The notes below the pieces were generated by a model. It was not told the origin of the DNA and searched no databases. It worked only from the letters and a program-made list of their open reading frames with translations. Shown piece by piece: positions 1 through 64,000 of a stretch of 64,000 bases of DNA (positions are counted from its first letter, which is position 1; the number at the start of each line of letters is the position of its first letter). Where the stretch lies: NCBI GenBank assembly GCA_020057295.1, contig JAGVGF010000002.1, forward strand, positions 190,276 to 254,275, in the 5' to 3' direction. Origin of the DNA: an archaeon. GTDB lineage: Archaea; Nanobdellota; Nanobdellia; Woesearchaeales; UBA9642. The translations under genes and the position numbers were made by a program.

Positions 1-91
1 TAATAGAGTAATTAGTAAGCATGGATGTGCTGCAGAACATAATTACTATTGTTACATATATGGTATTGAACCTTGGGAAAAACCATATTCA

Positions 92-868
92 ATGATTTTT
101 GATGATGATATAGGAATACTTGCAAAGTATGATACTTCTGACAATGACTATTATGTTTTTACGGAGATACTTGCGCCTGTTGATAAGAAAGTCGAAGTTT
201 TAAGAAAATTTTTAGATAATGTATTTTCTCAAGAAAAAAAGCCTAGAAAAGTATGGGTTGAATTAGAAACGCCAACAAGAAAACTTGTTGTAAAATCCTT
301 GAAAAATTCTAATTATAAGTGTAATAAGATAAATTATACTTTAGTATGGCCTGTGTTTGAAATGGACGAATGGAATGGAGATTTAATGCAAGGTGGCGAA
401 TGGAAGGATATGCGTTATTATTGGAATAAATTTTTTAAAGAACATAAAGTAGAATTTGTGACTGCGGACAAGGTTAGTAAAGATGAACTCAAACAATTAG
501 TTCATAATTGGAAAAAGAATAGAACTACTGGCGACAGGGCATATATTGATTATTATATTCATGCTATTGATACAGGTTTTGCAGGTTATGATGTTAACAG
601 GATAATGGTTGTTGATGGTAAAGCTGCAGCGATTAGTGCAGGATTCAAGCCAAGAGAAGGTTATTATTATTCTAGCATAGGATTATATGATAAAAACATT
701 GATCGTAGCAACGAAGTGTCTAATATGGATGATTTAATCAATCTTAAAAAATTGGGCTATAAAATTGTAGATTTTGGTGGCGTAGAAAATAAATCTTTAG
801 AATTTAAGAAAAAATTTAGGCCCACAAGATTTTATAAAACTCACATATTCTCAATACAATTAAAATGA
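92..868 (+). CDS. hypothetical protein (possible DUF2156/MprF-C-like acyltransferase fold)
   Basis: 258-aa ORF whose stop overlaps the start of the downstream GNAT gene (ATGA at 865-868), so co-transcribed; weak recollection of DUF2156-like sequence patterns only. Confidence 0.3.
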   Translation: MIFDDDIGILAKYDTSDNDYYVFTEILAPVDKKVEVLRKFLDNVFSQEKKPRKVWVELETPTRKLVVKSLKNSNYKCNKINYTLVWPVFEMDEWNGDLMQGGEWKDMRYYWNKFFKEHKVEFVTADKVSKDELKQLVHNWKKNRTTGDRAYIDYYIHAIDTGFAGYDVNRIMVVDGKAAAISAGFKPREGYYYSSIGLYDKNIDRSNEVSNMDDLINLKKLGYKIVDFGGVENKSLEFKKKFRPTRFYKTHIFSIQLK

Positions 869-1350
869 TTACTATACGACGTTCTAAACCAAAAAATTTT
901 CTTGTTATAAAAAATTCTGTTATAGCAGTAGAAAATGCATCCTTCGAGAAAGATGTAAGATTTGTATATGAAGATAAAGATTTTGATAATTTCGAATTAG
1001 AAACAGGTTTATGTTATATTATTCTTGACGGAAAGAAAATTATTGGTTATATCATGGCCGGCCCAGTTGAGAATGATTCTAGATACAAAAAGAGTAAGTA
1101 TTGGAATACTAAAACAGTCCATCTCGATAGTATTGCTATTCATCCAAAATATCAAGGCAAAGGAATCGGTGTAAAGGCGATGAACAAATTACTATCTGAT
1201 TCCAAAAAACGCGGTTTCAAGAGAATTATTCTTGATGCTACTTCTTCAGGAATGTATAAACTTGCATTAAAGTATGATTTTAGTGTTGTTCGTCATTACA
1301 AGAAGTGGGAAGGCAATCGAGAAAACTATTTTATGGAAAAAGTTTTATAA
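865..1350 (+). CDS. GNAT family N-acetyltransferase
   Basis: GNAT acetyl-CoA motif 'IHPKYQGKGIGVKAMNKLL' (Q/R-x-x-G-x-G/A); translationally coupled to upstream ORF. Confidence 0.7.
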   Translation: MITIRRSKPKNFLVIKNSVIAVENASFEKDVRFVYEDKDFDNFELETGLCYIILDGKKIIGYIMAGPVENDSRYKKSKYWNTKTVHLDSIAIHPKYQGKGIGVKAMNKLLSDSKKRGFKRIILDATSSGMYKLALKYDFSVVRHYKKWEGNRENYFMEKVL

Positions 1351-1398
1351 GGTTTTTAAAAGATTAAAAAATAAAAATAATATGTTACAATTCTAAAC

Positions 1399-1965
1399 TT
1401 ACTGTATTGTTATCTTCTTAATAAGAATTGGTGTTGATGGTCTATCTTGTGAATTTCTTTGAACCATGCTTATCTTATCAACAATATCTTGTCCCTTAAC
1501 AACTTGACCAAAGATTGCATGTTTTCCATCAAGCCATGGTGTTGGAACCGTTGTTATGAAGAATTGACTTCCACCAGTATTTGGTCCAGCATTTGCCATT
1601 GATAATCTTCCTGACTGATTATGTTTTAATCCTGGTCCGAATTCATCTTTAATCATATAACCTGGTCCACCAGTTCCATCGCCTTTAGGATCTCCTGTTT
1701 GTACCATGAAGTTTGGTATTACTCTATGAAATGTTACGTTGTTGTAATATCCGCTTTGTGATAATTTGATAAAGTTTGCCGTGGTGTTAGGTGCTTTATC
1801 TTCGTAAAGTTCTGCTTCTACAGTTCCCATACTAGTTTCTATAATTGCATGTCTGTTCATTTTTGTTTCCTCCCCTGTATTGTTATTTTTAGAATTTACA
1901 CATCCGGCAATTATAAACATGCCGGAAAACAATATTATTATCCATAAAGCATTTGTTTTTTTCAT
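1399..1965 (-). CDS. ppiB: cyclophilin-type peptidyl-prolyl cis-trans isomerase, predicted lipoprotein
   Basis: Cyclophilin signatures '[14 protein letters not shown]', 'GGPGY', '[18 protein letters not shown]', '[12 protein letters not shown]'; N-terminal signal with lipobox 'IIAGC'; start at 1965 preferred over the track start 2004 because AGGTGA lies 6 nt upstream and it avoids overlap with the upstream gene. Confidence 0.85.
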
Positions 1966-1973
1966 TTTTTCAC

Positions 1974-2894
1974 CTATAATAAAAAGAATATTATCAGGAA
2001 CCAAATAATGTATATCAACGGCACTATAATAAATACGCTAAACTCTGTTTTTCTATGGAATTTTTCAACTTTATCAGCATGTTTTCTTTCAGTTAATTCT
2101 AGTAAGAAAACATTTAACACTATTGTTGCAAGTATTATTCCGTATGTAATTACCATAAATTGATCGGCCATTGTCATATATCCGACTGGTGGTATCTGAT
2201 TGCTAATAGATATATGAAACATTACTGAGGCAGTAAGTGCTGCTGTTGTCATTGTAAGCCTTGTTGTTATCTTGTCAGGATCTAATACAAATGTAAATAA
2301 TACTATTAATATTATAAATAATATTGGTAAAAATGTCTTAATGAAAGAATTCATGAATATTTTTTCAATCTTAATATGGAATCTATATTGTGAATATTTC
2401 TCATCATAAACATCGTATGTGTGCTCTACTGCATCTGACTCCCACTTGTCAAGCTCCCATCCAGTAAATATTATGCTAGGATCAATTCCACTTTCTTTAT
2501 CATTCGTCACATAATTAATTACATCGATAGTATTTCTTTTATCTTCAATAATTATCATCATATCTTGACTATCGAATGGAAATTTTCTCAAATCTACTGG
2601 TGAATTTAGTGTTGCTTGAATTCTGTAGAATTTTTCTTTTGGCGTATCAATTATTTTATCCACGCTTGTTGCTCGTCCGTTCATGAATTCAAAGCTTTCT
2701 GGACTGCAATTTTCTTCACATTGAAAATTAAGATAAAAGTCAGCTGTAAACGAACCAGTTGCTACATCGAATTTCCCTAAATTCAATATATACATAGAAA
2801 CTTTGACATCTTGCGCGTGAACTTGTGGCACAATTAACAATGCAAGTAACAAGCTAAAAAATATTATAAGATTATATTTATTCATACTATTCAA
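1974..2894 (-). CDS. pentameric ligand-gated ion channel (prokaryotic Cys-loop receptor homologue, GLIC/ELIC-like)
   Basis: Signal peptide, ~190-aa extracellular domain containing the Cys-loop core motif 'FPFDSQD', then four TM helices: M1 with conserved 'FLP', polar-lined M2 '[15 protein letters not shown]', M3, short loop, M4. Confidence 0.6.
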
Positions 2895-3025
2895 CCCCTA
2901 ATTATTACTATGGAAAAAATGTTTGTTTTTAAAGTTTGTTAAAGAAGATTTTATCAATTAATTTTTCCTTCTATAGTAGTTACTGTTTCGAAATATTTAT
3001 AAAATCTTTGACTTTCTTTCATTTT

Positions 3026-3628
3026 ATGGAAGAAGTGCTTGATCATGTACTTAGATCGCATCGAGGATGGATTGCTCTAGTATATGGTCCTATGTTTGCG
3101 AAAAAATCTACTGTATTAATTGATGAATTACATAGGGCAGAAACTCATGCAAAATTAAATGTTCAAGCATTTAAACCGGTTATAGATAATAGATATGGTA
3201 ATAGATATATAGTTTCTCATGATGGTCTGAAATTTCCTGCTACTGAAGTAAAAGGTACTTCTGGAATAGTTGCTAAACTTGATTCTGCTGTTGAAGTTAT
3301 AGGAATAAGTGAATCACAATTTTTTGATCCGGAACTTATAGATTTTTGTTTAGAACAAAGACAGTATGGAAGAAAAATAATATTAGAAGGATTACTTACG
3401 GATTTTAGAAAAAAACCATTTCCATTTAAAGGATCAAGAAAAACTATGACTGATTTATTAGTTCATGTCGATTTCCCTATACCTAGAATTGCTTTTTGTT
3501 ATTCTTGTGGAGAACCAGCAATGTATACTATGAGAACAGTTGCTTCCAAAGCACAAGTATTAGTTGGTGGAAAAGATGCATATGTTGCCGCATGTTATAA
3601 ACATCATCAAATTCCAAAATTAGATTAA
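3026..3628 (+). CDS. tdk: thymidine kinase
   Basis: P-loop 'VYGPMFAKKST', 'FFD' motif and C-terminal Zn-ribbon ('CYSCGEPAMYTMR...AACYKHH'); start moved to the internal Met at 3026. Confidence 0.85.
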   Translation: MEEVLDHVLRSHRGWIALVYGPMFAKKSTVLIDELHRAETHAKLNVQAFKPVIDNRYGNRYIVSHDGLKFPATEVKGTSGIVAKLDSAVEVIGISESQFFDPELIDFCLEQRQYGRKIILEGLLTDFRKKPFPFKGSRKTMTDLLVHVDFPIPRIAFCYSCGEPAMYTMRTVASKAQVLVGGKDAYVAACYKHHQIPKLD

Positions 3629-3698
3629 TTCTAAATAGATTTAGTTTTTTATTTACTAATTTGCTCTTATATATTTTATATTTTCTTATTAGATCTAA

Positions 3699-3821
3699 AG
3701 CCCCTGACGAGAGTTGCACTCGTGACCTGCTGCTTACTCGGAAAATCGGAGATTTTATGAGTTCCAAAAATCCCGGATTTTTGATACGAAGCAGCCGCAA
3801 TAGCTACTATGCTACAGGGGC
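3699..3821 (-). tRNA. tRNA-Thr (anticodon CGU) with a 50-nt intron at the canonical 37/38 position
   Basis: Minus strand: 7-bp acceptor GCCCCTG/CAGGGGC, D-arm, anticodon stem GCTGC/GCAGC, loop TTCGTA|intron|A, variable AGGTC, T-arm ACGAG-TGCAACT-CTCGT, discriminator T, no encoded CCA; intron 3735-3784 contains a 9-bp hairpin CAAAAATCC/GGATTTTTG. Confidence 0.6.
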
Positions 3822-3822
3822 A

Positions 3823-4431
3823 TTATCTTATTATTTTTTCTATCTTTCCTTTTATCAGTAACGCTTGACCGTCCTTTAATGCCACAACTTTATATTTTAC
3901 TTTTTTTCTAAACTCTTCTACTTCTTTTTTTAATTTATCTTTATAGTGAGGAAATATAGCTGTATTTGTGATATTTAATCCCTTAAGGTTTTTTAATCCT
4001 ATTTCGTTTTTGTCGCCTTCACTTCCCCATCCTGCTATTTCAATTGTCTTATGGATTACTATGCTTCCGGCGCTTAATCCTATATATAATTTGTTTTTCT
4101 TAATATGATTTGTTATTATTTTATCATATCCTGTTTTTTTTATTCTGTCAAGAATATAAAATGTGTTTCCTCCACAAACGAATATTATGTCTGAATTTGT
4201 TATTTTTTTTACGTTATCATGACATATATTGATAGTTGTGATGTTTTTATTCTTGAATCCATTCTTTAAGAAAAAACTTCTAAAATATGCGATATAAAAG
4301 TAATGTTCTATTCTTCGAACCGTATGAAGTATGATAACTCGCTCTTTACTTCTATCCTTTGGTATAAGGCCACAAAAAGCTTTCTCTATCTTCTTGCTAC
4401 GTATACCATCAGACGTTAAGAGCATTACCAT
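3823..4431 (-). CDS. peptidase S51 family (dipeptidase E-like)
   Basis: 'IIFVCGGNTFYIL' and 'IGLSAGSIV' match the PepE/S51 nucleophile-elbow region; 202 aa. Confidence 0.5.
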   Translation of the reverse strand: MVMLLTSDGIRSKKIEKAFCGLIPKDRSKERVIILHTVRRIEHYFYIAYFRSFFLKNGFKNKNITTINICHDNVKKITNSDIIFVCGGNTFYILDRIKKTGYDKIITNHIKKNKLYIGLSAGSIVIHKTIEIAGWGSEGDKNEIGLKNLKGLNITNTAIFPHYKDKLKKEVEEFRKKVKYKVVALKDGQALLIKGKIEKIIR

Positions 4432-4453
4432 GCCTTTAGAAGAAGAACTGAAT

Positions 4454-4609
4454 TTATAAATCTAATTTTTCTTTTATTTCTTTACTAGAAAGTTTTTTTT
4501 GACATTCGTTGCATACACCGTACTGTTTTTTTCCTTTACGGTATACTGTGCCTATTATTTTATTCATGAATGTAATTTCAATCTTTTTATTGCATATAGA
4601 ACACTTCAT
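4454..4609 (-). CDS. small zinc-ribbon protein (51 aa), not in the ORF track
   Basis: Translates to MKCSICNKKIEITFMNKIIGTVYRKGKKQYGVCNECQKK...; two CxxC pairs; start overlaps the stop of the upstream gene at 4606. Confidence 0.3.
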   Translation of the reverse strand: MKCSICNKKIEITFMNKIIGTVYRKGKKQYGVCNECQKKLSSKEIKEKLDL

Positions 4610-4983
4610 TTTCTTATTATTATTCTCTTCTTATCCTTGCCTTTAATTCTTTGTTCTACTTCCTTAGATTCCATTGTTTGTAATATTTGATCTAATTGGT
4701 CGAACATCTTTTTTAAGTCTACAAGGTCTGTTTCTAATTCCCATGTTGTTTTATTATCTTTTTTCTGATTATTTATAGCCATATTCATCTTGTTGGCTAA
4801 TTTTTCTAAGAATTCTAGAGATTCCTGAACGGCATCTTTAGTTTTATATGTTCCTTTCTTAAGGCATTTTTTTATTTCTTCTAAAGAATCACGTTCAAAT
4901 TTTTCTAATTCGTAAGGAATATATGCTCTATCCTTTAATTGAGATTCAGATACACTCTTTAAATAATCTTCACTTAGTGGCAT
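4606..4983 (-). CDS. hypothetical coiled-coil protein
   Basis: 125-aa charged, helical ORF with no recognisable motif. Confidence 0.4.
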   Translation of the reverse strand: MPLSEDYLKSVSESQLKDRAYIPYELEKFERDSLEEIKKCLKKGTYKTKDAVQESLEFLEKLANKMNMAINNQKKDNKTTWELETDLVDLKKMFDQLDQILQTMESKEVEQRIKGKDKKRIIIRK

Positions 4984-5015
4984 ATTATCCTATAATTATG
5001 TGTTGTTTTAATATT

Positions 5016-5576
5016 TTATGCTTTATTAGAACTTTGTTCCTTGGCAAGTAATTCTTTCATGCGTGGCCATTCATCTTCATCTAATATGTATCCTACACAT
5101 TTTTCTGAACCACATCTACATGGATGTTTCTTAAAATCGTATATATCTTTCTCGTTAAGTTCAAAACCGTAATTATATGTTATCTCTTCGCCTTTCTTTA
5201 TTTCCTTAATTGTGTCAATCCATACTCTTCCATCGATTATATCAACTTCACAGTTTGGATCACATGAATGATTGATGTATTTACCGTCATTGTCTGGAAC
5301 ATCTCCATCTAAATCCCATGTATCATCTATTTCAAAAATATATGTTCCAGCATGATTCTCAGGATCGTTAGTATGTTTTTCAAAAGTATGTCCTAATATC
5401 ATATCGCCAGCTTCCTTATCTACTTTTATGCCTACATATTCCATTATTCTAGTTCCTTTTGGAATATCGGCTCGTGCAAATACTCCGTGCCTATGTATGC
5501 CTGAACCACCTACTTTTACATATGGGTGATTATCTTTAGAGTCATGTTTATGTTTTTTGTCGTTTGTTTTGTTCAT
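5016..5576 (-). CDS. SET-domain protein-lysine N-methyltransferase
   Basis: SET motifs 'GIHRHGVFA', 'NHSCDPNC', 'GEEITYNYG' plus Cys-rich post-SET 'CRCGSEKCVG'. Confidence 0.8.
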   Translation of the reverse strand: MNKTNDKKHKHDSKDNHPYVKVGGSGIHRHGVFARADIPKGTRIMEYVGIKVDKEAGDMILGHTFEKHTNDPENHAGTYIFEIDDTWDLDGDVPDNDGKYINHSCDPNCEVDIIDGRVWIDTIKEIKKGEEITYNYGFELNEKDIYDFKKHPCRCGSEKCVGYILDEDEWPRMKELLAKEQSSNKA

Positions 5577-5608
5577 TTTTTCTTTACTTCATCAATTCTT
5601 TCTATTGA

Positions 5609-6274
5609 TTATTTTTTTATAAAAAATATAAATATTAGGAATGCGGACACTATTATTGTAGTATAATATATCTTTCTATTCCATGCATAAATTTTTGCAC
5701 CATCAAAATTCCATAATGGAATCATATTAAATAATGCAAGCCACGCGTTGATTAAATATCCTGAATTAATAATTTCTACAATCAAAGTATTTGTAAATTT
5801 CATGAATAGTAATGGTAATAGTAGTATTGCAAGTATGATATTTGTTAACGGGCCTGCCAGGCTTATTTTGCCGTTTTGTCTATAATCTATATTTCCAAAA
5901 ATCATTACGGCACCAGGTGCGATGAATACTACGCCAAGAAAACTCATTAATACTCCTAATCCTAACATTGTAGTATCTGCACGAAATTCTGCCCAACATT
6001 TATAGCGTTGTGCTATGATTTTGTGTGCCAGTTCATGTAGTAAGAATGCTAGTCCGACTGTTACTGCACTGATTAGCATAAATATTAGAAATTCTATGCT
6101 GAAGAATGATGAAAATGTTATTCCTTTATCTACTGTTCTAGCTATGGCGAATGCAAAACTTACAAAAAGCCATGCTATAAACAAGTCCTTTAGCTCTTTA
6201 GATGATGAGTGCATCTGTATTCTGCCATTTTTTGATTTAAAATCATAGTTTTTATGCATATGTTGTTGGAACAA
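5609..6274 (-). CDS. site-2 protease family (M50) membrane zinc metalloprotease
   Basis: Polytopic membrane protein with HExxH ('LHELAHKI') and a downstream 'NMIPLWNFDG' (LDG-type) motif. Confidence 0.6.
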   Translation of the reverse strand: MFQQHMHKNYDFKSKNGRIQMHSSSKELKDLFIAWLFVSFAFAIARTVDKGITFSSFFSIEFLIFMLISAVTVGLAFLLHELAHKIIAQRYKCWAEFRADTTMLGLGVLMSFLGVVFIAPGAVMIFGNIDYRQNGKISLAGPLTNIILAILLLPLLFMKFTNTLIVEIINSGYLINAWLALFNMIPLWNFDGAKIYAWNRKIYYTTIIVSAFLIFIFFIKK

Positions 6275-6412
6275 TGAGTTGTTTTTAAATTTGATGCATG
6301 TTAGAAGCCTTGTCTATTGCTGTTTTATTTATAATTTTATAGTAGTTACAACAGTAAACTTTATAAACGTGCCTTGACTATTATATTATATTATTACACG
6401 TGGGGGATATAG

Positions 6413-7636
6413 ATGAGAAACACTTACATCTTAATGATAGTACAGGCATTATTAACACTATTATTGTTCTTTTCTGAAAGTTACATAAAATATGCTACTA
6501 TAACATTATTTATTCTTTTAGATTTAATATTATTTATTTCATTACTTATGGAAAAGTGGTCTTATGAAGAATTATTAACTTTTAGTGCAATATTTTGTTC
6601 AGCAATATTTTTAGTATTTTATTTATTCATGAAGTCAATTTTAACAACGGTTTTTGGCATTGTATTAATGTTGTTATTCCTTGTAATTGCTATGCTAGAA
6701 TTTATGGGCAAGTCTACTATTAACAGTAAAGATTCTAGAAGATTTGAGTCATTACAAAGACCTGAAGATCCTTTATATTATTATGACATAGAGTCTGAAT
6801 CTAGAATTAAGAGTGTTCCTGAACCTGTAATGCATGTCAAACATGAACGTAAAATTTCTAGAGAAGTTCCTCACGAACAAAAAAGTTCAGAATTCATGAA
6901 AGATAAATTAGCATCTAAAGCTGTAGCTTACGAACTTGAGAGAGAAGCTCAACAATTAAAGAATGCTGAAAAATTACTGAATGAATTAGAAGTGTATAAT
7001 GCTGGTCAAGAATTACTTAAAGAAACAAGAGCTATGCAAAATGTTCAGAAAAAAATTGATAGTGCAAAGAAGGCTCAAGCAGCTCAAGAATTACAGAGAG
7101 AAGCTGCAGAACTTATGAAAGTTCAGAAACAGGTTGATTCTGTAAGAACAGTTCAAGCAGCTAAAGAATTGAATAGAGAAGCCGCAGAGATAATGAAAGT
7201 TCAAAAACAGATTAGCAGTATTAAAAAGCTACAGCAAAAACAAGAGTTAGACAGAGAAGTTAAAACTCTGAAAAATGCTGAACAAAAAATTAAGCAAGTA
7301 CAATTCTTAAATCAACAAGAAAAAATAGTAAAACAAGCTAAAGCAATTGCTAAAGCGCAGAAAGAAGTTGATGGAATGAATAAGAAAAACAAAAAATCAA
7401 TTTCTAAAACTTCAAAGAAATCTTCCGGAAAAAAAGCTAAAAAAGTTAGTAATGTGAGAACAGTACGTTCCAAAGATGAATCATTCTATTTCGCAACAGA
7501 TAACGGTAACACGTTCCATGAACCAGGATGTCTTTCTATAAAGAAGGTTCCAAAGAATAAACTAACATTGTACACAAACAGGAAAGATGCTATGAGAAAA
7601 GGTTTACAACCATGCAGGGTATGCATCCCTAAGTGA
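6413..7636 (+). CDS. membrane-anchored coiled-coil protein with C-terminal Ada-type Zn-binding domain
   Basis: Four N-terminal TM helices; a long coiled coil containing two tandem 25-aa / 75-nt repeats; C-terminus 'FYFATDNGNTFHEPGCLSIKK...GLQPCRVCIP' matches the Ada N-terminal metal-binding domain pattern. Confidence 0.6.
   Translation: MRNTYILMIVQALLTLLLFFSESYIKYATITLFILLDLILFISLLMEKWSYEELLTFSAIFCSAIFLVFYLFMKSILTTVFGIVLMLLFLVIAMLEFMGKSTINSKDSRRFESLQRPEDPLYYYDIESESRIKSVPEPVMHVKHERKISREVPHEQKSSEFMKDKLASKAVAYELEREAQQLKNAEKLLNELEVYNAGQELLKETRAMQNVQKKIDSAKKAQAAQELQREAAELMKVQKQVDSVRTVQAAKELNREAAEIMKVQKQISSIKKLQQKQELDREVKTLKNAEQKIKQVQFLNQQEKIVKQAKAIAKAQKEVDGMNKKNKKSISKTSKKSSGKKAKKVSNVRTVRSKDESFYFATDNGNTFHEPGCLSIKKVPKNKLTLYTNRKDAMRKGLQPCRVCIPK
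7078..7232 (+). repeat. tandem ~75-nt repeat inside CDS 6413..7636
   Basis: Adjacent units AGCTCAAGAATTACAGAGAGAAGCTGCAGAACTTATGAAAGTTCAGAAACAG... and AGCTAAAGAATTGAATAGAGAAGCCGCAGAGATAATGAAAGTTCAAAAACAG..., about 75% identical. Confidence 0.6.
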
Positions 7637-7647
7637 GTTGATTATAT

Positions 7648-8043
7648 ATGACCGGTATTATTATCCCAAATAGAGATGCTATAGAAGATATTGTTCGCGG
7701 ACATTACAATTGCATTGCTACTATAACAGAAGCTGTTATGAGTGTAAATGATAATATGCCTATTCTTAATTTAACATTAGACTTTGGTAAAGGAAGAAAA
7801 CCTCCGCAGATTCAAGTATCTGGAGGAATTATTACTGTTTCGGATCCACATTATATAAAATTGTTATTTGATTCGTACAAAGTAGTTCGTGCAGATGATC
7901 TTCAAGGAAAAAGTGTTAATGTATATCTGCACGGTTCTGATATAAGATTAAATAACATATTAGGTATAGAGCCTTACCTTGGATTAGTGGAGTCTGGACA
8001 AGGTCAACCAACTCTAGCTTTTACTAGAAAAATAATGGATTAG
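7648..8043 (+). CDS. hypothetical protein
   Basis: 131-aa ORF immediately downstream of 6413..7636; no motif recognised. Confidence 0.4.
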   Translation: MTGIIIPNRDAIEDIVRGHYNCIATITEAVMSVNDNMPILNLTLDFGKGRKPPQIQVSGGIITVSDPHYIKLLFDSYKVVRADDLQGKSVNVYLHGSDIRLNNILGIEPYLGLVESGQGQPTLAFTRKIMD

Positions 8044-8050
8044 TTTATTC

Positions 8051-9244
8051 TTAGTAATCTAAAATTTTCTTTTGTGTATTCATTTGTCTTGCTAGTACGC
8101 TCTGGTTCAAGAAATGATCTAGAGAGTAACCAAATTTTTTTATATATTCAGATGCAAATCTTAACATTTCCTCTTTTGTATCAAACATAAATGGTTTGCT
8201 GCTCATTGTATTCTTTACAGCTTGCCTTACAACCCATACTCCTAATGGTGCCCAATATTCATCAGATACGAATCTTAAAGCGAGTACTGTTGTTTGTTTC
8301 TTAATAGCTTTTAATTGTTCAAGAATACTTAATCTGGCTGCGTAATATCCTCCAACTGTTTCTGTGGCATAACCTTTACGGCCGTAATAATTTTCCCAAT
8401 CATGACTAGAATCCTTATTACCAATCATTGTTTCAAAAAGTTCGTATGACCAAACTTCAGGATAACATAAAAGGATATAATAATTGCCAAAATAACTTCC
8501 AATATATATAGTGTATTTATCTATTTGAGAATAATTTTTTACTTCTTTGATAAGGTTTTTTCCTATTGTATCATCAACGGCTGTAATGGACCAACGTGTT
8601 GGAACAAGTTTCTTGTTTGTATCCAGTCCAAGATGTCCGCTGCTAAATATTTTTGTTAAGTAATGATTTTCGTAACCTTTCCCATGAAGTATATTTAGAG
8701 ATTCTGTTGATGTTAACTCGTCATTAATTATGCTGTCAACTTTTGTTGGTATATGAACATTTTCAGTAATCCTCGCTTTTTCAAGCTCCACTTTTGGACC
8801 ATGAGGACTAACTTCATTATGAAAAACTAATTTGAATTCAGGTTTCTTGTTTAAATAAATTTCAGTATCTACAGGTTTGTCTGCTAGTGCAACTTCACTA
8901 AACACATCTCTTAATCTATCATTAAATCCTCTTATACTACTTTTGAAACTAGAATTTATGAGCATCGAACGTTTCTGAATAATCTCATTAATATCAAAAC
9001 CTTGACTAACCCATTCTTTAGGATCATCAACAGTAGAATCCTTAATAGTGTTATCTGTATTAAGTAATCCAACATTTACATTGGGATAACCGTAATGTCC
9101 TATAAATACATTATAATTTTCACCATAAAAATCTTTCTTAGAATTTTCGTTAAATGCTTTTCTAATATGCAAATGTTCTTTTAAGATACATACTGGTCTA
9201 TCGCATTTACCTTTGCCTATACATCTAAAACAAAGTTCTCCCAT
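8051..9244 (-). CDS. archaeal Nre-family (putative DNA repair) protein
   Basis: N-terminal 'LCFRCIGKGKCDRPVC' resembles the Cys cluster recalled for archaeal Nre proteins; ~400 aa; assignment from memory only. Confidence 0.4.
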   Translation of the reverse strand: MGELCFRCIGKGKCDRPVCILKEHLHIRKAFNENSKKDFYGENYNVFIGHYGYPNVNVGLLNTDNTIKDSTVDDPKEWVSQGFDINEIIQKRSMLINSSFKSSIRGFNDRLRDVFSEVALADKPVDTEIYLNKKPEFKLVFHNEVSPHGPKVELEKARITENVHIPTKVDSIINDELTSTESLNILHGKGYENHYLTKIFSSGHLGLDTNKKLVPTRWSITAVDDTIGKNLIKEVKNYSQIDKYTIYIGSYFGNYYILLCYPEVWSYELFETMIGNKDSSHDWENYYGRKGYATETVGGYYAARLSILEQLKAIKKQTTVLALRFVSDEYWAPLGVWVVRQAVKNTMSSKPFMFDTKEEMLRFASEYIKKFGYSLDHFLNQSVLARQMNTQKKILDY

Positions 9245-9353
9245 GAATATGAAATGTTTATTGTGTTTAAAATGTTTATGAGAGGTTGTCTTGTGACACG
9301 ATGTGTGATTAGTTATTCCATAATTTTATAAATAAACTTATTTTCTTTAAATT

Positions 9354-10439
9354 ATGATTACAGATTCAGAGTTAAAACAGTTAAAAGAAGAACTAGTCTC
9401 ATCAAAGAAACCTATTCTTATGTTTGATGATGATACTGATGGACTTTGTTCTTACTTATTGCTTTATAGATTCTTAAAAGATTATACTGACGAAATAAAA
9501 GGTGTAATATTAAAAACAGGTCCAGAACTTGATGGAGACTTGTTTGTTCAGAAAGTTAAGGATTACGATCCTGATAAAGTGTTTATTTTAGACAAAGCAA
9601 TTGTTAGTCAAGATTTTATTGATGGAGTACATAAAAAAGTAATCTGGCTTGATCATCATCCAGTTCTAGATAGAAAAAATGTGTTATATTTTAATCCAAT
9701 GAAACACGAGACTCCTGGAATGAAGGAAGATAATAGACCAACAAGCTACTGGGCATATAAGGTTGTAGAAAAAGACAGGCCTCAAGATATGTGGCTTGCA
9801 GCTGCAGGAATAGTAAGTGATTGGCACATTCCTGAATTTTTGAAAGAGTTTTCAATAAAATATCCTACACTGCTTGATTCTAAGTTTAAATATAAAAATC
9901 CTGGTGATATAATATTCAAAACACGATTAGGATTGCTTATTAGAATCATGTTTTTTAATTTAAAATTTTCCACTAAGGATTCGATGATTTCTGCAAAAAT
10001 AATATCCAGAATAAACGATCCTTTAGAAATAATTGATCAAACAACAAGTGCTGGAAAGTATATCTATAAGCAATATGATAAATTTAATAAGATATATGAA
10101 CGAATAAAATCTCAAAATACTGTTGGAAAAGGAAAACTTCTTGTGTTCACTTATTCGGACAGTTATTCTATAACTTCAGAATTATGTAATGAATTAATAT
10201 ATACTTATCCTAAAAAATTCATAATTATTGCAAGGTTAAAAGAAGAAAAATATATATGCTCTTTTAGATCGCCTGTTTATGACGTTCGTGCAGTGTTAGA
10301 TAAAGCTTTAGTAGGAATTGATGGATATGGTGGTGGACACGAGCATGCATGTGGTGGCGGAATAAACGCAAAAGATTGGGACAGATTCTTGGATAATATT
10401 CGTAAAGAGATATATATTTCTAAACATCATACCAAATAA
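9354..10439 (+). CDS. DHH/DHHA1 family phosphoesterase (RecJ-like / NrnA-like)
   Basis: Motif I 'MFDDDTDGLCS', motif III 'LDHHP', DHHA1 'GGGHEHACGG'. Confidence 0.7.
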   Translation: MITDSELKQLKEELVSSKKPILMFDDDTDGLCSYLLLYRFLKDYTDEIKGVILKTGPELDGDLFVQKVKDYDPDKVFILDKAIVSQDFIDGVHKKVIWLDHHPVLDRKNVLYFNPMKHETPGMKEDNRPTSYWAYKVVEKDRPQDMWLAAAGIVSDWHIPEFLKEFSIKYPTLLDSKFKYKNPGDIIFKTRLGLLIRIMFFNLKFSTKDSMISAKIISRINDPLEIIDQTTSAGKYIYKQYDKFNKIYERIKSQNTVGKGKLLVFTYSDSYSITSELCNELIYTYPKKFIIIARLKEEKYICSFRSPVYDVRAVLDKALVGIDGYGGGHEHACGGGINAKDWDRFLDNIRKEIYISKHHTK

Positions 10440-10491
10440 GAAAAGGTATGATTTTTAAGGAAAAGCTTAGATCTTAAAATTAAATTATTAT

Positions 10492-11571
10492 TTATACAAA
10501 TCTTTCCTTAAAAGTTTCAAAATATGTTATCATCAAGGGTAACAATATTGGACCGATAAATATTCCAACAATTCCAAACATAGCAGCTCCACATATTACT
10601 CCTATAATTACGCTTACTTGACTTACTTTTGCTCTTGCATGCACGATTTTAGCGAGTAAGAAATTATCAATTAAATTAATTATGAAAAAGCTGTATATTA
10701 ATAATCCTATTCCCCTATATAACATCCATTGATCATTAGTCAAATATCCTCCCACAATCAAAAAAAGCGAAGCAGGAAGCCATATAAGCGCTGTACCGGC
10801 TGTCGGGATTAATGTGCAGAAAGCAGTAAGAATTCCTAGAATTACTGGAAAAGGAACACCAAATGCATAATATCCTAAAGTTCCAACTAATCCTTGAATA
10901 AATGCAACAAACAATTGTGCATAAACAACAGTATACGTTATGTCGCCAAATTCTATAATCAATCTTTTTATTGACTTTTGTTTCATCGGGAGCAAATTAA
11001 GAGTTTTTTTAAGTAAATTCTCCCAATCTTTTAGTATAAAATAAGATATTGTCAATATAAGAATTATTTCCGCAATTATAATTGGTATAGTTAGAATAAA
11101 TATAGTTATTTTTTCCTCTATAATTGGTAATAGTTTCGGTAATTGTTTATTAAAACCAAAGGTTGTCAATCTCTCTGCACTAAATGCTTCTGCCTGATTA
11201 AGTAATGCGCATACTTTGGAATCTGCACTATTACATCCAAAACCAAATACAGCTCCTTTCTCAATTTTATCTGATAATGAATGATAGAAAATATATCCTT
11301 GTTGTGTAACTTCGAATGCCAAAAAAGCGAACGGAATTAATATTATAATCATAACGATGAGAAGAGAAAGAATGATTGAAGTAAATTTATTTGATATTTT
11401 TTTGCTTATCCTTTTATAAACAGGAAAAGATACATATGCAAGGAGAATACTGCTTAGTATAATGACTATCATAGGTCTAAGAAAAATAAAAAATAAAACT
11501 AATACAGATATAAATAAAATAAAAGGAACTATTCTTTTGTATTGATGCGCGTGATTATCGAGGAGTTTCAT
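10492..11571 (-). CDS. AI-2E family transporter (UPF0118/PerM-like)
   Basis: ~360-aa, 8-TM protein with an architecture typical of the family; sequence-pattern recollection only. Confidence 0.45.
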   Translation of the reverse strand: MKLLDNHAHQYKRIVPFILFISVLVLFFIFLRPMIVIILSSILLAYVSFPVYKRISKKISNKFTSIILSLLIVMIIILIPFAFLAFEVTQQGYIFYHSLSDKIEKGAVFGFGCNSADSKVCALLNQAEAFSAERLTTFGFNKQLPKLLPIIEEKITIFILTIPIIIAEIILILTISYFILKDWENLLKKTLNLLPMKQKSIKRLIIEFGDITYTVVYAQLFVAFIQGLVGTLGYYAFGVPFPVILGILTAFCTLIPTAGTALIWLPASLFLIVGGYLTNDQWMLYRGIGLLIYSFFIINLIDNFLLAKIVHARAKVSQVSVIIGVICGAAMFGIVGIFIGPILLPLMITYFETFKERFV

Positions 11572-11592
11572 TGTATGAAGATATTTTTATGA

Positions 11593-11862
11593 TTATGTTT
11601 TACCCCAAAATTTTGCTTCTTTTTCCATTTTTGCTAGTCGGGTGTAGTAATCCGGAAATTCTGTTAAATGTGCTAAAGCAATTTTTCCAGTCATCACAGA
11701 ATTATCGTTAGAAACATTAGTGTATAGATTTATTCTTCCATGTTCTAATTCAACATTCATTCCTTTTCTAAATTGTCCAACATCAAACTTTTCCCATGTT
11801 ATTCCTAATTTAACACCTACTATTTCTGCTTCTTTTTTTGTAAATTTATTTTTTGATTTCAT
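11593..11862 (-). CDS. hypothetical protein (small conserved domain, 'GMNVELEHG' motif)
   Basis: 89-aa ORF; reminiscent of a DUF5661-type family, unverified. Confidence 0.35.
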   Translation of the reverse strand: MKSKNKFTKKEAEIVGVKLGITWEKFDVGQFRKGMNVELEHGRINLYTNVSNDNSVMTGKIALAHLTEFPDYYTRLAKMEKEAKFWGKT

Positions 11863-11973
11863 GTAGCATCACATTTTTTATTACTATTATTTAATAAGTC
11901 ACTTTCTCTGTATTGAATGAAAATAATTATATATGCACATCAATAAGCGATGTACATATATTTTTCTTTCAAT

Positions 11974-12228
11974 CTAATTATGCTTTTTCTTCAGTACAGC
12001 CGTAACTGCTGCACCAACAACTGCTCCTGTTGCAGCAGCGATTAATACTGCCTTTTCAGGGTTTTCTTTGATGTAGCCATCGACTTTTTTCTTTACTTCT
12101 ACAGCTTTTTCTTTTAAGTGCGCTATCTCTTTCTCGCCGCTTTTTTTGATGCTTTCAGCTTTATCCATTACTTTATCGACGCCATCATGCGTTTTTTGTC
12201 TTATATCAGATATTTCTTCATGCTTCAT
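11974..12228 (-). CDS. DUF883/ElaB-YqjD-like C-tail-anchored membrane protein
   Basis: C-terminus 'ENPEKAVLIAAATGAVVGAAV' matches the ElaB/YqjD 'ENPWKAVGIAAGVG' anchor; charged helical N-terminus. Confidence 0.5.
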   Translation of the reverse strand: MKHEEISDIRQKTHDGVDKVMDKAESIKKSGEKEIAHLKEKAVEVKKKVDGYIKENPEKAVLIAAATGAVVGAAVTAVLKKKHN

Positions 12229-12257
12229 TTTTTCACCTTGTTTACTTTACAATTTTT

Positions 12258-12599
12258 TTATTTATCAGATTCTGATAATTTTAATATTAACCCTACTACA
12301 AAAACAGTTATTCCTATAGAAAAGAATGCTGTAGAATTGTTCCACATTAGATACTCTACTAAAAAAAAGAATAACGCAAAGATTAATAATAATCCTCCAA
12401 ATCCTATTATTGCAAAGGATAATATTTTTCTTAATATTCTTTTTTCTATTTGTTTTATTCTATCATCAACATTTTTCATAACTATTTCGGCTCCTTCCAC
12501 TATTGGAGGAAGTATAGTTGCTGATATTATTTGAGGAATAAAACTTAACACATCTTTTATAGTGTCCATGAATCCGTGTTTTTTTTCTTGTTCAGTCAT
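12258..12599 (-). CDS. hypothetical membrane protein
   Basis: 113 aa with two predicted TM helices. Confidence 0.35.
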   Translation of the reverse strand: MTEQEKKHGFMDTIKDVLSFIPQIISATILPPIVEGAEIVMKNVDDRIKQIEKRILRKILSFAIIGFGGLLLIFALFFFLVEYLMWNNSTAFFSIGITVFVVGLILKLSESDK

Positions 12600-12647
12600 T
12601 TTTTTGTCCTCTTCATAATAGTTTTACTATCATTTTGTAAAAATGCT

Positions 12648-13286
12648 CTACCACATTTTTGTTTGAATTCTATTAAACAATTTTCTAAACCATATTTGTA
12701 TTCTGTCATCTGGTTCTACGTCTACTTTCATAAATAATGTTGCATTATTATCTTTTGTATCTGTGAATGTTATAGATAAATCTGATTTACCAACAGGAGT
12801 TACAAGACCAGGATAAGGATATAAAAAATCATACTGACGTTCTATAGTATCATAACATCCTCCTATTTTGTCCTTTGTGTGTGAGGAATCACAAATTACA
12901 GGATTCCATCCATGATATTTATTCATAGGACTTACTTTAGGTATAGCAACATCTCTAAATTGAAAAATACAAGAGCTATGTGTCATTTCACAATGTGATA
13001 TTATATTATACCATGTTGTAGGATTGTAATCATTATCGCTGTCAGTAATAGATATAATTAATCGAACTGGTTTTTGTTCATTTTTTATTGTTCCTAAATC
13101 ATATACATAAACTCCGTTAACATCTATTGTTGGACTAACTGTATCAACATATTTTGTTGCATGATTATTATTAGGATCAATGGAATAATAACTTAATTTT
13201 CCAAGAATTGGTGCAGCAGCATTAACACTTATAGTTGCCAAACTTATAGCAATACACAATATAATTATACTTGTTAATTTATTCAT
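12648..13286 (-). CDS. secreted hypothetical protein
   Basis: Signal peptide 'IILCIAISLATISVNA'; Cys-containing 212-aa protein. Confidence 0.45.
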   Translation of the reverse strand: MNKLTSIIILCIAISLATISVNAAAPILGKLSYYSIDPNNNHATKYVDTVSPTIDVNGVYVYDLGTIKNEQKPVRLIISITDSDNDYNPTTWYNIISHCEMTHSSCIFQFRDVAIPKVSPMNKYHGWNPVICDSSHTKDKIGGCYDTIERQYDFLYPYPGLVTPVGKSDLSITFTDTKDNNATLFMKVDVEPDDRIQIWFRKLFNRIQTKMW

Positions 13287-13635
13287 TTTTTTACTCCTTT
13301 AGTTATTTGTCTTTTCATTTCTATAATTTTATTTTTCTAATGTGCTATTATAATTCCAATCAAATTGCTCCTAGTCCAAATGCCAAGATAAATTCAATCT
13401 GATCTTCTCTTAATTTTTGTTCTTTTTCAACCATTGTATAGTTTATATTGTACTTTGTTATCTATATTTCGTTGATGTTTCTGCTGTCCCAAAGATCTAT
13501 TGTTTCTTCAGGTATATCATTGGATTCATATAATTCATCCGTTATTTTTAATGCTCCAAATTTATTTACGTACATCATTTGTTCACCCCTACATTTATGT
13601 ATAATTTAAGTATTATTTATCATTTAAAGTCAAAT

Positions 13636-14000
13636 CTAACCGAATATGTGTGTGATCCAGTAAGCGAATTGATTCCACCAATTACCTATAGTTGACCATA
13701 TACCTGTAGGTGAAGATTCCAATGCAACATTACCTGTAATTAGGTTTCCACTATTACTTGTATTTCCATTATTATTTTGATTTGTTGCTACAGTATTTTG
13801 TTCATTATTATTTTGATTTGTTGTTGGTACTATTGGTGTGGTCGTATTTTGTTTTGGAACTGTTGCTTGTCCTGGTGTACATGATTTTGTTCTTGTCAAT
13901 GTTGTATTGCTATTGTCTGTGTAACATATTTGTGAACTTACGCCTTCTGAATTACATGTTGACCATGTTTCACATTGCAATGGTATTCCTCCTGATGAGC
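13636..14000 (-). repeat. C-terminal module coding repeat, copy 1 (near-identical to 19110..19500)
   Basis: Long identical runs shared with copy 2 (e.g. TGTCCTGGTGTACATGATTTTGTTCTTGTCAATGTTGT...TTACGCCTTCTGAATTACATGTTGACCATGTTTCACATTG); antisense ORFs 13758..14033 and 19337..19540 give near-identical peptides. Confidence 0.7.
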
Positions 14001-17000
14001 CTCCACTACTACCTCCTCCACTCGAAGATGTGACAACTGGTGCAGCAGCTTCTGAATATGTTACAAATTGTGTAAAATGTTTTGTCCAAATAATTAAATC
14101 GTTTCCAACATCTATTTTACAATCGCTTTCAATAGGCAGTAAGTCATTAGCAACTTGAGTATCATTCAAACAAACATTAAGTATTTTTGTAAATACTCCT
14201 GCTCTCGAATAACCCGTAAGTTTTCCTGCCTGACCAGATATTACAAGTCGAGCTGCATTATCAAATGTCAATTTAGTATCACCATAGCCCACTTCAACAA
14301 CTGATAAAACAGTGTTAGTCATTCCATTATTTACTGTTGGCGTTACGCTTGTTAGAACATTAACTGTTGGAACATTCATTATGCCATTCCAATCCTCAGG
14401 ACCAGAAATGGTTGTTCCTGAAGGCAATGTTACACTATAATCAGTTCCTAATGTATCTCTTGAAAGTGTTAAATCATTTGATAAATTAACAGATGTAAAA
14501 TTTGTTGTTACATTTGTTATATTATTAGTTACTGAATTAGTCGTTGTTAAAAGAGACAAATCTAATGTTACTTGTTTTGTATCTTCTATGGTGTTTGGTA
14601 CATTAATATTCGTTAAAGGCGAACCAACCGGAACAAGTATATCTGTTGAATTTTCAGTTACGTTCATAACTTCAGAATCTGCTAATGTTTGATTTTCTGT
14701 TGGAATGTCTGTCATGTTAGTTGTCAATGCAGAGGTAGTATACCATGGTGCATAACTTACATTGCCAGAAATAACGGCTGTAAAATTAGGATTAGCACTG
14801 CCCCAATAATTATACGTTGCGTTAACAAATGGGTGAGTAGAACTTATACTAATATCATTATTAACAAATCTATTTTCGTGTGCAACTACAACAGTGTTAT
14901 CTATATCTGAATATCCAACTGCTATAGCTTCAGTACAGTTTGAAATCGTATTACCTGTTATAGTAGCACGAGTTCCTGTTCCGTAATAGTCCGTTACTAA
15001 AATTCCTGCCGATGTCGAACCGTCATTTGTTGTAACGCCCTTGCAATTTGATATAGCATTGTTAGATATTATTGCTGATGCTCCCGCACCTACTTCTATT
15101 CCATAATCTAAAAAATCACCTGATCCTTTTCCGACATAAGTATTGCCAGTAATCAAAGCGTTACCAATCGCTGGTCCACTATACGCTCCACGAACATGAA
15201 CTCCTATACGTTCAATGTTGCTGAATGTGTTGTTGCTGACTGTTATATTGCCAAACACTACGATTCCGCGGCCAGAGTACGTGCCTGCTTTAATGTTCTT
15301 TATAATATTATTGTTAATCGTTCCATCACCATAAGATGCTATTGCCCAATTAATTAATCGTGTTGGTGCATCACCATCTAGTGTTACATTACTTAAATTG
15401 AAATTCACACCGGTGTTAATCAGGAACCATGCTGCGCTATCAGCATTGTTGCCTGCAGTATCGGTTGATGGCTTTATGATTGTCGTTAGTTTATTAACTC
15501 CGACGATAGATACATTTTTGCTAATGACTATTTGTCCAGTTTCAGTATACGTTCCTGGTCCTACTTTAATCGTGTCGCCGCTCTGAGCAACTCTATCAAT
15601 CGGATATCGTTTTATTGCAGTGTAAATACCAGCAATATTAACAATATCTCCTGTTGAACCACAGCCGATGCAATCCCATGTACGCATTTCATTTGCTGGA
15701 GTCCAAACAGTTACAGATTTATCGAATGTGTTTGCAGTAAGAATAGCGTTCCAATCCAATGAACTATAACCTACATTTCCTTTGTAATTTCCCCAAGCAA
15801 TAACATGTCTACGATCTGCTGTTGTAAATTCATTATTAGTAATTGTTGCTGCTCCAACAGGATACACATCCCATAGATCTGCTTGTGGACCAACAAATTC
15901 AATTCCATCCATAACGTTCTCAAACTTATTACCTATAATTACACGATTAGCAACATCTCCACTCCAACCTGCACCGCTGCTAAAACGGATGCCAGAACCA
16001 TATAAGCCTGCTCCGCCACCATCTAGTAAGTTTCCTTCAATTCTATAAGATTGTAAATGAGAACTGTCTGTTCCCGAATCATACTTTGGATCGTACATAT
16101 AGATTGAAGAAACTCCATCCATTGCATTTATTACAGAATTTTTTATTACAACATTGTTCCCAATCACTTCAACTGTTTTAGTGTTCTCTCCACCGTTCCA
16201 TCCCAAAATTGTGAAACCAGAAATTACTACATTATCAGCTTGAACAAATATTGTGTCCTCATGCCCAGAGTTTAACAATTGTCTTTTTGGACTGATTGTT
16301 GCAAGGACATTATCATAATTTGTTATTACATTTCCATTATTATCAACACCTTGTATAGTGACTGATTTATCTACAAAGATATTGAAATCACTAGAACCTG
16401 CTCCGCCATCAACTTGATTACGGGAATTCGCTTCATCCTGGTTATATGTTCCAGGTGTGACATCAATTATATCGCCACTAGTGGCTGCATCAATCGCAGC
16501 CTGAATAGTATAAAAAGATTGCTCTCCTGAATCAAGAATGTTATTTACATTCGTATCAATGAAAACTGGACCTGAAAAATTCGTAGCGTTAGAAGTATAA
16601 ATAGATATGTTGTTAGAATCTAATGTTACTGCTGTTTGTGCTAATGCTCTTCCGTTTAATGTTGCTCCAGTTAGCATTGCAATATTTGTAGCATCTAAAA
16701 TATTTCCACTTAATACTGATGTTGTTCCAAGTGTTGTTGTGCTAGCGACTTGCCAGAAGATATTTTTTGACTGGCAACTTCCATTTAATATAACTTGCTT
16801 TGAAGAAGCAATATTTAGAGTATTTGCTATTTGAAATATAAACACACCATTCGAGTCTCCTTGACAATCAAGAACAACATTGTTATTTATCAATACCGAA
16901 GTACTTGGACCCCATTTGTAAATTCCTGGTGTTAAAGTCATTCCGCTAATGTCTCCTGCTCCAAGTTCGATATAATCTGCGGATCCTGTGCCATTAACTC

Positions 17001-17388
17001 TTCCAGCTGCATCATTGTAAGCAGTTGTCATATCATTTGTTGCAGTATTAATTTTAGCTGGGGTTGGAACAGCATAGTTATATGCATATATTTTTCCATT
17101 CACTAAAGTTGATGTAGAAAATTGATTAGAACTATCTAGAGTTAACGCGAAATTTCCTGTTATTGCTGTAGAAGTTACTGCAGGGCCGACACCAATATCT
17201 CCAACAATAGATGTTGTACCAGTAGAAGATATTCCGGAACCAGATAATATAACAAAGTCTGCAGTTGATCCGAGATTTACAATCGCGGGACTTGATGCAT
17301 TAACAAAGTATACCATAAATAAGAAAATTATGAGAATAAATACTATTGAATATACAACGATTTTTGATAATATCTTTTTCTGTTTCAT
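13636..17388 (-). CDS. giant secreted surface protein: DUF3494 (ice-binding-like) domain + right-handed beta-helix repeats + conserved Cys-rich C-terminal module
   Basis: Signal peptide; N-terminal domain 'VNLGSTADFVILSGSGISSTGTTSIVGDIGVGP...LTPGIYKWG...NIFWQV...LNGRALAQTAVTLD' is a classic DUF3494 pattern; central PbH1-type repeats ('GNTISNCTEAIAV...'); C-terminal GS linker, 'PLQCETWSTCNS...ICYT...TKSCTPGQ', N/T-rich stalk, 'WWNQFAYWITHIFG'. Confidence 0.8.
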   Translation of the reverse strand: MKQKKILSKIVVYSIVFILIIFLFMVYFVNASSPAIVNLGSTADFVILSGSGISSTGTTSIVGDIGVGPAVTSTAITGNFALTLDSSNQFSTSTLVNGKIYAYNYAVPTPAKINTATNDMTTAYNDAAGRVNGTGSADYIELGAGDISGMTLTPGIYKWGPSTSVLINNNVVLDCQGDSNGVFIFQIANTLNIASSKQVILNGSCQSKNIFWQVASTTTLGTTSVLSGNILDATNIAMLTGATLNGRALAQTAVTLDSNNISIYTSNATNFSGPVFIDTNVNNILDSGEQSFYTIQAAIDAATSGDIIDVTPGTYNQDEANSRNQVDGGAGSSDFNIFVDKSVTIQGVDNNGNVITNYDNVLATISPKRQLLNSGHEDTIFVQADNVVISGFTILGWNGGENTKTVEVIGNNVVIKNSVINAMDGVSSIYMYDPKYDSGTDSSHLQSYRIEGNLLDGGGAGLYGSGIRFSSGAGWSGDVANRVIIGNKFENVMDGIEFVGPQADLWDVYPVGAATITNNEFTTADRRHVIAWGNYKGNVGYSSLDWNAILTANTFDKSVTVWTPANEMRTWDCIGCGSTGDIVNIAGIYTAIKRYPIDRVAQSGDTIKVGPGTYTETGQIVISKNVSIVGVNKLTTIIKPSTDTAGNNADSAAWFLINTGVNFNLSNVTLDGDAPTRLINWAIASYGDGTINNNIIKNIKAGTYSGRGIVVFGNITVSNNTFSNIERIGVHVRGAYSGPAIGNALITGNTYVGKGSGDFLDYGIEVGAGASAIISNNAISNCKGVTTNDGSTSAGILVTDYYGTGTRATITGNTISNCTEAIAVGYSDIDNTVVVAHENRFVNNDISISSTHPFVNATYNYWGSANPNFTAVISGNVSYAPWYTTSALTTNMTDIPTENQTLADSEVMNVTENSTDILVPVGSPLTNINVPNTIEDTKQVTLDLSLLTTTNSVTNNITNVTTNFTSVNLSNDLTLSRDTLGTDYSVTLPSGTTISGPEDWNGIMNVPTVNVLTSVTPTVNNGMTNTVLSVVEVGYGDTKLTFDNAARLVISGQAGKLTGYSRAGVFTKILNVCLNDTQVANDLLPIESDCKIDVGNDLIIWTKHFTQFVTYSEAAAPVVTSSSGGGSSGGSSGGIPLQCETWSTCNSEGVSSQICYTDNSNTTLTRTKSCTPGQATVPKQNTTTPIVPTTNQNNNEQNTVATNQNNNGNTSNSGNLITGNVALESSPTGIWSTIGNWWNQFAYWITHIFG

Positions 17389-17467
17389 TTTTAATCCGCC
17401 TCTCCCCTTGTAAACATATTAAATAATATGTTCTTAAACAATATTTTTTTATTTTTTTATACAAAAT

Positions 17468-17953
17468 TTATCTAGCCTTGACTTCTCCTGGAGATGCTGA
17501 AATAGTATCTTCTGTATTCTCTACATCTCCTTCGGAAAATCTGTAGTGTCTTGTAATTTTAATTCTTGCAGTATCTTCGATCACATCTCCTGTTTTGTCA
17601 GGCAGTAATCGCATATTATGAATATCAATTCCTTGAATTTCTATCTCTACTTTTCTTATACTTGAATGGTTTGGTGTGAGTACAATGGTTTTGTGATCAG
17701 GTCCCCATTTTTTCTCGAATGTTCCAGATGTATAATTAAATTTAGATAAAGGAATATTTGGAAGGGTTAAGCAATTCGCTTTCAAAAAAACAATATACTC
17801 GCCATAAGTCATTATAGGAATTATGCCTTTGCCCTCTTTCTTGCTTTGATTTTCAAAACGTATAGTGTCTTTTCTTTGTATATAGTGCAAACTATTCTTT
17901 TGATTTATGTTACTTTTAATTTCGTCTAATTTATCTTCTTTTGATTTTTCCAT
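17468..17953 (-). CDS. hypothetical protein
   Basis: Start chosen at 'MEKSKEDK' to avoid overlap with the upstream membrane-protein gene; no motif recognised. Confidence 0.35.
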   Translation of the reverse strand: MEKSKEDKLDEIKSNINQKNSLHYIQRKDTIRFENQSKKEGKGIIPIMTYGEYIVFLKANCLTLPNIPLSKFNYTSGTFEKKWGPDHKTIVLTPNHSSIRKVEIEIQGIDIHNMRLLPDKTGDVIEDTARIKITRHYRFSEGDVENTEDTISASPGEVKAR

Positions 17954-17991
17954 TGTAATAATGCTCCATTTTTTAAAATGATATTTTTTTC

Positions 17992-18321
17992 TTAAAGTGG
18001 CCCAGCAATTGTTGGTAATATTAAACTGACAATAATTGCAAAAATCCATATAACTACAGCTATAACAAAAGATTTTATCCAACCAATCTTATATAAACTA
18101 CCTAGAGCGATAAGCCAAGCTATTCCACCAATTAATGCAGCAACCCAACCTATTCCTATAAAATAAGAAGTGAGTGAAAATATTATTGCACCGACAAGTG
18201 CAGTTAATATAGCTGTACCAAATCCTTCTTTTTCTCCAAATAATTTTGCAGCTATATAAATAATAATTGATGATATGATTAAACTTATCAAAAATCCTAT
18301 TAATGCTTCTAATACTATCAT
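17992..18321 (-). CDS. small integral membrane protein (4 TM)
   Basis: 109 aa, Gly/Ile-rich TM helices. Confidence 0.45.
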   Translation of the reverse strand: MIVLEALIGFLISLIISSIIIYIAAKLFGEKEGFGTAILTALVGAIIFSLTSYFIGIGWVAALIGGIAWLIALGSLYKIGWIKSFVIAVVIWIFAIIVSLILPTIAGPL

Positions 18322-18407
18322 AATAAACCTCTATTTCTTGACCGTGTCATTACACAATTTTGTGATAATGATTCCTAATATAGAACCTAAATATTTTTTG
18401 TTAACAT

Positions 18408-18527
18408 TTACGTTTTCATTATTTTTTTTCCTGCAGGTCTGTTTTTTACCATTCCTTTTCCACCTGCGCTCTTTGCAGCTCTTTTCTTTGCTGCTGTCAT
18501 TCTTCCGCCTCTGCTTGATTTTGCCAT
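18408..18527 (-). CDS. possible 39-aa Lys/Ala/Gly-rich basic peptide (not in track)
   Basis: MAKSSRGGRMTAAKKRAAKSAGGKGMVKNRPAGKKIMKT; GGAGG 8 nt upstream of its ATG. Confidence 0.25.
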   Translation of the reverse strand: MAKSSRGGRMTAAKKRAAKSAGGKGMVKNRPAGKKIMKT

Positions 18528-18528
18528 T

Positions 18529-18759
18529 TTATTTCCTCCGTTTGTTATAGTCTATGTTTTTAATTAGCCAATAAATTCCTACAATTATTAGAATAATTAC
18601 TAAGATGCTGAAAATCCAGCCGAGCGACATAAATCCATAACTATATCCGCTCATCATTCCATAACTTCTAAAACCGAATCCGAAAAATTCTAAGAGGATT
18701 AGAATTGCTATAACAACAACTATTCCTATAATAAAATTTTTATTATCTTTCTTTGTCAT
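18529..18759 (-). CDS. small membrane protein
   Basis: 76 aa, two TM helices, basic C-terminus. Confidence 0.4.
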   Translation of the reverse strand: MTKKDNKNFIIGIVVVIAILILLEFFGFGFRSYGMMSGYSYGFMSLGWIFSILVIILIIVGIYWLIKNIDYNKRRK

Positions 18760-18805
18760 TTTTATTTTCCCAAATTTAATTTACTAATATAAATCTGATA
18801 ATTAT

Positions 18806-18994
18806 TTAAGCTTGTTTGATCACGTGAGCTATTACTGAAATTGCAAATAATATTACAAAAATTATAGCTAACCATTTAGCGATTGTAAATGATGTTCCTG
18901 AGATGAATCCAAATCCTAATATTCCAGCAATTACTGCTACTACCAAAAATATTATCGCTAAAAACAACCAGCCTCCTAAACCTTTTTTATTCAT
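18806..18994 (-). CDS. DUF1328 (UPF0391) family small membrane protein
   Basis: 'GWLFLAIIFLVVAVIAGILGFGFISG' matches the DUF1328 pattern. Confidence 0.5.
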   Translation of the reverse strand: MNKKGLGGWLFLAIIFLVVAVIAGILGFGFISGTSFTIAKWLAIIFVILFAISVIAHVIKQA

Positions 18995-19109
18995 TTTTGT
19001 CTCCGTTATAATTATGTATTCTTCACAGTAAGTTTATATCACATTTGAATCAAATGTTCTAATTAAAAAAATAAAAAAATGTATTACGCAACTTTACGTT
19101 GATAAGCTT

Positions 19110-19500
19110 TTAACCAAATATGTGTGTGATCCAGTAGATGAACTGGCTCCACCATCGACCTATAGTTGACCATATTCCTGTAGGTGATGATTCTAATGCA
19201 ACGTTACCTGTAATTTGGTTTCCATCATTTGGTGTATTTCCATTATTATCTTGAACTACTGGTGTAGTCTGATTTACTGCCCAAGTGTTTTGTCCATTGT
19301 TACCTGTGTCTGTTACTGGTGTAGTTACGTTTTGTTTTGGAACTGTTGTTTGTCCTGGTGTACATGATTTTGTTCTTGTCAATGTTGTGTTGCTATTGTC
19401 CGTGTAACATATTTGTGAACTTACGCCTTCTGAATTACATGTTGACCATGTTTCACATTGTAATGGTGTTCCTCCTGATGAACCTCCACCGCCTCCTCCT
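19110..19500 (-). repeat. C-terminal module coding repeat, copy 2
   Basis: See 13636..14000. Confidence 0.7.
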
Positions 19501-21215
19501 GTGCTTGCTGGTGGTTGTACAACAGCAGCATCAGTTGTAAAGCTTGTAGTATTACTTACAGAATATCCTGCTTTATCATAACATGTAATATTTACTGTAT
19601 AAGCTGTACTAGAACTTAGACCGCTTAAACTAGCTGTGTATACTCCATTACTTAAAATTAAATTGCCGCTTCCCGCGCCTGTATAAGTACAATTATTTAT
19701 TCCAGAATACATATCACTAGCATTAATAGTAATGGTTGCACCACTACTAGTTACACTACCGCTGGATACACTGTTTGTTACTGGTGCAGTTTGATCTACA
19801 TAAACTGTAAACGAAGTCGTGTTTATGTTTGTAGCATTATCTCTTACAGTTAAGTTTACATAGTACGTACCATTTGTAGTAACAGTATATGTTTCTATTG
19901 CTGAAAGATTAATTGTGGTTGCTGTCCAATTCTGTAACAATCCTCCTGTAGAATTGTATACTGATAATGTCCAATTTATTAAGTTAGTATCATTAGCAGT
20001 AAAGTTAATACTTAATGTTGTGTCATTAGTACCGTAACCATTACTTACATTGTTGATACTATTAATTAATGATGTTGGCATAATTGTATCTATAAAAACC
20101 ATTCTATTACTAGAGTTAGTTACAACAGATCCGTCATCACAACTCATATACCAACTATTGTTACCTTCGCTTAATTGTGCATTAGCAGTAATAGCAGTAT
20201 TAGTATTATTAACAACTGAACTATTTGTTCCTACAGAAACATTGTTTGCATACAAAGTACAAGATGCTGTTGAAGCACCAACATACTTGAAAGTAAATGC
20301 TGGCATATTACTAGTATTCCATGTATTAGTTGTAGGATTTACTAAAGTTACTACTGGTGAACTTGTGCCAGTTGGCGATGTAACTATATTGGATTGCAAT
20401 GTAACTTGATCAGTTGATGCAAATAATTTACCAGTTATATTAGCACCAGTAAGTGCGTTTACTTCTGTCCATGCGAATACATTTCCATAAAAAACAGTGT
20501 TAGTTCCAATAACTGTTTTACCTGCTGTTCTCCAATAAACATTTTTTGCTTGTGCACCGTTTGCTAAAATTATATTACCTCCTGGGGCTCCAGTAATAAG
20601 AGTGCCTGTACCGACTATATTAAAAATCCACACGGAATTAGGATTACCTTCTGCATCTAGAGTTAAATTTCCTTGTTGTATTATTACATTGGAAGCAGTC
20701 TTATAGACTCCACGAGTAAGTGTTAAATTGCCTAATTCTGTTGGGCAAGATATTGTTGGTGCGTCAGGATTTGGGTCTGCAGCTAAATATGTGAATGCAA
20801 TTCCTAAATCAGTTTTTGCTTGAGTTATCATTGCACCGCTAGTTGTCCATGTTGCTCCAACAGGTAATGTTGAATAATGTAATGGATAAGGAAATGGTGC
20901 CGGATTAGAATCATCGGATGCGTATGATGTTCCGCCTGTAAGTTCAGTAAAATCTCCTGCAGGTCCAGTTGATGTGAATCCTGTAATGAACGTACGAGCT
21001 TGATCTTCTACACCAATATCTCCACCTGTAATATTACTGCCTACTGTTGTTGTGACTGTTTGACTAGCTAAAATTACGAATCTGCCTGCTTCTCCTAAAT
21101 CTGGAGCAGTTGGATTTTCTCCTACTGCATTAACGTTAATTGCACTAATTAATAATATAGTTGCAAAAATTGCAATATACATAAAGATGTTTGATGATGT
21201 GTTTTTTTGTTTCAT
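19110..21215 (-). CDS. secreted surface protein: DUF3494 (ice-binding-like) domain + Ig-like domains + conserved Cys-rich C-terminal module
   Basis: Signal peptide nearly identical to that of 21326..22546; DUF3494 motifs ('LGEAGRFVILASQTVTTT', 'LTRGVYKTASN', 'NVYWRTAG'); C-terminal ~120 aa ~90% identical to the C-terminus of 13636..17388. Confidence 0.8.
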   Translation of the reverse strand: MKQKNTSSNIFMYIAIFATILLISAINVNAVGENPTAPDLGEAGRFVILASQTVTTTVGSNITGGDIGVEDQARTFITGFTSTGPAGDFTELTGGTSYASDDSNPAPFPYPLHYSTLPVGATWTTSGAMITQAKTDLGIAFTYLAADPNPDAPTISCPTELGNLTLTRGVYKTASNVIIQQGNLTLDAEGNPNSVWIFNIVGTGTLITGAPGGNIILANGAQAKNVYWRTAGKTVIGTNTVFYGNVFAWTEVNALTGANITGKLFASTDQVTLQSNIVTSPTGTSSPVVTLVNPTTNTWNTSNMPAFTFKYVGASTASCTLYANNVSVGTNSSVVNNTNTAITANAQLSEGNNSWYMSCDDGSVVTNSSNRMVFIDTIMPTSLINSINNVSNGYGTNDTTLSINFTANDTNLINWTLSVYNSTGGLLQNWTATTINLSAIETYTVTTNGTYYVNLTVRDNATNINTTSFTVYVDQTAPVTNSVSSGSVTSSGATITINASDMYSGINNCTYTGAGSGNLILSNGVYTASLSGLSSSTAYTVNITCYDKAGYSVSNTTSFTTDAAVVQPPASTGGGGGGSSGGTPLQCETWSTCNSEGVSSQICYTDNSNTTLTRTKSCTPGQTTVPKQNVTTPVTDTGNNGQNTWAVNQTTPVVQDNNGNTPNDGNQITGNVALESSPTGIWSTIGRWWSQFIYWITHIFG

Positions 21216-21325
21216 TTTTGTTTCTCCCTTATCGTAAATTTTTTGTTTTTTTTTATTCTATAATTTTTTCAAATCTGATTTTGATTTTCTTTTATTTATT
21301 GTATATTCTTATCGTAAAATTTTTA

Positions 21326-22546
21326 TTACTTTCCTCCAAAGAGTCTTGAGACCCATGCAAGGAAATTTTCCCACCACGAATTTTTACTTCCACTTTGTGT
21401 TGTTCCGCCAGCTTGTGTATTTTCATTATTGTTTGTATTATTTTGACTTGCTGGTGTACTTTGATTTACAGTCCAAGTGTTTTGTCCATTATTACTCGTA
21501 TTTGTTACTGGTGTAGTTACGTTTTGTTTTGGAGCTGTTGTTTGATTTAATGTACATGCTTGTGTCTTTGTTAATACTGTATCTCCAGTAGTATACTTGC
21601 ATGTTCTTGTACTGATATTTTTTGAATTACATGCTGACCATTCTGTACATTCAAGAGTATTTGAGCTTCCGCTAGTACTTCCTCCTGAACTTGAACTTCC
21701 GCTTCCACTACTTGTTCCTCCTGAACTTCCACTGCCTGTTCCAGGAGTAGGAGTTGGTGTAGGTGTTGGATTTGGTGTTGATGATCCTGATGGTATTGTG
21801 ACAGCATTTGCATCTAATGTTACTGCTGTTTGTGCTAGTGCTCTTCCATTTAATGTTGCTCCGGTATTTAGTACGATTGCTGTTTGACCTAGAATATTTC
21901 CTTTAAAGTCTGATGTTGTTCCAAGTGTTGCTTGACCTGCGACTTGCCAGAATATGTTCTTTGCTTGTGCACCGCCACTTAGAATAACTTTTTTACCATT
22001 TGCTATATCAAGTGTTTGCGCTATTTGGAATATCCATACATCTGTTGAACTTCCTGATAATGTAACATCTGTTGGTATTGTAACTCCAGTTCCCCATTTG
22101 TAAAGTCCAGGTGTTAATGTCATTCCGCCTATATTTCCAGCGCCTAATTCAGTATAATCTGGTAATGTTCTTCCAGCTGCATCAGTGTATGCTATTTCCA
22201 TATCGCCTATAGCTACACCCATAGCAGTTGGTGTTGGTGGGGTATAATCTGCTGCATATATTTTTCCTGTTACTAAAGATGATGTTGCGAAAGTATTTGA
22301 TGCATCAGAAATTAATCCGAATCCTGTTATGAAAGTTGCAGCTGCTGGACTTAATCCAATATCCCCAACTATTGAAGTGGTTCCAGTAGTTGAAACCCCT
22401 GATTTTGATAGAATAACGAAATTGCCTGCTGTTCCAAGATTTACAGCTGATTGTGCTGCGTTGACATTAAATGCGCTCATTAATAATATAGTCGCAAAGA
22501 TTGCAATATACATGAAAATATTTGATGTTGTGTTTTTTTGTTTCAT
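21326..22546 (-). CDS. secreted DUF3494 (ice-binding-like) protein with PT/GS linker and related Cys-rich C-terminal module
   Basis: DUF3494 pattern 'VNLGTAGNFVILSKSGVSTTGTTSIVGDIGLSP...LTPGLYKWG...NIFWQVAG...LNGRALAQTAVTLD'; 'PNPTPTPTPTPGTGSGSSGG...' linker; 'LECTEWSACNS...CKYT...TQACT'; Trp-rich C-terminus. Confidence 0.8.
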   Translation of the reverse strand: MKQKNTTSNIFMYIAIFATILLMSAFNVNAAQSAVNLGTAGNFVILSKSGVSTTGTTSIVGDIGLSPAAATFITGFGLISDASNTFATSSLVTGKIYAADYTPPTPTAMGVAIGDMEIAYTDAAGRTLPDYTELGAGNIGGMTLTPGLYKWGTGVTIPTDVTLSGSSTDVWIFQIAQTLDIANGKKVILSGGAQAKNIFWQVAGQATLGTTSDFKGNILGQTAIVLNTGATLNGRALAQTAVTLDANAVTIPSGSSTPNPTPTPTPTPGTGSGSSGGTSSGSGSSSSGGSTSGSSNTLECTEWSACNSKNISTRTCKYTTGDTVLTKTQACTLNQTTAPKQNVTTPVTNTSNNGQNTWTVNQSTPASQNNTNNNENTQAGGTTQSGSKNSWWENFLAWVSRLFGGK

Positions 22547-22687
22547 TTTGGTTTCTCCCTTAAATTTATTTTAAATTTTTATTTTGATTGTAAATTATTT
22601 TTCTGAATAGCAGCGCAGCAGCTAATAAATTAAAATATTCTCTCGTCTAATATGTTTAATACAGATGTCCTTTATTTTTATTTATCC

Positions 22688-22861
22688 TTATTTTTTGTGA
22701 TGTGGTACACCATTTTGTGGTTTTCCGCATAATGGACAAATCAATGAAAAACCAACCAATTTAGTTTGATCTATTGACTTTTTACAGTATTTACATATAA
22801 TCTTATTTTTAAGATTATCACGAACGTTGTTGCTTTTTGTTGTTTTGTTGCTTTGTTTCAT
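22688..22861 (-). CDS. small zinc-ribbon protein (57 aa), not in track
   Basis: MKQSNKTTKSNNVRDNLKNKIICKYCKKSIDQTKLVGFSLICPLCGKPQNGVPHHKK; CxxC...CxxC. Confidence 0.3.
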   Translation of the reverse strand: MKQSNKTTKSNNVRDNLKNKIICKYCKKSIDQTKLVGFSLICPLCGKPQNGVPHHKK

Positions 22862-23089
22862 TTTAATCTTTTCATCGAAGATTATTATAGTTCAAAAAAT
22901 CAAGCATGTTATTGTTCGGGATTTTAAACCTGTAACAATTCCCCAATAATATAGATAAGTAGATGAAGTATAAGGATGCTTGGTTGGGATAAACAACAAG
23001 AAAAGACTTATTTGTTGGAACTTCAGAAATGATTTAAGCACAACTTAAGTCGTTGAAAGAAATTTTGGACATTTAACCTCTATATTCAT

Positions 23090-23659
23090 TTACAATCGTT
23101 TTTTTGTATCTAGAGGGAATAATTCATATTCAGAAATATCTTTCTTATCAATGATTTCCATTAACAAACCAAGAGGACTTTGTGTGATAATTTTATCAAC
23201 TGAGAATGTGTAAACTTCTTTTATCTCAATATAATTTTGATATTTGGTTTGAATATTAGAGATATACTCCTCTTTTTGTGATGTGTCTCTAAATCCTATT
23301 AATAGAATATGAGATGCTTGTGCATCAGCTACTCTGTACGCTGCGATTACGTATGGTATTTTTGAGATACGCTCAGCAATTGAACTATCAGAATATTTAT
23401 CCCACACTGCAGGTTTTATGCGGATGACAAGTAATGCCATGGCGTGAATGCCTATTTTTTTAAAATCTATTATCGGCATATATCCTTCTATGATTCCTAA
23501 TTGTTCAAGTTTTTCTCTTATCTTAAAAACTGCCTGAGGAGAAATACCCATGTCTGTTGCTATTTTGCTGTCTAGAATTCTTGAATGTTCTATAATCTTA
23601 CGTAATACATCTTTATCATTCTCCGTTAACTTTGGAGAATTTGGATCTGCTTTAAGCAT
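23090..23659 (-). CDS. Lrp/AsnC-family transcriptional regulator (extended)
   Basis: N-terminal 'LDxxDxxVLRKIIEHSRILDSKIATDMGISPQAVFKIREKLEQLGIIEGY' fits the AsnC-type HTH; RAM-like C-terminal region; paralogous to 23735..24298. Confidence 0.55.
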   Translation of the reverse strand: MLKADPNSPKLTENDKDVLRKIIEHSRILDSKIATDMGISPQAVFKIREKLEQLGIIEGYMPIIDFKKIGIHAMALLVIRIKPAVWDKYSDSSIAERISKIPYVIAAYRVADAQASHILLIGFRDTSQKEEYISNIQTKYQNYIEIKEVYTFSVDKIITQSPLGLLMEIIDKKDISEYELFPLDTKKRL

Positions 23660-23734
23660 AAAGTTGAAAAGACTATCAAGATTATAAAGCTGCGTTAAAA
23701 ATCTCTCTAAGAAATTTTTTAACTTGAGTAATAT

Positions 23735-24298
23735 TTAATTTTTCTTGTTTATTGGAAATAATTCATATGTAGAAAAATCATTCTTATCTATAACTTCATT
23801 TAGTAAGCTAATCGGATTCTGAATTATTATTTGATCCACTGAGAAAGAATATGCTTCTCTTATTTCAATTTCGTTTGCATACTTAGTTTGCATTTGAGAG
23901 ACAAATTGTTCTTTTTGTGCTATGTCTCTAAATCCTATTAATAGAATGTGTGATGCTTGTACATCTGTAACTCTATACGCTGAGATGATGTACGGGATTT
24001 TTGAAATACGTTCGGAAACTTCAAAGTCTTTGTATTTATCCCATACTTCAGATTTAACGCGAATGATAATTATTGCTAGAGCGTTGATTCCTATTTTTTT
24101 AAAGTCTATTATCGGCATATATCCTTTTATAATTCCTTGTGATTCAAGTTTTTCTCTTATTTTAAATACTGCTTGAGGAGAAATACCGATTTCTTGTGCT
24201 ATTTTGCTATCTGGGACTTTAGAATTTTCTATAATTTTACGTAAAACTTCTTTATCGTGTTCTGTCAATTTTGGAGAATCGGAGTCCGCTTTGAGCAT
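23735..24298 (-). CDS. Lrp/AsnC-family transcriptional regulator (extended), tandem paralog
   Basis: ~70% identical to 23090..23659 across the full length. Confidence 0.55.
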   Translation of the reverse strand: MLKADSDSPKLTEHDKEVLRKIIENSKVPDSKIAQEIGISPQAVFKIREKLESQGIIKGYMPIIDFKKIGINALAIIIIRVKSEVWDKYKDFEVSERISKIPYIISAYRVTDVQASHILLIGFRDIAQKEQFVSQMQTKYANEIEIREAYSFSVDQIIIQNPISLLNEVIDKNDFSTYELFPINKKN

Positions 24299-24513
24299 AA
24301 CTTCTTTAAAGCATTCAAATATAAAAATTTTCTTTAATTTCTCGATATATATTTTTCTACTTTTATGTTTTATTGTCGCTATAGCCTAAATATTTCTATT
24401 TATTTTAAAACTATCAGTCTCTCTTGTTTTGTGCTTAAATCGAAACATTTATATATAAGTTAGAGTAAATACTACTACTAATAAGTAACAACTTATTTCG
24501 TTGGGGGATTTAT

Positions 24514-24663
24514 ATGATCAATCGATTATACAATGATATAACTGTTTCAGACTTGACATTATCTCAAGTTGAAGCGTTAATAAAAGACGACGATATTGAA
24601 TACTCTGGAGACTACGGTTTCAAAGTTCAAGATAATGTTAAACTAATATTTAGTATGAATTAA
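24514..24663 (+). CDS. possible small ORF (49 aa)
   Basis: GTTGGGGGA SD-like element 7 nt upstream of the ATG; MINRLYNDITVSDLTLSQVEALIKDDDIEYSGDYGFKVQDNVKLIFSMN. Confidence 0.25.
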   Translation: MINRLYNDITVSDLTLSQVEALIKDDDIEYSGDYGFKVQDNVKLIFSMN

Positions 24664-24774
24664 TTATACAAAGAAATAATACTCAAAAACACCTCACCTT
24701 TTTTGCACGAAGGACACCAATCACCTCACCCACTAATTTTCTGATTTGTTCTTCGTGCACTTTTTTTTATTCAG

Positions 24775-25986
24775 TTAGCTATTTTTTATACTGGCATAAT
24801 CTTCTAAAACTATTTTATCTACATTATCTAAATCTGTAACCTTGTAAAGTTTTCCTTCACCAATTTCTACAATTTTTTTAGCTAGTTCTAAACCTTTATT
24901 ATCTAAATTTATTCCAACCATTGAAATAGTTATACGATTATTTCTAGCCTGACTGACAGCTTGTAGCGTTTCATTTTCTGGAATTGTTCCTTTCGTTGGC
25001 AGCGCATCAGTCAACAATATAAGATGTTTAGTATCATTTTTTGGAAATAATTCTATTGCTTTACCAATAGATTTAGCTATATCTGTTTCCATCGATGCCT
25101 TAATTTCTGAAAGTTTTCTTAACAATTCCATAAAATCTAATGTTGGCGGAACACACTCTTTTATTTCAGAACCAAAAACCACTAGTCCTACACGATTTTT
25201 CTCTTGGATTGCTTTAAATGCTAATGCTATCCCTGCCTTCTTTGCAATCTTTAATTTTTCACCTTTCATACTTCCAGAAGCATCAATACCATAAATTATA
25301 GAAATTTTACCTTCAGTTTTTCTGTCATATGCTTTCAAGTCTTCTTTAGAAATTTCCGAATGTCCACGACGTAGAGATGTTTTGATGGTTTGTTTAATTG
25401 CCAAATCTCTATATCTATTATTTTTATATGATCTATAATCTTCTTTGTCACCATGAATATTTTGCTTCTTACTTTTTTTCTCACCAAAACCTTTTGGTAT
25501 TAAATGATCTAATTCTTCAACATATAATACTAATGCGCTAAGCGTTAAGCCTTTATCTGTTATTGTTCCATCCTTATTTAGAAAACCGTCTTCTTTCAAA
25601 TCATCAATTTTATCATTAATTTTTTTCTGTAATTCTCTTTTGAATTCAGGAATATTAATATTTTTTTCAATATAATTAGGACTGTAACCAGTTAGTTCTC
25701 TAATAATAACTTCGCCATACAATTTTTTTGCTAGTTTGTAATCTTTAATTAAGTTTTGAAATATCATATCAGGAGTTAAACTACCAATACCTTGTGTAAC
25801 ACTTTCAGAAATTAATCTGCCATCACTAATATTTTCTTTATCATCTTCTAGAATAGAATGCATTAATTTTTCTTCATCAGTCTGACTTTTTAATTTACCT
25901 TTCTGTTCTTCAACTTCTTCAAGTTTTGGTATAATTCTTTCTACATCCTGTGAATCATGTGTCGTTTCTAGGCTAGGTATAACCAC
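24775..25986 (-). CDS. von Willebrand factor A domain protein (ChlD-like partner of a ChlI-type ATPase)
   Basis: MIDAS motif 'IDASGSM' followed by a VWA fold; long N-terminal acidic/basic linker region; 14-nt overlap with the upstream ATPase gene. Confidence 0.7.
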   Translation of the reverse strand: MVIPSLETTHDSQDVERIIPKLEEVEEQKGKLKSQTDEEKLMHSILEDDKENISDGRLISESVTQGIGSLTPDMIFQNLIKDYKLAKKLYGEVIIRELTGYSPNYIEKNINIPEFKRELQKKINDKIDDLKEDGFLNKDGTITDKGLTLSALVLYVEELDHLIPKGFGEKKSKKQNIHGDKEDYRSYKNNRYRDLAIKQTIKTSLRRGHSEISKEDLKAYDRKTEGKISIIYGIDASGSMKGEKLKIAKKAGIALAFKAIQEKNRVGLVVFGSEIKECVPPTLDFMELLRKLSEIKASMETDIAKSIGKAIELFPKNDTKHLILLTDALPTKGTIPENETLQAVSQARNNRITISMVGINLDNKGLELAKKIVEIGEGKLYKVTDLDNVDKIVLEDYASIKNS

Positions 25987-26992
25987 TCTTTCTGCCCTTA
26001 AATTTTTTGAATTCTTCAGCTAAATATTTTTCTGGAGTTTCAAGATATTTTATTGAGGGCTTTAATCTTATTCTGTGTGATATTACTGATAACATAACTT
26101 CTTTTATATGTTCGCTATTTACTGTTTTGTCTTTAGATAAGTATGCTACAGCCTGTGCTCTTTCATATATTCCGAGGCTTGCTCTCACTGATGGTTTTTT
26201 ATCGATGTTAGGATCGTTACGTAAACTTCTAATGAAGTCTATTGTATGATTTAGTAAATCTTCAGGGAATGTTACCTCATCAATTCTCTTACCTTTCATA
26301 GAAACTATTTTTCTCTCTATTTCTAAAGTTTCAGGATATCCCATATATATCATATCAAATCTATCCAGGAATACATCACTTAAAGTTTCTGTACTCGTAT
26401 CTTCAGGATTCATTGTACCAATAAATACGAATTCTGCTGGGAAATCAATATTATAACTACCAATAGTTACTTTTTTCTCCTCTAAAACTTGTAATAATGC
26501 ATTCTGTAACTTTTCACTACATCTATTTATCTCATCAAAAAATAATATTCCATTATTTGCCCTAAATATTTTACCAGGAGTGAATGCTTCAATACTTAAT
26601 GGACCATACTTCATAGCTTTTATTGGATCAATATCTCCAAGTAAATCTTCAGCCGTCAAATCTGGACTACCCTGTATTCTAATAAATCTATCTTCACCAC
26701 TGACATTTTTGTGTTTTATCTTATCTTTATTGTTTAAACACTCAGGGCATATTGCACGTTCAGGAGTGCAGTTGAAGCCACAATTATTAACTTTCATGTC
26801 AGGCAATATTTTAGCAATATTTTTTGCAAGAGTTGTTTTACCAATACCAGGATTACCAATAAGAATTACGTGTCTATCCATTAACAGTGCAGATTTTAAG
26901 TCACGCTTAACATTTTCTTGACCCAGTATATCTTCAAATTGTTCATCAATAATTTTTCGACGTAAAACGTCACTAATAAGTATATTATTCAT
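25973..26992 (-). CDS. AAA+ ATPase, Mg-chelatase ChlI/BchI-like (MoxR-related)
   Basis: Walker A 'GNPGIGKTT', Walker B 'ILFFDEIN'; '...LLQVLEEKKVTIG...FVFIGTMNPED...FLDRFD' matches the ChlI/BchI pattern; Cys4 insertion 'CGFNC...CPEC' after Walker A. Confidence 0.7.
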   Translation of the reverse strand: MNNILISDVLRRKIIDEQFEDILGQENVKRDLKSALLMDRHVILIGNPGIGKTTLAKNIAKILPDMKVNNCGFNCTPERAICPECLNNKDKIKHKNVSGEDRFIRIQGSPDLTAEDLLGDIDPIKAMKYGPLSIEAFTPGKIFRANNGILFFDEINRCSEKLQNALLQVLEEKKVTIGSYNIDFPAEFVFIGTMNPEDTSTETLSDVFLDRFDMIYMGYPETLEIERKIVSMKGKRIDEVTFPEDLLNHTIDFIRSLRNDPNIDKKPSVRASLGIYERAQAVAYLSKDKTVNSEHIKEVMLSVISHRIRLKPSIKYLETPEKYLAEEFKKFKGRKSGYT

Positions 26993-27081
26993 AGTACCAC
27001 CTAGGGCCGTTAATGACGATACTATTTATAAATGTTTGTCTAGAATAATGCAATATTTTCTACTATATTTATACATTTTGA

Positions 27082-27690
27082 TTAGAATAATAAACAGAAA
27101 TATATTATACATGCACTAATTACAGGAACTAAAAAATTATCATCGATAGTATCATTATAAAATCTTATATCTAAAGATTCGACACTCATTGCGATAATTG
27201 CTGCAATAGTTGCAAAGATCCAATTTACAAATAGGCTTGCCGCTATACTTGCAAATATTATTCCTACAATTGTTCCTTCAATAAGTCTAGTATCGTTTAA
27301 TGGATGTTTAATTTTACCATAATGTTTACCAATCATTGCAGATATACTATCTCCAAAAGTCCAAATCATAAGTGATGCTAACACAATATTTTTATCAAAA
27401 AATACGGTTATTAATAATACTCCTGCGAATAAGTATATTACTCCTTTGCCTGGAGCCTTTTTACGTAACTTTTCTCTCTCAAAAATTTTTAAAAACCAAT
27501 GAATTATCGGAATATCAAAATGTTGATATATTAGAGATATAACAAGTCCTATAATTATTATACTTATAGTCATCCAAGGTTTAAGAAAGTCAAAATAAAT
27601 TAATACAGATAATACTAACCCAAGTGTTATATGAAAAAATTTTCTTCTAAGTTCTAACCAATCAATATTTCCACGCATACTTCTCACCAA
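27082..27690 (-). CDS. CTP-dependent polyprenol (dolichol) kinase / phosphatidate cytidylyltransferase superfamily protein
   Basis: Membrane protein with 'FGDSISAMIGKHYGKIKHP...RLIEGT', resembling the dolichol kinase / CdsA C-terminal motif. Confidence 0.45.
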   Translation of the reverse strand: MVRSMRGNIDWLELRRKFFHITLGLVLSVLIYFDFLKPWMTISIIIIGLVISLIYQHFDIPIIHWFLKIFEREKLRKKAPGKGVIYLFAGVLLITVFFDKNIVLASLMIWTFGDSISAMIGKHYGKIKHPLNDTRLIEGTIVGIIFASIAASLFVNWIFATIAAIIAMSVESLDIRFYNDTIDDNFLVPVISACIIYFCLLF

Positions 27691-28267
27691 TTTTAAGGAA
27701 TATCCATCCTATACTGTATCCGATTATCGCTCCGCCAATTACATCACTTAAATAGTGTACTCCAAGATATATTCTGCTGAAACCAACAAGTATCGCAAAC
27801 GTCCAGAATATCCATTTAATTTTCGGAAAATTTTTACTCATTACAGGAATAATGCTAAAGAACATCATTGTGTGTCCTGAAGGAAATGAGCTCATACTTG
27901 TTTGTATGCTGCTGTTTATGTTTAATGCTTCAAAAGGTCTTGGTCTATTAATCAAAGTTTTTAGAATGTAGATCATTAATGGATCTATAATAACAGTTAA
28001 TCCTAGTGCTAAAAATTTCCTCTGATTAATTATTAACACAGCTAAAAGTATTAACGCAATCCAAGCAAATATATACATTTCTCCAAATAATGTTATTAGA
28101 TAAAAAATCGTTAACAATAACGGATATTGAATATTATCTATAAACAGGATGATAACTTTATCCAATAGAAAACTTACTAAAAATATTATTAATGATATTA
28201 TGTAAGTAGGAATATTTACATCAAGTAAAATGTTTTTTGTATTATTTTTGTTAAGGATTTTTTTCAT
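27662..28267 (-). CDS. PAP2 family phosphatase (polyprenyl-diphosphate phosphatase-like)
   Basis: PAP2 motifs 'LINRPRP', 'SFPSGHT', 'SRIYLGVHYLSD'. Confidence 0.7.
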   Translation of the reverse strand: MKKILNKNNTKNILLDVNIPTYIISLIIFLVSFLLDKVIILFIDNIQYPLLLTIFYLITLFGEMYIFAWIALILLAVLIINQRKFLALGLTVIIDPLMIYILKTLINRPRPFEALNINSSIQTSMSSFPSGHTMMFFSIIPVMSKNFPKIKWIFWTFAILVGFSRIYLGVHYLSDVIGGAIIGYSIGWIFLKIGEKYAWKY

Positions 28268-29613
28268 ATTATCTTAATATTTTTTGTTCTTCTACTAATA
28301 AATTCTTGTTTGCATAAATCTTGTAAAAATATTTTTGGATCGACATACTTTCTTGGCATTACAGCATATATTCTGTTTCCTTTGATGCATGTTTTATGTT
28401 TCAATTCGGTATGTTTTTTCAAAAATTTTTCATAATCTATTTTTGCGCTTATTGGTGGACCTTCTTGTTCAACTTCTTTACTCATGTTTTTATCGACTAT
28501 AAAATACATTTCAGCAAATCTTTTGTCAAAGATGAAATTCCAGTTACTAGCTAAAACCTTAAAATCATTTAACTGCATTTGTTCAATTAATGTTTCATAA
28601 ACTTTTAAAACTTTTGTACCTACAACGTCTTTACTGCCATCGAGAGTTTCGATATTTGCCTGTACTATGTTTATTTGAGAAATTGTTTTTGAATAGTTTA
28701 CTTTAACGTTTTTTGTTTTTTCTGAAATATCTTTTTTTATTTCAAATTTTTTTATTTCAAAAAAATCTTTAGAAGGTTTTTCTAAAAATCTTTTCGCAGC
28801 ATCAATAAATATTATTAGTTTTTCCCTACTTAAAGCTGCAGCACTATTACGTTCAGTTTGTATGGGATCAATAATTATTAATGGTGAAATTTTACTTTGA
28901 TTTAAATCTTTCAATGGATTTTTTTGATGTTTTTCTGGATCAATGATTATTGGTTTGTTAACACTAATATCTTCATATTTACTAAATGCCTTTAATAGGT
29001 TGATAAATGATCCGTAGTATATTATTAGTATGTCTAGTATGTGTCCACTAAATCCATTAACATAACTTTCTGCACCATAAACTCCATTAGTTTTGCAAAA
29101 TTGTTTAGCTAATCTTATCTCGTCCGTGAGTTTTGAGTTTTTATCTGTATACTTTTTAACCCATGTCACATGTTCTGGACTCAGATCTGTGATATTTAGT
29201 GCTTCGTTATGATTTTGTGCATGCACTAATATAACTGGTATTACTTCAAAATTTAATATTTTGTTTTTCTTTTTTTGTTCAAACTGAAAATAATCTCTAC
29301 TACCGTGTATTCTGTCCAATTTTTTGACTTTTAATTCTTTACACAAAATTTTCAATATTTTTTCAGTTAATTCAGAAATATCATATTCTATATACGATTG
29401 ATTATATCTTACAAATAAATCTATATCATAATCATTTTTTAAGAATGTTCCTTTAGCTATACTTCCACCTTTAACACATTCAGCTACTAACTTAGATTTT
29501 TTAAGTAATTTATTTATTCTATCTACAACGCTATCTACATCTACTAGTATGCTATTATCTGGTCTAATTTTGTCTTTTACAGATTCTAAAATTTTGACGT
29601 ATTTATCCACCAT
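28264..29613 (-). CDS. cca: CCA-adding enzyme (archaeal class I tRNA nucleotidyltransferase)
   Basis: N-terminal 'GGSIAKGTFLKNDYDIDLFVRY' nucleotidyltransferase motif (GS...D.D); ~450 aa; 4-nt overlap with the PAP2 gene. Confidence 0.75.
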   Translation of the reverse strand: MVDKYVKILESVKDKIRPDNSILVDVDSVVDRINKLLKKSKLVAECVKGGSIAKGTFLKNDYDIDLFVRYNQSYIEYDISELTEKILKILCKELKVKKLDRIHGSRDYFQFEQKKKNKILNFEVIPVILVHAQNHNEALNITDLSPEHVTWVKKYTDKNSKLTDEIRLAKQFCKTNGVYGAESYVNGFSGHILDILIIYYGSFINLLKAFSKYEDISVNKPIIIDPEKHQKNPLKDLNQSKISPLIIIDPIQTERNSAAALSREKLIIFIDAAKRFLEKPSKDFFEIKKFEIKKDISEKTKNVKVNYSKTISQINIVQANIETLDGSKDVVGTKVLKVYETLIEQMQLNDFKVLASNWNFIFDKRFAEMYFIVDKNMSKEVEQEGPPISAKIDYEKFLKKHTELKHKTCIKGNRIYAVMPRKYVDPKIFLQDLCKQEFISRRTKNIKII

Positions 29614-29700
29614 GGCATATTTTAGTATGATGTGTTTTAAAATTTTCCCACTTTTAACGTAAACTTAATAAATCTTGATTACGATTATTGCGTTAAAGAG

Positions 29701-30906
29701 GTGTTTATGCTACTGGAACAATTAATCTATATAGCAGTTATAGTCCTTATTGGCACTGTAATTCTATTGCTTCGTAGAAAAGCAGAAGGCAGCAGATCAG
29801 GATATAAATTAGCATTAATACTATTAGGATTATTATTAGGTTTATCTACTATTGGTAATAGTCCTGTTTTTTCATTCGATAAATATTTTTTAAAAAGTTT
29901 TAGTGTATTCTTGCTAATAGTTTTATTGTTTGAATTAAGCATCAGATTAAATTCTGAAAACATTAAAATAACTCCTAAGAATATTAAACTATTTTTTAGT
30001 ATGTTATTAATAAATATAATATTTTTAAGTTTATTCACAGCGCTCATATTAAAAATAAATTTTCTTAACGGAATATTATTTGCACTCATAATGTCGTCTA
30101 TAGAATATTTTTTAGTTGATCAATTAAAAGAAGAAGGAGATTTAGCAAATCCGTTAATAATATTTTTTGGATTTAGCATAATGGTTTTTTACAGTTTGCA
30201 AGGATTAATGTTTGACAATGTTTTATATTTCTTAAAATATCTCTTAATAGGTTTGGGAACTGGTGTAATTATTGGTATATTAGTTTTCAAGAGCATGAAA
30301 AATAATTATATAGATCAAGTACACGAACTAGGTCTTGTTGCCGTTGCTGTAAGCACTTACATTATTACAGAACAATTAGCTGGTTCAGGACTTTTTGCTG
30401 TAATGATATTGGGTGTATTTTTCGGAAACAGTTATGTCAGAAAAACATCTTCACTATACAGTTTTTCACCTTTTATATTCAAAAGTTTAGAAATGTTAAT
30501 ATATTTAATGATAGGATTTGTTGTGGCTTTAAATTTTAATGACGGAATATTGTGGAAAGCTCTAGCTATATTTGCATTATATATACTTTTACGATTACTA
30601 ATTATACATTACAATTATAAGCATCATTCTATGCAAAATAAGTTGTTATTAACATTTGCACCTAAGGGAATGATTGTTGGTGTGATGATTCTTGTACTTG
30701 GAGTGTATGTTACTGTTGAAGATGTTCTAATACATGCTATGCTGCTTGTACTAATTTATAGTTTAATAGCAGGAATATGCATAGAATATTTAGAACATAA
30801 AAAATTATTACGGCTAGATAAGTTATTCAATATTCTAATTAATATACGATTTGGACGTAAGAGAGATCTTCCAAACAAGAAAAGGTTTCATACATACTAC
30901 AAATAA
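29701..30906 (+). CDS. polytopic membrane transporter-like protein (possibly CPA-type cation/proton antiporter)
   Basis: 401 aa, ~11 TM; 'IITEQLAGSGLFAVMILGVFFGN' resembles an NhaP-type segment; weak. Confidence 0.3.
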   Translation: MFMLLEQLIYIAVIVLIGTVILLLRRKAEGSRSGYKLALILLGLLLGLSTIGNSPVFSFDKYFLKSFSVFLLIVLLFELSIRLNSENIKITPKNIKLFFSMLLINIIFLSLFTALILKINFLNGILFALIMSSIEYFLVDQLKEEGDLANPLIIFFGFSIMVFYSLQGLMFDNVLYFLKYLLIGLGTGVIIGILVFKSMKNNYIDQVHELGLVAVAVSTYIITEQLAGSGLFAVMILGVFFGNSYVRKTSSLYSFSPFIFKSLEMLIYLMIGFVVALNFNDGILWKALAIFALYILLRLLIIHYNYKHHSMQNKLLLTFAPKGMIVGVMILVLGVYVTVEDVLIHAMLLVLIYSLIAGICIEYLEHKKLLRLDKLFNILINIRFGRKRDLPNKKRFHTYYK

Positions 30907-31009
30907 ACTCTAAAACGGAAACTTAAGTTATAGATTGCCAGGAAATATGCTTCTAGCGAGGATACGGTTTATAAATACCTTTATAAATTGCCTGGCATTT
31001 CTCGTGTAT

Positions 31010-31399
31010 ATGATTAGAATTATACTTGATACGAATTTTTTGATGATTCCATCACAATTCAAAGTTGACATATTTTCAGAATTCAAAAGATTAATGACTG
31101 AGCAATCTTCCTTATATGTTTTAGAAGCTTCAATAGACGAGTTAACAACAATCTCTTTAGGTAAAACTAAAGATAATGTACATGCAAAAGTGGCTCTTAA
31201 GCTTATAAAACAAAAAAACTTAAAAACCCTTCCAAATTCCACTAATGAAAAGTATGCTGATAATCTTATCTTAGAGGGTGTTACAAATAAGGATATAGTC
31301 TGTACGCAAGACCAAGCCTTAAAAAGACTCCTTAAAAATAAGCATAAAGGTATACGCTTGATAACTTTAAAATCAAAAAAATATCTCGATTTCGAGTGA
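31010..31399 (+). CDS. PIN-domain (Fcf1-like) nuclease
   Basis: 'MIRIILDTNFLM' N-terminal acidic PIN motif plus later 'TQDQALKRL'; sits in the conserved archaeal position upstream of rpoE; the antisense ORF 30928..31404 is rejected. Confidence 0.5.
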   Translation: MIRIILDTNFLMIPSQFKVDIFSEFKRLMTEQSSLYVLEASIDELTTISLGKTKDNVHAKVALKLIKQKNLKTLPNSTNEKYADNLILEGVTNKDIVCTQDQALKRLLKNKHKGIRLITLKSKKYLDFE

Positions 31400-31408
31400 G
31401 GCAAAAAA

Positions 31409-31981
31409 ATGTACTATAAAACAAAAGTTAAGGATTACGTCAGATTACCACCATCATCTTTTAGCGAAGATTTGGAATTATCACTCACTCAAGAAATAAA
31501 AAAGAAATATAGTGGTTTTATAAGTCAAGAGTTAGGATTTGTTATTGATGTAACTGGTGTAGATACAGTAGGTCAAGGAATAATATTACCTGGTGATGGT
31601 TCAGCACATTACAATGTAGAATTTACATTATTAACTTTTAAACCAGAAATGCAAGAGATAGTTTTAGGAAAAATAACTAACGTTGCAGATTTCGGTGCAT
31701 TCATCAACATAGGACCAGTTGAAGGCATGATTCATATAAGTCAGACTATGAATGACTTTGTATCATTTGGTAAAGATGGCGTTTTAAGTGGTAAGAACAG
31801 TAAACGAGCATTAAAAGCTGGCGATATATGTCGAGCAAAAATAATCGCTGTATCATACAAGGATTTAACAAACCCGAAAATAGGTTTAACAATGAGACAG
31901 ATAGGACTTGGCAAGGAAGACTGGGTAGATGAACCAGCAGAAGCTGCTAAAGAGTCTAAAGAAGAGAAGAAGGCTAAATAA
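31409..31981 (+). CDS. rpoE: DNA-directed RNA polymerase subunit E' (Rpo7)
   Basis: Rpb7-like N-domain followed by an S1 domain; conserved neighbourhood with spt4, S24e and S27ae. Confidence 0.85.
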   Translation: MYYKTKVKDYVRLPPSSFSEDLELSLTQEIKKKYSGFISQELGFVIDVTGVDTVGQGIILPGDGSAHYNVEFTLLTFKPEMQEIVLGKITNVADFGAFINIGPVEGMIHISQTMNDFVSFGKDGVLSGKNSKRALKAGDICRAKIIAVSYKDLTNPKIGLTMRQIGLGKEDWVDEPAEAAKESKEEKKAK

Positions 31982-31992
31982 TTGAGGTTCAA

Positions 31993-32178
31993 ATGAAAAA
32001 AAAGGTATGCAAGAAATGTAAAATCTTTGTTGATGGTGAAACTTGTCCATTATGTAAGAAGAATAATTTCTCTAACAATTGGCAAGGTAGAATAAATTTC
32101 ATTGATGTACAAAATAGTACGATTGCTAAAAAGATTAATGTTGAAGTCAAAGGCGAATACGCTATTAAGGTAAAGTGA
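31993..32178 (+). CDS. spt4: transcription elongation factor Spt4 / RNA polymerase subunit E''
   Basis: Zn-ribbon 'CKKC...CPLC' then 'W.GRI..ID...S.IAK'; immediately downstream of rpoE. Confidence 0.75.
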   Translation: MKKKVCKKCKIFVDGETCPLCKKNNFSNNWQGRINFIDVQNSTIAKKINVEVKGEYAIKVK

Positions 32179-32185
32179 GGTTAAA

Positions 32186-32551
32186 ATGGATGTTGAAGTA
32201 TTAAAAAAGAATAATGAACCATTGATGCATCGATCATATTTCGAGGCAAAGATAGTTTTTGAAGGTAAAACTCCTTCAAGACCAGAGTTAATGAAAGATT
32301 TATGTCATAAATTATCATCAAAAGAAAATATGACTATAATTAGGAAGATTAATACAGATTATGGTTCTGAAAGAGCTTTACTAAACGGTTATGTTTATGA
32401 TGACGAAACTGTAATGAATAAATTAGAAACAAAATTTGTTAAATTAAGACATTTAGCAAAAGCTGAACAGAAAGCAGAGAAAGAAAAATTCAAAGCAGCA
32501 AAACAAGCAGCAGCTGCAGCAGCAGCTCCAGCAAAGGGCAAGAAAAAGTAA
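32186..32551 (+). CDS. rps24e: 30S ribosomal protein S24e
   Basis: S24e core pattern with a Lys/Ala-rich C-terminal tail; conserved gene order. Confidence 0.85.
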   Translation: MDVEVLKKNNEPLMHRSYFEAKIVFEGKTPSRPELMKDLCHKLSSKENMTIIRKINTDYGSERALLNGYVYDDETVMNKLETKFVKLRHLAKAEQKAEKEKFKAAKQAAAAAAAPAKGKKK

Positions 32552-32598
32552 CTCAAAAATTGAGTTGCAATTAAAATAATAATCAAAGGTGAATAATA

Positions 32599-32805
32599 AT
32601 GGCAGCAAAACCAGCAGCAAAAGGTGGAGAAAAGAAAGGCGGACCAGTAAAGAAAGGTAAACAGTATCATATGTATAAGGTCTACGAAGTAACAGGCAAT
32701 TCAGTAAAGAGAAAAAATAAGACTTGCCCAAAATGTTCTGTATTAATGGCAAACCACAAGGACAGATGGACATGTGGCAAATGCGGATACATGGAAAAGA
32801 AATAA
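32599..32805 (+). CDS. rps27ae: 30S ribosomal protein S27ae
   Basis: Basic N-terminus plus C4 zinc finger 'CPKC...CGKC'. Confidence 0.85.
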
Positions 32806-32924
32806 TTTCTTTTATTTTATTCTTAATTCTTTTAGAAAACAAAAATTCTTAATATGTTTTTATTACTCTTTAGTGATTAAATAATAGAAAAATTTATAAA
32901 TCTGTTATTTTCTTATATCATTAT

Positions 32925-33359
32925 ATGGAATCTCACTTATTTTATCTTCCACAAAAAGTTGATGAACAACAAGTCTCTAGATTAGCTTTAGGACCGTTGA
33001 TGCCTTCTGAATATCGTAGAACTTTTCCCGTATTTGTAAATAGTCCAGAACTAGGAACAAAAACTGGAACAGTAGGATTTATGGATTTCATAGATCGAAG
33101 AGTAACTTTACCTCAATCTATAAGCAATCGAGGCATTGTTGATGTAATCAGTGTTATGACTGTCGGAATAGAACCAGGATATCAAGGCAAAGAATATTTT
33201 CGTGTAATGCATGATGAACTAGTACGATTAGCGTTAGAAGAACATAAAGACGGTTTAATGTTTGTAAGTCTAGGAAATAAAGACTTAAAACGTAAACTTA
33301 TAGTAAAATATGACTATGTTCCATTATCAGAAAAAGAAGTTGTAAAAATGTTAAAGTAG
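32925..33359 (+). CDS. hypothetical protein
   Basis: 144-aa ORF; possible weak GNAT-like segment, not assignable. Confidence 0.35.
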   Translation: MESHLFYLPQKVDEQQVSRLALGPLMPSEYRRTFPVFVNSPELGTKTGTVGFMDFIDRRVTLPQSISNRGIVDVISVMTVGIEPGYQGKEYFRVMHDELVRLALEEHKDGLMFVSLGNKDLKRKLIVKYDYVPLSEKEVVKMLK

Positions 33360-33384
33360 AATTCTAATGTGATGCTGTTTTTTA

Positions 33385-34065
33385 TTAGTTTGTTTTTCTT
33401 TTAAGCTCAAAAGCGTAAAATACTCTATTCTCATCTACTTTATTTTCACCTATTAACTTTACTTTAAATCCTGCTTTTTCAGCTTTCCGCTTCATTTCTT
33501 CTACAGCTCCAAATTTAGCCTGGCTAATATATATTCTTCCATTTTTCTTTAAATGATTATGTACTTGCTCAAAAAATGTGTTTTGCACATTCAAATTATC
33601 ATCCCAAACAGTTCGTTCGGCATAATCTGAAACTGAATGTGGTGTAAATGGAGGGTTCATTGTTATAACATCAAATTTTTCTTCAGGTTTTATTGCACTA
33701 AACATGTCGGAAAGTCTTACTTCTATGACTGAGTCAAACTGGTGTGTTTTTACATTTTCTTTGGCGCTCTTAACAGCATTTGGACTGATATCTATTGCTA
33801 AAACTTTCTTTGCTCCCTTTATAGCTGAAAATATAGCAATCACGCCAGAACCTGTACAGAGATCCAAAACATCATCACCAAGATTTATTTTATAATTCTT
33901 CACAATTGCCTTGCTGTCTTCGTGTGGCCAGAAAACATTTGGATAAACAACAAATTTTTCTCCTAAATACTCTACAATTGTTCCTTTTCTAGGAGAATTT
34001 CTAAATTTATCTTGCATTTGCTTCTGAATTTCATAAATTTTTTTCATACTCTTTTTGTCAAGCAT
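33385..34065 (-). CDS. HemK/Mtq2-like N5-glutamine (protein) methyltransferase
   Basis: SAM motif I 'VLDLCTGSGVIA' and catalytic 'NPPF' motif; ~220 aa. Confidence 0.6.
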   Translation of the reverse strand: MLDKKSMKKIYEIQKQMQDKFRNSPRKGTIVEYLGEKFVVYPNVFWPHEDSKAIVKNYKINLGDDVLDLCTGSGVIAIFSAIKGAKKVLAIDISPNAVKSAKENVKTHQFDSVIEVRLSDMFSAIKPEEKFDVITMNPPFTPHSVSDYAERTVWDDNLNVQNTFFEQVHNHLKKNGRIYISQAKFGAVEEMKRKAEKAGFKVKLIGENKVDENRVFYAFELKRKTN

Positions 34066-34125
34066 AATTTAACCTAGAACTCATTATTTATAATTTTTTC
34101 CATAGCTCTGCCTGATTATAAAAAT

Positions 34126-34168
34126 TTTGCCTTCACTTTGATCGTTGGGGGTGATGAGTGAAGGCAAA
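34126..34168. other. 12-bp perfect inverted repeat (TTTGCCTTCACT...AGTGAAGGCAAA) with 19-nt loop
   Basis: Read directly from the sequence; lies between the ftsZ stop and the methyltransferase start. Confidence 0.4.
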
Positions 34169-34274
34169 GAATTACATCCATAACGGATCGTGAAAACAAC
34201 TCAGCGTGATGCTAGATTCTTTGCAAACTATGTGATTATAATAATAAAGATAAAAAAAATAAAAGTGTAAGAGT

Positions 34275-35330
34275 TTATCTTACAATTTCTATGCCTAATT
34301 CATCAGACATTCTTTGTCTGTTAGCCTTGGCTTGTTTTGGTGAGACCTTACCCATGATGTATGGACTCTTAACACCAGTAATGATTGTCATTACTGTTAA
34401 TTTGCCCTTCATGGACTCGGAGACTCTTGCTCCCCATATTACGTTTGCGTCTTCATCCATTGACTCAGTTACTAACTCGCCAACTCTGCTGATTTCGTCC
34501 AAAGTCATATCATTTCCACCACTAATGTGAATGATTGCTCCTGTAGCTCCTTCGTAGCTAATCTCTAATAATGGATTGCTTAATGCTCCCTTAACAGCTT
34601 CTTCTACTCTGTTGTTAGTATCTGATGCACCAACACCAATAGCTGCTACTCCACCATCAGTCATTATTGCCTTTACATCTGCATAGTCTAAGTTGACTAA
34701 GGATGGTATTGCAATTGTTTCTACGATTCCTTTAATCATTGTTGCTACTAATTCGTTTGCTACAGCGAATGCTTGTTGTACTGGTAAGTTACCAGCAATT
34801 TGTACTAGTCTGTTGTTATCAATTACTATTACTGTATCTGATACTTGTCGTAATTGTTGTAGGCCAAATTCTGCTTTGTCTACTCTTGCTCTCTCAATCT
34901 TGAATGGCATAGTTACTGTTCCAATAACTATAGCACCCATATCCTTAGCTGTTTGTGCGATTACTGGTGCTGCTCCAGTTCCAGTACCGCCGCCCATACC
35001 AGCACATATAAAGACCATGTCTGAACCTTTCAGTGCTTCCTTGATCTCTTGAATACTTTCTTGTGCTGCCTCAGTTCCTCTTTCCGGGAATCCACCACAT
35101 CCTAATCCTCTAGTAACGTCCTTTCCTAATAAGAATTTTCTATCAGCTTCCATTAAATTCAGGTGTTGCTGATCTGTGTTACAGGCAATTATTTCTGCTC
35201 CTTTAATGCCTTTCTTGTATAGCCAGTTAACCATATTGTTACCAGCACCGCCAGCACCAATAACTTTTATGTTGGCTTGGCCAACTTCTACTCCATCATA
35301 TCCATTTGCGTTTGTTTTCACGAAGTCCAT
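34275..35330 (-). CDS. ftsZ: cell division GTPase FtsZ
   Basis: Tubulin signature 'GGGTGTG', N-terminal 'GAGGAGNN'. Confidence 0.9.
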   Translation of the reverse strand: MDFVKTNANGYDGVEVGQANIKVIGAGGAGNNMVNWLYKKGIKGAEIIACNTDQQHLNLMEADRKFLLGKDVTRGLGCGGFPERGTEAAQESIQEIKEALKGSDMVFICAGMGGGTGTGAAPVIAQTAKDMGAIVIGTVTMPFKIERARVDKAEFGLQQLRQVSDTVIVIDNNRLVQIAGNLPVQQAFAVANELVATMIKGIVETIAIPSLVNLDYADVKAIMTDGGVAAIGVGASDTNNRVEEAVKGALSNPLLEISYEGATGAIIHISGGNDMTLDEISRVGELVTESMDEDANVIWGARVSESMKGKLTVMTIITGVKSPYIMGKVSPKQAKANRQRMSDELGIEIVR

Positions 35331-35724
35331 GTTCTCTAATCCCCCAGGTCGGGCCCTGTCTTTTTTTATAATTGATTAATCATCTTGCAATATGTATTTT
35401 GCAAAATATAGCTTTGACTATGAAAATCTTTATATACTATGCTGTACTAACTATCCTTAGAATAAGTTTTTATCTCGCCAAAGATAAACTTTCGTTATCG
35501 CGCTTTTCGCCAAAAAAGTACGATATCAGTTTTGTTTTTCGTATACTAGTGTTTTAAGTTTTCGCCAAAAAACTTTAATTGATTCTTTTAATCATTAAAC
35601 TAATATATAAAGCTTTCTGTTGTTTAAACTATTGATTAGTAAATATCTTTTGTAATTTATATTCTAGAAAACATCTTTCAGAGTGATGTTCGTGCTTATT
35701 TGATATTTTTTCGTTTCAGAATTT

Positions 35725-36258
35725 TTATTTTTCTAATAATATTTCTTTCTTACCCGGATATAAATTCATTGCAGCCATTTGTTGATATTGTATTTCTGTA
35801 AGCACAAGATGTGTTATTGTGAATGCATATTTTTCTTTTATTTTTACAATTATTTCTCTAATAAAACTATTATCAATGCTTTCTCCTATAACTAATAAGC
35901 TTGCCTTATCTTTTTCTTCACGACCATAAAGTATGATTGTTTTGATTCCTTCAATCTTATTAGCTTGATCAACGAATTCATCTATTATGGTTTTCTTTTC
36001 TTCAAATATTGTTTCTAGATATTTTGTTTTCTCATTATTTGTAAGTTGATATATCTTTAGATGTTTTATTTTAGTACGTTCAATTATTTCTAATTCCATT
36101 AATTTTTGCAACAATCTATGTGTTGTAGCTAATGATACTTTTGTTTGCTTTGCAATCTCTTGAAGGTACAATTGTTGGTCCTTTTTCTTAAGGAACAACT
36201 TTAGAACAGACAGCATTTTCTTGTCAAACAGGTTTTCAAGTAATTTCTGATTCTCCAT
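35725..36258 (-). CDS. winged-helix transcriptional regulator-like protein
   Basis: N-terminal wHTH-like segment ('LKLFLKKKDQQLYLQEIAKQTKVSLATTHRLLQKLMELEII'); start at internal Met preferred; C-terminal domain unassigned. Confidence 0.4.
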   Translation of the reverse strand: MENQKLLENLFDKKMLSVLKLFLKKKDQQLYLQEIAKQTKVSLATTHRLLQKLMELEIIERTKIKHLKIYQLTNNEKTKYLETIFEEKKTIIDEFVDQANKIEGIKTIILYGREEKDKASLLVIGESIDNSFIREIIVKIKEKYAFTITHLVLTEIQYQQMAAMNLYPGKKEILLEK

Positions 36259-36432
36259 AATATGCTGTTTATAGACTCCTATATAAACTTTTCCATTTAT
36301 GAAAACATCTTTCAAAAATGATTTTTATTTATTTGTGTTTTGAGAATAATTTGTGCTCAAATAAAATTTATTTCTATATTTGTAATGTTTTTGCAACGGT
36401 TTGTGCTTCCTAGAAATTAGTTTTATACTAAC

Positions 36433-37104
36433 CTACCTTACGTGCCTTACATCCCTATATGACATGTCCATATCTTTTGTTCTTTGTATATCTCTTTCCT
36501 TTAAAGTTGTTTTTCTTAATAATGAACCTGTTTTAAGATCAATTTTTTGCAGTAATGCCTCTTCCATTCGTAACAATGTTTCTTCTCTTCCCAATATATC
36601 GCTTAGTATCTTGATATTTTCTTTATTGTTAACTATCTCTTCATCTGTTTTTTCCATAAGATCTATCTGCTTCTGCCATATAGGTTCTATTGATTTTAGC
36701 AATCTCATAAGCTCATTCAAGTCATTAATCGTTTCTTGTTCCAATTGTCCAAGTTCTGATGACTCCTCATTTTTAATAAGTTCTTTCAAAATATCTATTC
36801 CTTTCAGACAAGATTTTTGTTCCTTATCATTATCTAATTCATCTGCATCGAACATTCCTTCAAGTTTTTCAATCTCAACCCGTACTGTTTTGAATGATTC
36901 TTTGCTTGGTTTTTTTAGAAACTCGTAATAGCTTTTAATCTTAGAATTATGATTAAGTATTATATTCTGGAATGATTTGATTACTTCATCCAAGTCTTCA
37001 TCAAGGCCCTTAAGCTTATCAACACTTTCACGATAGTACTTTCCAGCATCCTTTTTCTTCTTTAATCCAAAAAATCCTTGATAAATGTGCTCATTAATTC
37101 TCAT
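36433..37104 (-). CDS. hypothetical coiled-coil protein
   Basis: 223 aa, acidic and helical. Confidence 0.35.
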   Translation of the reverse strand: MRINEHIYQGFFGLKKKKDAGKYYRESVDKLKGLDEDLDEVIKSFQNIILNHNSKIKSYYEFLKKPSKESFKTVRVEIEKLEGMFDADELDNDKEQKSCLKGIDILKELIKNEESSELGQLEQETINDLNELMRLLKSIEPIWQKQIDLMEKTDEEIVNNKENIKILSDILGREETLLRMEEALLQKIDLKTGSLLRKTTLKERDIQRTKDMDMSYRDVRHVR

Positions 37105-37142
37105 AATATTAAAGAAATGAACTTACATATATATTTATTGAT

Positions 37143-38978
37143 TTATTTAATATATCCACCTTTCTGTAAGTTCCACAATTTTTTATATTCCCCAGGCTTC
37201 TTTATTAATTGTCTATGTGTTCCTGCTTGTACTATCTTTCCTTTCTTTAGAACAACTATCTTGTCAGCTTTCATAATCGTGCTTAGCCTGTGTGCTATTA
37301 TTATTGTTGTTCTTCCTTTCATTAACTTCTCTAATGCTGCTTGTATGTCGTGTTCTGTTTGTGAATCTAAAGCTGATGTTGCTTCATCTAATACTAATAT
37401 TTTTTTATTAGCAAGAATTGCTCTTGCTATACTTACTCTTTGTTTTTCTCCACCGGATAACTTAACACCCCTTTCTCCTACTACTGTTTCTTCTTTTTTC
37501 GGGAATTCTTTGATTATTTTATCTAATTGTGCAAATTTTATTGCTTCCATTATCTCTTCTTTTGTTGCTTCAGGTTTTGAGAATCCAACATTGTTATATA
37601 TACTATTATCAAATAATACGCACTCTTGTGGCACTATACTCATTTCTGATCTCAAAGTTTCTTGCTGTATATCTCTTATATCTATTCCATCAACCTTTAT
37701 TGATCCTTCATCAACATCATACAATCTATATAATAGTTTGACTAATGTAGACTTTCCTGATCCGGAATGTCCAACAAACGCTACTTTCTTATTTTTATTA
37801 ATTTTCAATGTGAAATCTTCAAAAATTTTTCTCTGACCATACTTAAATGTCATATTTTCAAAATCTATAATTCCATCGTTTATGATTATTGGCTTTGCTT
37901 CAGGCTTATCTTTTACTTCCTGTTCAACTTTATTATACTCAAACAAACTCTGGAAATCTACCATTACCCTATAGTATTCTCTCATTCCATGCACAAATCC
38001 AAATAATGGATTCATTAATGTTCCATACACAGTATATATGAATACTACAGTTCCAAGACTTATTTCATTATTGATGAATCTAGTCAACGGTACATATAAT
38101 AATAGAAATGTTCCTATGCTTAATATTAATGCTTGACCTGCATCAAGCCATCTGAAATAGTCCCAATTCTTTTTCATCCAGAATCTAGTATTTTCAGTAA
38201 TATCCTGGAATTTGTTCTTGATATACTGTTCTTTACCGAAATATTTTATTGAATCTATATTAGTAAATATGTCTGCTATGTTTCCCTTTTCAAAATCTTC
38301 AACTTCGTTTGCTTTTACACTTGAAGGTTTCTGTATCTCTTGAACAACGTAACTATATGATACGAATAATATAACCGTTAAGAACACAATCAGTCCTGTC
38401 GTTAAATCAAAAAGTATTAATGATGCTGAAACTATAACTAACTGGAATATTAATGGTGCTACATTAAATGCTATTATATCAGTCATTCGTTCAACAGCTC
38501 TTCCTCCTCTTGTTAAACGTGATATCATTGATCCAGTTCTATTACTAGTGTGGAATTTGTGTGATAGATCTACAATATGATTGAAGAATCTTACTTTAAT
38601 ATCTGTAATTAATCCTGATTCTAGTTTGTTTATAGAATTTAACATAAACCATTTTAGTATGCTTCTAATTATTACTACACTAACATATATTCCAGCAACC
38701 ATTACTAATGCTTGTACTAACGCTTCATTGCTTAATGTTCCTGATGCATGTTCAGTTCCTTTGTCTATAATTATCTTAAATATGAATCTGTCAGCTACAT
38801 ATGTAGCTTCAACAACTAGAACTATGGCTAATAAGATTATAAATAGTACACGATATTTTTTTAATAGTTCTAGATATATCCTTAGGTTATATCTGAAATC
38901 TATCTTTTCAGGTTTATCACTCATAACACAACCCCTACTATATGAGCACATTAACACTTTATAAAACTTTGTCTTCAC
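37143..38978 (-). CDS. ABC transporter, fused permease/ATPase (ABCB/MsbA-type exporter)
   Basis: Six-TM domain; Walker A 'GHSGSGKST', ABC signature 'LSGGEKQRVSIARA', Walker B 'ILVLDEATSALD'. Confidence 0.85.
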   Translation of the reverse strand: MKTKFYKVLMCSYSRGCVMSDKPEKIDFRYNLRIYLELLKKYRVLFIILLAIVLVVEATYVADRFIFKIIIDKGTEHASGTLSNEALVQALVMVAGIYVSVVIIRSILKWFMLNSINKLESGLITDIKVRFFNHIVDLSHKFHTSNRTGSMISRLTRGGRAVERMTDIIAFNVAPLIFQLVIVSASLILFDLTTGLIVFLTVILFVSYSYVVQEIQKPSSVKANEVEDFEKGNIADIFTNIDSIKYFGKEQYIKNKFQDITENTRFWMKKNWDYFRWLDAGQALILSIGTFLLLYVPLTRFINNEISLGTVVFIYTVYGTLMNPLFGFVHGMREYYRVMVDFQSLFEYNKVEQEVKDKPEAKPIIINDGIIDFENMTFKYGQRKIFEDFTLKINKNKKVAFVGHSGSGKSTLVKLLYRLYDVDEGSIKVDGIDIRDIQQETLRSEMSIVPQECVLFDNSIYNNVGFSKPEATKEEIMEAIKFAQLDKIIKEFPKKEETVVGERGVKLSGGEKQRVSIARAILANKKILVLDEATSALDSQTEHDIQAALEKLMKGRTTIIIAHRLSTIMKADKIVVLKKGKIVQAGTHRQLIKKPGEYKKLWNLQKGGYIK

Positions 38979-39076
38979 TTTACGGAGAATTTACGTGCGC
39001 CTTTTACAAAAAGTCGCGTCAAAAGTGTGTGTTAACTTTTAGTTAAGCACACGAATACTTTATTCAGAATTTAGAA

Positions 39077-40849
39077 TCAGTACTGTTCCTTATAAAATCC
39101 TTCTACTTGATTTAATGTAGAACTTTCGTCAGGTCTTCTATCCATTCTTATTCTTACAAGTCTTGGGAATCTTAATGCATATCCTGAACTGTATGAAGGA
39201 CTTTTTTGTATCTCTTCAAACTTTAATTCTACAACGATGTTAGGTTTGATTGTGACTTCTCTTCCTTTTTCTGTAATTATGTACGGCTTTAGCGCTTCTG
39301 TAAGTTCATTGAATGATACTATATTCTCATCATTCAAGTCTTCTTCTCCCTTCTTTTCTTTAATTCCAGTTCCAAACTTTCCAATTTCAAGATAATTGTC
39401 AGTATCTTCATCATATATTGCAACAGTGTATGATGTAAGCCAACCAGTTCTTTTCCCTTCGCCCCATTCTGCTGCAACGATAACAACATCTAAAGTTTCC
39501 ATTACCGGCTTAAGTTTTATCCATGTTCCTACTCTTGAGCCAGGTTTGTATGGCGCATTAATATTCTTGAACATCACACCTTCATTTCCAGCATCAAGAC
39601 TCTTTTTATAGAATTTCTCTGCATCATTATCATTGTCTGTTATTACTTGCTGCGCAAGTCTAATATGGAATGGTTTCTCTTTTATTATCTTTTCAATCAA
39701 CTTTCTACGTTCACTAAATGTTTCCTTAATAGTTGATTTACCATCATAATATATTATATCAAAAATGTTTAATTCTACAGGAACATCTTTAGCCATTTGT
39801 TCAATATCATACTTTCTCTTTATTCTTTGAGAAATATTCTGAAAAGGAACATACTTTTTTGTTTGAGGATTATAGCCTACCGCTTCTCCATCAATAATAC
39901 ATGATTCTGTAGTAATATTTTCTCTAATCAATTTAACTACTTCTGGAAATTGTGCGCTAACATTTTCTAACCTTCTAGTATGTATGGTTACTTTATCTCC
40001 ATGTTTTCCAATTAACATTCTAAAGCCATCATACTTATATTCAATAGCTGCTGGCCTTCCTACTGTTTCAAATGCTTCGCTAACGTTTTTAGCTTTTTGT
40101 GCTAACATTACTTTTACTGGCTTTTGTGTATTTAACTCTAATGTTTGTAAAATGTTAATATCATCATCAATAATCATTTGAGCAACTATTGCATAATCAT
40201 TAGTCACATCATAAGCTTCCTGTATTGAATCACGAATCTTTACAAGTTCAGAACCGCCACCAAAACTGGGGTCTTTACTTTCCAAATCAACCTTTCCACC
40301 ATGTCTCTCATAATAAGCTATTGCAATTGCATCTCTTAGCGTTCCTTCTCCTAATCCTACACGTAAATCTTCTAGAACAGTTCTCGTAATATATTTTGCT
40401 TCTTTAGGCTTTGCACTAGTAAGTAATTCAGCGATAGTTTTTAATTTCACATCTGTACTTCCAAGTCCTTCGATAGTTGCAAGTTTTTGAATGTTTGAGA
40501 ATACTTTGTCAACTGTTAAATCTTGACTAAATAATGTGTGTTGTCTTTTCTTTTTTATTAATTCTTCAGATGTTAATCCTAAATCCCCTGTTTTCTTCCA
40601 TGTTTTTTCAATATCATCTGTAGTTATTCCTGATGCAATATTTAATGCTTTAACAATTAATTTTGATGCCACACCTATCTTTCTATCATCAGATTTTGGA
40701 AATACTATTCCTTGAACTAATAACATGATCTTATCAACATCTTTTTTAGGGCAATTTTTCAAGAATTCAGCAAGTATTATGGTCTTTTCAAGCCTCTTAC
40801 TTGTACTTTCAAGTTTCTCATATAATTCTGTTAATTGAATATAATCCAT
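39077..40849 (-). CDS. lig: ATP-dependent DNA ligase
   Basis: Adenylation motif 'EYKYDGFRM' (KxDGxR) and conserved ligase motifs; 590 aa. Confidence 0.9.
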   Translation of the reverse strand: MDYIQLTELYEKLESTSKRLEKTIILAEFLKNCPKKDVDKIMLLVQGIVFPKSDDRKIGVASKLIVKALNIASGITTDDIEKTWKKTGDLGLTSEELIKKKRQHTLFSQDLTVDKVFSNIQKLATIEGLGSTDVKLKTIAELLTSAKPKEAKYITRTVLEDLRVGLGEGTLRDAIAIAYYERHGGKVDLESKDPSFGGGSELVKIRDSIQEAYDVTNDYAIVAQMIIDDDINILQTLELNTQKPVKVMLAQKAKNVSEAFETVGRPAAIEYKYDGFRMLIGKHGDKVTIHTRRLENVSAQFPEVVKLIRENITTESCIIDGEAVGYNPQTKKYVPFQNISQRIKRKYDIEQMAKDVPVELNIFDIIYYDGKSTIKETFSERRKLIEKIIKEKPFHIRLAQQVITDNDNDAEKFYKKSLDAGNEGVMFKNINAPYKPGSRVGTWIKLKPVMETLDVVIVAAEWGEGKRTGWLTSYTVAIYDEDTDNYLEIGKFGTGIKEKKGEEDLNDENIVSFNELTEALKPYIITEKGREVTIKPNIVVELKFEEIQKSPSYSSGYALRFPRLVRIRMDRRPDESSTLNQVEGFYKEQY

Positions 40850-40943
40850 AGAATAATGATATACCCTACACTTTTAAAAATTTGATGAAAATAGTCCTAG
40901 CAGTCTATGTTTTCATAACTTTTATAAACTTCTATTTATTCAC

Positions 40944-42011
40944 GTGAGTATGGGATTGTATGATGATTTACTAAAGGGTGGAGAATCCCTATTTAAGAAC
41001 GAGTACGCATTAGATTATACTTTTCTTCCAAAAACTGTTCCTTATAGAGAGGCACAACAGAAATATCTAGCTTCATGTATAAAACCTTTATTGATGGATC
41101 ATAATGGACGTAATGTTCTGGTCCATGGTCCACCAGGTGTTGGTAAGACTGCTGCATTAAAACACTTACTTCGAGAATTAGATGAAAGCGATGAATTTGC
41201 AGAAAAACTTTTCCCAATATATGTTAATTGCTGGCATAAAAATACCACATATAAAGTAGTCCTAGAATTATGTGATCAAGTTGGTTACGCATTCGTACAA
41301 AATAAGAATACTGAAGATTTATTCAAAATAGTTACGCAAATTATTAATAAAAAAGGAGCAATATTTGTATTCGATGAGATAGATAAGGCTGAAGATACAG
41401 ACTTCCTATATATACTATCAGAAATGGTTTTTAAAAAAACCATATTTTTAGTAACGAATTATAAATCTTGGCTTCTAGAATTAGATGATAGGATTAGAAG
41501 TAGATTAATGATGGAACAGACAGAATTTCCACAATATAATGCTGAAGAAGTTGCTGGAATATTAAAAGAGAGAATCCCTTATGCATTTAACACTAATTGT
41601 GTTGATGATGATGCAATAATAGCAATTGCTAACAAGGCAGCTGATTTAAAAGACTTAAGGATAGGAATGTTTTTACTTAGAGAATCTGCAGTAGTTGCAG
41701 AATCTAAAGGCAGTAAACGTGTTAAAGCAGAGCATGTACAGTCAGCTATCTTGAAAATAGATCAGTTCACAATTAAGAGTACTGATGATTTGGATGATGA
41801 TGCTAAAAATATATTAAAAATTGTTAGAGAATATAGTGGTAAAAAAATTGGTGACTTATATAAATTATATGAGCAGGCCGGCGGTAAAACTTCTTATAAA
41901 ACCTTTCAGCGTAAAATCACCAAGTTAGAAGAAGGTAAGTTTATTTCTTTAGAAAGAACTCATGCTGGTGGTAATACTACTATTGTGAATAAAAAATTAA
42001 CGGAATATTAA
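40944..42011 (+). CDS. cdc6: Orc1/Cdc6 replication initiator
   Basis: AAA+ Walker A 'HGPPGVGKTA', Walker B 'IFVFDEID', C-terminal winged helix. Confidence 0.9.
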   Translation: MSMGLYDDLLKGGESLFKNEYALDYTFLPKTVPYREAQQKYLASCIKPLLMDHNGRNVLVHGPPGVGKTAALKHLLRELDESDEFAEKLFPIYVNCWHKNTTYKVVLELCDQVGYAFVQNKNTEDLFKIVTQIINKKGAIFVFDEIDKAEDTDFLYILSEMVFKKTIFLVTNYKSWLLELDDRIRSRLMMEQTEFPQYNAEEVAGILKERIPYAFNTNCVDDDAIIAIANKAADLKDLRIGMFLLRESAVVAESKGSKRVKAEHVQSAILKIDQFTIKSTDDLDDDAKNILKIVREYSGKKIGDLYKLYEQAGGKTSYKTFQRKITKLEEGKFISLERTHAGGNTTIVNKKLTEY

Positions 42012-42017
42012 GGTGAG

Positions 42018-42449
42018 ATGATGGTGGTAGATGCAACAACAATAATTCTTACAGCAGTCTGTACAGGAATAGGTATTCCTATCGGAAATGCTATTTATGA
42101 AATGTTTTTAAAAGACTATTTTAAAAAAATAAAAGCTCATAACAAAAAACTAAATAAGTTGAAAGATAAATTAAAAAGCAGATTGTTACACTATAAAAGA
42201 CCTTGGGTAGCATTATTATTAAATTTATTTCTTTGGGGTATTGGATATTTCTATGTCAAAAGAAAAAGATTATTGGGAGCATTATTATTGTTAGTCCAAA
42301 TATTTGTCGTCGGAGGATTCGCCTTCGGACAAGGAAGTGTAAAGAATATTTTTGAAGGCATAAGCAGTGGATTTTTAACAATAATAGTTGCAATATATCT
42401 TGGTGTGGATGCGTATCATCTTGCGCAAGAAGTAAATAAAGAGAAGTGA
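42018..42449 (+). CDS. hypothetical membrane protein
   Basis: 143 aa, 3-4 TM helices. Confidence 0.4.
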   Translation: MMVVDATTIILTAVCTGIGIPIGNAIYEMFLKDYFKKIKAHNKKLNKLKDKLKSRLLHYKRPWVALLLNLFLWGIGYFYVKRKRLLGALLLLVQIFVVGGFAFGQGSVKNIFEGISSGFLTIIVAIYLGVDAYHLAQEVNKEK

Positions 42450-42513
42450 AAATAACTAGAAATTATTCTTTTTTTAATATTTTATTTTGTTCTTCTACAT
42501 TACTTATTTTCTT

Positions 42514-43017
42514 CTATTTTATTTTGCTCTCCATTTTATGTTTTTCATCGACGGCACAAAGTTGTTCATAAATATTTTCTATCAAATCATAATTCTTTGA
42601 TTCTTCTAGTGTTACCCATGCATGATCTATTAGTTCATCTTTTTGTTTTAATTCTACCCTGCCTGAATCGTAATCTGCATGTAAACTAACAATTATCGTC
42701 GAGAAGCCGCTTGGTCTGATAAATATTAAACTAGACACGTATCCTATGTTCTTAATTTTTATATTTGTTTCTTCAAAAATTTCTTTCTCAAGAATTTTTT
42801 CAAATATATTTAGCCAGTGATCTTTTGTATCTTTGTGTGTGTTAATAAAATCTTTTTGTTCTATTTTTCCTCCTGGAACACACCATTTTAGAGGAAATGC
42901 TTTTTCTTCAGGACTACGTTTACATATTAGATATTTATTTTTATTATTTTCTTTCTTATATATTATTCCTGTTATTGCAACATAATTTGTTTTTTGTTTT
43001 ATTTCTTCTATTTCCAT
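42514..43017 (-). CDS. NUDIX hydrolase
   Basis: Nudix-box-like 'GGKIE...LEKEIFEETNI'. Confidence 0.5.
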   Translation of the reverse strand: MEIEEIKQKTNYVAITGIIYKKENNKNKYLICKRSPEEKAFPLKWCVPGGKIEQKDFINTHKDTKDHWLNIFEKILEKEIFEETNIKIKNIGYVSSLIFIRPSGFSTIIVSLHADYDSGRVELKQKDELIDHAWVTLEESKNYDLIENIYEQLCAVDEKHKMESKIK

Positions 43018-43090
43018 TTTTACCCCCGTCGATAAAATCTTTTTGTGATTGTTGTGTTGTTGTTGTCTTATTGTTGTTATTTTTACACAA

Positions 43091-43120
43091 TATTTAAATA
43101 ATTCCTCGAATTAATTCGAG
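43091..43120 (+). promoter_or_regulatory. TATA-like palindrome (TATTTAAATA, 43091-43100) followed by a perfect 16-bp palindrome CTCGAATTAATTCGAG (43105-43120), ~22 nt upstream of the HTH-Nudix start
   Basis: Read directly from the sequence; candidate promoter plus operator in the divergent region between the two Nudix genes. Confidence 0.45.
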
Positions 43121-43141
43121 TAAGTACAATTAAGGTGTGAA

Positions 43142-43846
43142 ATGCAAAAAATGCTTAGTAAAAAAGAACGTAACGAAATATTCAAATTGTTTTTAGAGAA
43201 TAATAAATTAAAATTTAATGAGATAGAAAAGGTTTTGAAAATTCGTTCTAATATGGTTTCTTATCATCTGACTAGCATGGTAAAGGATGGTTTATTGACT
43301 AAAAAAAGTGAATATTATATTCTTACAAAAAATTCTGAGAAATACATCCCGTTATTTTCCGAGGTGTCAGATTCCGATGTCGGCCCATTGCCTGTGATTC
43401 TCGTCGCTGTAATGCATAAAGATAAGATACTGCTTGTTAAAAGAAATAAACGTCCGTATAAAGATTATTGGTCTATGGTTGGTGGAAAATTATTATTACA
43501 TGAGGATGTTAAGAGCGCAAGTATAAGAAAAGTCGTACAGAAAACTAATTTAGATGTGGAGTTTATTTCTTTAAATAATATTTTACATGAACATGTTGAA
43601 GGTGAAGGTATTATTAAACACAGTTTTATATTGCTATTCACTAAAGTTCGTTCTAAGAGTTTAAAATTTGGTGAAAGTAAGGCTGGAGCATTAAAATGGT
43701 TTGATCTAAAAAAACTTGACAAAATACAAATTATTCCTTCTGATTATTGGTTAATAAAAAATTCTTTAAACAAAAAGATTAATGTCCCTCGAATGTATAT
43801 GTGTGAACGTGACGGCGTAATAGAATCACACAAGATTATTAAATAA
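43142..43846 (+). CDS. winged-HTH + NUDIX-domain fusion protein (Nudix-related transcriptional regulator-like)
   Basis: N-terminal ArsR-like wHTH ('MVSYHLTSMVKDGLL'); central Nudix fold 'VILVAVMHKDKILLVKRNK...WSMVGGKLLLHEDVKSASIRKVVQKTNLDV' with a degenerate Nudix box. Confidence 0.55.
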   Translation: MQKMLSKKERNEIFKLFLENNKLKFNEIEKVLKIRSNMVSYHLTSMVKDGLLTKKSEYYILTKNSEKYIPLFSEVSDSDVGPLPVILVAVMHKDKILLVKRNKRPYKDYWSMVGGKLLLHEDVKSASIRKVVQKTNLDVEFISLNNILHEHVEGEGIIKHSFILLFTKVRSKSLKFGESKAGALKWFDLKKLDKIQIIPSDYWLIKNSLNKKINVPRMYMCERDGVIESHKIIK

Positions 43847-43901
43847 TATACCACTTAAAGGTAATGACAATCTTTTTAAACACTATTATTTTTCTTTCGG
43901 T

Positions 43902-45083
43902 ATGGCTATAACGCCAGTAACATTTTCAAATGATAGACTTATAAATTTATGTTCGGCTTGCGATATTTCCGAGCTTGAATTAGCTATAGCTTCAAACCAT
44001 TCCACTTTTGAATCTCAAATTTTTTCCGTAGCTGAACTATATCTAAGAAAAAGTATAGCTTCAGGAATGGAAAAAAAATGGGCTTTATCAAAAATAACTT
44101 ATCCAAATCTAGCATTATTGCTCTTCGGAAATGATTCGAACTCAAATACTAGAAAAGCAGGATCAATACTAAGTGATATTTATGAAAAGAGAAAAAAACG
44201 AGTCACAGAAGCTGAATCAGTTGTTTACGATACATTAACAAATATCTCTTTATTCAGACAAGCTATTGGACAAAAAGTGTTTGGCCATAATTTCAAACTA
44301 AATATGTTAGTTCCAGAAAAAAATCCTTTTAATTACTTGTTGAACTCTGCAGAACAACGCGCTGGATTAAAAATTCCTGTATATCTTAATGAAAGAATAT
44401 TTTTTCTATTAGGTGTTATGCGTGCTTCGGCTTCTAGGGGAAAAGACTTAAGAATTTCAGGTCAGAACGGTGATGCTGATTTTTATTGTGGTGTTTTAGA
44501 AGATATTATTCAAGAAAATTTTAATATTTTACCAAGAACGGCAATACTTCCTCACGAATACCATTCCGCTAAGAAAGGCGCTTACGTGCTTAATGATGTA
44601 TCTATGAGTTTTAACTGGTGTTCCGTCAAAAAATATGTGAATGATTTTTTTAACGTTTTTTCTAAAGATGGATTAGAAATACCTAAATTTGTTCCTGAAA
44701 GCCATGTTGCGGATATGTCTCTCGCTTATTTTATGGGGATGCTCGCTGGAGGTTCTAGTGTTAGTGTTTATCAAGAAAAAGCAAAGCCACATCAATTCCG
44801 CTCACCAAAATTAATACTTGAGTTCCATGACAAGGATGGTAAATACTTGTCTGAAATATTAAGAATTAACAAAGAGCAAGGATATATGTTAGATTTTAAA
44901 GATAACGTTGCTAGGCCATCATTTAGATATTTGAATAAGAGAGATGTAATTAGATTGACGGAATGGAAAGTCCCATTTTATATATCGGATACGCAAGTAG
45001 GAATGTTTGTTAATAACAGACAATTATCTAAATTGTTTTCTAATGGACTTATAACTTCAACAGTTCCAGGGTATCAGACTTAG
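43902..45083 (+). CDS. hypothetical protein (possible degenerate double LAGLIDADG-like fold)
   Basis: Two LAGLIDADG-like segments ~110 aa apart ('FFLLGVMRASASRG', 'YFMGMLAGGSSVSV'); speculative. Confidence 0.3.
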   Translation: MAITPVTFSNDRLINLCSACDISELELAIASNHSTFESQIFSVAELYLRKSIASGMEKKWALSKITYPNLALLLFGNDSNSNTRKAGSILSDIYEKRKKRVTEAESVVYDTLTNISLFRQAIGQKVFGHNFKLNMLVPEKNPFNYLLNSAEQRAGLKIPVYLNERIFFLLGVMRASASRGKDLRISGQNGDADFYCGVLEDIIQENFNILPRTAILPHEYHSAKKGAYVLNDVSMSFNWCSVKKYVNDFFNVFSKDGLEIPKFVPESHVADMSLAYFMGMLAGGSSVSVYQEKAKPHQFRSPKLILEFHDKDGKYLSEILRINKEQGYMLDFKDNVARPSFRYLNKRDVIRLTEWKVPFYISDTQVGMFVNNRQLSKLFSNGLITSTVPGYQT

Positions 45084-45200
45084 CACGATTGTGCTCCACT
45101 AGACACACTGGACTTTCTGAAACAGGGTATATAAATAACTAATTCTATTAAAATCTTATCGAGAAAAATTGATTTTATTTGTTGTGTGTAAGGAGGAAAA

Positions 45201-45314
45201 ATGGTTGTTGACGAATTTATAACTGAACAAAACTTTGTATTTGATGACACAGGATTTGTTGAAGGATTATTCTGGAATCAGATTAATAACTTGACTAGAA
45301 ATACCAAGGGGTGA
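45201..45314 (+). CDS. possible small ORF (37 aa) with strong SD
   Basis: AAGGAGG 5 nt upstream of ATG; MVVDEFITEQNFVFDDTGFVEGLFWNQINNLTRNTKG. Confidence 0.25.
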   Translation: MVVDEFITEQNFVFDDTGFVEGLFWNQINNLTRNTKG

Positions 45315-45318
45315 AATC

Positions 45319-45438
45319 ATGAAGAGAAAAAATATTGTAAAATTATTGGAAACGTATGAAGGAAGAGACTTCTTCTATGAACGAGCTAAAAATTGGGAAA
45401 ACAGTTCATTAAACATTAAAGATGAAATGATTGTATAA
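45319..45438 (+). CDS. possible small ORF (39 aa) with SD
   Basis: AGGGGTGA 6 nt upstream; MKRKNIVKLLETYEGRDFFYERAKNWENSSLNIKDEMIV; begins 4 nt after the previous small ORF. Confidence 0.25.
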   Translation: MKRKNIVKLLETYEGRDFFYERAKNWENSSLNIKDEMIV

Positions 45439-45500
45439 GTATATCTTTTTATACTTTCTTTTTACACTAACTTTTTAAACTAAAAAAATATCCTTCTTTT

Positions 45501-46145
45501 ATGATTGTAATCAACTTTGATGAATACAACATTAATCGTAAAAATATTCTACAAGATCTGCCTACGTCAGTGTTCGTATATCCTACTGATACTATCTACG
45601 GTATTGGATGTAATGCACTGGATGAAAAGCTAGTTCAAAAAATTAGACAAATAAAAAAAACAGCTCAACCGTTTTCTATTATAGTTCCTAGTAAAGAATG
45701 GATTTATGAAAATTGTGTTGTTACGGAAGAAGCTGAAGAATGGATTAGGAAACTTCCTGGGCCATATACTTTAATTTTACCTTTAAAAAATCCTAAAGCT
45801 GTAGCTAAAAATGTTTATAATATTAAAGATGGTAATGCAACAATTGGCGTTAGAATGCCTAATCATTGGTTTTTAGCATTATCTTATATTTTGAAGATGC
45901 CTATAGTTACTACTAGTGCAAATCTTCCTGGTCAAGATTTTATGACTTCACTAGAAGATTTAGATTTAAGTATACGAAATAGTGTTGATTATGTGTTTTA
46001 TGATGGGCCAAAGAGAGGCACTCTTTCGACAATAGTGCATTTAGAAGGGAAAAAAGTAGAATTAACTCCTAGACATGATTTAAAACCTATTCATAAAAAA
46101 ATTCAATTCCCATTAAACGAAATTACTTTAACTAGAAAAAAATAA
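45501..46145 (+). CDS. tsaC: L-threonylcarbamoyladenylate synthase (YrdC/Sua5/TsaC family)
   Basis: YrdC-domain pattern 'VFVYPTDTIYGIGCNA...PFSIIV...LPGPYTLIL...IGVRMP...PIVTTSANLPG'. Confidence 0.7.
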   Translation: MIVINFDEYNINRKNILQDLPTSVFVYPTDTIYGIGCNALDEKLVQKIRQIKKTAQPFSIIVPSKEWIYENCVVTEEAEEWIRKLPGPYTLILPLKNPKAVAKNVYNIKDGNATIGVRMPNHWFLALSYILKMPIVTTSANLPGQDFMTSLEDLDLSIRNSVDYVFYDGPKRGTLSTIVHLEGKKVELTPRHDLKPIHKKIQFPLNEITLTRKK

Positions 46146-46152
46146 TTCTGAC

Positions 46153-46815
46153 ATGTGGTGTTTTATGAAGATATTATCAGCTGGAGACTTACACGGCGAT
46201 TCTGGTATAGCCAGAAAATTAGCAGATAAAGCTGTTAAAGAAAATGTTGATTTAGTAATTCTTTGTGGAGATTTAACTCATGGTGAAGAAAAAACAGATA
46301 ATCTTATAGGGCCGTTTGTTAAACAAGGTAAAAGAGTTTTATTAATACCAGGAAATCATGAAAGTGTTGCAACAGCAGATTTTCTTGCTAAAGTTTACGG
46401 TGTAAAAAATATTCACGGTTATGGTATTAAATTATTTGATCCACGAGGTCATAAAGAATCCGGAAAAAATTCTAAAGACAAAAAATATGTTGGATTGTTT
46501 GGATGTTCTGGAGTAAACCTTGGTATACATCAAATAACTGATAAAGAAGCTTACGACTTGTTAATGAAAGGACATCATTACGTTCAAGATGCTCAATGCA
46601 AGATAATGGTTTCACATGTTCATCCATCAGGAACAAAAATGGAAAAGTTCACACAATTCTTCGAAGGCTCAAAAGCTATTAGACGCGCAATAGATAAACT
46701 TCAACCAGACATAATGCTTTGTTCTCATGTCCATGAAGCAGAAGGTTTAGAAGAAAAAATAGGAAAAACTCGAGTGATAAATGTTGGTGCTAAAGGAAAG
46801 ATTTTTGAGATATAA
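46153..46815 (+). CDS. metallophosphoesterase (calcineurin-like)
   Basis: 'GDLHGD', 'LCGDLTH', 'PGNHE' motifs. Confidence 0.7.
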   Translation: MWCFMKILSAGDLHGDSGIARKLADKAVKENVDLVILCGDLTHGEEKTDNLIGPFVKQGKRVLLIPGNHESVATADFLAKVYGVKNIHGYGIKLFDPRGHKESGKNSKDKKYVGLFGCSGVNLGIHQITDKEAYDLLMKGHHYVQDAQCKIMVSHVHPSGTKMEKFTQFFEGSKAIRRAIDKLQPDIMLCSHVHEAEGLEEKIGKTRVINVGAKGKIFEI

Positions 46816-46912
46816 AGAATATGCACTTATTGTTTACTTCTTTTTTTATTGTTGATTTATTATTTGCGGAATGACTCGAAAACTTTATATATTGTCTACT
46901 CTGAAGTAGTAT

Positions 46913-47446
46913 GTGACACAAGAAATAGAGAGAAAATATCTTATATGGGAATCCGGAACAAATTATTTTACAGAAGCATTATCGATAATGTATCCTTCAA
47001 TTGATGCATTAAAGGATGATGTCACTAATAACGGTGCACCAATAAGACAAGGATATCTTTCACTCACCACGGGACGAGAATTAAGTGATTTAGTAGGTAT
47101 GAATGTCGATTTTATTCCGAGCGAAGCTAGACTGAGAGATAAGAAAAAGAAATTTTATTTTACTATCAAAGGGAGTGGTGGACTAGAGAGAAATGAATTG
47201 GAAGTCGAAATCGAGAGAGAAATTTTTTATCAGTATTGGCCGCAGACTAAAGGGCAAAGGGTTGAGAAAATTAGATTAAGCAGACCATTCGATGGACATA
47301 CTTTAGAAATTGATGTGTATACTGATAGAGATTTGATTGTTGCAGAAATAGAGGTTCCTACTCTGGAAGAAGCGGAAAAACTCGAGATTCTAGGAAAAGA
47401 TGTAACGACAGATAAAAGATATAAAAATAAGAATCTTGCAAAATAA
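46913..47446 (+). CDS. CYTH-domain protein (triphosphate tunnel metalloenzyme / class IV adenylyl cyclase-like)
   Basis: N-terminal 'EIERKYL' (ExExK) signature; GTG start. Confidence 0.6.
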   Translation: MTQEIERKYLIWESGTNYFTEALSIMYPSIDALKDDVTNNGAPIRQGYLSLTTGRELSDLVGMNVDFIPSEARLRDKKKKFYFTIKGSGGLERNELEVEIEREIFYQYWPQTKGQRVEKIRLSRPFDGHTLEIDVYTDRDLIVAEIEVPTLEEAEKLEILGKDVTTDKRYKNKNLAK

Positions 47447-47484
47447 AAATATTTTCTATATTTATATTGTTTGAGCTAAAGCTT

Positions 47485-48906
47485 TTATCCTTTAATCACA
47501 CCTAATGGAACTAATCTTGCAACCATGTTTCCTATGCCTATGCCGTGAGAAACGCGTATTACTTCATCAATGTCTTTGTACATTTGCGGAGCTTCTTCTG
47601 CTATGCCTTTTATTGATCCTGCTTTAACTTCAATGTTCATATTCTTTAGCTGATCAATAATATCTTGACCTTTTAATGTTCTAAGAGCCTCTGATCTTGA
47701 ACCTACACGACCAGCTCCATGAGCTGTACTACCAAAACTGACTTCTTCAGCTTTCTTTGTACCAACTAACACATAACTTGCTGTGCCCATACTTCCTGGA
47801 ATAATTATTGGTTGTCCATAATCTCTATAAATCTCTGGAACTTCAACACGACCAGGCCCAAAACTTCTTGTTGCACCTTTTCTATGAACGCAAACTTTTC
47901 TACTTTCACCATCTACAATATGTTTCTCAAACTTTCCAATATTGTGACAAACATCATAAACTACATCAATATTATCTTGACTTCCATACAATTTTTCGAA
48001 TATGTTTCTTACATGATACGTTATTAATTGTTTATTGCTGAATGCAAAATTTGCTGCTGCACCCATTGCCTTCAAATATTCTTGTCCTAAGTCAGAATTT
48101 ATTGGTGCATTAATTAATTCTCTATCAGGTAAATCTGCGTGTCCATATTTTTCTTCCATCTTCATTATATAATCTGAAGCAACTTGATGTCCTAATCCTC
48201 TTGATCCACAATGTATCATAACAACTACTTGTCCCGGATGTGTTATTCCAAATGCCTTAGCAATTTTTTCATCATATATTCTATCAACTTTCTGTAATTC
48301 TAAAAAATGATTTCCTGAACCAAGAGTTCCTAACTGTGGAACTCCTCTTAATAATGCTTTTTCTGATATTACTGTAGGATCAGAATCTAATCTTCCATTC
48401 TCTTCAGTTCTATCAATATCTTCAATCTTACCATAACCTTGTTCAATCATATATTTTGCGCCATGATTCATTGTTTCCAAAAGTTGCTGTTTCGAAAATT
48501 GTATCACACCTTTTCTACCAGTTCCTACAGGAATTTTTTTAAATAATTCATTTAATAATTCCGTTCTATGCTTTAATATTTCGTCAAAATTATAATCAGT
48601 TCTCAAAAGACGGACAGAGCAATTAATATCATAACCAATTCCGCCAGGAGAGATTATTCCTTCATCCATGTCGAAAGCAGCAACGCCGCCTATTGGAAAT
48701 CCATAACCTTCATGACAATCAGGCATTGCAATTGCATTACCAACTATGCCTTTTAAGCATGCAACGTTCATTATTTGATTAAACGTTTTATCACTACGAA
48801 CTTTAGACATTAATGCATCTGAAGAATAAATGACTGCAGGAACATTCATCTGTCCATGCTTTTCAATCTTCCAAGTAAACTCGTTTATTTTAGTTGGTTC
48901 AACCAT
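47485..48906 (-). CDS. rtcB: RNA-splicing ligase RtcB
   Basis: 'GYDINCSVRLL', 'MIHCGSRGLGHQ', 'STAHGAGR' metal-binding and nucleophile motifs; 473 aa (no intein). Confidence 0.9.
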   Translation of the reverse strand: MVEPTKINEFTWKIEKHGQMNVPAVIYSSDALMSKVRSDKTFNQIMNVACLKGIVGNAIAMPDCHEGYGFPIGGVAAFDMDEGIISPGGIGYDINCSVRLLRTDYNFDEILKHRTELLNELFKKIPVGTGRKGVIQFSKQQLLETMNHGAKYMIEQGYGKIEDIDRTEENGRLDSDPTVISEKALLRGVPQLGTLGSGNHFLELQKVDRIYDEKIAKAFGITHPGQVVVMIHCGSRGLGHQVASDYIMKMEEKYGHADLPDRELINAPINSDLGQEYLKAMGAAANFAFSNKQLITYHVRNIFEKLYGSQDNIDVVYDVCHNIGKFEKHIVDGESRKVCVHRKGATRSFGPGRVEVPEIYRDYGQPIIIPGSMGTASYVLVGTKKAEEVSFGSTAHGAGRVGSRSEALRTLKGQDIIDQLKNMNIEVKAGSIKGIAEEAPQMYKDIDEVIRVSHGIGIGNMVARLVPLGVIKG

Positions 48907-49376
48907 TCTTCTAAGAAGAGCCCAGGCTTTAAAAATTTAGTTCTCACGAAACAATCATAGACTTTTGCTGCATCAAATGCGCAATATTTTGGCACAAGAG
49001 GAATTTCTTCTGCTGCAGTTAATGTTCGATCTATGGCATAATCTGTTCCAGAATGTATCACTTTCGCATTTGGTCCTAATCTGTGATATACTCTGCGCCT
49101 ATTTTGTGGATCAATAACCATTATGTGGTATATTGCTCTTTGTTTTAGACTCGAACTCTCAAACGTGATTACTGAGCTTAATTCTCTTCTAACTTCTGTG
49201 AAACAGTTAACAATTGGCGCTTTATGAGTACTTATCTTTTCGTCAATATCCACAAGTCCTTGTATATACATTTGCGTTCCAAGACAATTTTTTCCATGAG
49301 TATCTGATTCCGTTGCAATTTTTACTCTACGTAGAAATTCATCGTACGTAATTATGCTCGGAAGTAGTTCTATCAT
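48885..49376 (-). CDS. hypothetical protein in the RtcB-archease operon
   Basis: 163 aa; 22-nt overlap with rtcB; sits between the archease and rtcB genes. Confidence 0.45.
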   Translation of the reverse strand: MIELLPSIITYDEFLRRVKIATESDTHGKNCLGTQMYIQGLVDIDEKISTHKAPIVNCFTEVRRELSSVITFESSSLKQRAIYHIMVIDPQNRRRVYHRLGPNAKVIHSGTDYAIDRTLTAAEEIPLVPKYCAFDAAKVYDCFVRTKFLKPGLFLEEWLNQLK

Positions 49377-49430
49377 ATTAGAAAGGAATATTTATCCTAA
49401 TTTAAATTTTTCTTATGAATAAACAGTTAT

Positions 49431-49886
49431 TTACAAGTCCACAACAACTTGAACAGTATATTTTCCTTTTTCTTCATCAAATTTTACATACATCTCATTA
49501 TATGTTACTGCCTTAACTTCACCATGACCTTCTAAGTTTATTGCTTGTGTGCCTTCCATTATTGCTTTTAATTTATACATTTCATCAACATGTATTATTT
49601 GTATCTTTTTAACTACTCCAACAAATAATTCTGCACTCATTAAAAAAATAACTTCTTCAAGAAAATTATATAGTAATGTTTCAAGATTTGTTCCTTCAAC
49701 AATTACATCTCTTTCCTGTTCATCAAATTCATAATCTAGAACTTCTTCTATATTATATATTATACTAATCATAGCTTCCTGAGCATTTTTAAAAGCTTCC
49801 TCTAAAGTGTTACCATAAGCTTGAAATTTTGCATCAGCGGTCTTATCAAAAAATTTATATTTATCAGTTGATTGATTTTCATCCAT
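49431..49886 (-). CDS. archease (RtcB activator)
   Basis: 'FFDKTADAKFQAYGNTLEEAF' matches the archease N-terminal signature (F-x-H-T-A-D). Confidence 0.75.
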   Translation of the reverse strand: MDENQSTDKYKFFDKTADAKFQAYGNTLEEAFKNAQEAMISIIYNIEEVLDYEFDEQERDVIVEGTNLETLLYNFLEEVIFLMSAELFVGVVKKIQIIHVDEMYKLKAIMEGTQAINLEGHGEVKAVTYNEMYVKFDEEKGKYTVQVVVDL

Positions 49887-49920
49887 AACATTAAGAAGAA
49901 TTATAGGTTTAAAAACTTAA

Positions 49921-50403
49921 TCACTCATCTAAGAAATTTTTTGGCAAATATACTATTTCTATGCCTAATTCTTTTGCCATTTGATGCTCCCATGTGGCTC
50001 CATGACTGGATTCCCATCCATGAATAAAATAGAATTTTTTTATATATCCTGATTTGAATACGTGTGAGTAAAATCCGTCTAGTAGTAATTGATTTTTTTC
50101 TTTTGTGTGTGTGCCTGTAATATTTTTAAGATGTTGAAAACGTTTCTCAAATGGCGTCCAATTAAATATAGAATTTCCCTGATCTGCCAATTTATGTGTA
50201 GTCTTTTCTATTACTTCAAGATTTTTCTGTAATGATCCAAGACCTCCAGTAGATGCTGGCCCGCATACTTCTCCAATGGGTTGAGGCATATCCTTTAGAA
50301 CGTCAATAGCAATATCCTTTAAATCGTCATAACTTTTAGCTTCATCTATTGCTTTGTAATGTTCATCCTTATAATGTTTTAGTGAATGATGTTTAACACT
50401 CAT
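49921..50403 (-). CDS. hypothetical protein (possible nucleoside 2-deoxyribosyltransferase-like fold)
   Basis: 'VCGPASTGG' weakly resembles DUF4406-like motifs; low confidence. Confidence 0.3.
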   Translation of the reverse strand: MSVKHHSLKHYKDEHYKAIDEAKSYDDLKDIAIDVLKDMPQPIGEVCGPASTGGLGSLQKNLEVIEKTTHKLADQGNSIFNWTPFEKRFQHLKNITGTHTKEKNQLLLDGFYSHVFKSGYIKKFYFIHGWESSHGATWEHQMAKELGIEIVYLPKNFLDE

Positions 50404-50476
50404 GGAACCTTTAAGAACTTAAGTATTATAAAAATTTATTGTTTAAAGTCTTCTAATATCAAGATAAAAAAACTAC

Positions 50477-50995
50477 TTAATATTTTTTAAGTAGATCACC
50501 AAGTGATGCTCCTATGGCACATGGTGCGCTAAGTATTATTACTAAACTTACGAAATATTGTGGCGCTATGATATATTGTAATCCAAAAATGTACGCTATA
50601 CTAGATGCTACTAATAGTGCGATAAAGTAGAACATTATTATTCTTTTAATCCAAAACTGTCCAAACTTTCTATTCTTTTTATCAGCAACCTTACTATATC
50701 CTATAATATATATCTCTAATGTTAACAGTATTAATGTACATGCAACTATAATGTATAAGTGCGGTTCTGGAATGTTTACAGCAATATTTATTGTACCCAA
50801 AGAGAATAGTACGCTAAATCCGAAGAATAACGCCCCTATAAAAGCTCTAACCCAATCTTGTTTAGAAAAGTGATCTGGTGTATGATCGATTAATTTATCT
50901 TTGATACGCTCAACGTCGTTCTTTATTATTTCAGTCTCGAATTTTACAACATCGAGTTCTCTCTTAATCTCGTCGATTTCTCGCAAATCATACAC
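50477..50995 (-). CDS. hypothetical membrane protein
   Basis: 172 aa, four TM helices after a charged N-terminus. Confidence 0.4.
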   Translation of the reverse strand: MYDLREIDEIKRELDVVKFETEIIKNDVERIKDKLIDHTPDHFSKQDWVRAFIGALFFGFSVLFSLGTINIAVNIPEPHLYIIVACTLILLTLEIYIIGYSKVADKKNRKFGQFWIKRIIMFYFIALLVASSIAYIFGLQYIIAPQYFVSLVIILSAPCAIGASLGDLLKKY

Positions 50996-51064
50996 CTCTT
51001 TCTAATAATAATATTATAAGTAATTTATATATTTGACGATTAATAATACATCCCACATAATTGA

Positions 51065-52780
51065 CTAATTAATATATGCGTTAGCCATATATTGTTGTGC
51101 CATTCTATACGTGTTAAAAAAACTTGCATTTATAGCTATGCAATGTCTCATTATATCTGCCCATTTATCTTTATTACCATAAAATGTTGGTATAATAACG
51201 TTTTCTAATTTTTCATATAAATCTCTAGCTTCATCTTTCATATCCGAATCTTCTCTAAATTCTGCATCTTGTGGATGTGGCCCTAACGACCATCCAGTAA
51301 TATTTTCTACACATCCTTCAAGCCACCATCCATCAAGTGTTGAAGCTTGTGGTACACCATTCAATGCTGCTTTCATTCCGCTAGTGCCTGATGCTTCTAA
51401 TGGTCTTTGAGGATTATTTAACCAGATGTCACATCCTGCAACCATTTTGCGTGCTACTAGCATATCATAATTTTGTAAGAATACCATTTTTACTCTACAA
51501 TTTTCACTATTTATTTTGTTTGCTATCTGAATAACTTTTTTAATTAACTCTTTACCTCTATAATCTTTAGCATGTGCTTTTCCAGCAAATATTATTTGTA
51601 TATCTCCTACTTTTTCGGCAACTTGTTTTAATCTATCAATATCTTGTAATATTAAATCTGGACGTTTATATTCTGTGAATCTTCTAGCATATCCTATAGT
51701 AAATCTTAAAGGATCGAACTTCATGTTAGTTTTTTGATTTACTTCATCTATCAATTGCTTCTTAGCTTCCATATGAGCATCCAGTATATCTTCTTTAGGT
51801 ATAGATAATCCGTATCTTAACGTGAACGGATCTCTAACCCATCCAGGAACATATTTATCATATAATGTCTTGAATGGTGGACTAATCCATGTTTGAGGAT
51901 GTATGCCGTTAGTTATTGCATCAATAGTATATCCAGGAAACATTTCTCTAGTTATTTCACCGTGTCTCTTAGCCACCCCATTTACATATGTAGAGAAGTT
52001 TAAGGCTAGTAATGTCATGTTAAAATTTCCATCATGTATTGCTCTATCCAGAACAAATTGAGGTGCATATCCGTTGAGCATTTTTTTAAATAAATCTGTT
52101 TCGAAAGAATCGTGTCCAGCTGCTATTGGTGTATGTGTTGTAAATACACACTTATTTCTTACTGCTTCAATGTTAAAACATTGTTCATCTTCACCACATT
52201 CATAATTTTGCATTCTATGTAATAATTCTAATGTTAATAATGCGCTATGTCCTTCGTTCATATGATATTTTTTAATATTATACCCTAAAGATTCTAGCAT
52301 TCTGACGCCGCCTATTCCTAAAACTATTTCTTGAGCCAGTCTATAAGATTTATCTCCACCATATAATGATGATGTTAATGTTTTATCGTAAGGTGTATTA
52401 TCATCGGTGTTTGTGTCTAAGAAAAATATTGGAATATTATATCCTGAACATCCTCTAATCATGTGTTTCCATACTCTTACTTTTACTTCACGTCCTTCAA
52501 TATTTACACTAATAATATTTGGCATTAATACCATGAAATCATTAACGCGCCATTCTACAGGAGTTTCAATTTGATTGCCGTCGTTATCGATTACTTGATG
52601 AAAATATCCTTTAGAATTTATTAGTGTAATTCCAATCACTGGTACACGCATGTCAGCAAAACTTTTGATTAAGTCGCCAGCAAGTATTCCTAGGCCACCA
52701 GCGTAAGTTGGTATAGAATGACTTATTCCAATCTCCATACTAAAATATGCAATGTGCTCACGATCTTGACCCACAACCAT
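51065..52780 (-). CDS. alpha-glucan (glycogen/maltodextrin) phosphorylase, GT35
   Basis: 'GGLGILAGD' and the PLP-site 'EASGTSGMKAALNG'. Confidence 0.85.
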   Translation of the reverse strand: MVVGQDREHIAYFSMEIGISHSIPTYAGGLGILAGDLIKSFADMRVPVIGITLINSKGYFHQVIDNDGNQIETPVEWRVNDFMVLMPNIISVNIEGREVKVRVWKHMIRGCSGYNIPIFFLDTNTDDNTPYDKTLTSSLYGGDKSYRLAQEIVLGIGGVRMLESLGYNIKKYHMNEGHSALLTLELLHRMQNYECGEDEQCFNIEAVRNKCVFTTHTPIAAGHDSFETDLFKKMLNGYAPQFVLDRAIHDGNFNMTLLALNFSTYVNGVAKRHGEITREMFPGYTIDAITNGIHPQTWISPPFKTLYDKYVPGWVRDPFTLRYGLSIPKEDILDAHMEAKKQLIDEVNQKTNMKFDPLRFTIGYARRFTEYKRPDLILQDIDRLKQVAEKVGDIQIIFAGKAHAKDYRGKELIKKVIQIANKINSENCRVKMVFLQNYDMLVARKMVAGCDIWLNNPQRPLEASGTSGMKAALNGVPQASTLDGWWLEGCVENITGWSLGPHPQDAEFREDSDMKDEARDLYEKLENVIIPTFYGNKDKWADIMRHCIAINASFFNTYRMAQQYMANAYIN

Positions 52781-52873
52781 ATATTCATATAATATCTCGA
52801 GTTTAAAAACTTGTTATACTATTTTTAAGGGATGACAAGAAAATGTATTATTATATGTGTTATTAAGAAGATT

Positions 52874-52945
52874 ATGGCCCCGGCGCGAGTTGAACGCGCT
52901 ACCTTCGCTGAGTGAGAGCGACATCATACCGTTAGACCACGAGGC
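52874..52945 (-). tRNA. tRNA-Val (anticodon CAC), atypical U37
   Basis: Minus strand GGCCTCG-TG-GTCT-AACGGTA-TGAT-G-TCGCT-CTCACTC-AGCGA-AGGTA-GCGCG-TTCAACT-CGCGC-CGGGGCC-A; same D-arm architecture as the tRNA-Val(GAC) at 63758. Confidence 0.6.
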
Positions 52946-53019
52946 CGTTTGAATATTTTATTGTCGCTTAAAGCGACATTTGTTTTTTCCGAGGTTTTTT
53001 ATAAAAAAGCTCGCCAGGT

Positions 53020-53035
53020 GTTAGACCACGAGGCC
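53020..53035. repeat. 16-bp direct repeat of the tRNA-Val(CAC) 5' end (GTTAGACCACGAGGCC)
   Basis: Identical 16-mer at 52930-52945 (inside the tRNA) and 53020-53035. Confidence 0.7.
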
Positions 53036-53060
53036 ACGTATTATGATAATTATTCTTCTT

Positions 53061-54251
53061 CTACAAAAATTCTACATCGACTTCCATTTGGTCCCATGTA
53101 GGATATTGTTCAACAATTGCTGGGATTAGGTTTAATGATTTTAGATGTTTGGCAAGTTTTTTAACAATTCCTATGTTTGTTATTATTCTTAATTTTTTAT
53201 CGTCAATATCTAACATATTATTTGGTATAGATAGTTCTTTAACAAGTTTGGAACGTATTTCGTGTAATTCTTTAAGTATGTGTTCACGTTCTGTTGGTAA
53301 AATATTGGTTATTATTGTTTTATATCCGAATGATGGTTGGAGATTATGTAAATATATTGCTCCACGAACGATGGTTCCATCTTCTGTTACTATATCAAAT
53401 ATTTTCTTAGTATTTTCTGCACGCAATTTCAATCTTTGTCTTAATTGTACACCATCTTTTAATTTGCATGTGCAGTAATGAACATTTGATTGAGGATATT
53501 TTGTTTCGGCATATTTCATCAATTTTAATGCTAATTCTTGCGATCCTTTAACACCATAAGATAGTTTGTCTTTAGTATGAAAATCTCTATCCACTAATTC
53601 ACAACTATTGGTATCAGATATCTCCAGTTCATTAAGGTTTAAGAAATCTATTTTTGGAATGAAATAATCAATTAATTTAATAGTTTGAACATCATATCCA
53701 GGAATGCTCGGAATTTCTACACCCAAGTCAAAAACGTATTTTCGTTTACCTTTATCAAACAATAAGTTAATATTTTTCCAATGCGTATCAATAGTGAAGT
53801 CTGGATGCACTCTTAATTCATCAAGCCCGGCTTCTTCTAACATTTTAAGTCTTTCAGGTCTTAATGATTCTAAGATTGTGTATAAGTGTATGTGATATTT
53901 TTTTCCAAATTCTTTCTTTAATGCTTTAATGTATCTGCATGTTCTATCTATTCTGCTCAATGGGTCTCCCCCCGTAAATCCTGCTCCTTTAGCTTTACAT
54001 GCTTTAGATTCTTCTATTAAGGCATTTATTTCATTTTCATCTATTAATTGTCTCTCATTAGCATAGATTACGTCAGTATTTTTCTTTTGCTCTGATAATG
54101 GGCAATAGAAACAGTTCTTTGGACATATACCTGTAACAAATACTACTAGTTTTCTACCAAGAACACATTGTCTACATCCTTTAGCTAAATCATTATATTT
54201 CCATGAATAATATTTTGTTTGTTCCATAGTTTCACTAATTTGCGTAAACAA
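53061..54251 (-). CDS. radical SAM domain protein
   Basis: 'CPKNCFYCP' CxxxCxxC motif near the N-terminus; 396 aa; subfamily not assignable. Confidence 0.65.
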   Translation of the reverse strand: MFTQISETMEQTKYYSWKYNDLAKGCRQCVLGRKLVVFVTGICPKNCFYCPLSEQKKNTDVIYANERQLIDENEINALIEESKACKAKGAGFTGGDPLSRIDRTCRYIKALKKEFGKKYHIHLYTILESLRPERLKMLEEAGLDELRVHPDFTIDTHWKNINLLFDKGKRKYVFDLGVEIPSIPGYDVQTIKLIDYFIPKIDFLNLNELEISDTNSCELVDRDFHTKDKLSYGVKGSQELALKLMKYAETKYPQSNVHYCTCKLKDGVQLRQRLKLRAENTKKIFDIVTEDGTIVRGAIYLHNLQPSFGYKTIITNILPTEREHILKELHEIRSKLVKELSIPNNMLDIDDKKLRIITNIGIVKKLAKHLKSLNLIPAIVEQYPTWDQMEVDVEFL

Positions 54252-54268
54252 TTTTTGATACTCAAAAA

Positions 54269-55060
54269 TTATATAAATAATTTTTGATAATTATTATATA
54301 TTATATTTGCTGTTTCTTCTTCCGTTAATTCTTTTATCTGAGCAATTTTCTTTATAGTATATTTTACATTGTCTGGTCTGTTTGTTCTTCCAGGAAATGG
54401 ACTTAAGTACGGTGCATCGGTTTCTGTAAGTAATTGTGTAATAGGTGTATCTTTTACAACCTGTTGAAAATGTAGTGATCTATCAACGTTACATGGTATA
54501 GAAAAATACCATCCATTATCACGAATTCTTTGTACAATATGTTTTCTTCCAGAGAAGCAATGCATTATAACTTTCTTATCTTTCATATTTTCCTGTTCTA
54601 GCAATTCTACAACATCTAACTCTGCATTACGTGAATGTAATATTATTGGAACATTATATTTTTGAGCTATATTAACAAATTTTTTAAGACAATTTTTTTG
54701 AATATTTTTTCTTTTATCATTCATAACTAATTCTTTATAGTCTAGGCCTATTTCTCCAATAGCTACACACTTTTTGTTTTTTATATTTTCTTCAATAAAT
54801 TTTATTTCATCATTAAATTCTTTTTCTTTACCTTTCTCAATCATTTCAAGACAATGTATAGGATAAATTCCGAGTGCGATTTTTACTATGGAATGTTTCT
54901 TTGCTATTTCGATTGTTTTTCTATTACTTTCAACATCCACGCCATTAGCTACAACTATCTTAACATTATTTAAGGCACATTCATCTAATATCTTATCTAT
55001 GCCTCCTTCTTTCTCATAACCTTCAATATCCAAGTGTGCATGTACGTCAACTAACAACAT
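54269..55060 (-). CDS. TatD-family metal-dependent hydrolase/DNase
   Basis: N-terminal 'VDVHAHLD' and TIM-barrel hydrolase pattern; 263 aa. Confidence 0.7.
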   Translation of the reverse strand: MLLVDVHAHLDIEGYEKEGGIDKILDECALNNVKIVVANGVDVESNRKTIEIAKKHSIVKIALGIYPIHCLEMIEKGKEKEFNDEIKFIEENIKNKKCVAIGEIGLDYKELVMNDKRKNIQKNCLKKFVNIAQKYNVPIILHSRNAELDVVELLEQENMKDKKVIMHCFSGRKHIVQRIRDNGWYFSIPCNVDRSLHFQQVVKDTPITQLLTETDAPYLSPFPGRTNRPDNVKYTIKKIAQIKELTEEETANIIYNNYQKLFI

Positions 55061-55148
55061 GATATCAAGAACAGAATTGGTTTTTATAAAGTTAATCTAA
55101 TAAGAATATATTATCTGTAGAGTTTTTATATTGTCATGAATATTATTT

Positions 55149-55550
55149 CTATTCTGAATGTATCAAATCTAGAATCATTTCTTTAATATCATTACGAACA
55201 CTTCTTGCATAATCTAAGCCTAATCCGTAGGGATCGCTAAAAGGCTTATAGATTAATTTTCCAGAACTAGTAATACTTTTTGGACAATCATCAATGTCGC
55301 ACATTACAACAATATTATCGACATCATTAATCATGGAACTAGAAAATTTTTTCACAGTTTTTTCTGAGATATCTATACCTTCTTCTAGCATTATCTTAAT
55401 AATGTCTGGAGCAGGATGAGCATATCTTAATCCAGCATTATTAGAAACGCCTGCACTTTTAGCATCTGATGAGTTTGTAAAATGATTATAATATCCTTCA
55501 GCCATCTGACTTCTAGCAATGTTACCATAACATAAAAATAAGACTTTCAT
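55149..55550 (-). CDS. arsC: arsenate reductase / low-molecular-weight phosphotyrosine phosphatase family
   Basis: 'LCYGNIARSQMAEG' P-loop (C-x5-R; RSQMAEG as in thioredoxin-coupled ArsC) plus a downstream 'CDIDDC' pair. Confidence 0.7.
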   Translation of the reverse strand: MKVLFLCYGNIARSQMAEGYYNHFTNSSDAKSAGVSNNAGLRYAHPAPDIIKIMLEEGIDISEKTVKKFSSSMINDVDNIVVMCDIDDCPKSITSSGKLIYKPFSDPYGLGLDYARSVRNDIKEMILDLIHSE

Positions 55551-55632
55551 AGTGTATTAGTAGAATAGCTGTTTATATTTTTATTGTATTAGAGTTCTTT
55601 ATCAGATATATCCTACTATTTTTGTTGTTTTC

Positions 55633-56001
55633 TCACTTTCTTTTTTTTAATTGTTTTAGATTATTATCAAGATCTATGCCGTACTTTCCGTCACCATATT
55701 TGTATATTAATCCATCCTGATTCATTAAAGATTGTAGATTTAATTGATACTTTCCTTTACCCGTAATATTTATTGCTTCAATGTCAAAAATTATTATCTC
55801 CTTATTATCATCATCTTCTAGTTCGTAGAAATAATTTATTTCATCATATGATTCTTCAACCTTCTTTTTAGCCTTACTGTTTTTATTATTTTTAACAAAA
55901 TAGAATAATTTACCTCCGCATATACATCCGTTAAGTATCTCTTCAGAACCTTTTTCGTATACTTCTCCACATTTTACACATTTATGCTGCATCAAAATCA
56001 C
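55633..56001 (-). CDS. Zn-ribbon protein (archaeal conserved, GTPase operon)
   Basis: 'CVKCGEVY...CICGGK' zinc ribbon; 4-nt overlap with the upstream gene. Confidence 0.45.
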   Translation of the reverse strand: MILMQHKCVKCGEVYEKGSEEILNGCICGGKLFYFVKNNKNSKAKKKVEESYDEINYFYELEDDDNKEIIIFDIEAINITGKGKYQLNLQSLMNQDGLIYKYGDGKYGIDLDNNLKQLKKRK

Positions 56002-56414
56002 TTCTTCTTAATATTATTTTTACCTGTACCTTTTGAATATTTATTTATATAATCTTTATGAAAATATATTTCTATACTTTCAGGATTTTGTTTTAGTTCG
56101 CTTATTATTTTTGCGGGACCAATAATTGTTAATCCTGTACTTTCACCGATTAATATTTTTGCAATGTTATGTTTAATTCTAGTTATTAGATTATGTTCAT
56201 GATTGTCGTGTACTATTCCTATTTCTAAACCATTAAATTCATCGTTAATAGAATTCATTGTCTCTCTTATTAAATTTGCTTCATCAATACTGTTCAATCG
56301 TCCATCAATTAGTATAATATTTTCTTCTTTTATAAGTTTTAATATCTCTTCCATTCTGCCCTTAGAATTCATGCTAGAAAGTTTCTTATTCGACAAATAT
56401 TTGAATTTTAACAT
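55998..56414 (-). CDS. conserved archaeal hypothetical protein (GTPase operon partner)
   Basis: 138 aa; lies between the GTPase and the Zn-ribbon gene, with overlapping or adjacent ends. Confidence 0.4.
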   Translation of the reverse strand: MLKFKYLSNKKLSSMNSKGRMEEILKLIKEENIILIDGRLNSIDEANLIRETMNSINDEFNGLEIGIVHDNHEHNLITRIKHNIAKILIGESTGLTIIGPAKIISELKQNPESIEIYFHKDYINKYSKGTGKNNIKKK

Positions 56415-56421
56415 TTTAGAA

Positions 56422-57072
56422 TTAACGTTTAACCTTTTTTCTCATAACAATTAATTTGTCATATAGGTCGTCCATATTCTTAGAAAACTTTGCGCTTATA
56501 CCTATAACTTTATATTTTGGAAATGCTTGTTGTATCTTTTCTAATTTTCCTGATTTCAAATCTATTTTGTTGGCTATTATCAAGAAAGGTATATTTCTAG
56601 CTTCTAGATTACCTACTATTGTTAAATTTACTTGATTAAGAGGATTTTTTGTTGAGTCAATCATTATTAGAACTATATCTACATTATCTAGCCATTTAAT
56701 GCTTTCAATAACACCTTTAGTTGCTTCACGTGCACGCTGTTTTGCTTCTTTATTATTCATTCCAGCTTTTACAAATACTTCATAATCTATACGCGTGGCA
56801 ATGCCTGGCGTGTCTATCAAATCAAACTCTATTTTTTTGCCATTTCTATTGACTAGTAATTTTTCTTTAACATTAATTTTTCTGGTTTCATGAGCTATAT
56901 TTGAGATATCTGTAAATTCACTATCAGAATTAATTACATCTTTACACATTCTATTAGCAAGCGTAGTTTTTCCACTGTTTGGTGCACCATATATTCCTAA
57001 CTTAAATATTCTTTTGTCAGCGAATATAGTATCCCATACATCCATAAATACTGTTTTAAGTTTTGCTATCAT
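56422..57072 (-). CDS. small GTP-binding protein (archaeal GTPase)
   Basis: G1 'GAPNSGKT', G3 'DTPG', G4 'NKID', G5 'SAK'. Confidence 0.7.
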   Translation of the reverse strand: MIAKLKTVFMDVWDTIFADKRIFKLGIYGAPNSGKTTLANRMCKDVINSDSEFTDISNIAHETRKINVKEKLLVNRNGKKIEFDLIDTPGIATRIDYEVFVKAGMNNKEAKQRAREATKGVIESIKWLDNVDIVLIMIDSTKNPLNQVNLTIVGNLEARNIPFLIIANKIDLKSGKLEKIQQAFPKYKVIGISAKFSKNMDDLYDKLIVMRKKVKR

Positions 57073-57151
57073 AATTCACACTCTATTACACCATTATCAT
57101 ATGATAAGAGAATTCATCTATCCATACAGGTTATTTAAAAAAGTTTTGATT

Positions 57152-57574
57152 TCAAGAAGTTATTTTTTGCATGGTAATATTTCCACCATTTTTTGTAACG
57201 TTATTCATTCCCTTGCCTACTGTCGATGATCCTTTGACATATCCTTGTTGAACGAAGTAAACTCTTTCTCTACCAGCATATCTTATAACTATTTCTGGAG
57301 TATTGCCAGCTCCGGGTATTATATCTATACTATAATTTGCTCCATTAATACTCTGCGGTAATTCAAACTGTCTATAATATCCATCTGTTACTGATTCGGC
57401 AAGTTTTATTTCATTAACAACAAGATTTTCAACCTGCTTGGCAGCTTGATCTGTCTTATCCCTATTTGCATCCACAAGTTTTGCTTGAATTACTATATAG
57501 AATACTAAAAATGTCATTATCATGAAACCTGTTAGTATAACAAATTCCATTGATGTTTGAGCTTTACGATTCAT
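57152..57574 (-). CDS. archaeal type IV pilin-like protein (class III signal peptide)
   Basis: N-terminus 'MNRKAQTSMEFVILTGFMIMTFLVF' has a prepilin-peptidase-type site (K-A-Q|T) and a hydrophobic helix. Confidence 0.55.
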   Translation of the reverse strand: MNRKAQTSMEFVILTGFMIMTFLVFYIVIQAKLVDANRDKTDQAAKQVENLVVNEIKLAESVTDGYYRQFELPQSINGANYSIDIIPGAGNTPEIVIRYAGRERVYFVQQGYVKGSSTVGKGMNNVTKNGGNITMQKITS

Positions 57575-57583
57575 ATAATCACA

Positions 57584-58114
57584 CTATTTCAACTGTGAGA
57601 TGTATACATATGTTGTTTTTGATTCAAATTTTAGTTGATGATTTCCAGGCTGAGGAATATTTGCTGTCATCGCAGTATTACCACAATTAGGAGGGAGACT
57701 GCCGCCGGAACATGCACTTCTAGGTGCACTTCCATACTGATACCCTCCAGAAATATTTATTCTTGAAAAGAATACTGCTTCATTTATTCCGCTAGACAAT
57801 TCATATTTTATTACCAACTCTTGATTGTTAAGTATATATACGTCACGGACATTTTTTGGATAACGTAAATCTTGTGTTACAAGTGATCCATCTGCTAATC
57901 CATATATAGATTCAGCGTTAGTTATTATAGAAGTACCAATTTGTGTGATTTGCGTCCTTATCGATGCTTCATTAGATGTTTGTGAGTACTTATAGAAGAA
58001 ATATCCTCCTGGTATAAGTATAGCGAATGATACTCCAATAATTATCAAGTATTCAACAGAAATTTGTGCTTTAGACTTTTTTAACAACATACACCTCTTT
58101 GATATCACATACAC
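57584..58114 (-). CDS. archaeal type IV pilin-like protein (class III signal peptide)
   Basis: 'KKSKAQISVEYLIIIGVSFAILIP' class III signal. Confidence 0.55.
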   Translation of the reverse strand: MYVISKRCMLLKKSKAQISVEYLIIIGVSFAILIPGGYFFYKYSQTSNEASIRTQITQIGTSIITNAESIYGLADGSLVTQDLRYPKNVRDVYILNNQELVIKYELSSGINEAVFFSRINISGGYQYGSAPRSACSGGSLPPNCGNTAMTANIPQPGNHQLKFESKTTYVYISQLK

Positions 58115-58275
58115 CTTATGTATAGATGTGTTATAGCTGTGTTCTTTACACGACCTCGTACACTATATATAGTTTGTACATTATACCTTATTAATGGTAT
58201 TTATTTAGTTTATGCTTTTAATACGCTTATAGAAATAGTAAGATTTATAAAAATGTGTTTAATTCTTGAACTTGT

Positions 58276-59349
58276 ATGAGCGAACACAACGGTGATAAGG
58301 AACATTCAGAACATAATCATACTCATAAGAATGGATTCTTTTTAGGACTATATGATAAACATTACAAAGCATTACTAATAATTTCATTAATATTGCTTGC
58401 ATTCTCGTTTGTTGTTATTGGTCACAAATATGTTACTACAGGAGATTTCGTTAGCAGGGGCGTATCATTAACTGGTGGTTTAAGTATTACACTAAAAGCA
58501 CCTACAAGTGATATTAATCCTGATGAGTTACAAGCATACTTACTAAAACAATTTCCTAAAGCAGATATTAACGTCAGGACTTTTGGTGCTGCGGACAATT
58601 TGAAAGTATCTATAGAAGCGTCTGGTGTTAATGATACAGAATTTATTAATTTATTAAAACCTAGGTTTCCTAATTTAACTGATGAAGATTTTGTTAAGAA
58701 CAAGCAAACTGTCGGTCCAACATTTGGTGAAGCATTCTTTACACAGACATTAAAGGCAATATTTATAGCATTTTTATTCATGAGTATAGTTATCTTCTTA
58801 TATTTTGGAGAATCAACAAGAGATAAATGGATTGCATCAATATTAACAGTAATTTCAGCATTTATGATATTCTACGCAAATTCCGCAATAACATATCTTG
58901 TTCCAGTAATATTGTTCATAATATGTATAATTATATACATTAGAGATAGTATACCAGCATTTGGTATTGTACTATGTGCATTTTCAGACATATTCTTTTC
59001 ATTAGCTATATTTAATCTATTCGACTATAAATTGAATATTGCGGGCGTTGCAGCATTCTTAATGCTTGTCGGTTATAGCATTGATACTGACATCTTATTA
59101 TCTGTACGTGTGTTAAAGAGACGTGGCGGTACAATATTTGATAGGACAGTTGATGCATTGAAGACAGGTATGACTATGTCAGTATGTGCTTTACTTGCTG
59201 TACTTGCAGCATTAATATTTACACATTCAATTGTTATTAAGGAAATAATGTTTATATTATTAGTAGGGTTAATTGGTGATATAATATTTACGTGGATCCA
59301 AAATGCAGGCATATTAAGATGGCATTTAGAAAAGAAGGGATGGAAATAA
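58276..59349 (+). CDS. secF: protein-export membrane protein SecF
   Basis: His-rich N-terminus, one TM, periplasmic domain, then a C-terminal 5-6 TM bundle ('MLVGYSIDTDILLSVRV'); immediately followed by secD. Confidence 0.65.
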   Translation: MSEHNGDKEHSEHNHTHKNGFFLGLYDKHYKALLIISLILLAFSFVVIGHKYVTTGDFVSRGVSLTGGLSITLKAPTSDINPDELQAYLLKQFPKADINVRTFGAADNLKVSIEASGVNDTEFINLLKPRFPNLTDEDFVKNKQTVGPTFGEAFFTQTLKAIFIAFLFMSIVIFLYFGESTRDKWIASILTVISAFMIFYANSAITYLVPVILFIICIIIYIRDSIPAFGIVLCAFSDIFFSLAIFNLFDYKLNIAGVAAFLMLVGYSIDTDILLSVRVLKRRGGTIFDRTVDALKTGMTMSVCALLAVLAALIFTHSIVIKEIMFILLVGLIGDIIFTWIQNAGILRWHLEKKGWK

Positions 59350-59381
59350 ATTTAACATATACTATAATTAATTAATATAAG

Positions 59382-61097
59382 TTGATATTTATGAGTGTTA
59401 ATAAAATTTTTAAAAATTGGAAGATATGGTTTTTAGCAATATGTATAGTCATGGCTATAGTTGCTATATGGCCAAATCCTGTAGCTGATGGTGTAGCTGT
59501 AAGAAGTGTAATTAAAGATTCTGCAGCATCACTTGCTGGAATGCAAAATCCTAAACCCACAACAACACCGATGGGTAGAGAAGTTATTCATTACGTTAAT
59601 AATATTCCCATAAAAGATATTACTGATTATGCTGACATAGTATCGTCATTAAAGCCTAACACTACTGTTATTATCAAAACTAATAGAGATACGTACAAGC
59701 TAAATATTAAACCATTATTATTAACAACAGTATTGAATGATACTGAATTAATCAATTATACTGAAACAATATATAATTCTACAACCAATGAATCTTTCAA
59801 TGTTACTGAAACTAAACTTGTAAATAAAACTTTACAAAAAGTTGTTGGTACTGAAGATATTGGATTAAGAGTTTATGATGCTCCAAAATCTAATATCAGA
59901 ATGGGTCTAGACTTACAGGGTGGAAGTAGAGTAATATTAAGACCTGAACAACAATTAGCTCAAGATGATTTAGATAGTCTTGTAGAAAATATGAAACAGA
60001 GACTAAATGTTTATGGACTATCTGACTTGACTGTTAGACCAACCATTGATTTGGATGGTAGAACATTTATTATTGTAGAAATTGCCGGAGCAACTGATGA
60101 AGAGGTTAAGGATTTATTATCCAAACAAGGTAAGTTCGAAGGTAAAGTCGGTAATGACACAGTATTCAAAGGTGGTGCAGATATTAAACATGTTTGTAAA
60201 ACTCCTGACTGTTCAAGAATACAACAATGTAACAAAGGTTCCGATAACAGTTATTTCTGTAGATTCATGTTTGCTATAACATTAAGTCCTGAATCTGCAC
60301 AAAGACAAGCAGACAGAACTAAAAATCTAGATGTTAAAATAGAAAATGGTGAAGGTTTCTTGAATGAAACATTAGACTTATATTTAGATGATGAAAAAGT
60401 TGATAGTCTACGTATTGGTGAAAGTTTAAAGGGTAGGGCAGAAACTGAGATTAGTATAAGTGGTAGTGGGACCGGATTAACTCAGCAGGAAGCAATGAAT
60501 GATGCAACAAATAATATGAAGAGGTTGCAAACAATATTAATTACAGGATCATTACCTGTTAAGTTATTGATTGAAGATACAAGCAATGTCAGTCCAGTAT
60601 TAGGTGGAGAATTTATTCAAAACACATTATTTGTAGGATTAATGGCTATGATTTTTGTAATAATTGCTATTATGATTAGATATAGACGTTTAGTGGTTTC
60701 TGTTCCTGTAGCTATAACATTATTATCAGAAGTTATTATATTACTTGGATTTGCATCTATTATCGGATGGAATATCGACTTAATAGCAATAGCAGCAATA
60801 ATTATTGCTATTGGTACTGGTGTAGATTCACAGATTGTAATCATTGATGAAATGAGCGGTAAGCATCAAAATGAAGAATCAACCGGATGGAAAGATAAAG
60901 TTAAGAATGCATTCTTTATTATAATGGCATCATATTTAACAATGGTTGTAGCAATGTTGCCTTTATTATCTGCAGGAGCAGGATTATTGAAAGGCTTTGC
61001 AATAACAACTATTCTAGGTGTTTCTATTGGTGTATTCATTACAAGACCAGCATTTGCAGTAATCGCAGAAAGCGTCCTAAGAAAAGAGATAGAATAA
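59382..61097 (+). CDS. secD: protein-export membrane protein SecD
   Basis: Large periplasmic domain and C-terminal RND-like 6-TM bundle ('AIGTGVDSQIVIIDE'). Confidence 0.7.
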   Translation: MIFMSVNKIFKNWKIWFLAICIVMAIVAIWPNPVADGVAVRSVIKDSAASLAGMQNPKPTTTPMGREVIHYVNNIPIKDITDYADIVSSLKPNTTVIIKTNRDTYKLNIKPLLLTTVLNDTELINYTETIYNSTTNESFNVTETKLVNKTLQKVVGTEDIGLRVYDAPKSNIRMGLDLQGGSRVILRPEQQLAQDDLDSLVENMKQRLNVYGLSDLTVRPTIDLDGRTFIIVEIAGATDEEVKDLLSKQGKFEGKVGNDTVFKGGADIKHVCKTPDCSRIQQCNKGSDNSYFCRFMFAITLSPESAQRQADRTKNLDVKIENGEGFLNETLDLYLDDEKVDSLRIGESLKGRAETEISISGSGTGLTQQEAMNDATNNMKRLQTILITGSLPVKLLIEDTSNVSPVLGGEFIQNTLFVGLMAMIFVIIAIMIRYRRLVVSVPVAITLLSEVIILLGFASIIGWNIDLIAIAAIIIAIGTGVDSQIVIIDEMSGKHQNEESTGWKDKVKNAFFIIMASYLTMVVAMLPLLSAGAGLLKGFAITTILGVSIGVFITRPAFAVIAESVLRKEIE

Positions 61098-61153
61098 ATT
61101 TATTTAGGATTATTATTAGTAATGTTTATAAAATTTCTACGCTTTCTAAATAT

Positions 61154-61777
61154 ATGAAGCGCGCAATACTTACAGGATTTGAGCCATTTGGACCATACAA
61201 ATATAATCCTGTTCAAGATACTGCAAGAGAATATAATAGAAAAATATTAGGAGATATTGAGATCATAGGATTAGTTTTACCATGCACATATTATGGAGCT
61301 TTTAAATTATTATCTGAAAAAATAGACGAGCTTTCTCCAGATATAATTATTGGTAGCGGACTCGCTTCTAGAATTCAACGTATAAGACTTGAAGCATTTG
61401 GAAGAAATGTTATGAATGGAAAATATCCCGACAACGAAGGAAGAAAGGCAGATAATGAACCTATTATTAAAGATGGAAACTTGCTATATCAAACAACTTC
61501 AAATAGTATTCTCTTAGCAAGTGCTCTTTATGATTCAGGAATTTCTGCAGAAGTATCAATCGATGCTGAGGGATTTATTTGTAATTCTTTAATTTATCTA
61601 ACTGCAAAAAGAATTTCTGATGAAAATATTCCTATTAGGTTTGCTTTTTTCCATACTCCCTGGACAGAAGATTATTTAGATAGAGTAAACTTAGAATCTG
61701 GTAAAGTGACAATTAAAAAAAACAATTTAAGGAGAACAATAGAGCTTTTAGTAAGAAATGTTGAGCGAAACATATAA
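61154..61777 (+). CDS. pcp: pyroglutamyl-peptidase I (pyrrolidone-carboxylate peptidase, C15)
   Basis: 'ILTGFEPFG', 'IGSGLA', 'EGFICNSLIY' match the Pcp motifs. Confidence 0.8.
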   Translation: MKRAILTGFEPFGPYKYNPVQDTAREYNRKILGDIEIIGLVLPCTYYGAFKLLSEKIDELSPDIIIGSGLASRIQRIRLEAFGRNVMNGKYPDNEGRKADNEPIIKDGNLLYQTTSNSILLASALYDSGISAEVSIDAEGFICNSLIYLTAKRISDENIPIRFAFFHTPWTEDYLDRVNLESGKVTIKKNNLRRTIELLVRNVERNI

Positions 61778-61788
61778 ATTTCATCCAA

Positions 61789-62328
61789 TTATTCACAGAA
61801 ATAAATTATGTCTTTATCTTCTTCGATTTTTTTTAAAATTTTGAATTTTCCTTGAATTATCTTCTCAATAATTTCTCGTTTTTGACTTCTCTTTAGAAAT
61901 GTTAGTATAAATTTCTTTCCAACACGTTTAATTTCGTCTAGTCCTTTAGAAATGTTAGTAAAATTTTGAATGGCTGTTAATGAAATAACTATATTAAATT
62001 CTTTATCTGTGTACGGAAGTTCTTCAGCTCGTTCTACTTTAAATTTTATTAATGGGTTATGTTTAATCGCTATTTTAATCAGTTCTGAACTCGGATCAAT
62101 TCCGTGTTTTTCCTTAGCTTTAAAGAAACCCGTACTAATTCCAGTTCCACATCCAACATCAAGTAATTTATCAGAAGAGCTAATAAAATCTTTTAATCGA
62201 GAATCGTTAACTATTTCTTTACCGATTAATTCTAATTTCTTCAACTGTTCCTCACTATGTAGTTCATCATATCCTGAAGCGATACTATCATAATATTCTT
62301 TATGTGCTCCTATTTTATGTTCTGTCAT
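61789..62328 (-). CDS. class I SAM-dependent methyltransferase
   Basis: Motif I 'LDVGCGTGIST'. Confidence 0.65.
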   Translation of the reverse strand: MTEHKIGAHKEYYDSIASGYDELHSEEQLKKLELIGKEIVNDSRLKDFISSSDKLLDVGCGTGISTGFFKAKEKHGIDPSSELIKIAIKHNPLIKFKVERAEELPYTDKEFNIVISLTAIQNFTNISKGLDEIKRVGKKFILTFLKRSQKREIIEKIIQGKFKILKKIEEDKDIIYFCE

Positions 62329-62362
62329 AAAATTCTTAAATCATTAATAGTTTATATGTTTT

Positions 62363-62887
62363 ATGACAATAACATTTTCAAGCAGTAGAAACCTGACAGC
62401 AGAAGATCATGATGCTGGTGCTGCGTTGACTGAGAAATATTTTAATACATCAGGAGATACAGAACAATTACAGATAAATAGTGATAATAAACAATGGTTT
62501 AGAAAAAATTTTCCGGAATCATTGACTGTGATAAAGGAAGATAATAAAATTATCGGATTAGCGTTTGTATTTTTATCAGACGATTATTCCATGCAGAAAT
62601 TTATAAGTGGCGAAATGTCAGAAAATGAATTAACCGAATATTTTAAAAAAAATTATTCTTCCCAAAAAAAAGATTTTACAAATTTATATCTATGTTCTGT
62701 GTTTATAATTCCAGAATATCGTGGGAGAGGATTGGGCGAACAGGTTTTACTTGCTAAAATAGAAGAAATGTCTCATAATGTAAACTTGCGAAGTCTGTTC
62801 TATTGGGCATATTCAGATGTCGGAGAACATATTTCTAAAAATATCGCGAAAAAAACTACACTATTACTACACAGGAGATCTGAATGA
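62363..62887 (+). CDS. GNAT-like acetyltransferase (putative)
   Basis: 'FIIPEYRGRGLGEQVL' R-x-x-G-x-G motif. Confidence 0.4.
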   Translation: MTITFSSSRNLTAEDHDAGAALTEKYFNTSGDTEQLQINSDNKQWFRKNFPESLTVIKEDNKIIGLAFVFLSDDYSMQKFISGEMSENELTEYFKKNYSSQKKDFTNLYLCSVFIIPEYRGRGLGEQVLLAKIEEMSHNVNLRSLFYWAYSDVGEHISKNIAKKTTLLLHRRSE

Positions 62888-63708
62888 ATAGATTTCTCCT
62901 ATTATTAAAAACTAGTCGCCCAATATTTTGGTTAGTTGCTCCTTTAGTGTTTATTGGAGGATTAATTGTTGGTGAAGCAAAATTCTCTGTATTGTCTGTT
63001 ATTCAACTAGTTCTGTTGTCATTTCCTTATTCCTTATTTGTATTTGGCATTAATGATATATATGATTATGCATCTGATAAAATTAATTCTAGAAAAAAAT
63101 TTGTCGAAGGAATTGCTTTACAGCCAAGATATCATGAATTCGTTAAACACTCTGTCCTGATTGCAGGATTTGTTTTATTGTTAAGTTCGTTATTCACTTT
63201 AAACATTCTAAATATTATGTCGATGATTTTATTACTGTTTTTATCATATTATTATTCTTCAAAACCATTAAGATTTAAAGAAGTTCCTCTACTTGATTCA
63301 ATAACTAATGGCTTAGGATTTTTGTTTGTGGCTTTATTAGGGTTTAGTTTTGGAAGTAGCATTGAACAATTACCAATAAAAGCATTATTTGTTGCTGGAT
63401 GTGTTTCGGCAATGCATGCCCTAACAACAATTGTAGATTATCAAGTTGATAAGAAAGCAAAGGTCAAAACATTTTCTACAGTTCTCGGAAAGAGAAACGC
63501 AGCATTATTTGCCTTACTGATATTTATAATGACGATAATTTTTTCAAATATTCTATCAATAATAATCCTTTTATATTTAGCGATATGTGCATTATCGAGT
63601 TTAATGATTATGATTTATCCGAATGAAAAATTTTCATTAGTTGTCAATAGAATTTTATTTGTGTTGTTCCTTATAACAATAGCATCTTACTTGATTTTTA
63701 GATTTTAA
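62884..63708 (+). CDS. UbiA-family prenyltransferase
   Basis: Asp-rich motifs 'NDIYDYASDKIN' (NDxxDxxxD) and 'DYQVDKKAKV'; polytopic membrane protein; 4-nt overlap with the upstream gene. Confidence 0.75.
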   Translation: MNRFLLLLKTSRPIFWLVAPLVFIGGLIVGEAKFSVLSVIQLVLLSFPYSLFVFGINDIYDYASDKINSRKKFVEGIALQPRYHEFVKHSVLIAGFVLLLSSLFTLNILNIMSMILLLFLSYYYSSKPLRFKEVPLLDSITNGLGFLFVALLGFSFGSSIEQLPIKALFVAGCVSAMHALTTIVDYQVDKKAKVKTFSTVLGKRNAALFALLIFIMTIIFSNILSIIILLYLAICALSSLMIMIYPNEKFSLVVNRILFVLFLITIASYLIFRF

Positions 63709-63757
63709 CGTCAACTTTTTAAATCTCTCTTTTGTCCTTATATTATTATCATAAAAC

Positions 63758-63829
63758 GGGCTCATGGTCTAGTGGTATGACGTTTCCTTGACGTGGAAAA
63801 GGTCGCCGGTTCGAATCCGGCTGGGCCCA
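63758..63829 (+). tRNA. tRNA-Val (anticodon GAC)
   Basis: GGGCTCA-TG-GTCT-AGTGGTA-TGAC-G-TTTCC-TTGACGT-GGAAA-AGGTC-GCCGG-TTCGAAT-CCGGC-TGGGCCC-A; canonical T-loop, no encoded CCA. Confidence 0.85.
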
Positions 63830-63919
63830 GTTTTATTTGTTTTATACTTTAATGTTATTCTCCTTACCATCAAATATATAAACTCGTTATATACATAGCA
63901 TTATTAGAAAGAGGTGTAT

Positions 63920-64000
63920 ATGTCTTACATTGATATTCCGAAGTATAGAGTTAGTCCAAGACCAGAACGTTTTCTAGTTAATCAGATATTTGTGGAGATA
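63920..64000 (+). CDS. hypothetical protein (5' fragment, truncated by window end)
   Basis: ATG preceded by GAGGTG; MSYIDIPKYRVSPRPERFLVNQIFVEI... Confidence 0.3.
   Translation, partial: MSYIDIPKYRVSPRPERFLVNQIFVEI

Follow-up and report, generated by a model that had tools for sequence, protein, structure and literature searches.

The Channel Gene and Its Signal Peptide

The window (the whole stretch of DNA analyzed, 64,000 nucleotides) carries on its minus strand, at 1974..2885, a gene for a subunit of an ion channel of the pentameric ligand-gated kind (pLGIC), or Pro-loop receptor, of 303 amino acids followed by a TAG stop codon. The mechanical open reading frame at this place (1974..2894, minus strand) encodes 306 amino acids from a TTG at 2894. 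We favor the ATG at 2885 as the start because homologues in the family alignment begin with MKK and a GGGG motif lies 9 nt upstream, and all residue numbers given here follow the 303-residue protein that this start would give. Farther out, 41-48 nt upstream of the ATG, TTTAAAAA (2926..2933, minus strand) was picked out by eye as a possible archaeal TATA-like box, an assignment of low confidence. A further pLGIC copy was looked for in the window and was not found.

The first 24 residues (2814..2885, minus strand) constitute a predicted signal peptide, in agreement with the first-pass annotation of this DNA: the AF2 model has an N-terminal hydrophobic helix at residues 3-17, and V22-H23-A24 followed by Q25 fits the −3/−1 rule, from which cleavage after A24 is predicted. 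The family consensus in the cleavage region is P-x-[VA]-x-A, then [QE]-[DE]. The JGI gene call, P0001, is a protein of 273 amino acids without the signal peptide.

Similarity to pLGICs in Sequence and Fold

The protein had been proposed at the outset to be a Cys-loop receptor homologue, and the sequence, profile, and fold comparisons bear this out. Searching the PDB with phmmer gave matches from 8e-18 to 1e-13, with GLIC (the proton-gated pLGIC of Gloeobacter violaceus; PDB 3EAM/4HFI) at 1e-13 and a GLIC-GABA-A alpha1 chimera above GLIC itself at 8e-18, while a profile built from the clade matched GLIC with an E-value of 6.6e-25. The E-values against the NCBIfam models (TIGR00860, 5e-17; NF033918, 1e-14) and the Pfam ligand-binding and transmembrane models (1.2e-4 and 6.4e-3) were significant, though the scores lie under the Pfam gathering thresholds (22.0 versus 26 bits for PF02931; 17.2 versus 28.1 bits for PF02932) and the NCBIfam curated cut-offs (61.7 versus 280 bits for TIGR00860; 54.8 versus 500 bits for NF033918). 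Precomputed PF02931 or PF02932 matches are present on many clade members, and the sub-threshold scores show divergence from the seed families and are no argument against homology.

The AF2 monomer model (pLDDT 93.1, pTM 0.79) contains nine strands and four helices. When it was compared with the PDB by Foldseek the top matches were all pLGIC chains (E ~1e-20, TM 0.76-0.82), GLIC, GABA-A, and glycine receptor chains being the superposition partners, and superposition on GLIC gave a β-sandwich plus four-helix bundle at TM ~0.8. All seven signature positions tabulated for the superfamily (Jaiteh et al. 2016, Table 1, PMC4795631) are filled, by F102/P103/D105, W143, K175, P187, and P232, and R209 additionally occupies the 0' position of the pore helix. 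W143, P187, P232, and R209 are invariant in the clade, and the first three correspond to W160, P204, and P247 of GLIC, W143 being the aromatic residue that is buried on β9. Across the clade alignment of 85 homologues the mean column identity is 50%, with 43 invariant columns. The similarity to pLGICs is far beyond chance. The two tests set out with the original proposal, profile matching and fold prediction, were both carried out, and both left it standing.

A Compact Ectodomain without a Cys-Loop Disulfide

The extracellular β-sandwich comprises residues 25-175 (2361..2813, minus strand), with nine strands in place of the expected ten by DSSP of the AF2 model (25-36, 45-56, 65-67, 70-80, 84-94, 106-115, 123-127, 143-157, and 162-175). 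An ectodomain of ~190 residues had been claimed, but the mature domain (Q25-K175) has ~151, making it ~40 residues shorter than that of GLIC. The β2-β3 loop and strand β3 are absent, and the segment from β2 to β5 spans 20 residues in the query versus 43 in GLIC when the two are aligned with MAFFT. The sole two cysteines of the protein lie in C56-E-E-N-C60 (2706..2720, minus strand); both are invariant in 85/85 clade members, 63 of which have exactly two cysteines, and a C-x3-6-C pair recurs in ~80 of 130 representatives of the wider subfamily. This conservation suggests that C56 and C60 probably form a disulfide-stapled turn in place of the β2-β3 hairpin.

The tip of the Pro-loop (the "Cys-loop"), F102-P103-F104-D105, was read directly from the DNA (2571..2582, minus strand) and is followed by S-Q, so that the FPFD(S)Q core noted earlier is indeed there. 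It aligns to Y119-P120-F121-D122 of GLIC; all 85 clade members keep P103 and D105, and the proline is found in 130/130 representatives. The flanking disulfide cysteines of the eukaryote-type Cys-loop are absent, and since the only cysteines, C56 and C60, sit after β2, the protein is a Cys-less Pro-loop receptor, a type typical of prokaryotic members (Jaiteh et al. 2016, PMC4795631).

The Transmembrane Domain and Pore

Four transmembrane helices had been recognized in the sequence, and the AF2 model predicts them at residues 177-200, 203-230, 239-266, and 270-302. The first (pre-M1 plus M1; 2286..2357, minus strand) is modeled as two helices, 177-184 and 186-200, with a kink at P187, the M1 proline to which the first-pass annotation had drawn attention. 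Just ahead of M1 is the basic residue K175, aligned to R192 of GLIC, the residue expected to pair with the Asp of the Pro-loop; the clade mostly has R here (80%) and otherwise K (20%), and the wider subfamily has R in 105/130. M3 (2088..2171, minus strand) follows the M2-M3 loop I-P232-P233-V-G-Y, in which the invariant P232 falls, and M4 (1980..2078, minus strand) completes the bundle. In the alignments the cytoplasmic M3-M4 linker is very short, as in prokaryotic pLGICs.

The M2 pore helix (2196..2279, minus strand) was placed in register by an ungapped alignment to GABA-A alpha and by alignment to GLIC. This assigns T207 to -2', T208 to -1', R209 to 0', T211 to 2', and A215 to 6', followed by T218 at 9', M222 at 13', H224 at 15', I225 at 16', and N229 at 20'. 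With T207, T208, T211, T213, T214, T218, and S220, the helix is rich in Thr and Ser, as had been said of it. The 9' position is V in 68/85 and I in 11/85 clade members and T in the query and the three sequences nearest to it, and the pairing of 6' A with 9' T is specific to the query's sub-clade. In the superfamily at large the 9' residue is hydrophobic as a rule, with Leu (75%) and Phe (13%) the usual choices (Jaiteh et al. 2016, PMC4795631).

A Large Subfamily in DPANN Archaea

The query matched 482 homologues, the best 120 of them at 57-80% identity, from MAGs of Woese-, Pace-, and Nanoarchaeia. An alignment-based genome scan found a relative encoded in 113 GTDB species genomes; a scan with the single query protein gave no matches. 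More distant members, at 25-50% identity, belong to Aenigm- and Micrarchaeota and to Chloroflexota bacteria, and the named distant members found by profile search are likewise DPANN archaea and Chloroflexota; clustering at 50% identity yielded 159 clusters at E<=1e-30. The hallmarks of the subfamily are the short ectodomain without β3, the invariant C-x3-C, an invariant 15' His, and the lack of Glu at -1' and -2'. Its members are annotated "hypothetical" throughout. The protein is thus not a rarity, as it had been thought to be, but a member of a large, strongly conserved, uncharacterized compact subfamily in DPANN archaea and Chloroflexota, and the gene is common in this lineage.

The distribution also bears on whether the gene belongs to a native archaeal channel at all, or is instead a relic that has lost its function, a receptor-like protein that does not conduct, or a sequence that came recently from bacteria or by contamination of the bin. 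Related sequences do occur in Chloroflexota, one locus is labeled Alphaproteobacteria and nine are labeled Methanosarcinales, and the polar 9' residue of the query is unusual. A relic, however, would have to be reconciled with intact reading frames in the window and in 80/80 loci and with strong clade conservation that includes the pore and coupling residues. Against an import stand the GC content of the channel gene, 0.30 and in line with the rest of the window, and a rough NJ tree in which the Woese/Nanoarchaeia sequences group tightly as a single clade apart from the Chloroflexota branch. The archaeal Nre gene in the window speaks in the same sense and, with the names of the closest homologues, upholds the earlier assignment of the DNA to an archaeal genome. 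We consider a relic, non-conducting protein, or import scarcely credible, and proceed with a native archaeal channel.

The Neighboring Cyclophilin and Gene Context

Downstream of the channel gene lies a cyclophilin-type PPIase of 188 amino acids (1399..1965, minus strand; Pfam Pro_isomerase, 1e-51), reading from an ATG at 1965 and carrying the lipobox IIAGC. The adjacency of a lipoprotein cyclophilin to the channel, remarked on in the first-pass annotation, holds in the window, where the cyclophilin starts 8 nt past the channel stop codon, but does not extend beyond a narrow sub-clade. An AGGTGA Shine-Dalgarno-like motif ahead of the cyclophilin overlaps that stop codon, and in this locus the two genes are probably co-transcribed.

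Given this arrangement it could be proposed that the two proteins form a functional pair, the extracytoplasmic prolyl isomerase folding or regulating the Pro-loop and the M2-M3 loop. The expression of homo-oligomeric nicotinic and 5-HT3 receptors has been reported to depend on cyclophilin, the pair of genes is kept in the three closest relatives (P0002, P0003, and P0004, with gaps of 1, 26, and 52 nt), and one sub-clade genome besides the window (L083) also encodes a lipobox on its cyclophilin. On the other hand, the synteny of the sub-clade is broader, including SET, 124-residue, and 51-residue reading frames, and the adjacency is therefore explicable by close relatedness. The cyclophilins of the other two sub-clade genomes (L081 and L084) have no lipoprotein signal, leaving 2/4 with one, and without a signal peptide they would be cytoplasmic. 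A cyclophilin adjoins the channel in 0/80 GTDB loci and is near it in 1/80 (L066, ~3 kb off and not adjacent), and none was found beside the channel gene of a 75%-identical relative (L001). Since the pairing does not reach beyond the sub-clade and the cyclophilins vary in whether they carry an export signal, we judged coupling of the two proteins very unlikely; the cyclophilin is probably not a functional partner of the channel.

Conserved operon partners were sought more widely and rejected: tblastn searches of the 80 loci with ten window neighbors produced next to no matches, and clustering of 1102 neighboring reading frames revealed no partner in more than 8/80 loci. A Ca-type P-type ATPase was also dismissed as a partner, being directly upstream in only 6/80 loci, which is a weak hint; none was found in the window.

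Proposed Ligand, Gating, and Ion Selectivity

Taken together, the data are best explained by a Cys-less pLGIC (Pro-loop receptor) subunit of a compact subfamily, a reading that we hold to be quite probable. Homology with GLIC, ELIC, sTeLIC, and animal receptors leads us to expect that, once the signal peptide is cleaved, the 151-residue β-sandwich would lie outside the archaeal cell with M1-M4 spanning the membrane, and that five copies would come together with M2 lining the pore between them. Agonist would bind at the interface of neighboring ectodomains, and its binding would be relayed to M2 through D40 of the β1-β2 loop, the F-P-F-D of the Pro-loop, the pre-M1 K/R175, and P232 of the M2-M3 loop, opening a hydrophobic constriction (9' V, 13' M, and 16' I in the clade consensus). 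That the query itself has Thr rather than a hydrophobic residue at 9' counts against this reading. The physiological role would presumably be to sense a solute that comes from outside or from a host.

The orthosteric pocket of GLIC is made up of R77/E181/R105/N152/I131/F42/R133 (PMC7336382). The equivalents in the query are, in the same order, E66/Y164/R88/D135/E114/Y51/K116, with conservation in the clade of 96% or more for each. One face of the putative pocket would comprise E66, E114, K116, and Y164 with Y157 and Y160 of loop C, and the other Y51, R88, and D135. The residues implicated in proton sensing and activation of GLIC, E26, E35, E222, H235 (11'), and E243 (Nemecz et al. 2017, PMC5760087), align to N35, G44, T207, S220, and S228, and the sensor residues are thus absent. 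Because the proton-sensor positions of GLIC are unconserved and the orthosteric-pocket positions conserved, we infer a specific agonist, some small charged molecule or an ion, rather than protons sensed in the manner of GLIC. The loss of the sensor residues lowers the case for a GLIC-type sensor, although pH sensitivity might still arise through other residues, and the invariance of the pocket residues could instead reflect structural or inter-subunit salt bridges.

A possible but unlikely alternative is that the channel is gated by pH or an inorganic ion (protons, alkaline pH, or divalent cations) and not by an organic agonist, with the conserved acidic residues of the ectodomain as the sensor and sTeLIC (alkaline pH) and DeCLIC (divalent cations) as models. 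Among solved structures the ectodomain alone matches only GLIC (1e-5), and the transmembrane domain (TMD) alone best matches sTeLIC (9e-9) and also matches DeCLIC (7e-6). Titratable residues are invariant at D40, D49, E66, D105, E114, D115, D135, H155, E162, H224, and H277, and the upstream Ca-type ATPase in some loci would also be in keeping with ionic gating. Arguing to the contrary, GLIC E35 and H235 are replaced and E26, E222, and E243 are unconserved, and the Tyr-rich loop C together with the Arg/Glu pair at orthosteric positions resembles a small-molecule site; neither argument is decisive. The specific agonist remains the reading that we prefer.

With respect to ion selectivity we lean slightly toward an anion-permeable or weakly selective pore. 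M2 of the query is missing an acidic residue at -1' and -2', and the spacing from the M1 proline to 0' is gapless relative to GABA-A alpha, while a 2-residue gap is needed for sTeLIC and GLIC. The TMD match to sTeLIC, which we take to be a cation channel, and the upstream Ca-type P-type ATPase weakly point to cations instead. Selectivity was not assigned from the pre-M2 motif, which we judged unreliable given that it is not sufficient for predicting the selectivity of prokaryotic members (Jaiteh et al. 2016, PMC4795631).

A more ambitious proposal would make the subfamily a dedicated chemosensor of DPANN episymbionts (and some Chloroflexota), in which a host-derived or environmental solute binds the Glu/Arg/Asp/Tyr pocket and elicits ion flux; we regard this as improbable. 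On this proposal the protein, at ~279 mature residues, may also rank with the smallest pLGICs known in nature and would then provide a minimal model of the core that couples ligand to pore.

Significance

No pLGIC of prokaryotes has a known physiological role (Jaiteh et al. 2016, PMC4795631). The conservation described above suggests that strong purifying selection maintains a large clade in DPANN archaea with reduced genomes, and since reduced genomes tend to retain only genes that pay, this clade is a good place to search for a native ligand and a function. Structural biologists may find in the trimmed ectodomain, with no β3 and its C-x3-C turn, a naturally minimal receptor core. The family is well known and the protein an ordinary homologue within it, so that conceptually it is only a modest surprise.

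The archaeal pLGICs published so far (Tasneem 2005 as cited in Jaiteh et al. 2016, and Jaiteh et al. 2016 itself, PMC4795631) are limited to Methanosarcina and other Euryarchaeota and to Thaumarchaeota; as far as these surveys are reported in that paper, no DPANN lineage is among their archaea. Our literature search, which covered sources other than subscription journals, found nothing linking pLGICs with DPANN, Woesearchaeota, or Chloroflexi.

Comparison with Known Systems

GLIC is the best overall match in both sequence and structure. Like the query it is a Pro-loop receptor of the Cys-less type whose M3-M4 linker is short and whose loop C is of equal length, it shares the coupling residues (Y/F-P-F-D, W160, R192, P204, and P247), and its pocket residue R105 is kept as R88. 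The two differ in that identity is only 17-19%, the query ectodomain is shorter with β3 replaced by the C-x3-C turn, and the query has no equivalent of E35, H235, or the Glu at -2' (E222). Nor is the query TMD GLIC-like, GLIC lying outside the best 60 TMD-only matches.

For the TMD alone the best family is sTeLIC from a Tevnia endosymbiont (PDB 6FL9, which we take to be the alkaline-pH-gated channel), and DeCLIC (PDB 6V4A) is the fourth best. Both share with the query a prokaryotic origin, a short M3-M4 linker, and an L/IP..GY motif in the M2-M3 loop. In contrast, the similarity of their ectodomains to the query is not detectable by sequence, the M1-M2 linker of the query is two residues longer, and the large additional N-terminal domains of DeCLIC have no counterpart in the query.

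The anion-selective GABA-A alpha and glycine receptors, which are among the top Foldseek matches, align gapless with the query TMD from M1 through M3 (E ~2e-6), with equal M1-M2 linker length and a similar ISIS.N..P.V.Y motif. Unlike them, the query is prokaryotic, has no Cys-loop disulfide, N-terminal helix, or long M3-M4 cytoplasmic domain, and carries T-T-R rather than P-A-R ahead of M2 and Met rather than Thr at 13'. Finally, the archaeal pLGICs reported to date (PMC4795631) resemble the query in being archaeal, Cys-less Pro-loop receptors, from which it differs in its DPANN origin.

The channel gene and its family assignment

The predicted pLGIC gene is an uninterrupted minus-strand ORF (1974..2894) of 306 aa when counted from a TTG codon. 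Given that the "MKK..." N-termini of homologues align with its fourth codon, and that the ATG at 2885 is preceded at 9 nt by a GGGG motif, this ATG is the likely start, which would give a product of 303 aa (the numbering used here). The GC content of the gene, 0.30, equals that of the surrounding window. Divergent from it is a thymidine kinase gene (Pfam TK, 2e-35; 2936-3628, plus strand), and the ~30-aa low-complexity N-terminal extension of its mechanical ORF makes ATG 3026 the probable true start.

The first-pass annotation had described a pentameric ligand-gated ion channel with a signal segment, a Cys-loop core motif, four transmembrane helices with the M1 proline, and a Thr/Ser-lined M2. 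Each feature could be located: a hydrophobic N-terminal stretch ending V-H-A/Q-D, the motif F102-P103-F104-D105-S-Q inside a beta-rich region (nt 2571-2582, read from the DNA), four hydrophobic helices with P187 in the first, and a second helix rich in Thr and Ser. The ectodomain, put at ~190 aa, proved smaller, its mature form comprising ~151 residues (Q25-K175).

Profile searches, set beforehand as a possible refutation of family membership, matched both the ligand-binding and the transmembrane profiles. The Pfam E-values were 1.2e-4 (Neur_chan_LBD) and 6.4e-3 (Neur_chan_memb), both under the gathering thresholds, and NCBIfam returned TIGR00860 (LIC, 5e-17) and NF033918 (LGIC_1, 1e-14), both far under the curated cut-offs; such low scores are attributable to how far the protein has diverged from the seed families and do not mean a lack of homology. 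Searched with phmmer against all PDB sequences, the query retrieved pLGICs only, the best being a GLIC-GABA-A alpha1 chimera (8e-18), with GLIC at ~1e-13 in an alignment running from residue ~87 to the C-terminus. A profile of 85 aligned close homologues (hereafter the clade) gave 6.6e-25 for the chimera and ~1e-22 for GLIC. The AlphaFold2 model built on the same alignment (mean pLDDT 93.1, pTM 0.79) consists of nine beta strands followed by helices at 177-200, 203-230, 239-266 and 270-302, and this beta sandwich with four helices superposes on solved pLGICs, the top Foldseek matches in the PDB being GLIC, GABA-A, glycine-receptor and RDL chains (E ~1e-20, TM 0.76-0.82). Of the two outcomes that would have refuted the original claim of homology, a missing profile match and a deviating fold, neither was observed.

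All superfamily-conserved residues listed by Jaiteh et al. 2016 (PMC4795631, Table 1) have counterparts in the query. The [F/Y]PxD Pro-loop (GLIC Y119-D122) corresponds to F102/P103/D105, the Pro and Asp being invariant in the clade and the Pro present in 130/130 aligned representatives of the wider subfamily, which includes more distant sequences. Invariant residues also occupy the positions of the beta9 Trp (GLIC W160, query W143), the M1 Pro (P204, P187), the M2-M3 Pro (P247, P232) and the M2 0' basic residue (N224, R209), and the pre-M1 Arg (R192) corresponds to K175, with Arg in 80% of the clade. The query has no cysteines flanking the Pro-loop, and is thus a Cys-less Pro-loop receptor like other prokaryotic members. 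Standard Pfam annotation already marks many clade members, so a routine pipeline could make the assignment.

Distribution

A search of 5.8 billion proteins with the query gave 482 matches; the best 120 of these are 57-80% identical and ~297 aa long, every one is annotated "hypothetical", and their named sources are Woesearchaeota, Nanoarchaeia or Nanoarchaeota MAGs. When each GTDB species was represented by one genome and these were scanned with a pattern, 113 genomes proved to encode a relative, and 80 loci were retained. Exhaustive HMMER searching of 1.84 billion 50%-identity representatives returned 3559, 992 and 159 matches at E<=1e-3, 1e-10 and 1e-30, respectively, with identity declining smoothly from 59% to ~25%. 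Given these counts the gene is no rare oddity in its lineage, where it is common, which corrects for this lineage the earlier view of archaeal pLGICs as rare.

The 80 loci are labelled Woesearchaeota (31), Pacearchaeota (13), Nanoarchaeota/Nanoarchaeia (13), Aenigmatarchaeota (3), unclassified archaea (10), "uncultured Methanosarcinales" (9; L005, L018-L021, L035, L061, L065, L080) and Alphaproteobacteria (1; L007). The channels of the nine Methanosarcinales-labelled loci are clade-typical, at ~58-64% identity to the query, and these labels and the alphaproteobacterial one are probably taxonomic mislabels or the result of mis-binned contigs; the GC content of these loci (0.34-0.48) is compatible with either reading of the labels. 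A second profile, built from 65 of the distant representatives, recovered named archaeal members from Aenigmarchaeota, Micrarchaeota and Norongarragalinales, and bacterial ones from Chloroflexi, Dehalococcoidales and SAR202. A rough neighbour-joining tree, indicative only, groups the query with the other Woese/Nanoarchaeia sequences in a single tight clade, whose sister group includes sequences from Chloroflexota, Micrarchaeota and Aenigmarchaeota.

Two channel genes, ~80% identical, lie on separate contigs (L047 6001-6846 and L076 528-1322) of a single Pacearchaeota MAG (JZ-2_201901_bins_146); paralogues therefore exist in the clade, and heteromers are possible.

An archaeal origin of the window is supported by an Nre protein at 8051-9244 on the minus strand (Nre_N 8e-74, Nre_C 8e-30). 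The window also holds tRNA-Val genes at 52875-52946 (minus) and 63758-63829 (plus), with anticodons CAC and GAC; rRNA is absent from its 64 kb. Predicted proteins of 1250 aa (13636-17388) and 701 aa (19110-21215), both on the minus strand, have N-terminal Ice_binding-like domains (6e-67 and 2e-54), the former additionally with beta-helix and DUF1565 regions, and are probably giant surface or adhesion proteins.

The neighbouring cyclophilin

The channel gene had been placed immediately upstream of a lipoprotein-type cyclophilin. In the window this stands: the cyclophilin gene (1399-1965, minus strand; Pro_isomerase 1e-51, lipobox IIAGC) begins with an ATG at 1965, 8 nt past the channel TAG, with an AGGTGA motif overlapping that stop codon, and the two are probably co-transcribed. 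The pairing otherwise extends just to the three closest relatives of the query, P0002, P0003 and P0004 (80%, 76% and 75% identical), in each of which a cyclophilin lies directly downstream; the orthologues on contigs of close relatives are at L081 4917-5375 (P0004), L083 2563-3096 and L084 3787-4269 (P0003). On L081 the channel gene is preceded, at a distance of 1.3 kb, by a reverse-transcriptase (RVT_1) gene (1410-2654), and an intein-bearing GyrB gene (8730-8915) lies downstream.

While such adjacency might reflect functional coupling of channel and cyclophilin, we consider this very improbable. A cyclophilin adjoins the channel in 0/80 GTDB loci, the single match (L066) being ~3 kb off, and the nine further window neighbours are likewise missing from these loci. 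The localisation signal also differs: the cyclophilins of the window and L083 (IIGC) have a lipobox, but those of L081 (MRNATIYT...) and L084 (MNRHATIE...) lack a signal peptide. Moreover, SET, ~124-125-aa and 51-aa Cys-rich ORFs at 4454-5576 (minus strand) are syntenic with the P0003 contig (L084 86-1290), so that the pairing is explained as part of lineage-level synteny. The SET-domain protein of the window has 186 aa (5e-22); SET-domain methyltransferases are uncommon in archaea.

A compact ectodomain and a distinctive pore

The stretch from the end of beta2 to the conserved N-G-R of beta5 measures 20 residues in the query and 43 in GLIC, and this shortening is common to nearly all 130 representatives. 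The model correspondingly has nine ectodomain strands where ten are canonical, and by alignment the missing element, in the strand assignment of GLIC, is the beta2-beta3 loop and strand beta3. In place of the absent hairpin stands C56-E-E-N-C60, both cysteines of which are invariant (85/85 clade members) and are the sole cysteines in 63; ~80/130 wider representatives have a C-x3-6-C pair. The simplest reading is a predicted disulfide-stapled turn.

With R209 of M2 numbered 0', a 15' His (H224) is invariant in the clade and present in almost all 130 representatives. The clade consensus pore lining is T/A/S at -2', T at -1', T/G/A at 2', S at 6', V/I at 9', M at 13', I/V at 16' and N at 20'. Only the query, P0002, P0003 and P0004 (4/85) combine 6' Ala (A215) with 9' Thr (T218; M2 at 2196-2279, minus strand); the remaining 81 all have 6' Ser, with 9' Val/Ile in 79 and Ala in 2. 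Within the pore, polarity is swapped between the two positions with perfect covariation. Animal receptors open more readily when 9' carries a polar substitution.

Putative agonist site and ion selectivity

By homology, five subunits would form a channel with their ectodomains outside the cell, and the coupling core described by Jaiteh et al., being intact, argues for working ligand-to-pore transduction. The titratable residues relevant to GLIC activation are E26, E35, E222, H235 and E243 (PMC5760087), of which E35 is the key proton sensor. The query has N35, G44, T207, S220 and S228 in their place, so that proton sensing of the GLIC type is not conserved. The inter-subunit (orthosteric) carboxylate pocket of GLIC (PMC7336382) has a principal side, where R77, E181, I131 and R133 align to E66, Y164, E114 and K116, and a complementary side, where R105, N152 and F42 align to R88, D135 and Y51. 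Conservation in the clade is 96% or more at all seven positions, most being kept across the wider subfamily, and loop-C residues H155, Y157, Y160 and E162 are likewise conserved. This conservation suggests that a specific small charged molecule or ion would bind as agonist at the putative orthosteric site.

With respect to selectivity, M2 positions -1' and -2' are without acidic residues in the clade, and the closest one belongs to an invariant D204-K205 pair at -5'/-4'. The absent -1'/-2' Glu, together with an M1-M2 linker that is gapless against GABA-A alpha but aligns to GLIC and sTeLIC with a two-residue gap, hints at an anion-type filter. On the other hand, sTeLIC is the best match to the transmembrane domain (TMD) alone (9e-9), and a Ca-type (IIA, PMR1/SERCA-like) P-type ATPase gene is found directly upstream, at 93-400 nt from the channel gene, in 6/80 loci, on the same strand in five (L024 3311-5938, L004 3252-5852, L040 1496-4135, L071 3238-5877, L073 3070-5709) and on the opposite strand in L016 (918-3566). 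The six channels share only ~60-66% identity, and the adjacency hints weakly at a recurrent link to cation homeostasis; no such ATPase occurs within the 64-kb window. Jaiteh et al. (PMC4795631) warn that in prokaryotic pLGICs the pre-M2 motif does not suffice to predict selectivity, and we lean by a hair towards a channel that would be anion-permeable or weakly selective.

Relation to known pLGICs

Published archaeal pLGICs come from Methanosarcina, other Euryarchaeota and Thaumarchaeota (PMC4795631), and in the full-text literature outside subscription journals we found no paper joining pLGICs to DPANN, Woesearchaeota, Micrarchaeota or Chloroflexi. The group of the query is a sizeable undescribed subfamily, marked, as read from its sequences, by compactness, the predicted C-x3-C turn, the 15' His, the absence of the GLIC proton-sensor residues and invariant residues at the orthosteric positions. 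While the concept itself is unsurprising, the subfamily is a useful lead for pLGIC structural biologists and DPANN biologists. Among solved structures GLIC is the closest relative for the ectodomain and overall fold of the query, and sTeLIC, GABA-A alpha and DeCLIC are the closest for the TMD.

What the first reader, a model, noticed from the sequence alone, without database searches (positions are those of the whole stretch)
12648..22546. Array of three secreted DUF3494 (ice-binding-like) paralogs sharing a novel Cys-rich C-terminal module and Trp-rich tail, with a block of small membrane-protein genes between them
Three same-strand genes of 1250, 701 and 406 aa each start with a signal peptide and a DUF3494 beta-helix domain. 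Their middles differ: PbH1 right-handed beta-helix repeats in the first, Ig-like domains in the second, a PT/GS linker in the third. All three end in the same module: a Gly/Ser linker, a four-Cys motif (L-Q/E-C-x-x-W-S-x-C-N-S...C...T-K/Q-S/A-C-T), 'PKQN.TTP', an Asn/Thr-rich (sequon-dense) stalk, and a short aromatic tail 'WW.(N/Q)F.YWI.HIFG'. The tail is neither PGF-CTERM nor a typical TM anchor. Two C-terminal modules are ~90% identical at DNA level (13636-14000 versus 19110-19500), and two signal peptides are near-identical, which indicates recent duplication or gene conversion. A secreted 212-aa protein and five small membrane-protein genes (17468-18994, including a DUF1328 member) are embedded in the array. 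In a DPANN-like cell this looks like a variable surface-adhesin or attachment locus with an uncharacterised C-terminal anchoring or sorting signal.
Basis: partly seen in the sequence, partly recalled or inferred. Interest (0 to 1): 0.8.

Follow-up and report, generated by a model that had tools for sequence, protein, structure and literature searches.

The report
Surface-tethered ice-binding-like protein gene array
A small archaeon carries three secreted ice-binding-type proteins that share one C-terminal cassette (a small disulfide domain, a floppy stalk and a tryptophan-rich helix), and that helix probably sticks them to the cell membrane without a normal anchor; it also occurs on proteases of ultra-small bacteria and on phage lysis enzymes.

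Summary
Three minus-strand genes (1250, 701 and 406 aa) each have a signal peptide and a DUF3494/Ice_binding domain (Pfam E 1e-54 to 1e-79). All three end in the same cassette: a 4-Cys module, an N/T/Q-rich disordered stalk, and an aromatic tail WWxxFxxW...F.

The locus is not an artefact and is not genome-specific. The same array, with the same neighbouring small genes, is syntenic in related DPANN-like contigs.

- **Tail.** It is a 14-22 residue amphipathic alpha-helix with physical properties like the E. coli PBP5 membrane anchor. In sister proteins it occupies the slot taken by TM+basic anchors. It also ends Patescibacteria trypsin-like proteases and two phage lysis-cassette peptidases that lack signal peptides.
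- **Most likely role.** I read it as an autonomous in-plane membrane anchor, not a sortase-type signal.
- **DUF3494 domains.** They are close to proven ice binders (B701 versus SfIBP_1, E 1e-90).

Corrections: only three of the five embedded small ORFs are membrane proteins, and sequon density follows from composition. This is a new variant of a known kind, of moderate interest.

The parts
21326..22546 (-). C406 gene: signal peptide, DUF3494, PT/GS linker, C-terminal cassette
   Evidence: ORF. PF11999 E 5.4e-79. About 78% identical to the solved DUF3494 structure 9LI0, and E 2e-84 to ice-binding protein 4NU3. AF2 model.
21797..22414 (-). C406 DUF3494 beta-solenoid domain (aa 45-250)
   Evidence: It is 70-81% identical to homologues named under many different bacterial and archaeal phyla.
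21554..21649 (-). C406 4-Cys TSR-like module (aa 300-331)
21380..21553 (-). C406 N/T/Q-rich stalk (aa 332-389)
   Evidence: pLDDT below 50 for residues 335-388. Composition is N 22%, T 26%, Q 14%. Sequons are not enriched beyond composition.
21329..21379 (-). C406 C-terminal aromatic amphipathic tail SWWENFLAWVSRLFGGK (aa 390-406)
   Evidence: Predicted helix 390-403. muH 0.55 versus 0.27 for shuffles, p 0.004; Wimley-White interfacial dG -5.2 kcal/mol. Motif is unique to the three genes in the window.
19110..21215 (-). B701 gene: signal peptide, SfIBP_1-type DUF3494, Ig-like middle, C-terminal cassette
   Evidence: The DUF3494 domain (nt 20379-21074) matches 6BG8 (Shewanella frigidimarina SfIBP_1 ice-binding domain) at E 1.1e-90 over 247 residues. 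Syntenic orthologues carry Big_2.
19362..19457 (-). B701 4-Cys module (aa 587-618)
   Evidence: The amino-acid sequence is identical to the A1250 module.
19113..19178 (-). B701 tail GIWSTIGRWWSQFIYWITHIFG (aa 680-701), preceded by an ITGNV motif
   Evidence: muH 0.49, p<0.001, interfacial dG -10.0 kcal/mol.
13636..17388 (-). A1250 gene: signal peptide, DUF3494 (nt 16606-17250), right-handed beta-helix region (nt 14836-16527), unassigned region, C-terminal cassette
   Evidence: PF11999 E 5.7e-67, Beta_helix E 1.4e-8, DUF1565 E 3.8e-4. Relative to the syntenic loci this gene is an insertion.
13879..13974 (-). A1250 4-Cys module (aa 1139-1170)
13639..13704 (-). A1250 tail GIWSTIGNWWNQFAYWITHIFG (aa 1229-1250)
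   Evidence: muH 0.42, p<=0.001, interfacial dG -9.6 kcal/mol.
12648..13286 (-). 212-aa secreted Cys-containing protein co-inserted with A1250; ends in the basic aromatic stretch IQIWFRKLFNRIQTKMW
   Evidence: ORF. No Pfam or NCBIfam hit. The only cluster relative is P0124. The amphipathicity of its end is not significant (p 0.19), so whether it belongs to the system is uncertain.
17468..18994 (-). Conserved neighbour block of five small genes: ~161-aa soluble protein (17468-17953), 109-aa membrane protein (17992-18321), 39-aa basic peptide (18408-18527), 76-aa membrane protein (18529-18759), 62-aa DUF1328 (18806-18994)
   Evidence: DUF1328, the 39-aa and the ~161-175-aa genes recur next to the DUF3494 arrays in L082, L083 and L084; L080 keeps the 39-aa and 109-aa genes.
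23090..24298 (-). Two tandem HTH_24 winged-helix regulator paralogs upstream of the array, a conserved synteny partner
   Evidence: HTH_24 E 8.7e-5 and 7.8e-7. The same genes lie upstream of the arrays in L080, L082 and L083.
10492..12599 (-). Downstream end of the syntenic block: 113-aa membrane protein, 84-aa DUF883_C-like, 89-aa DUF5661, AI-2E family transporter
   Evidence: The AI-2E transporter and the 113-120-aa protein close the block in L082 and L084.

Best explanation
This is a lineage-conserved array of Sec-secreted, cell-surface-displayed DUF3494 (ice-binding-type beta-solenoid) proteins in a low-GC DPANN-like archaeon.

**Architecture.** Each protein has a variable 'business end': DUF3494 alone, DUF3494 plus Ig-like spacers, or DUF3494 plus a pectate-lyase-type beta-helix. 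Each ends in one shared tether cassette with three parts:
- a small disulfide-stabilised three-stranded module with a TSR-like fold;
- a disordered N/T/Q-rich stalk of about 50-60 residues;
- a C-terminal Trp/Phe-rich amphipathic alpha-helix of 14-22 residues (S-W-W-x-x-F-x-x-W-phi-x-x-L-F, often followed by GGK).

**Proposed mechanism (inferred).** After Sec export and signal-peptide cleavage, the terminal helix partitions in-plane into the outer leaflet of the cytoplasmic membrane. It would act as a monotopic anchor, as in E. coli PBP5/6 or pestivirus Erns. The stalk would hold the beta-solenoid out at the cell surface, where it binds ice or another ordered solid surface. B701 has the architecture of the SfIBP_1 candidate ice adhesin.

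**Evolution.** The paralogs exchange modules by recombination or gene conversion.

**Shown versus inferred.**
- Shown: domain identities, cassette conservation, synteny, mosaicism, helix amphipathicity, and distribution across archaea, Patescibacteria and phages.
- Inferred: membrane insertion of the helix, surface display, and ice binding.
For: **DUF3494 identity**
- Pfam hits.
- PDB relatives: C406 versus 9LI0 and 4NU3; B701 versus SfIBP_1 6BG8, E 1e-90.

**Cassette conserved in homologues and syntenic loci**
- Every array member in L082 and L083/L084 ends in the tail.

**Positional equivalence with anchors**
- Of the 124 proteins examined end in the tail and 21 end in a TM helix; PGF/PEF-like endings can be seen among the latter.
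- Several representative hits read 'ITGxAIG...PSWW' followed by a TM helix and a YFxFRK-type ending. In those proteins SWW marks the membrane interface.

**Helix physics**
- AF2 predicts a helix at residues 390-403.
- Over 94 tails the hydrophobic moment peaks at 100 degrees (0.56, versus 0.16-0.24 at non-helical angles).
- 76-92% of tails beat their own shuffles at p<0.05.
- Wimley-White interfacial dG is -5 to -10 kcal/mol.
- These values equal or exceed those of the verified PBP5 anchor FFGKIIDYIKLMFHHWFG.

**Modularity across families and domains of life**
- 62 of 107 Patescibacteria Trypsin_2 proteases carry the tail, and none has a C-terminal TM helix.
- phrog_16701 peptidases in two phage lysis cassettes carry it. 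They sit next to a holin-like ORF or an endolysin and have no signal peptide.

**No curated sorting-signal model matches**.
Against: - No experiment supports any of this. Membrane binding, surface location and ice binding are all inferred.
- AF2 confidence for the tail helix is only about 62.
- The shorter tails (14 residues) have modest mean hydrophobicity.
- Only flanks of related genomes were available, not whole genomes, so co-occurrence with a processing enzyme could not be excluded.
- Related contigs come largely from groundwater, sediment and lake MAGs, to judge by record titles. That does not obviously imply freezing habitats, and the literature notes that DUF3494 proteins in non-freezing settings may bind other surfaces (PMC11645318).
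- NCBIfam's ice-binding equivalog cut-off (400 bits) is not reached: 262, 186 and 82 bits.
Confidence: 0.5

Rival explanations
1. The DUF3494 proteins are host-attachment adhesins of an episymbiotic DPANN cell. The solenoid and its variable spacers would bind a host envelope component, and paralog shuffling would diversify specificity. The aromatic tail might anchor in the symbiont's own membrane or insert into the host membrane.
For: - The architectures are modular, variable and recombining.
- Adhesin-type accessory domains are present: beta-helix, Ig-like, Big_2 and Big_5 in relatives.
- The same cassette occurs in Patescibacteria, the bacterial group best known for episymbionts.
- Related contigs are largely from groundwater, lake and sediment MAGs.
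- Raymond notes that DUF3494 proteins in non-icy habitats may bind other surfaces (PMC11645318).
Against: - The DUF3494 domains are 70-81% identical to copies in free-living bacteria named under many different phyla. That fits a generic physical ligand (ice or mineral) better than a specific host ligand.
- B701's domain is near-orthologous to an ice-active protein.
- The phage peptidases show that the tail's role is not tied to symbiosis.
Confidence: 0.2
2. The tail, possibly together with the upstream ITGx(A/V)(I/V) motif, is a sorting signal. An as yet unknown membrane enzyme (archaeosortase, rhombosortase or sortase-like) would recognise and cleave it, then attach the protein covalently to a lipid or to the S-layer.
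For: - The position is strictly C-terminal and the motif is conserved.
- A conserved ITG motif lies 10-15 residues upstream of the C-terminal TM+basic anchors in related proteins, which resembles a tripartite signal.
- The tail occupies the slot used by PGF/PEF-CTERM-like ends in methanogen homologues.
Against: - The tail itself has no TM segment or basic cluster.
- No NCBIfam CTERM model matches.
- The same tail occurs in archaea, in Patescibacteria, and on phage lysis peptidases without signal peptides, which could never meet an extracytoplasmic sorting enzyme in the usual way.
- No candidate enzyme gene lies in any of the syntenic loci.
Confidence: 0.12
3. The tail is an oligomerisation element, a short aromatic helix bundle. 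It would multimerise the stalks, or dock them onto another envelope protein such as the neighbouring small membrane proteins or the S-layer, rather than bind lipid directly.
For: - The a/d-like spacing of aromatic residues (i, i+4, i+7, i+11) is also compatible with helix-helix packing.
- Conserved small membrane-protein genes lie next to the arrays.
Against: - Patescibacteria proteases and phage peptidases carry the tail. No conserved DUF1328/109-aa neighbour block was seen beside the two phage peptidases, and the protease loci were not examined.
- Replacement of the tail by TM anchors in sister proteins points to the membrane itself as the target.
- Trp enrichment is typical of interfacial lipid binding.
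Confidence: 0.1
4. The repeated C-terminal blocks are an assembly artefact (collapse or chimera), or the similarity is due to chance or low complexity.
For: None found. No read data were available to test this directly.
Against: - The copies are 84.5% identical, not 100%. Both are in frame and differ by indels in the stalk.
- The third copy is 42-50% identical.
- Independent assemblies of related genomes show the same cassette on all array members.
- The motifs have chance expectations of 0.01-0.04 per window.
Confidence: 0.02

Closest known systems
SfIBP_1 of Shewanella frigidimarina (PDB 6BG8), the DUF3494 + tandem Ig-like 'potential ice adhesin' (Vance, Graham & Davies 2018, as cited in PMC10796529)
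   Same: B701's DUF3494 domain aligns over 247 residues at E 1.1e-90. The overall logic is the same: a secreted ice-binding solenoid joined to Ig-like spacer domains and held on the cell. Orthologues of B701 carry Big_2 domains.
   Different: The host is an archaeon. The order is DUF3494 first, then spacers, then a TSR-like module, stalk and amphipathic tail. The anchoring device is different and uncharacterised. No activity data exist.
Canonical single-domain DUF3494 ice-binding proteins (FfIBP chimera 4NU3, TisAFP, LeIBP, ColAFP; solved DUF3494 structures 9LI0/9LHN)
   Same: C406 and A1250 have the canonical DUF3494 domain. C406 is about 78% identical to 9LI0 and scores E 2e-84 to 4NU3. The AF2 model shows a beta-solenoid with the flanking helix.
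   Different: Those proteins are soluble and secreted. The proteins here carry a C-terminal tether cassette and sit in a multi-paralog array. They fall below the NCBIfam IBP equivalog cut-off.
C-terminal amphipathic-helix membrane anchors: E. coli PBP5/PBP6 (DacA/DacC) and pestivirus Erns (PMC3937272)
   Same: In both cases a helix at the extreme C-terminus, aromatic-rich and amphipathic, follows an exported ectodomain. muH, mean hydrophobicity and interfacial dG are comparable to or larger than those of the PBP5 tail. A1250 and B701 even end in ...THIFG, like PBP5's ...HHWFG.
   Different: There is no sequence homology. The tail here has its own conserved motif (SWWxxFxxWphixxLF), follows a long disordered stalk, and is found in archaea, Patescibacteria and phages. 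Membrane binding is untested.
Thrombospondin type-1 repeat (TSR/TSP1) fold
   Different: - There is no significant Pfam, PDB-sequence or profile-profile match.
- The window copies have 4 Cys, and relatives have 6 in a different spacing.
- The WxxW/RxR ladder is reduced to one W and at most one R.
- Homology is unproven.
Archaeosortase/exosortase/rhombosortase C-terminal sorting signals (PGF-CTERM, PEF-CTERM, PEP-CTERM, GlyGly-CTERM)
   Same: Both are conserved elements at the extreme C-terminus of secreted surface proteins. Methanogen homologues of these DUF3494 proteins end in PGF/PEF-like signals in the same slot.
   Different: The tail has no TM helix and no basic cluster after a signature motif. 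No NCBIfam model hits it. It is present on phage proteins that lack signal peptides.

Membership tests
DUF3494 / Ice_binding (PF11999) | Match to the Pfam HMM above the gathering score (28.7 bits) | tested here: met
   225.8, 184.7 and 265.1 bits for A1250, B701 and C406.
DUF3494 / Ice_binding (PF11999) | Right-handed triangular beta-solenoid with a long alpha-helix packed alongside | tested here: met
   The AF2 model of C406 has strands throughout residues 43-250 and a helix at 107-126, with pLDDT 82-95 for residues 141-240. It is about 78% identical to the solved structure 9LI0.
DUF3494 / Ice_binding (PF11999) | Ice-binding activity (thermal hysteresis, recrystallisation inhibition, ice affinity) | not testable with these tools
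   Only similarity to ice-active proteins is available (4NU3, 6BG8).
NCBIfam IBP_CFB (NF045625) ice-binding protein equivalog | Score at or above the curated cut-off of 400 bits | tested here: not met
   262.4, 186.1 and 81.7 bits. The proteins are related to, but not members of, that equivalog.
SfIBP_1-type ice adhesin | DUF3494 domain of the SfIBP_1 subtype | tested here: met
   B701 versus 6BG8: E 1.1e-90 over 247 residues. A1250 and C406 belong to a different subtype.
SfIBP_1-type ice adhesin | Tandem bacterial Ig-like domains acting as an extender | tested here: inconclusive
   B701's middle region gives only a sub-threshold DUF7743 hit (24.1 versus 27 bits). The syntenic orthologues P0126 and P0128 have Big_2. 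No structure prediction was run for this region.
Thrombospondin type-1 repeat (TSP1/TSR) | Match to Pfam TSP_1 / TSP1_ADAMTS HMMs | tested here: not met
   The best result is E 0.17 for 2 of 20 modules.
Thrombospondin type-1 repeat (TSP1/TSR) | Three-stranded antiparallel fold resembling solved TSRs | tested here: inconclusive
Thrombospondin type-1 repeat (TSP1/TSR) | Profile-level homology and the six-Cys / WxxW / RxR layered core | tested here: not met
   hhalign of the 6-Cys family against verified TSP1/properdin TSRs gives probability 13.6%, and the 4-Cys family gives 1.2%. The window copies have 4 Cys and a single Trp.
Prokaryotic 6-Cys 'CxxxWxCxxWxxC..GxQxRxC..C..C' repeat family (unnamed; mostly Patescibacteria and DPANN) | Profile-profile match between the window-type 4-Cys module and the 6-Cys repeat | tested here: met
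   hhalign probability 98.6%, E 7e-16. A profile search gave 171 representative clusters at E<=1e-3, many with 2-9 tandem copies.
Sortase/archaeosortase/exosortase-type C-terminal sorting signal | Tripartite design: signature motif, hydrophobic TM helix, basic cluster | tested here: not met
   Mean Kyte-Doolittle hydropathy over 15-residue windows of the tail regions is at most 0.55, far below the 1.6 used here as a TM threshold. No TM segment is present. The ends are ...IFG or ...LFGGK.
Sortase/archaeosortase/exosortase-type C-terminal sorting signal | Match to a curated CTERM model (NCBIfam/TIGRFAM) | tested here: not met
   No hit for the whole proteins at E<=0.1, and none for isolated C-termini at E<=10.
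Sortase/archaeosortase/exosortase-type C-terminal sorting signal | Co-occurrence with the cognate processing enzyme in the genome | not testable with these tools
   Only a 64-kb window and flanks of up to 10 kb were available. No such gene lies in the syntenic loci.
In-plane amphipathic-helix membrane anchor (PBP5/6-like; functional class, not a homology family) | C-terminal segment with alpha-helical amphipathic periodicity and favourable interfacial partitioning | tested here: met
   The moment peaks at 100 degrees. 76-92% of 94 tails have p<0.05 against their own shuffles. Interfacial dG is -5 to -10 kcal/mol, comparable to the PBP5 tail.
In-plane amphipathic-helix membrane anchor (PBP5/6-like; functional class, not a homology family) | Demonstrated membrane association that depends on the helix | not testable with these tools
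   This needs liposome-binding or fractionation experiments.

The most novel reading that the evidence does not exclude
The S-W-W-x-x-F-x-x-W-phi-x-x-L-F tail may be a previously unrecognised, enzyme-independent, portable membrane-anchoring peptide. It would be shared across domains of life by ultra-small episymbiont lineages (DPANN archaea, Patescibacteria) and by phage lysis-cassette peptidases. On this reading it is a general 'sortase-free' way to display or park proteins on a lipid bilayer whatever the lipid chemistry. That would suit organisms that scavenge host lipids. The upstream ITGx(A/V)(I/V) motif plus TM plus basic tail seen in sister proteins may be a second, undescribed tripartite sorting signal.
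Probability: 0.3. Interest if true: 0.7.

Novelty: new variant of a known kind. Interest (0 to 1): 0.55.

Why it matters
- **Surface display in DPANN and Patescibacteria.** How these cells retain proteins on their surface is largely unknown. They mostly lack the classical sortase, archaeosortase and lipoprotein machineries, and many cannot make their own lipids. A short portable aromatic helix that binds any bilayer would be a simple answer. It is directly testable with peptides and liposomes.
- **A handle for proteome mining.** The tail, the ITG motif and the TSR-like repeat could be used to find surface proteins in these lineages.
- **Phage biology.** The tail links these surface proteins to phage lysis peptidases.
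- **Ice-binding proteins.** The locus adds archaeal, cell-tethered, multi-paralog DUF3494 arrays to the known range. One member has the architecture of the SfIBP_1 candidate ice adhesin. The locus also illustrates extreme cross-domain transfer of the domain.

Tried and rejected
- **Word-indexed search with the three-sequence cassette alignment** found nothing, not even the query proteins. This was probably a bias or E-value effect. A full-length search and the representative-library profile search replaced it.
- **Looking up the window's own contig** by exact protein failed.
The single-protein scan returned almost only DUF3494-domain matches, and the window's own genome was not among the GTDB representatives.
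- **Sequence searches of the Cys module** against Pfam and PDB found nothing significant. This covers both the 4-Cys and the 6-Cys profiles; the LDLR-A hit at E 0.34 was dismissed.
- **Foldseek against PDB** was uninformative for a 44-residue model. The afdb50 library was unavailable.
- **hhalign against verified TSRs** was weak, so TSR membership is not claimed.
- **NCBIfam on isolated C-termini** gave no CTERM model.
- **The sequon-dense stalk** was rejected as a composition effect.
- **A Patescibacteria-type tail DNA pattern** found nothing in viral contigs. The looser WWxxFxxW...LF pattern gave mostly out-of-context or short-ORF matches. Only L197, together with L090 from the metagenome scan, was accepted as genuine.
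- **Literature.** No paper combined DPANN with ice-binding. PDB-code searches for 9LI0 and related entries returned only unrelated materials papers. The one query combining Patescibacteria with amphipathic helix, C-terminal and surface protein returned nothing relevant to these tails.
- **The 212-aa protein's basic aromatic end** was considered as another tail, but its amphipathicity is not significant (p 0.19).

Full report
**1. What is in the sequence**

Three ORFs lie on the minus strand. A1250 is at 13636-17388, B701 at 19110-21215 and C406 at 21326-22546. Each follows an AT-rich intergenic region and an AAGGGAG Shine-Dalgarno-like element. Each starts with a typical Sec signal peptide ending in ...VNA.

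All three match Pfam PF11999 (Ice_binding/DUF3494), at E 5.7e-67, 2.2e-54 and 5.4e-79. A1250 also matches Beta_helix and DUF1565. B701 has only a sub-threshold DUF7743 hit in its middle region.

The last 111-119 residues of the three proteins align with 43 invariant columns. The layout, in order:
- a Gly/Ser (or PT/GS) linker;
- a 4-Cys module, C-x2-W-S-x-C-N-S-x7-C-x14-C;
- 'PKQN.TTP' and an N/T/Q-rich stretch;
- a terminal aromatic segment, WWxxFxxW...F.

DNA patterns for the Cys motif and for the tail motif each occur exactly three times in the 64-kb window, only in these genes. Chance expectation is 0.04 and 0.01.

**2. The paralogs are mosaics**

Each region has a different nearest paralog:

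| Region | Closest pair | Amino-acid identity | Other pairs |
|---|---|---|---|
| Signal peptide (plus some upstream DNA) | B-C | 90% | about 40% with A |
| DUF3494 domain | A-C | 63% | B is 37-42% to either |
| C-terminal cassette | A-B | 85% (84.5% nt; blocks of 85-91%) | C is 42-50% |

This points to recombination or gene conversion among array members rather than simple tandem duplication. The copies differ by substitutions and stalk indels, so assembly collapse is very unlikely. Read mapping could not be done.

**3.
- Between A1250 and B701 there are five small same-strand ORFs, but only three are membrane proteins: 109 aa, 76 aa, and the 62-aa DUF1328 (E 2.9e-11). The others are a soluble protein of about 161 aa and a 39-aa highly basic peptide.
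- The stalks are not sequon-enriched beyond their N/T-rich composition (p 0.29-0.93). Only B701 as a whole is enriched, mainly in its middle region.

**4. Organism and genomic context**

The window is archaeal. It encodes NreA, an archaeal-type CCA-adding enzyme, an ATP-dependent DNA ligase and an archaeal SecD. Its G+C content is 31%. The nearest DUF3494 relatives with names are Pacearchaeota, Nanoarchaeota, Woesearchaeota and Micrarchaeota MAGs. 'DPANN-like' is therefore reasonable. The genome itself is not among the GTDB representatives that were scanned.

Contigs encoding the closest full-length homologues show the same gene order:
- HTH_24 regulator(s);
- two or three DUF3494 genes;
- DUF1328, small membrane ORFs, a 39-aa basic ORF and a 161-175-aa soluble protein;
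- a 113-120-aa membrane protein;
- an AI-2E transporter.

The window has the same flanks. Relative to those loci, A1250 and the 212-aa secreted protein (12648-13286) are an insertion between the ~161-aa and the 113-aa genes. The small membrane-protein genes are thus a conserved neighbour block, not something placed inside the array. Every DUF3494 gene in the L082 and L083/L084 arrays ends in the same tail (for example ...SWWSNFTSWISKLFGGK and ...GLWWNNFMTWLSRLFGGK). The cassette is therefore a stable feature of the lineage.

**5. The DUF3494 domains**
- C406's domain is about 78% identical to the solved structure 9LI0. It scores E 2e-84 to ice-binding protein 4NU3, and it matches fungal and bacterial antifreeze proteins.
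- B701's domain belongs to another subtype. It aligns to 6BG8 at E 1.1e-90 over 247 residues. 6BG8 is the ice-binding domain of Shewanella frigidimarina SfIBP_1, the DUF3494-plus-tandem-Ig protein proposed as an ice adhesin (Vance et al. 2018, cited in PMC10796529).
- The C406-type domain is 70-81% identical to copies in MAGs labelled Proteobacteria, Chloroflexota, Spirochaetes, Geobacter, Polaromonas, Cryosericum, Methanoperedens, Bathyarchaeia, Paceibacteria and others. This is the known horizontal-transfer signature of this family (PMC7783341 and PMC6892780 abstracts).
- The proteins do not reach NCBIfam's ice-binding equivalog cut-off.
- The literature stresses that DUF3494 proteins in non-freezing habitats may bind other surfaces (PMC11645318). 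Ice binding is therefore plausible, not shown.

**6. The Cys module**

It has no Pfam, NCBIfam or PDB sequence match. A profile of the whole cassette found 171 representative clusters (E<=1e-3) among 1.84 billion proteins. Many of them carry 2-9 tandem copies of the module in very different architectures.

Most copies elsewhere have six Cys, with consensus C-T-x-D-x-W-x-C-x2-W-x2-C-S-x2-G-x-Q-T-R-x-C-x2-T-x-D-C-...-P-x-T-x-Q-S-C. A regular expression for that pattern matched 637 times in the proteins fetched. The window-type 4-Cys form is homologous to it (hhalign 98.6%, E 7e-16).

**7. The tail**

AF2 predicts a helix at residues 390-403 of C406, after a stalk with pLDDT below 50.

*Amphipathicity.* I collected 94 such tails from the proteins seen here.
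- The hydrophobic moment peaks sharply at 100 degrees per residue (0.56, versus 0.16-0.24 at non-helical angles).
- 76-92% of tails exceed their own shuffles at p<0.05.
- Wimley-White interfacial free energies are -5 to -6.4 kcal/mol for the 14-residue core, and about -10 kcal/mol for the 22-residue tails of A1250 and B701.
- These values equal or exceed those of the C-terminal anchor of E. coli PBP5, FFGKIIDYIKLMFHHWFG. I verified that sequence against PDB 6NTZ.

*Consensus.* In the DPANN proteins it is S-W-W-x-(N/S)-F-x-x-W-phi-S-x-(L/I)-F, followed by 0-3 mostly basic residues.

*Evidence that it is an anchor rather than a sorting signal.*
- (a) Slot equivalence. Of the 124 DUF3494-group proteins examined, 15 end in the tail and 21 end in a C-terminal TM helix. 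PGF/PEF-like endings and a separate ~150-aa domain occupy the same slot in others. Several representative hits read 'ITGxAIG...PSWW' followed by a TM helix and a YFxFRK-type ending. In those proteins SWW sits at the membrane interface.
- (b) Portability. The tail also ends Patescibacteria trypsin-like proteases that carry tandem 6-Cys repeats. 62 of 107 have it, and none has a C-terminal TM helix. Source names include Gribaldobacteria, Parcubacteria and Paceibacterota.
- (c) Phages. A metagenome scan for the DNA pattern of WWxxFxxW-phi-xxLFGGK gave five loci. Four are the same archaeal DUF3494 proteins. The fifth, L090, is a tailed-virus contig with terminase, portal and tail genes. Its peptidase (phrog_16701, with no signal peptide) ends in TWWQRFVMWILNLFGGK and sits beside a holin-like ORF. 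A neighbouring PKD-domain ORF ends in SLWERFIIWLKKLFRR.
- A second, unrelated high-GC viral contig, L197, has a phrog_16701 peptidase ending in a PT linker plus SWWTKFLRWLSSLFR. It is immediately followed by an endolysin and a membrane protein.

*Reading.* A peptide that works on Sec-exported archaeal and bacterial proteins and also on cytoplasmically made phage lysis enzymes is best explained as a self-sufficient bilayer-binding (or envelope-binding) helix. No NCBIfam CTERM model matches it.

**8. Proposed mechanism**

This is inferred. The proteins are exported by Sec and the signal peptide is removed. The terminal helix lies in the outer leaflet of the membrane. The stalk and the disulfide module act as spacer. 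The DUF3494 solenoid, alone or extended by Ig-like or beta-helix regions, is presented at the surface. There it binds ice or another ordered surface.

B701 has the architecture of the SfIBP_1-type ice adhesin. The array diversifies by module exchange.

Rival readings are scored separately: host-attachment adhesin, cleaved sorting signal, oligomerisation or docking element, and artefact.

**9. Novelty and limits**

DUF3494 arrays and amphipathic-helix anchors are both known kinds. The new elements are:
- the specific conserved tail motif and its distribution across archaea, Patescibacteria and phages;
- its pairing with an uncurated TSR-like repeat;
- an archaeal, cell-tethered, multi-paralog DUF3494 locus.

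The few full-text searches I ran found no description of these elements. The library is incomplete, so prior description elsewhere cannot be excluded. All functional statements are inferences. The decisive tests are experiments and whole-genome co-occurrence analysis, which I could not run.

Noticed in passing
L090:490-2331 (Ga0315276_10004564) and L197:1311-3402 (IMG/VR contig): Two unrelated tailed-virus contigs (46% and 67% GC) carry a phrog_16701 peptidase without a signal peptide. Each ends in the same aromatic tail (TWWQRFVMWILNLFGGK; SWWTKFLRWLSSLFR) and sits in a lysis-type cassette, next to a holin-like ORF in L090 and next to an endolysin plus a membrane ORF in L197. In L090 a PKD-domain ORF also ends in SLWERFIIWLKKLFRR.
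   Followed up: partly
Proteins P0134, P0145, P0170, P0173, P0202, P0221, P0222, P0236, P0237, P0272; window 13705-13740 and 19179-19214 (ITGNVALESSPT of A1250 and B701): A conserved (I/L/V)-T-G-x-(A/V)-(I/V) motif lies 10-15 residues upstream of C-terminal TM helix + basic tails in many proteins that carry the Cys module. This looks like an undescribed tripartite sorting signal. A1250 and B701 keep the ITG motif but have the aromatic helix instead of a TM segment. No NCBIfam model matches.
   Followed up: partly
Proteins P0032, P0057, P0069, P0072, P0084, P0105 and others (18 of the 120 hits); L012:9974-11557: Sister DUF3494 proteins replace the stalk and tail with a conserved domain of about 150 aa that has no Pfam hit on record (GIGQELN...IKIMPD...CS.DNNCTIQLK...). 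This domain itself ends in HKPWWAF.A.EPAE, another WW-F C-terminal motif.
   Followed up: no
window 21797-22414; loci L001-L079: The C406-type DUF3494 domain is 70-81% identical to copies in MAGs named under many different bacterial and archaeal phyla (Pacearchaeota, Proteobacteria, Chloroflexota, Spirochaetes, Methanoperedens, Cryosericum, Polaromonas and others). This is an extreme case of cross-domain horizontal transfer. The window's own genome is absent from the GTDB representative set.
   Followed up: partly
window 18408-18527 (-): A 39-aa extremely basic ORF (MAKSSRGGRMTAAKKRAAKSAGGKGMVKNRPAGKKIMKT). A 39-aa ORF occupies the matching position in syntenic loci L080, L083 and L084. It has no family hit.
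   Followed up: no
window 11593-11862 (-) and L090:8515-11235: A stand-alone 89-aa DUF5661 protein (E 5e-23) lies at the edge of the syntenic block. The same domain is fused to the C-terminal part of the portal protein of the virus contig L090.
   Followed up: no
window 12648-13286 (-): A 212-aa secreted protein with about 6 Cys was co-inserted with A1250. It has no family assignment and only one near-identical relative in 15 billion proteins (P0124, from a 4.6-kb contig). It ends in a basic aromatic stretch, IQIWFRKLFNRIQTKMW.
   Followed up: partly
window 23090-24298 (-) and 22688-22861 (-): Two tandem paralogous HTH_24 winged-helix regulators (187 and 189 aa) and a 57-aa zinc-ribbon-like ORF lie directly upstream of the array. 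The regulator paralogs hold the same position in L080, L082 and L083, so they are candidates for regulators of the array.
   Followed up: no
window 11974-12599 and 18806-18994 (-): The block around the array is rich in small proteins of bacterial general-stress type: DUF1328, a DUF883_C-like glycine-zipper tail-anchored protein, and a weak holin-X-like membrane protein. This hints that the region may be a stress (possibly cold or desiccation) island.
   Followed up: no
L025:2813-3982: A MAG labelled Methanosarcinales encodes a DUF3494 protein with one Cys module and a tail variant, ...TIWTRISTWFKGLFS. If the binning is correct, the cassette extends outside DPANN.
   Followed up: no

Follow-up and report, generated by a model that had tools for sequence, protein, structure and literature searches.

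In Haloferax volcanii, HVO_3014, HVO_3013 and HVO_3012 encode a system that has been described under several names. As ArvABC, it was published for vesicle formation in Haloferax: knockout of ArvA lowered the yield of extracellular vesicles about 2.9-fold, overexpression gave hypervesiculation, and knockouts of arvB and arvC likewise altered vesicle yield (PMC10927574). In two 2026 preprints the proteins, there called DipABC and ArcoABC, are described as a Min-like oscillator that moves from pole to pole and positions the FtsZ ring, and Haloferax deletion strains are reported to form abundant minicells. The Dip preprint further reports that dip deletions abolish motility by the archaellum, which is a type IV filament, and its authors raise the possibility that further membrane proteins are patterned by the oscillator. 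In the Arco preprint, ArcoA groups near Arf/SR-beta, with the MglA family as a separate basal prokaryotic group; the paper also points to the sub-micron size of DPANN cells in which the system is encoded, and calls geometry sensing there an open question. Both papers on the oscillator mechanism are preprints, and the mechanistic work was done in H. volcanii. As laid out in both, the likeness to bacterial MinCDE is one of analogy in that a membrane-binding NTPase and a releasing factor oscillate and carry an FtsZ antagonist; the archaeal system, however, has no sequence or fold homology to MinCDE, uses a GTPase instead of a ParA-type ATPase and falls outside that family.

The locus analyzed here is from a 1.2-Mb DPANN archaeon and lies in a 64,000-nucleotide stretch of one contig, referred to as the window. 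Between 55633 and 58114 the ORF list of the window contains five ORFs, all on the minus strand, and the five same-strand genes with close or overlapping ends of the original prediction are thus recovered. In the direction of transcription, pilin B comes first, followed by pilin A, the GTPase (arvA), the 138-aa protein (arvB) and the Zn-ribbon protein (arvC), with intergenic gaps of 9, 79, 7 and -4 nt (Table 1). The pilin genes had been placed 80 bp after the triad; given the minus strand, they are 5' of it, and the distance is that of the second gap. We suggest, with a probability of roughly 75%, that the region consists of two separate units that are neighbors by descent: (i) the published arvABC genes and (ii) a relocated pair of minor-pilin genes with no demonstrated functional tie to arvABC.

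Table 1. Features of the locus and two further genes of the window (window positions).
Feature	Position	Strand	Description
Pilin-like gene B	57584..58090	-	168 aa from ATG 58090; open frame extends to GTG 58114
Pilin-like gene A	57152..57574	-	140 aa; class III signal MNRKA/QTSMEF (slash, cut)
BRE/TATA-like element, putative promoter	57131..57147	-	AAAACTTTTTTAAATAA; within the pilin A-arvA gap
arvA (dipA/arcoA)	56422..57072	-	216-aa small GTPase, putatively membrane-associated
arvB (dipB/arcoB)	55998..56414	-	138-aa SepF-like protein (predicted structure), DUF2073/OapB
arvC (dipC/arcoC)	55633..56001	-	Zn-ribbon; 122 aa from GTG 56001 or 119 aa from ATG 55992
Orc1/Cdc6 gene	40944..42011		14 kb from arvABC
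FtsZ homologue	34275..35330		one of two in the genome

Translation of pilin B probably begins at its ATG, which sits 2 nt past a Shine-Dalgarno-like AGAGGTG run, and not at the upstream GTG. A similar run, AGAGTGTGA, stands immediately 5' of the arvA ATG. The GTG start of arvC and the stop of arvB share a 4-nt overlap, and the shorter version of ArvC agrees with the MPHQC start in homologues.

The triad is arvABC (also oapABC, dipABC and arcoABC), because the products of its second and third genes match PF09846 (OapB; 8.6e-15; 55 bits, cut-off 27) and PF09845 (OapC; 3.1e-20; 73.2 bits, cut-off 23) above the Pfam cut-offs and the GTPase gene is directly upstream of both. The two families together with a GTPase carrying G1-G5 motifs bear out the suggestion of a conserved archaeal operon. 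The function of the trio had been called unknown, but it is already published, as vesicle formation for ArvABC and as FtsZ-ring positioning for DipABC/ArcoABC; the triad should be annotated under these names and not as an unknown GTPase operon, and no new explanation is needed. In ArvA, all motifs expected of a Ras-like small GTPase were found (G1 GAPNSGKT, residues 29-36; switch-I T63; G3 DTPG, 87-90; G4 NKID, 168-171; G5 SAK, 193-195), and across 40 homologues these positions vary little or not at all. The protein matches MMR_HSR1 in Pfam (1.1e-14) and, below threshold, SRPRB (22.9 bits, cut-off 25) and Arf (21.7 bits, cut-off 22.3). For a possible amphipathic membrane-targeting helix at its N terminus, calculation alone gives residues 1-18 a hydrophobic moment of 0.54 with a mean hydrophobicity of 0.76. 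The further proposal that the GTPase is a spatial, polarity-type switch accords with the pole-to-pole oscillator described in the preprints.

ArvC is a Zn-ribbon protein of a conserved family, as had been proposed, with the correction that its cysteines follow a CxxC...CxC and not a CxxC...CxxC pattern, the second pair being C26 and C28; CxxC...CxC is found in 34 of 42 homologues and a CxxC second pair in six of the 42. At 122 aa it fits the non-haloarchaeal length class, for which about 131 aa is given in the Arco/Dip literature. ArvB is present in a single copy in the genome. The OapB search also matches in H. volcanii and Methanosarcina in a set of 14 control genomes. Among the 301 genomes of the order it finds the family in 266, a count that takes in eight genomes flagged as unpublished; this near-universal presence of arvABC in a DPANN order is a modest addition made by the present analysis. 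None of ArvB, ArvC and the two pilins has an NCBIfam family. Of the apparent arvA-arvB fusions, with open frames of 205-273 aa, the one in the genome G010 was rejected, since its frame is just that of arvB extended upstream so that it overlaps arvA.

Myxococcus MglA/MglB, which is linked to type IV pili, also uses a small GTPase for spatial control in a prokaryote, and the original prediction had accordingly seen the 138-aa protein as a candidate Roadblock/LC7 protein. In such a module, the GTPase and a GAP of this fold would set the polarity of surface filaments, and the likeness is that both are small-GTPase spatial switches in prokaryotes and that the triad adjoins pilin-like genes. The structure comparison, however, points elsewhere, in that ArvB is SepF-like in its predicted structure. 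When the model (pLDDT 75) was compared with 48,161 chains in VIA-align, SepF occupied ranks 1-3, 7 and 8 (Z 6.5, 6.5, 5.9, 5.6 and 5.5; named matches 3zih, Z 6.5, 3zie, Z 6.5, and 3zig, Z 5.9), and these Z scores, all below 8, are moderate support if taken alone. Foldseek gave no PDB match at E<=1e-3 and listed SepF 7al1 at rank 15. No Roadblock, LC7 or MglB structure is among the best 50 VIA-align chains or the listed Foldseek rows, an absence that does not by itself exclude the fold. The counterpart of ArvB is called SepF-like in both 2026 preprints, and the separation of ArcoA from the MglA group in the Arco preprint adds a GTPase of another branch. With a SepF-like partner, a GTPase from elsewhere in the family tree and FtsZ as the published target, the MglA/MglB analogy is disfavored, and we regard a module of this kind at the locus as extremely improbable.

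We infer that the Haloferax mechanism may be carried over to this archaeon. In that case (i) SepF-like ArvB would take ArvA off the membrane, (ii) ArvA and ArvB would oscillate from pole to pole and carry with them the Zn-ribbon protein ArvC, an antagonist of FtsZ1, (iii) the Z ring would thereby form at midcell, and (iv) loss of the system would lead to minicells and altered vesicle release. The genome contains two FtsZ homologues, in which FtsZ1 and FtsZ2 are not distinguished, and one SepF, and this co-occurrence with FtsZ-based division counts for the identity of arvABC. In sum, the system agrees with that of Haloferax in the three families, their order, their tight spacing, the SepF-like ArvB and the presence of FtsZ and SepF in the genome. 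It differs in that it is located away from orc1 and the replication origin, and an origin association as in Haloferax is ruled out here by the distance to the Orc1/Cdc6 gene; in that its host is a small-genome DPANN archaeon; and in that a pilin-like pair precedes the operon.

Alternatively, the triad could be mainly a vesicle GTPase system and not a positioner of the divisome, with the pilin-like proteins as surface factors for budding or cell contact. The reduced and increased vesicle yields of the Haloferax mutants fit such a role, and the emphasis of the Arco authors on geometry sensing in sub-micron DPANN cells leaves room for it. On the other hand, the minicells of the deletion strains indicate a division defect, from which, we suggest, the vesicle phenotype may follow; moreover, two FtsZ proteins and SepF in the genome are the co-occurrence signature of a role at the divisome, and nothing ties the pilins to vesicles. 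Overall, we consider a primary role in vesiculation or budding to be quite improbable and retain the reading of arvABC as a divisome-positioning system beside a separate pilin pair.

The two proteins encoded upstream of arvA are type IV pilin-like and probably minor pilins. A motif scan gives the class III signals MNRKA/QTSMEFVILTGFMIMTFLVFYI for pilin A (PilA) and MLLKKSKA/QISVEYLIIIGVSFAILIPGGY for pilin B (PilB; MLLKKSKA/QISVEY), each with a short basic leader and, past the cut, a hydrophobic stretch, and Q+1 and E+5 are invariant in both families (alignments of 25 sequences for A and 34 for B). The prepilin-peptidase sites that had been proposed are therefore present in both proteins, with the cut expected at KA/Q and not, as had been written, at KAQ/. 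Alanine at -1 is accepted at class III cleavage sites, and both KA/Q and KG/Q are seen in homologues of the pair. In archaeal pilins of the DUF361 type, positions -1, +1 and +5 are occupied by G, Q and E (PMC3875500). The pair thus resembles the DUF361-type minor pilins of Methanococcus maripaludis (EpdA-C/MMP) in its short class III signal, Q+1, E+5 and a size of 130-170 aa, and also in that M. maripaludis has its pilin genes at several dispersed loci, apart from that of the assembly ATPase (PMC3875500); it differs in the Ala at -1 and in that both proteins remain below the 23.7-bit cut-off of PF04021 (PilB 5.9e-4, 20.1 bits; PilA 15.5 bits), a Class_IIIsignal model that, at only 27 positions, is a weak test.

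The AlphaFold model of PilA (pLDDT 92) predicts a helix over residues 3-61 followed by a beta-sheet head of six strands. The six leading rows in VIA-align (Z 6.5 to 4.6) contain nothing but type IV pilins and minor pseudopilins, headed by 5g25 (Z 6.5), 7b7p (Z 5.4) and 5bw0 (Z 5.0); Foldseek gave no PDB match at E<=1e-3. Weak sub-threshold matches to DUF7266 occur in 14 of the 25 PilA family members. A prediction of a PilA-PilB complex, made without control runs, scored 0.00 (mark, 0.32), which bears on binding in neither direction. The genome encodes one A24 prepilin peptidase and, among about 2300 ORFs, about ten canonical Q+1/E+5 genes in four clusters. Because such genes are few and the arrangement recurs in related genomes, the placement of the pair in front of the triad is more than chance.

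Across the order, pilB-pilA-arvABC is found in 19 of 83 evaluable Woesearchaeota genomes, drawn from three GTDB families plus one unplaced contig, and arvABC without the pilin pair in 64 genomes of other families. The proposed linkage between triad and pilins is therefore real, and confined to one Woesearchaeota sub-lineage. Within it, the pilA-arvA junction is present in all 19 sampled genomes that carry both units, with all five genes co-oriented in every case. In the family f1 all 14 evaluable genomes besides that of the window retain it, compared with 10 of 14 for the SecF-pilB junction and 8 of 15 for a TatD gene within 1.5 kb of arvC, and is thus the best-kept junction of the block. It is also present in f38 (2/2 genomes) and f87 (1/1), where both outer flanks differ. 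A search of the literature found no paper that joins DUF2073/DUF2072 with pilins or Woesearchaeota; in the main texts, "pili" and "pilin" are absent from both 2026 preprints and "pilin" from the 2024 PNAS paper. What is known, then, is the arvABC system, and what the analysis adds is one sub-lineage in which it is preceded by a conserved pair of pilin genes.

This conservation raises the possibility that the minor-pilin pair and the oscillator work together in the sub-lineage, through placement of pili relative to the division plane or as a five-gene co-regulated operon. Constancy of the junction while the outer flanks change, the constant co-orientation and a gap that shrinks to 49 nt argue for such coupling. 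A link between the oscillator and a type IV filament is not far-fetched, because dip deletions in Haloferax abolish archaellum motility and the Dip authors themselves suggest that other membrane proteins are patterned. If the junction is functional, it would provide a handle on how a Min-like oscillator relates to surface filaments in DPANN archaea.

Several observations weigh against it. A close variant of the BRE/TATA-like element is present in 16 of 16 listed pilA-arvA gaps, the shortest being 49 and the longest 1010 nt; ten copies of the core motif occur in the whole genome, seven of them intergenic and 34-110 nt upstream of an ORF; and in one genome (G005) pilA and the motif are separated by a 222-aa gene. 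Because the motif is in all listed gaps and its core is rare and mostly upstream of ORFs, arvABC is most likely transcribed separately, from its own BRE/TATA promoter in the gap, as judged from the sequence. The T6 run of the element could serve as a terminator for the pilin genes as well; on the other side, read-through from these into arvABC may occur. Moreover, in a 94% complete genome of the same genus (G004) pilB-pilA is followed directly by TatD and radical SAM genes, with no ArvA or OapB anywhere in that genome, and the families with arvABC and no pair show the converse. SecD/SecF upstream and TatD/radical SAM downstream, which are unrelated, are also partly conserved in the lineage. 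Type IV pilins in their mature form expose the globular domain outside the cell, whereas the Arv proteins would be cytoplasmic or membrane-peripheral.

An obligate coupling is thus argued against by the promoter-like element of arvA, by pilins without arvABC in G004 and by the partial conservation of the other neighbors, and functional coupling in any form appears unlikely to us. The same element, the same genome and the restriction of the linkage to a sub-lineage leave the proposal that the GTPase switch controls pilus assembly or polarity without support. The adjacency is most readily explained as synteny conserved within this lineage and not as a pilus-control module; most simply, the pilA-arvA junction is inherited gene order.

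The origin of the pair is suggested by its relatives. Elsewhere in Woesearchaeota, a T2SSE-T2SSF-T2SSF-pilin-pilin operon ends with relatives of PilB and PilA, those of PilB being in the penultimate position; in one case (L077) T2SSE, two T2SSF genes and two pilin-sized ORFs without a Pfam match precede PilB and PilA. In the genome studied here (G000), the best match to the L077 machinery is C3:43166-48131 (5.8e-197, 1.8e-66 and 9.2e-107), which is without the terminal pair, and the best matches to the L077 PilB and PilA are the genes next to arvABC (4.7e-20 and 1e-21). In this lineage the pair has thus probably left the pilus operon and is now located between secDF and arvABC. A bolder version holds that the terminal pair moved upstream of arvABC in f1, f38 and f87 and was kept there while the outer flanks decayed, and that placement or expression of the pilus is coupled to the oscillator in ultra-small, probably host-attached cells. 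If true, this would be a natural example of an oscillator that patterns an additional membrane machine, a suspicion already raised by the motility defect of the Haloferax dip mutants; we consider it rather improbable and favor relocation with inheritance of the resulting gene order. The pilus machinery itself is encoded outside the window, none being found within it: PF00437 (T2SSE) has four matches in the genome, and two of these, on contigs C3 and C5, adjoin T2SSF and pilin-like genes.

The 55633-58114 interval of the window (G+C content 30%) is filled by five ORFs, all on the minus strand, with intergenic gaps of 9, 79, 7 and -4 nt in transcription order from pilB to arvC. Given the order of the ORFs on this strand, the two pilin-like genes lie 5' of the triad of GTPase, 138-aa protein and Zn-ribbon protein, and not after it as had originally been described.

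Features of the arvABC region and the Orc1/Cdc6-like gene (window coordinates)
Feature	Position	Strand	Remarks
pilB, pilin-like B	58114 or, more likely, ATG at 58090, to 57584	minus	AGAGGTG run ahead of ATG
pilA, pilin-like A	57574-57152	minus	
BRE/TATA-like element before arvA	57131-57147		
arvA, 216-aa GTPase	57072-56422	minus	
arvB, 138-aa protein	56414-55998	minus	
arvC, Zn-ribbon protein	56001-55633	minus	
Orc1/Cdc6-like gene	40944-42011	plus	Cdc6_lid, AAA_22

The triad is an already known system, and the window's copy is one more member of it. The GTPase matches MMR_HSR1 in Pfam, with SRPRB and Arf matches near threshold, and its GTPase motifs are invariant across 40 homologues; the 138-aa protein is OapB (PF09846, 55 bits against a cut-off of 27) and the Zn-ribbon protein is OapC (PF09845, 73.2 bits against a cut-off of 23) and has the CxxC...CxC motif that most of the family shows (34 of 42 homologues; CxxC in 6). 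OapABC was renamed ArvABC by Mills et al. 2024 (PMC10927574), whose data show that ArvA drives the formation of extracellular vesicles in Haloferax volcanii, is present in 1,666 GTDB representatives, Nanoarchaeota among them, and has ArvB directly downstream in 93%; the presence of the triad in this lineage has been reported before, at the level of the phylum. In outline, two 2026 preprints describe the same genes as DipABC (PMC13228585) and ArcoABC (10.64898/2026.07.23.738820), a pole-to-pole oscillator in which the GTPase binds the membrane and is released from it by the SepF-like B protein, the Zn-ribbon C protein is an antagonist of FtsZ1, and deletions give rise to minicells and non-motile cells.

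The idea of a GTPase acting as a spatial switch was near the mark, but the target that has been published is the divisome. The original prediction of a Roadblock/LC7 fold for the 138-aa partner was not borne out. The ArvB model, built from 40 homologues (pLDDT 75), had no Foldseek match at E<=1e-3, and in VIA-align against 48,161 chains SepF was found at ranks 1, 2, 3, 7 and 8 (Z 6.5, 6.5, 5.9, 5.6 and 5.5, where values below 8 give moderate support only), with no Roadblock, LC7 or MglB chain among the best 50 rows. This moderate structural match agrees with what both preprints state of the B protein, and we take ArvB to be SepF-like.

The window's genome (1.2 Mb, 6 contigs, 100% complete) encodes two FtsZ homologues, a single SepF and a single A24 prepilin peptidase. 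Of 61 close relatives 53 have OapB, and in the order as a whole it is found in 266/301 genomes, a count that takes in 8 genomes marked as unpublished. In the published description of Haloferax the operon adjoins orc1 and an origin, whereas in the window the Orc1/Cdc6-like gene lies 14 kb from arvABC and, therefore, this association is not kept. Elsewhere in the window, three large neighbouring proteins of 1250, 701 and 406 aa (13636-22546, minus strand) each carry an ice-binding-like domain at the N-terminus (PF11999, E 5.7e-67 to 5.4e-79), and one of them also has a beta-helix region.

Among 84 distinct arvA loci, window included, 83 genomes were evaluable, the contig of the remaining one (G013) ending 278 nt upstream of arvA. 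The proposed linkage of triad and pilins holds for 19 of the 83, in which pilB-pilA is directly upstream of arvA: 15/15 in the window's GTDB family, f1 (the window, 10 of the same genus and 4 from two other genera), 2/2 in family f38, 1/1 in f87 and one unplaced contig (L083). It is absent from all 64 genomes of other families, in 24 of which only about 850 nt upstream were covered. All pair-bearing rows of the ArvA tree fall outside a 49-row clade (89% support), and a single origin of the arrangement would be compatible with these sequences. No report of it was found in the main texts of the arvABC papers or in the wider literature searched, and the position of the pair before arvABC is apparently a lineage-specific, unreported arrangement.

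Does this position reflect function? In the window's family, the window's own genome left out, the pilA-arvA junction is kept in 14/14 cases compared to 10/14 for SecF-pilB and 8/15 for arvC-TatD within 1.5 kb; it also occurs in f38 and f87, where the flanks differ, and archaellum motility is reported in PMC13228585 to be lost in Haloferax dip mutants. We nevertheless consider a functional coupling improbable. The conserved block is wider than five genes and includes, in the same lineage, SecD/SecF divergently upstream and TatD/radical SAM downstream, and the mature pilins would face outward whereas the Arv proteins would be cytoplasmic. Moreover, arvA has its own Shine-Dalgarno-like run, and a BRE/TATA-like element of the sequence AAAACTTTTT(T)AAATAA, or a variant close to it, precedes this gene in all 16 pilA-arvA gaps listed, which range from 49 to 1010 nt, including that of G005 (L035), in which an ORF of 222 aa of unknown family is inserted (gap of 1010 nt) and the element is kept downstream of it. 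Finally, G004, a genome of the same genus (94% complete), has SecD-SecF, pilB-pilA, TatD and radical SAM with nothing between, and neither ArvA nor OapB was found in it. In the PilA tree the G004 protein is nested in the arv-adjacent clade, which on these sequences points to secondary loss of arvABC. At this site (L063 / L091) arvABC and an LMW phosphatase are cleanly absent.

The core motif of the element has only 10 sites in the window's genome, 7 of which lie between genes, at 34-110 nt from the ORF downstream. The same 13-15-nt core is found at C6:64494, 51 nt ahead of the second ftsZ homologue (C6:64545-65648), and at C6:63757, 57 nt upstream of the gene preceding it; the core shared by arvA and this region may simply be a strong-promoter consensus. 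In G007 (L037) three tandem TTAGAGTGTGATG units, each with a Shine-Dalgarno-like AGAGTGTGA, are located just upstream of the arvA start, and the arvA leader of G012 (L041) is about 310 nt long, AT-rich and repetitive.

As pilins, the two upstream proteins are of an ordinary type. The class III signals, MNRKA/QTSMEF in PilA and MLLKKSKA/QISVEY in PilB, both obey the rule of Q at +1 and E at +5 described for archaeal DUF361-type pilins in the text of PMC3875500. In the PilA model (25 homologues, pLDDT 92) an N-terminal helix of 59 residues is packed on a beta-sheet head. Foldseek gave nothing significant for this model, and the top six VIA-align matches belong without exception to type IV pilins or minor (pseudo)pilins (5g25, Z 6.5; 7b7p, 5.4; 5bw0, 5.0; 6xxd, 4.9; 5g2f, 4.8; 3ci0, 4.6). 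Weak, sub-threshold Pfam matches to DUF7266 (PF23928) occur in 14 of the 25 members of the PilA alignment (best E 0.001).

About 10 canonical Q+1/E+5 genes lie in four clusters of the window's genome. This genome also has a pilus locus with a T2SSE ATPase gene on each of the contigs C3 and C5. When species-representative genomes were scanned with a pattern, 34 loci with PilA relatives were obtained: pilB-pilA-arvABC in 12, pilB-pilA followed by TatD in 1 and the pair elsewhere in 21, in several at the end of an ORF run like that of L077, in which Pfam identifies T2SSE, T2SSF and T2SSF, then two pilin-sized ORFs without a match, PilB and PilA. The C3 locus is the best match to the L077 machinery but is without the terminal pair, and the best matches to PilB and PilA of L077 in this genome are the arv-adjacent genes. 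A second, more distant pair (C5:107216-108050, L102; E 2.4e-9 and 1.1e-8 against the window's pair) sits inside the C5 locus, which has T2SSE and T2SSF genes of its own. In the PilA tree, same-genus arv-adjacent copies are in a starred 12-row clade and the remaining arv-adjacent rows at unresolved positions, copies not adjoining arvABC form a separate starred 19-row clade, and C5-type copies form a third group. In the simplest reading, the window's two genes are a minor-pilin-like terminal pair that was relocated.

PilA relatives in other Woesearchaeota have open frames of 250-650 aa compared to about 135 aa (L069, L072, L073, L076, L078-L081, L084, L087 and L089), suggesting C-terminal extensions, or an N-terminal one in L069. 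L057, L058, L060 and others carry the Woesearchaeota-type locus on contigs whose public records read 'uncultured Methanosarcinales archaeon' or 'Alphaproteobacteria bacterium', labels that appear to be mistaken.
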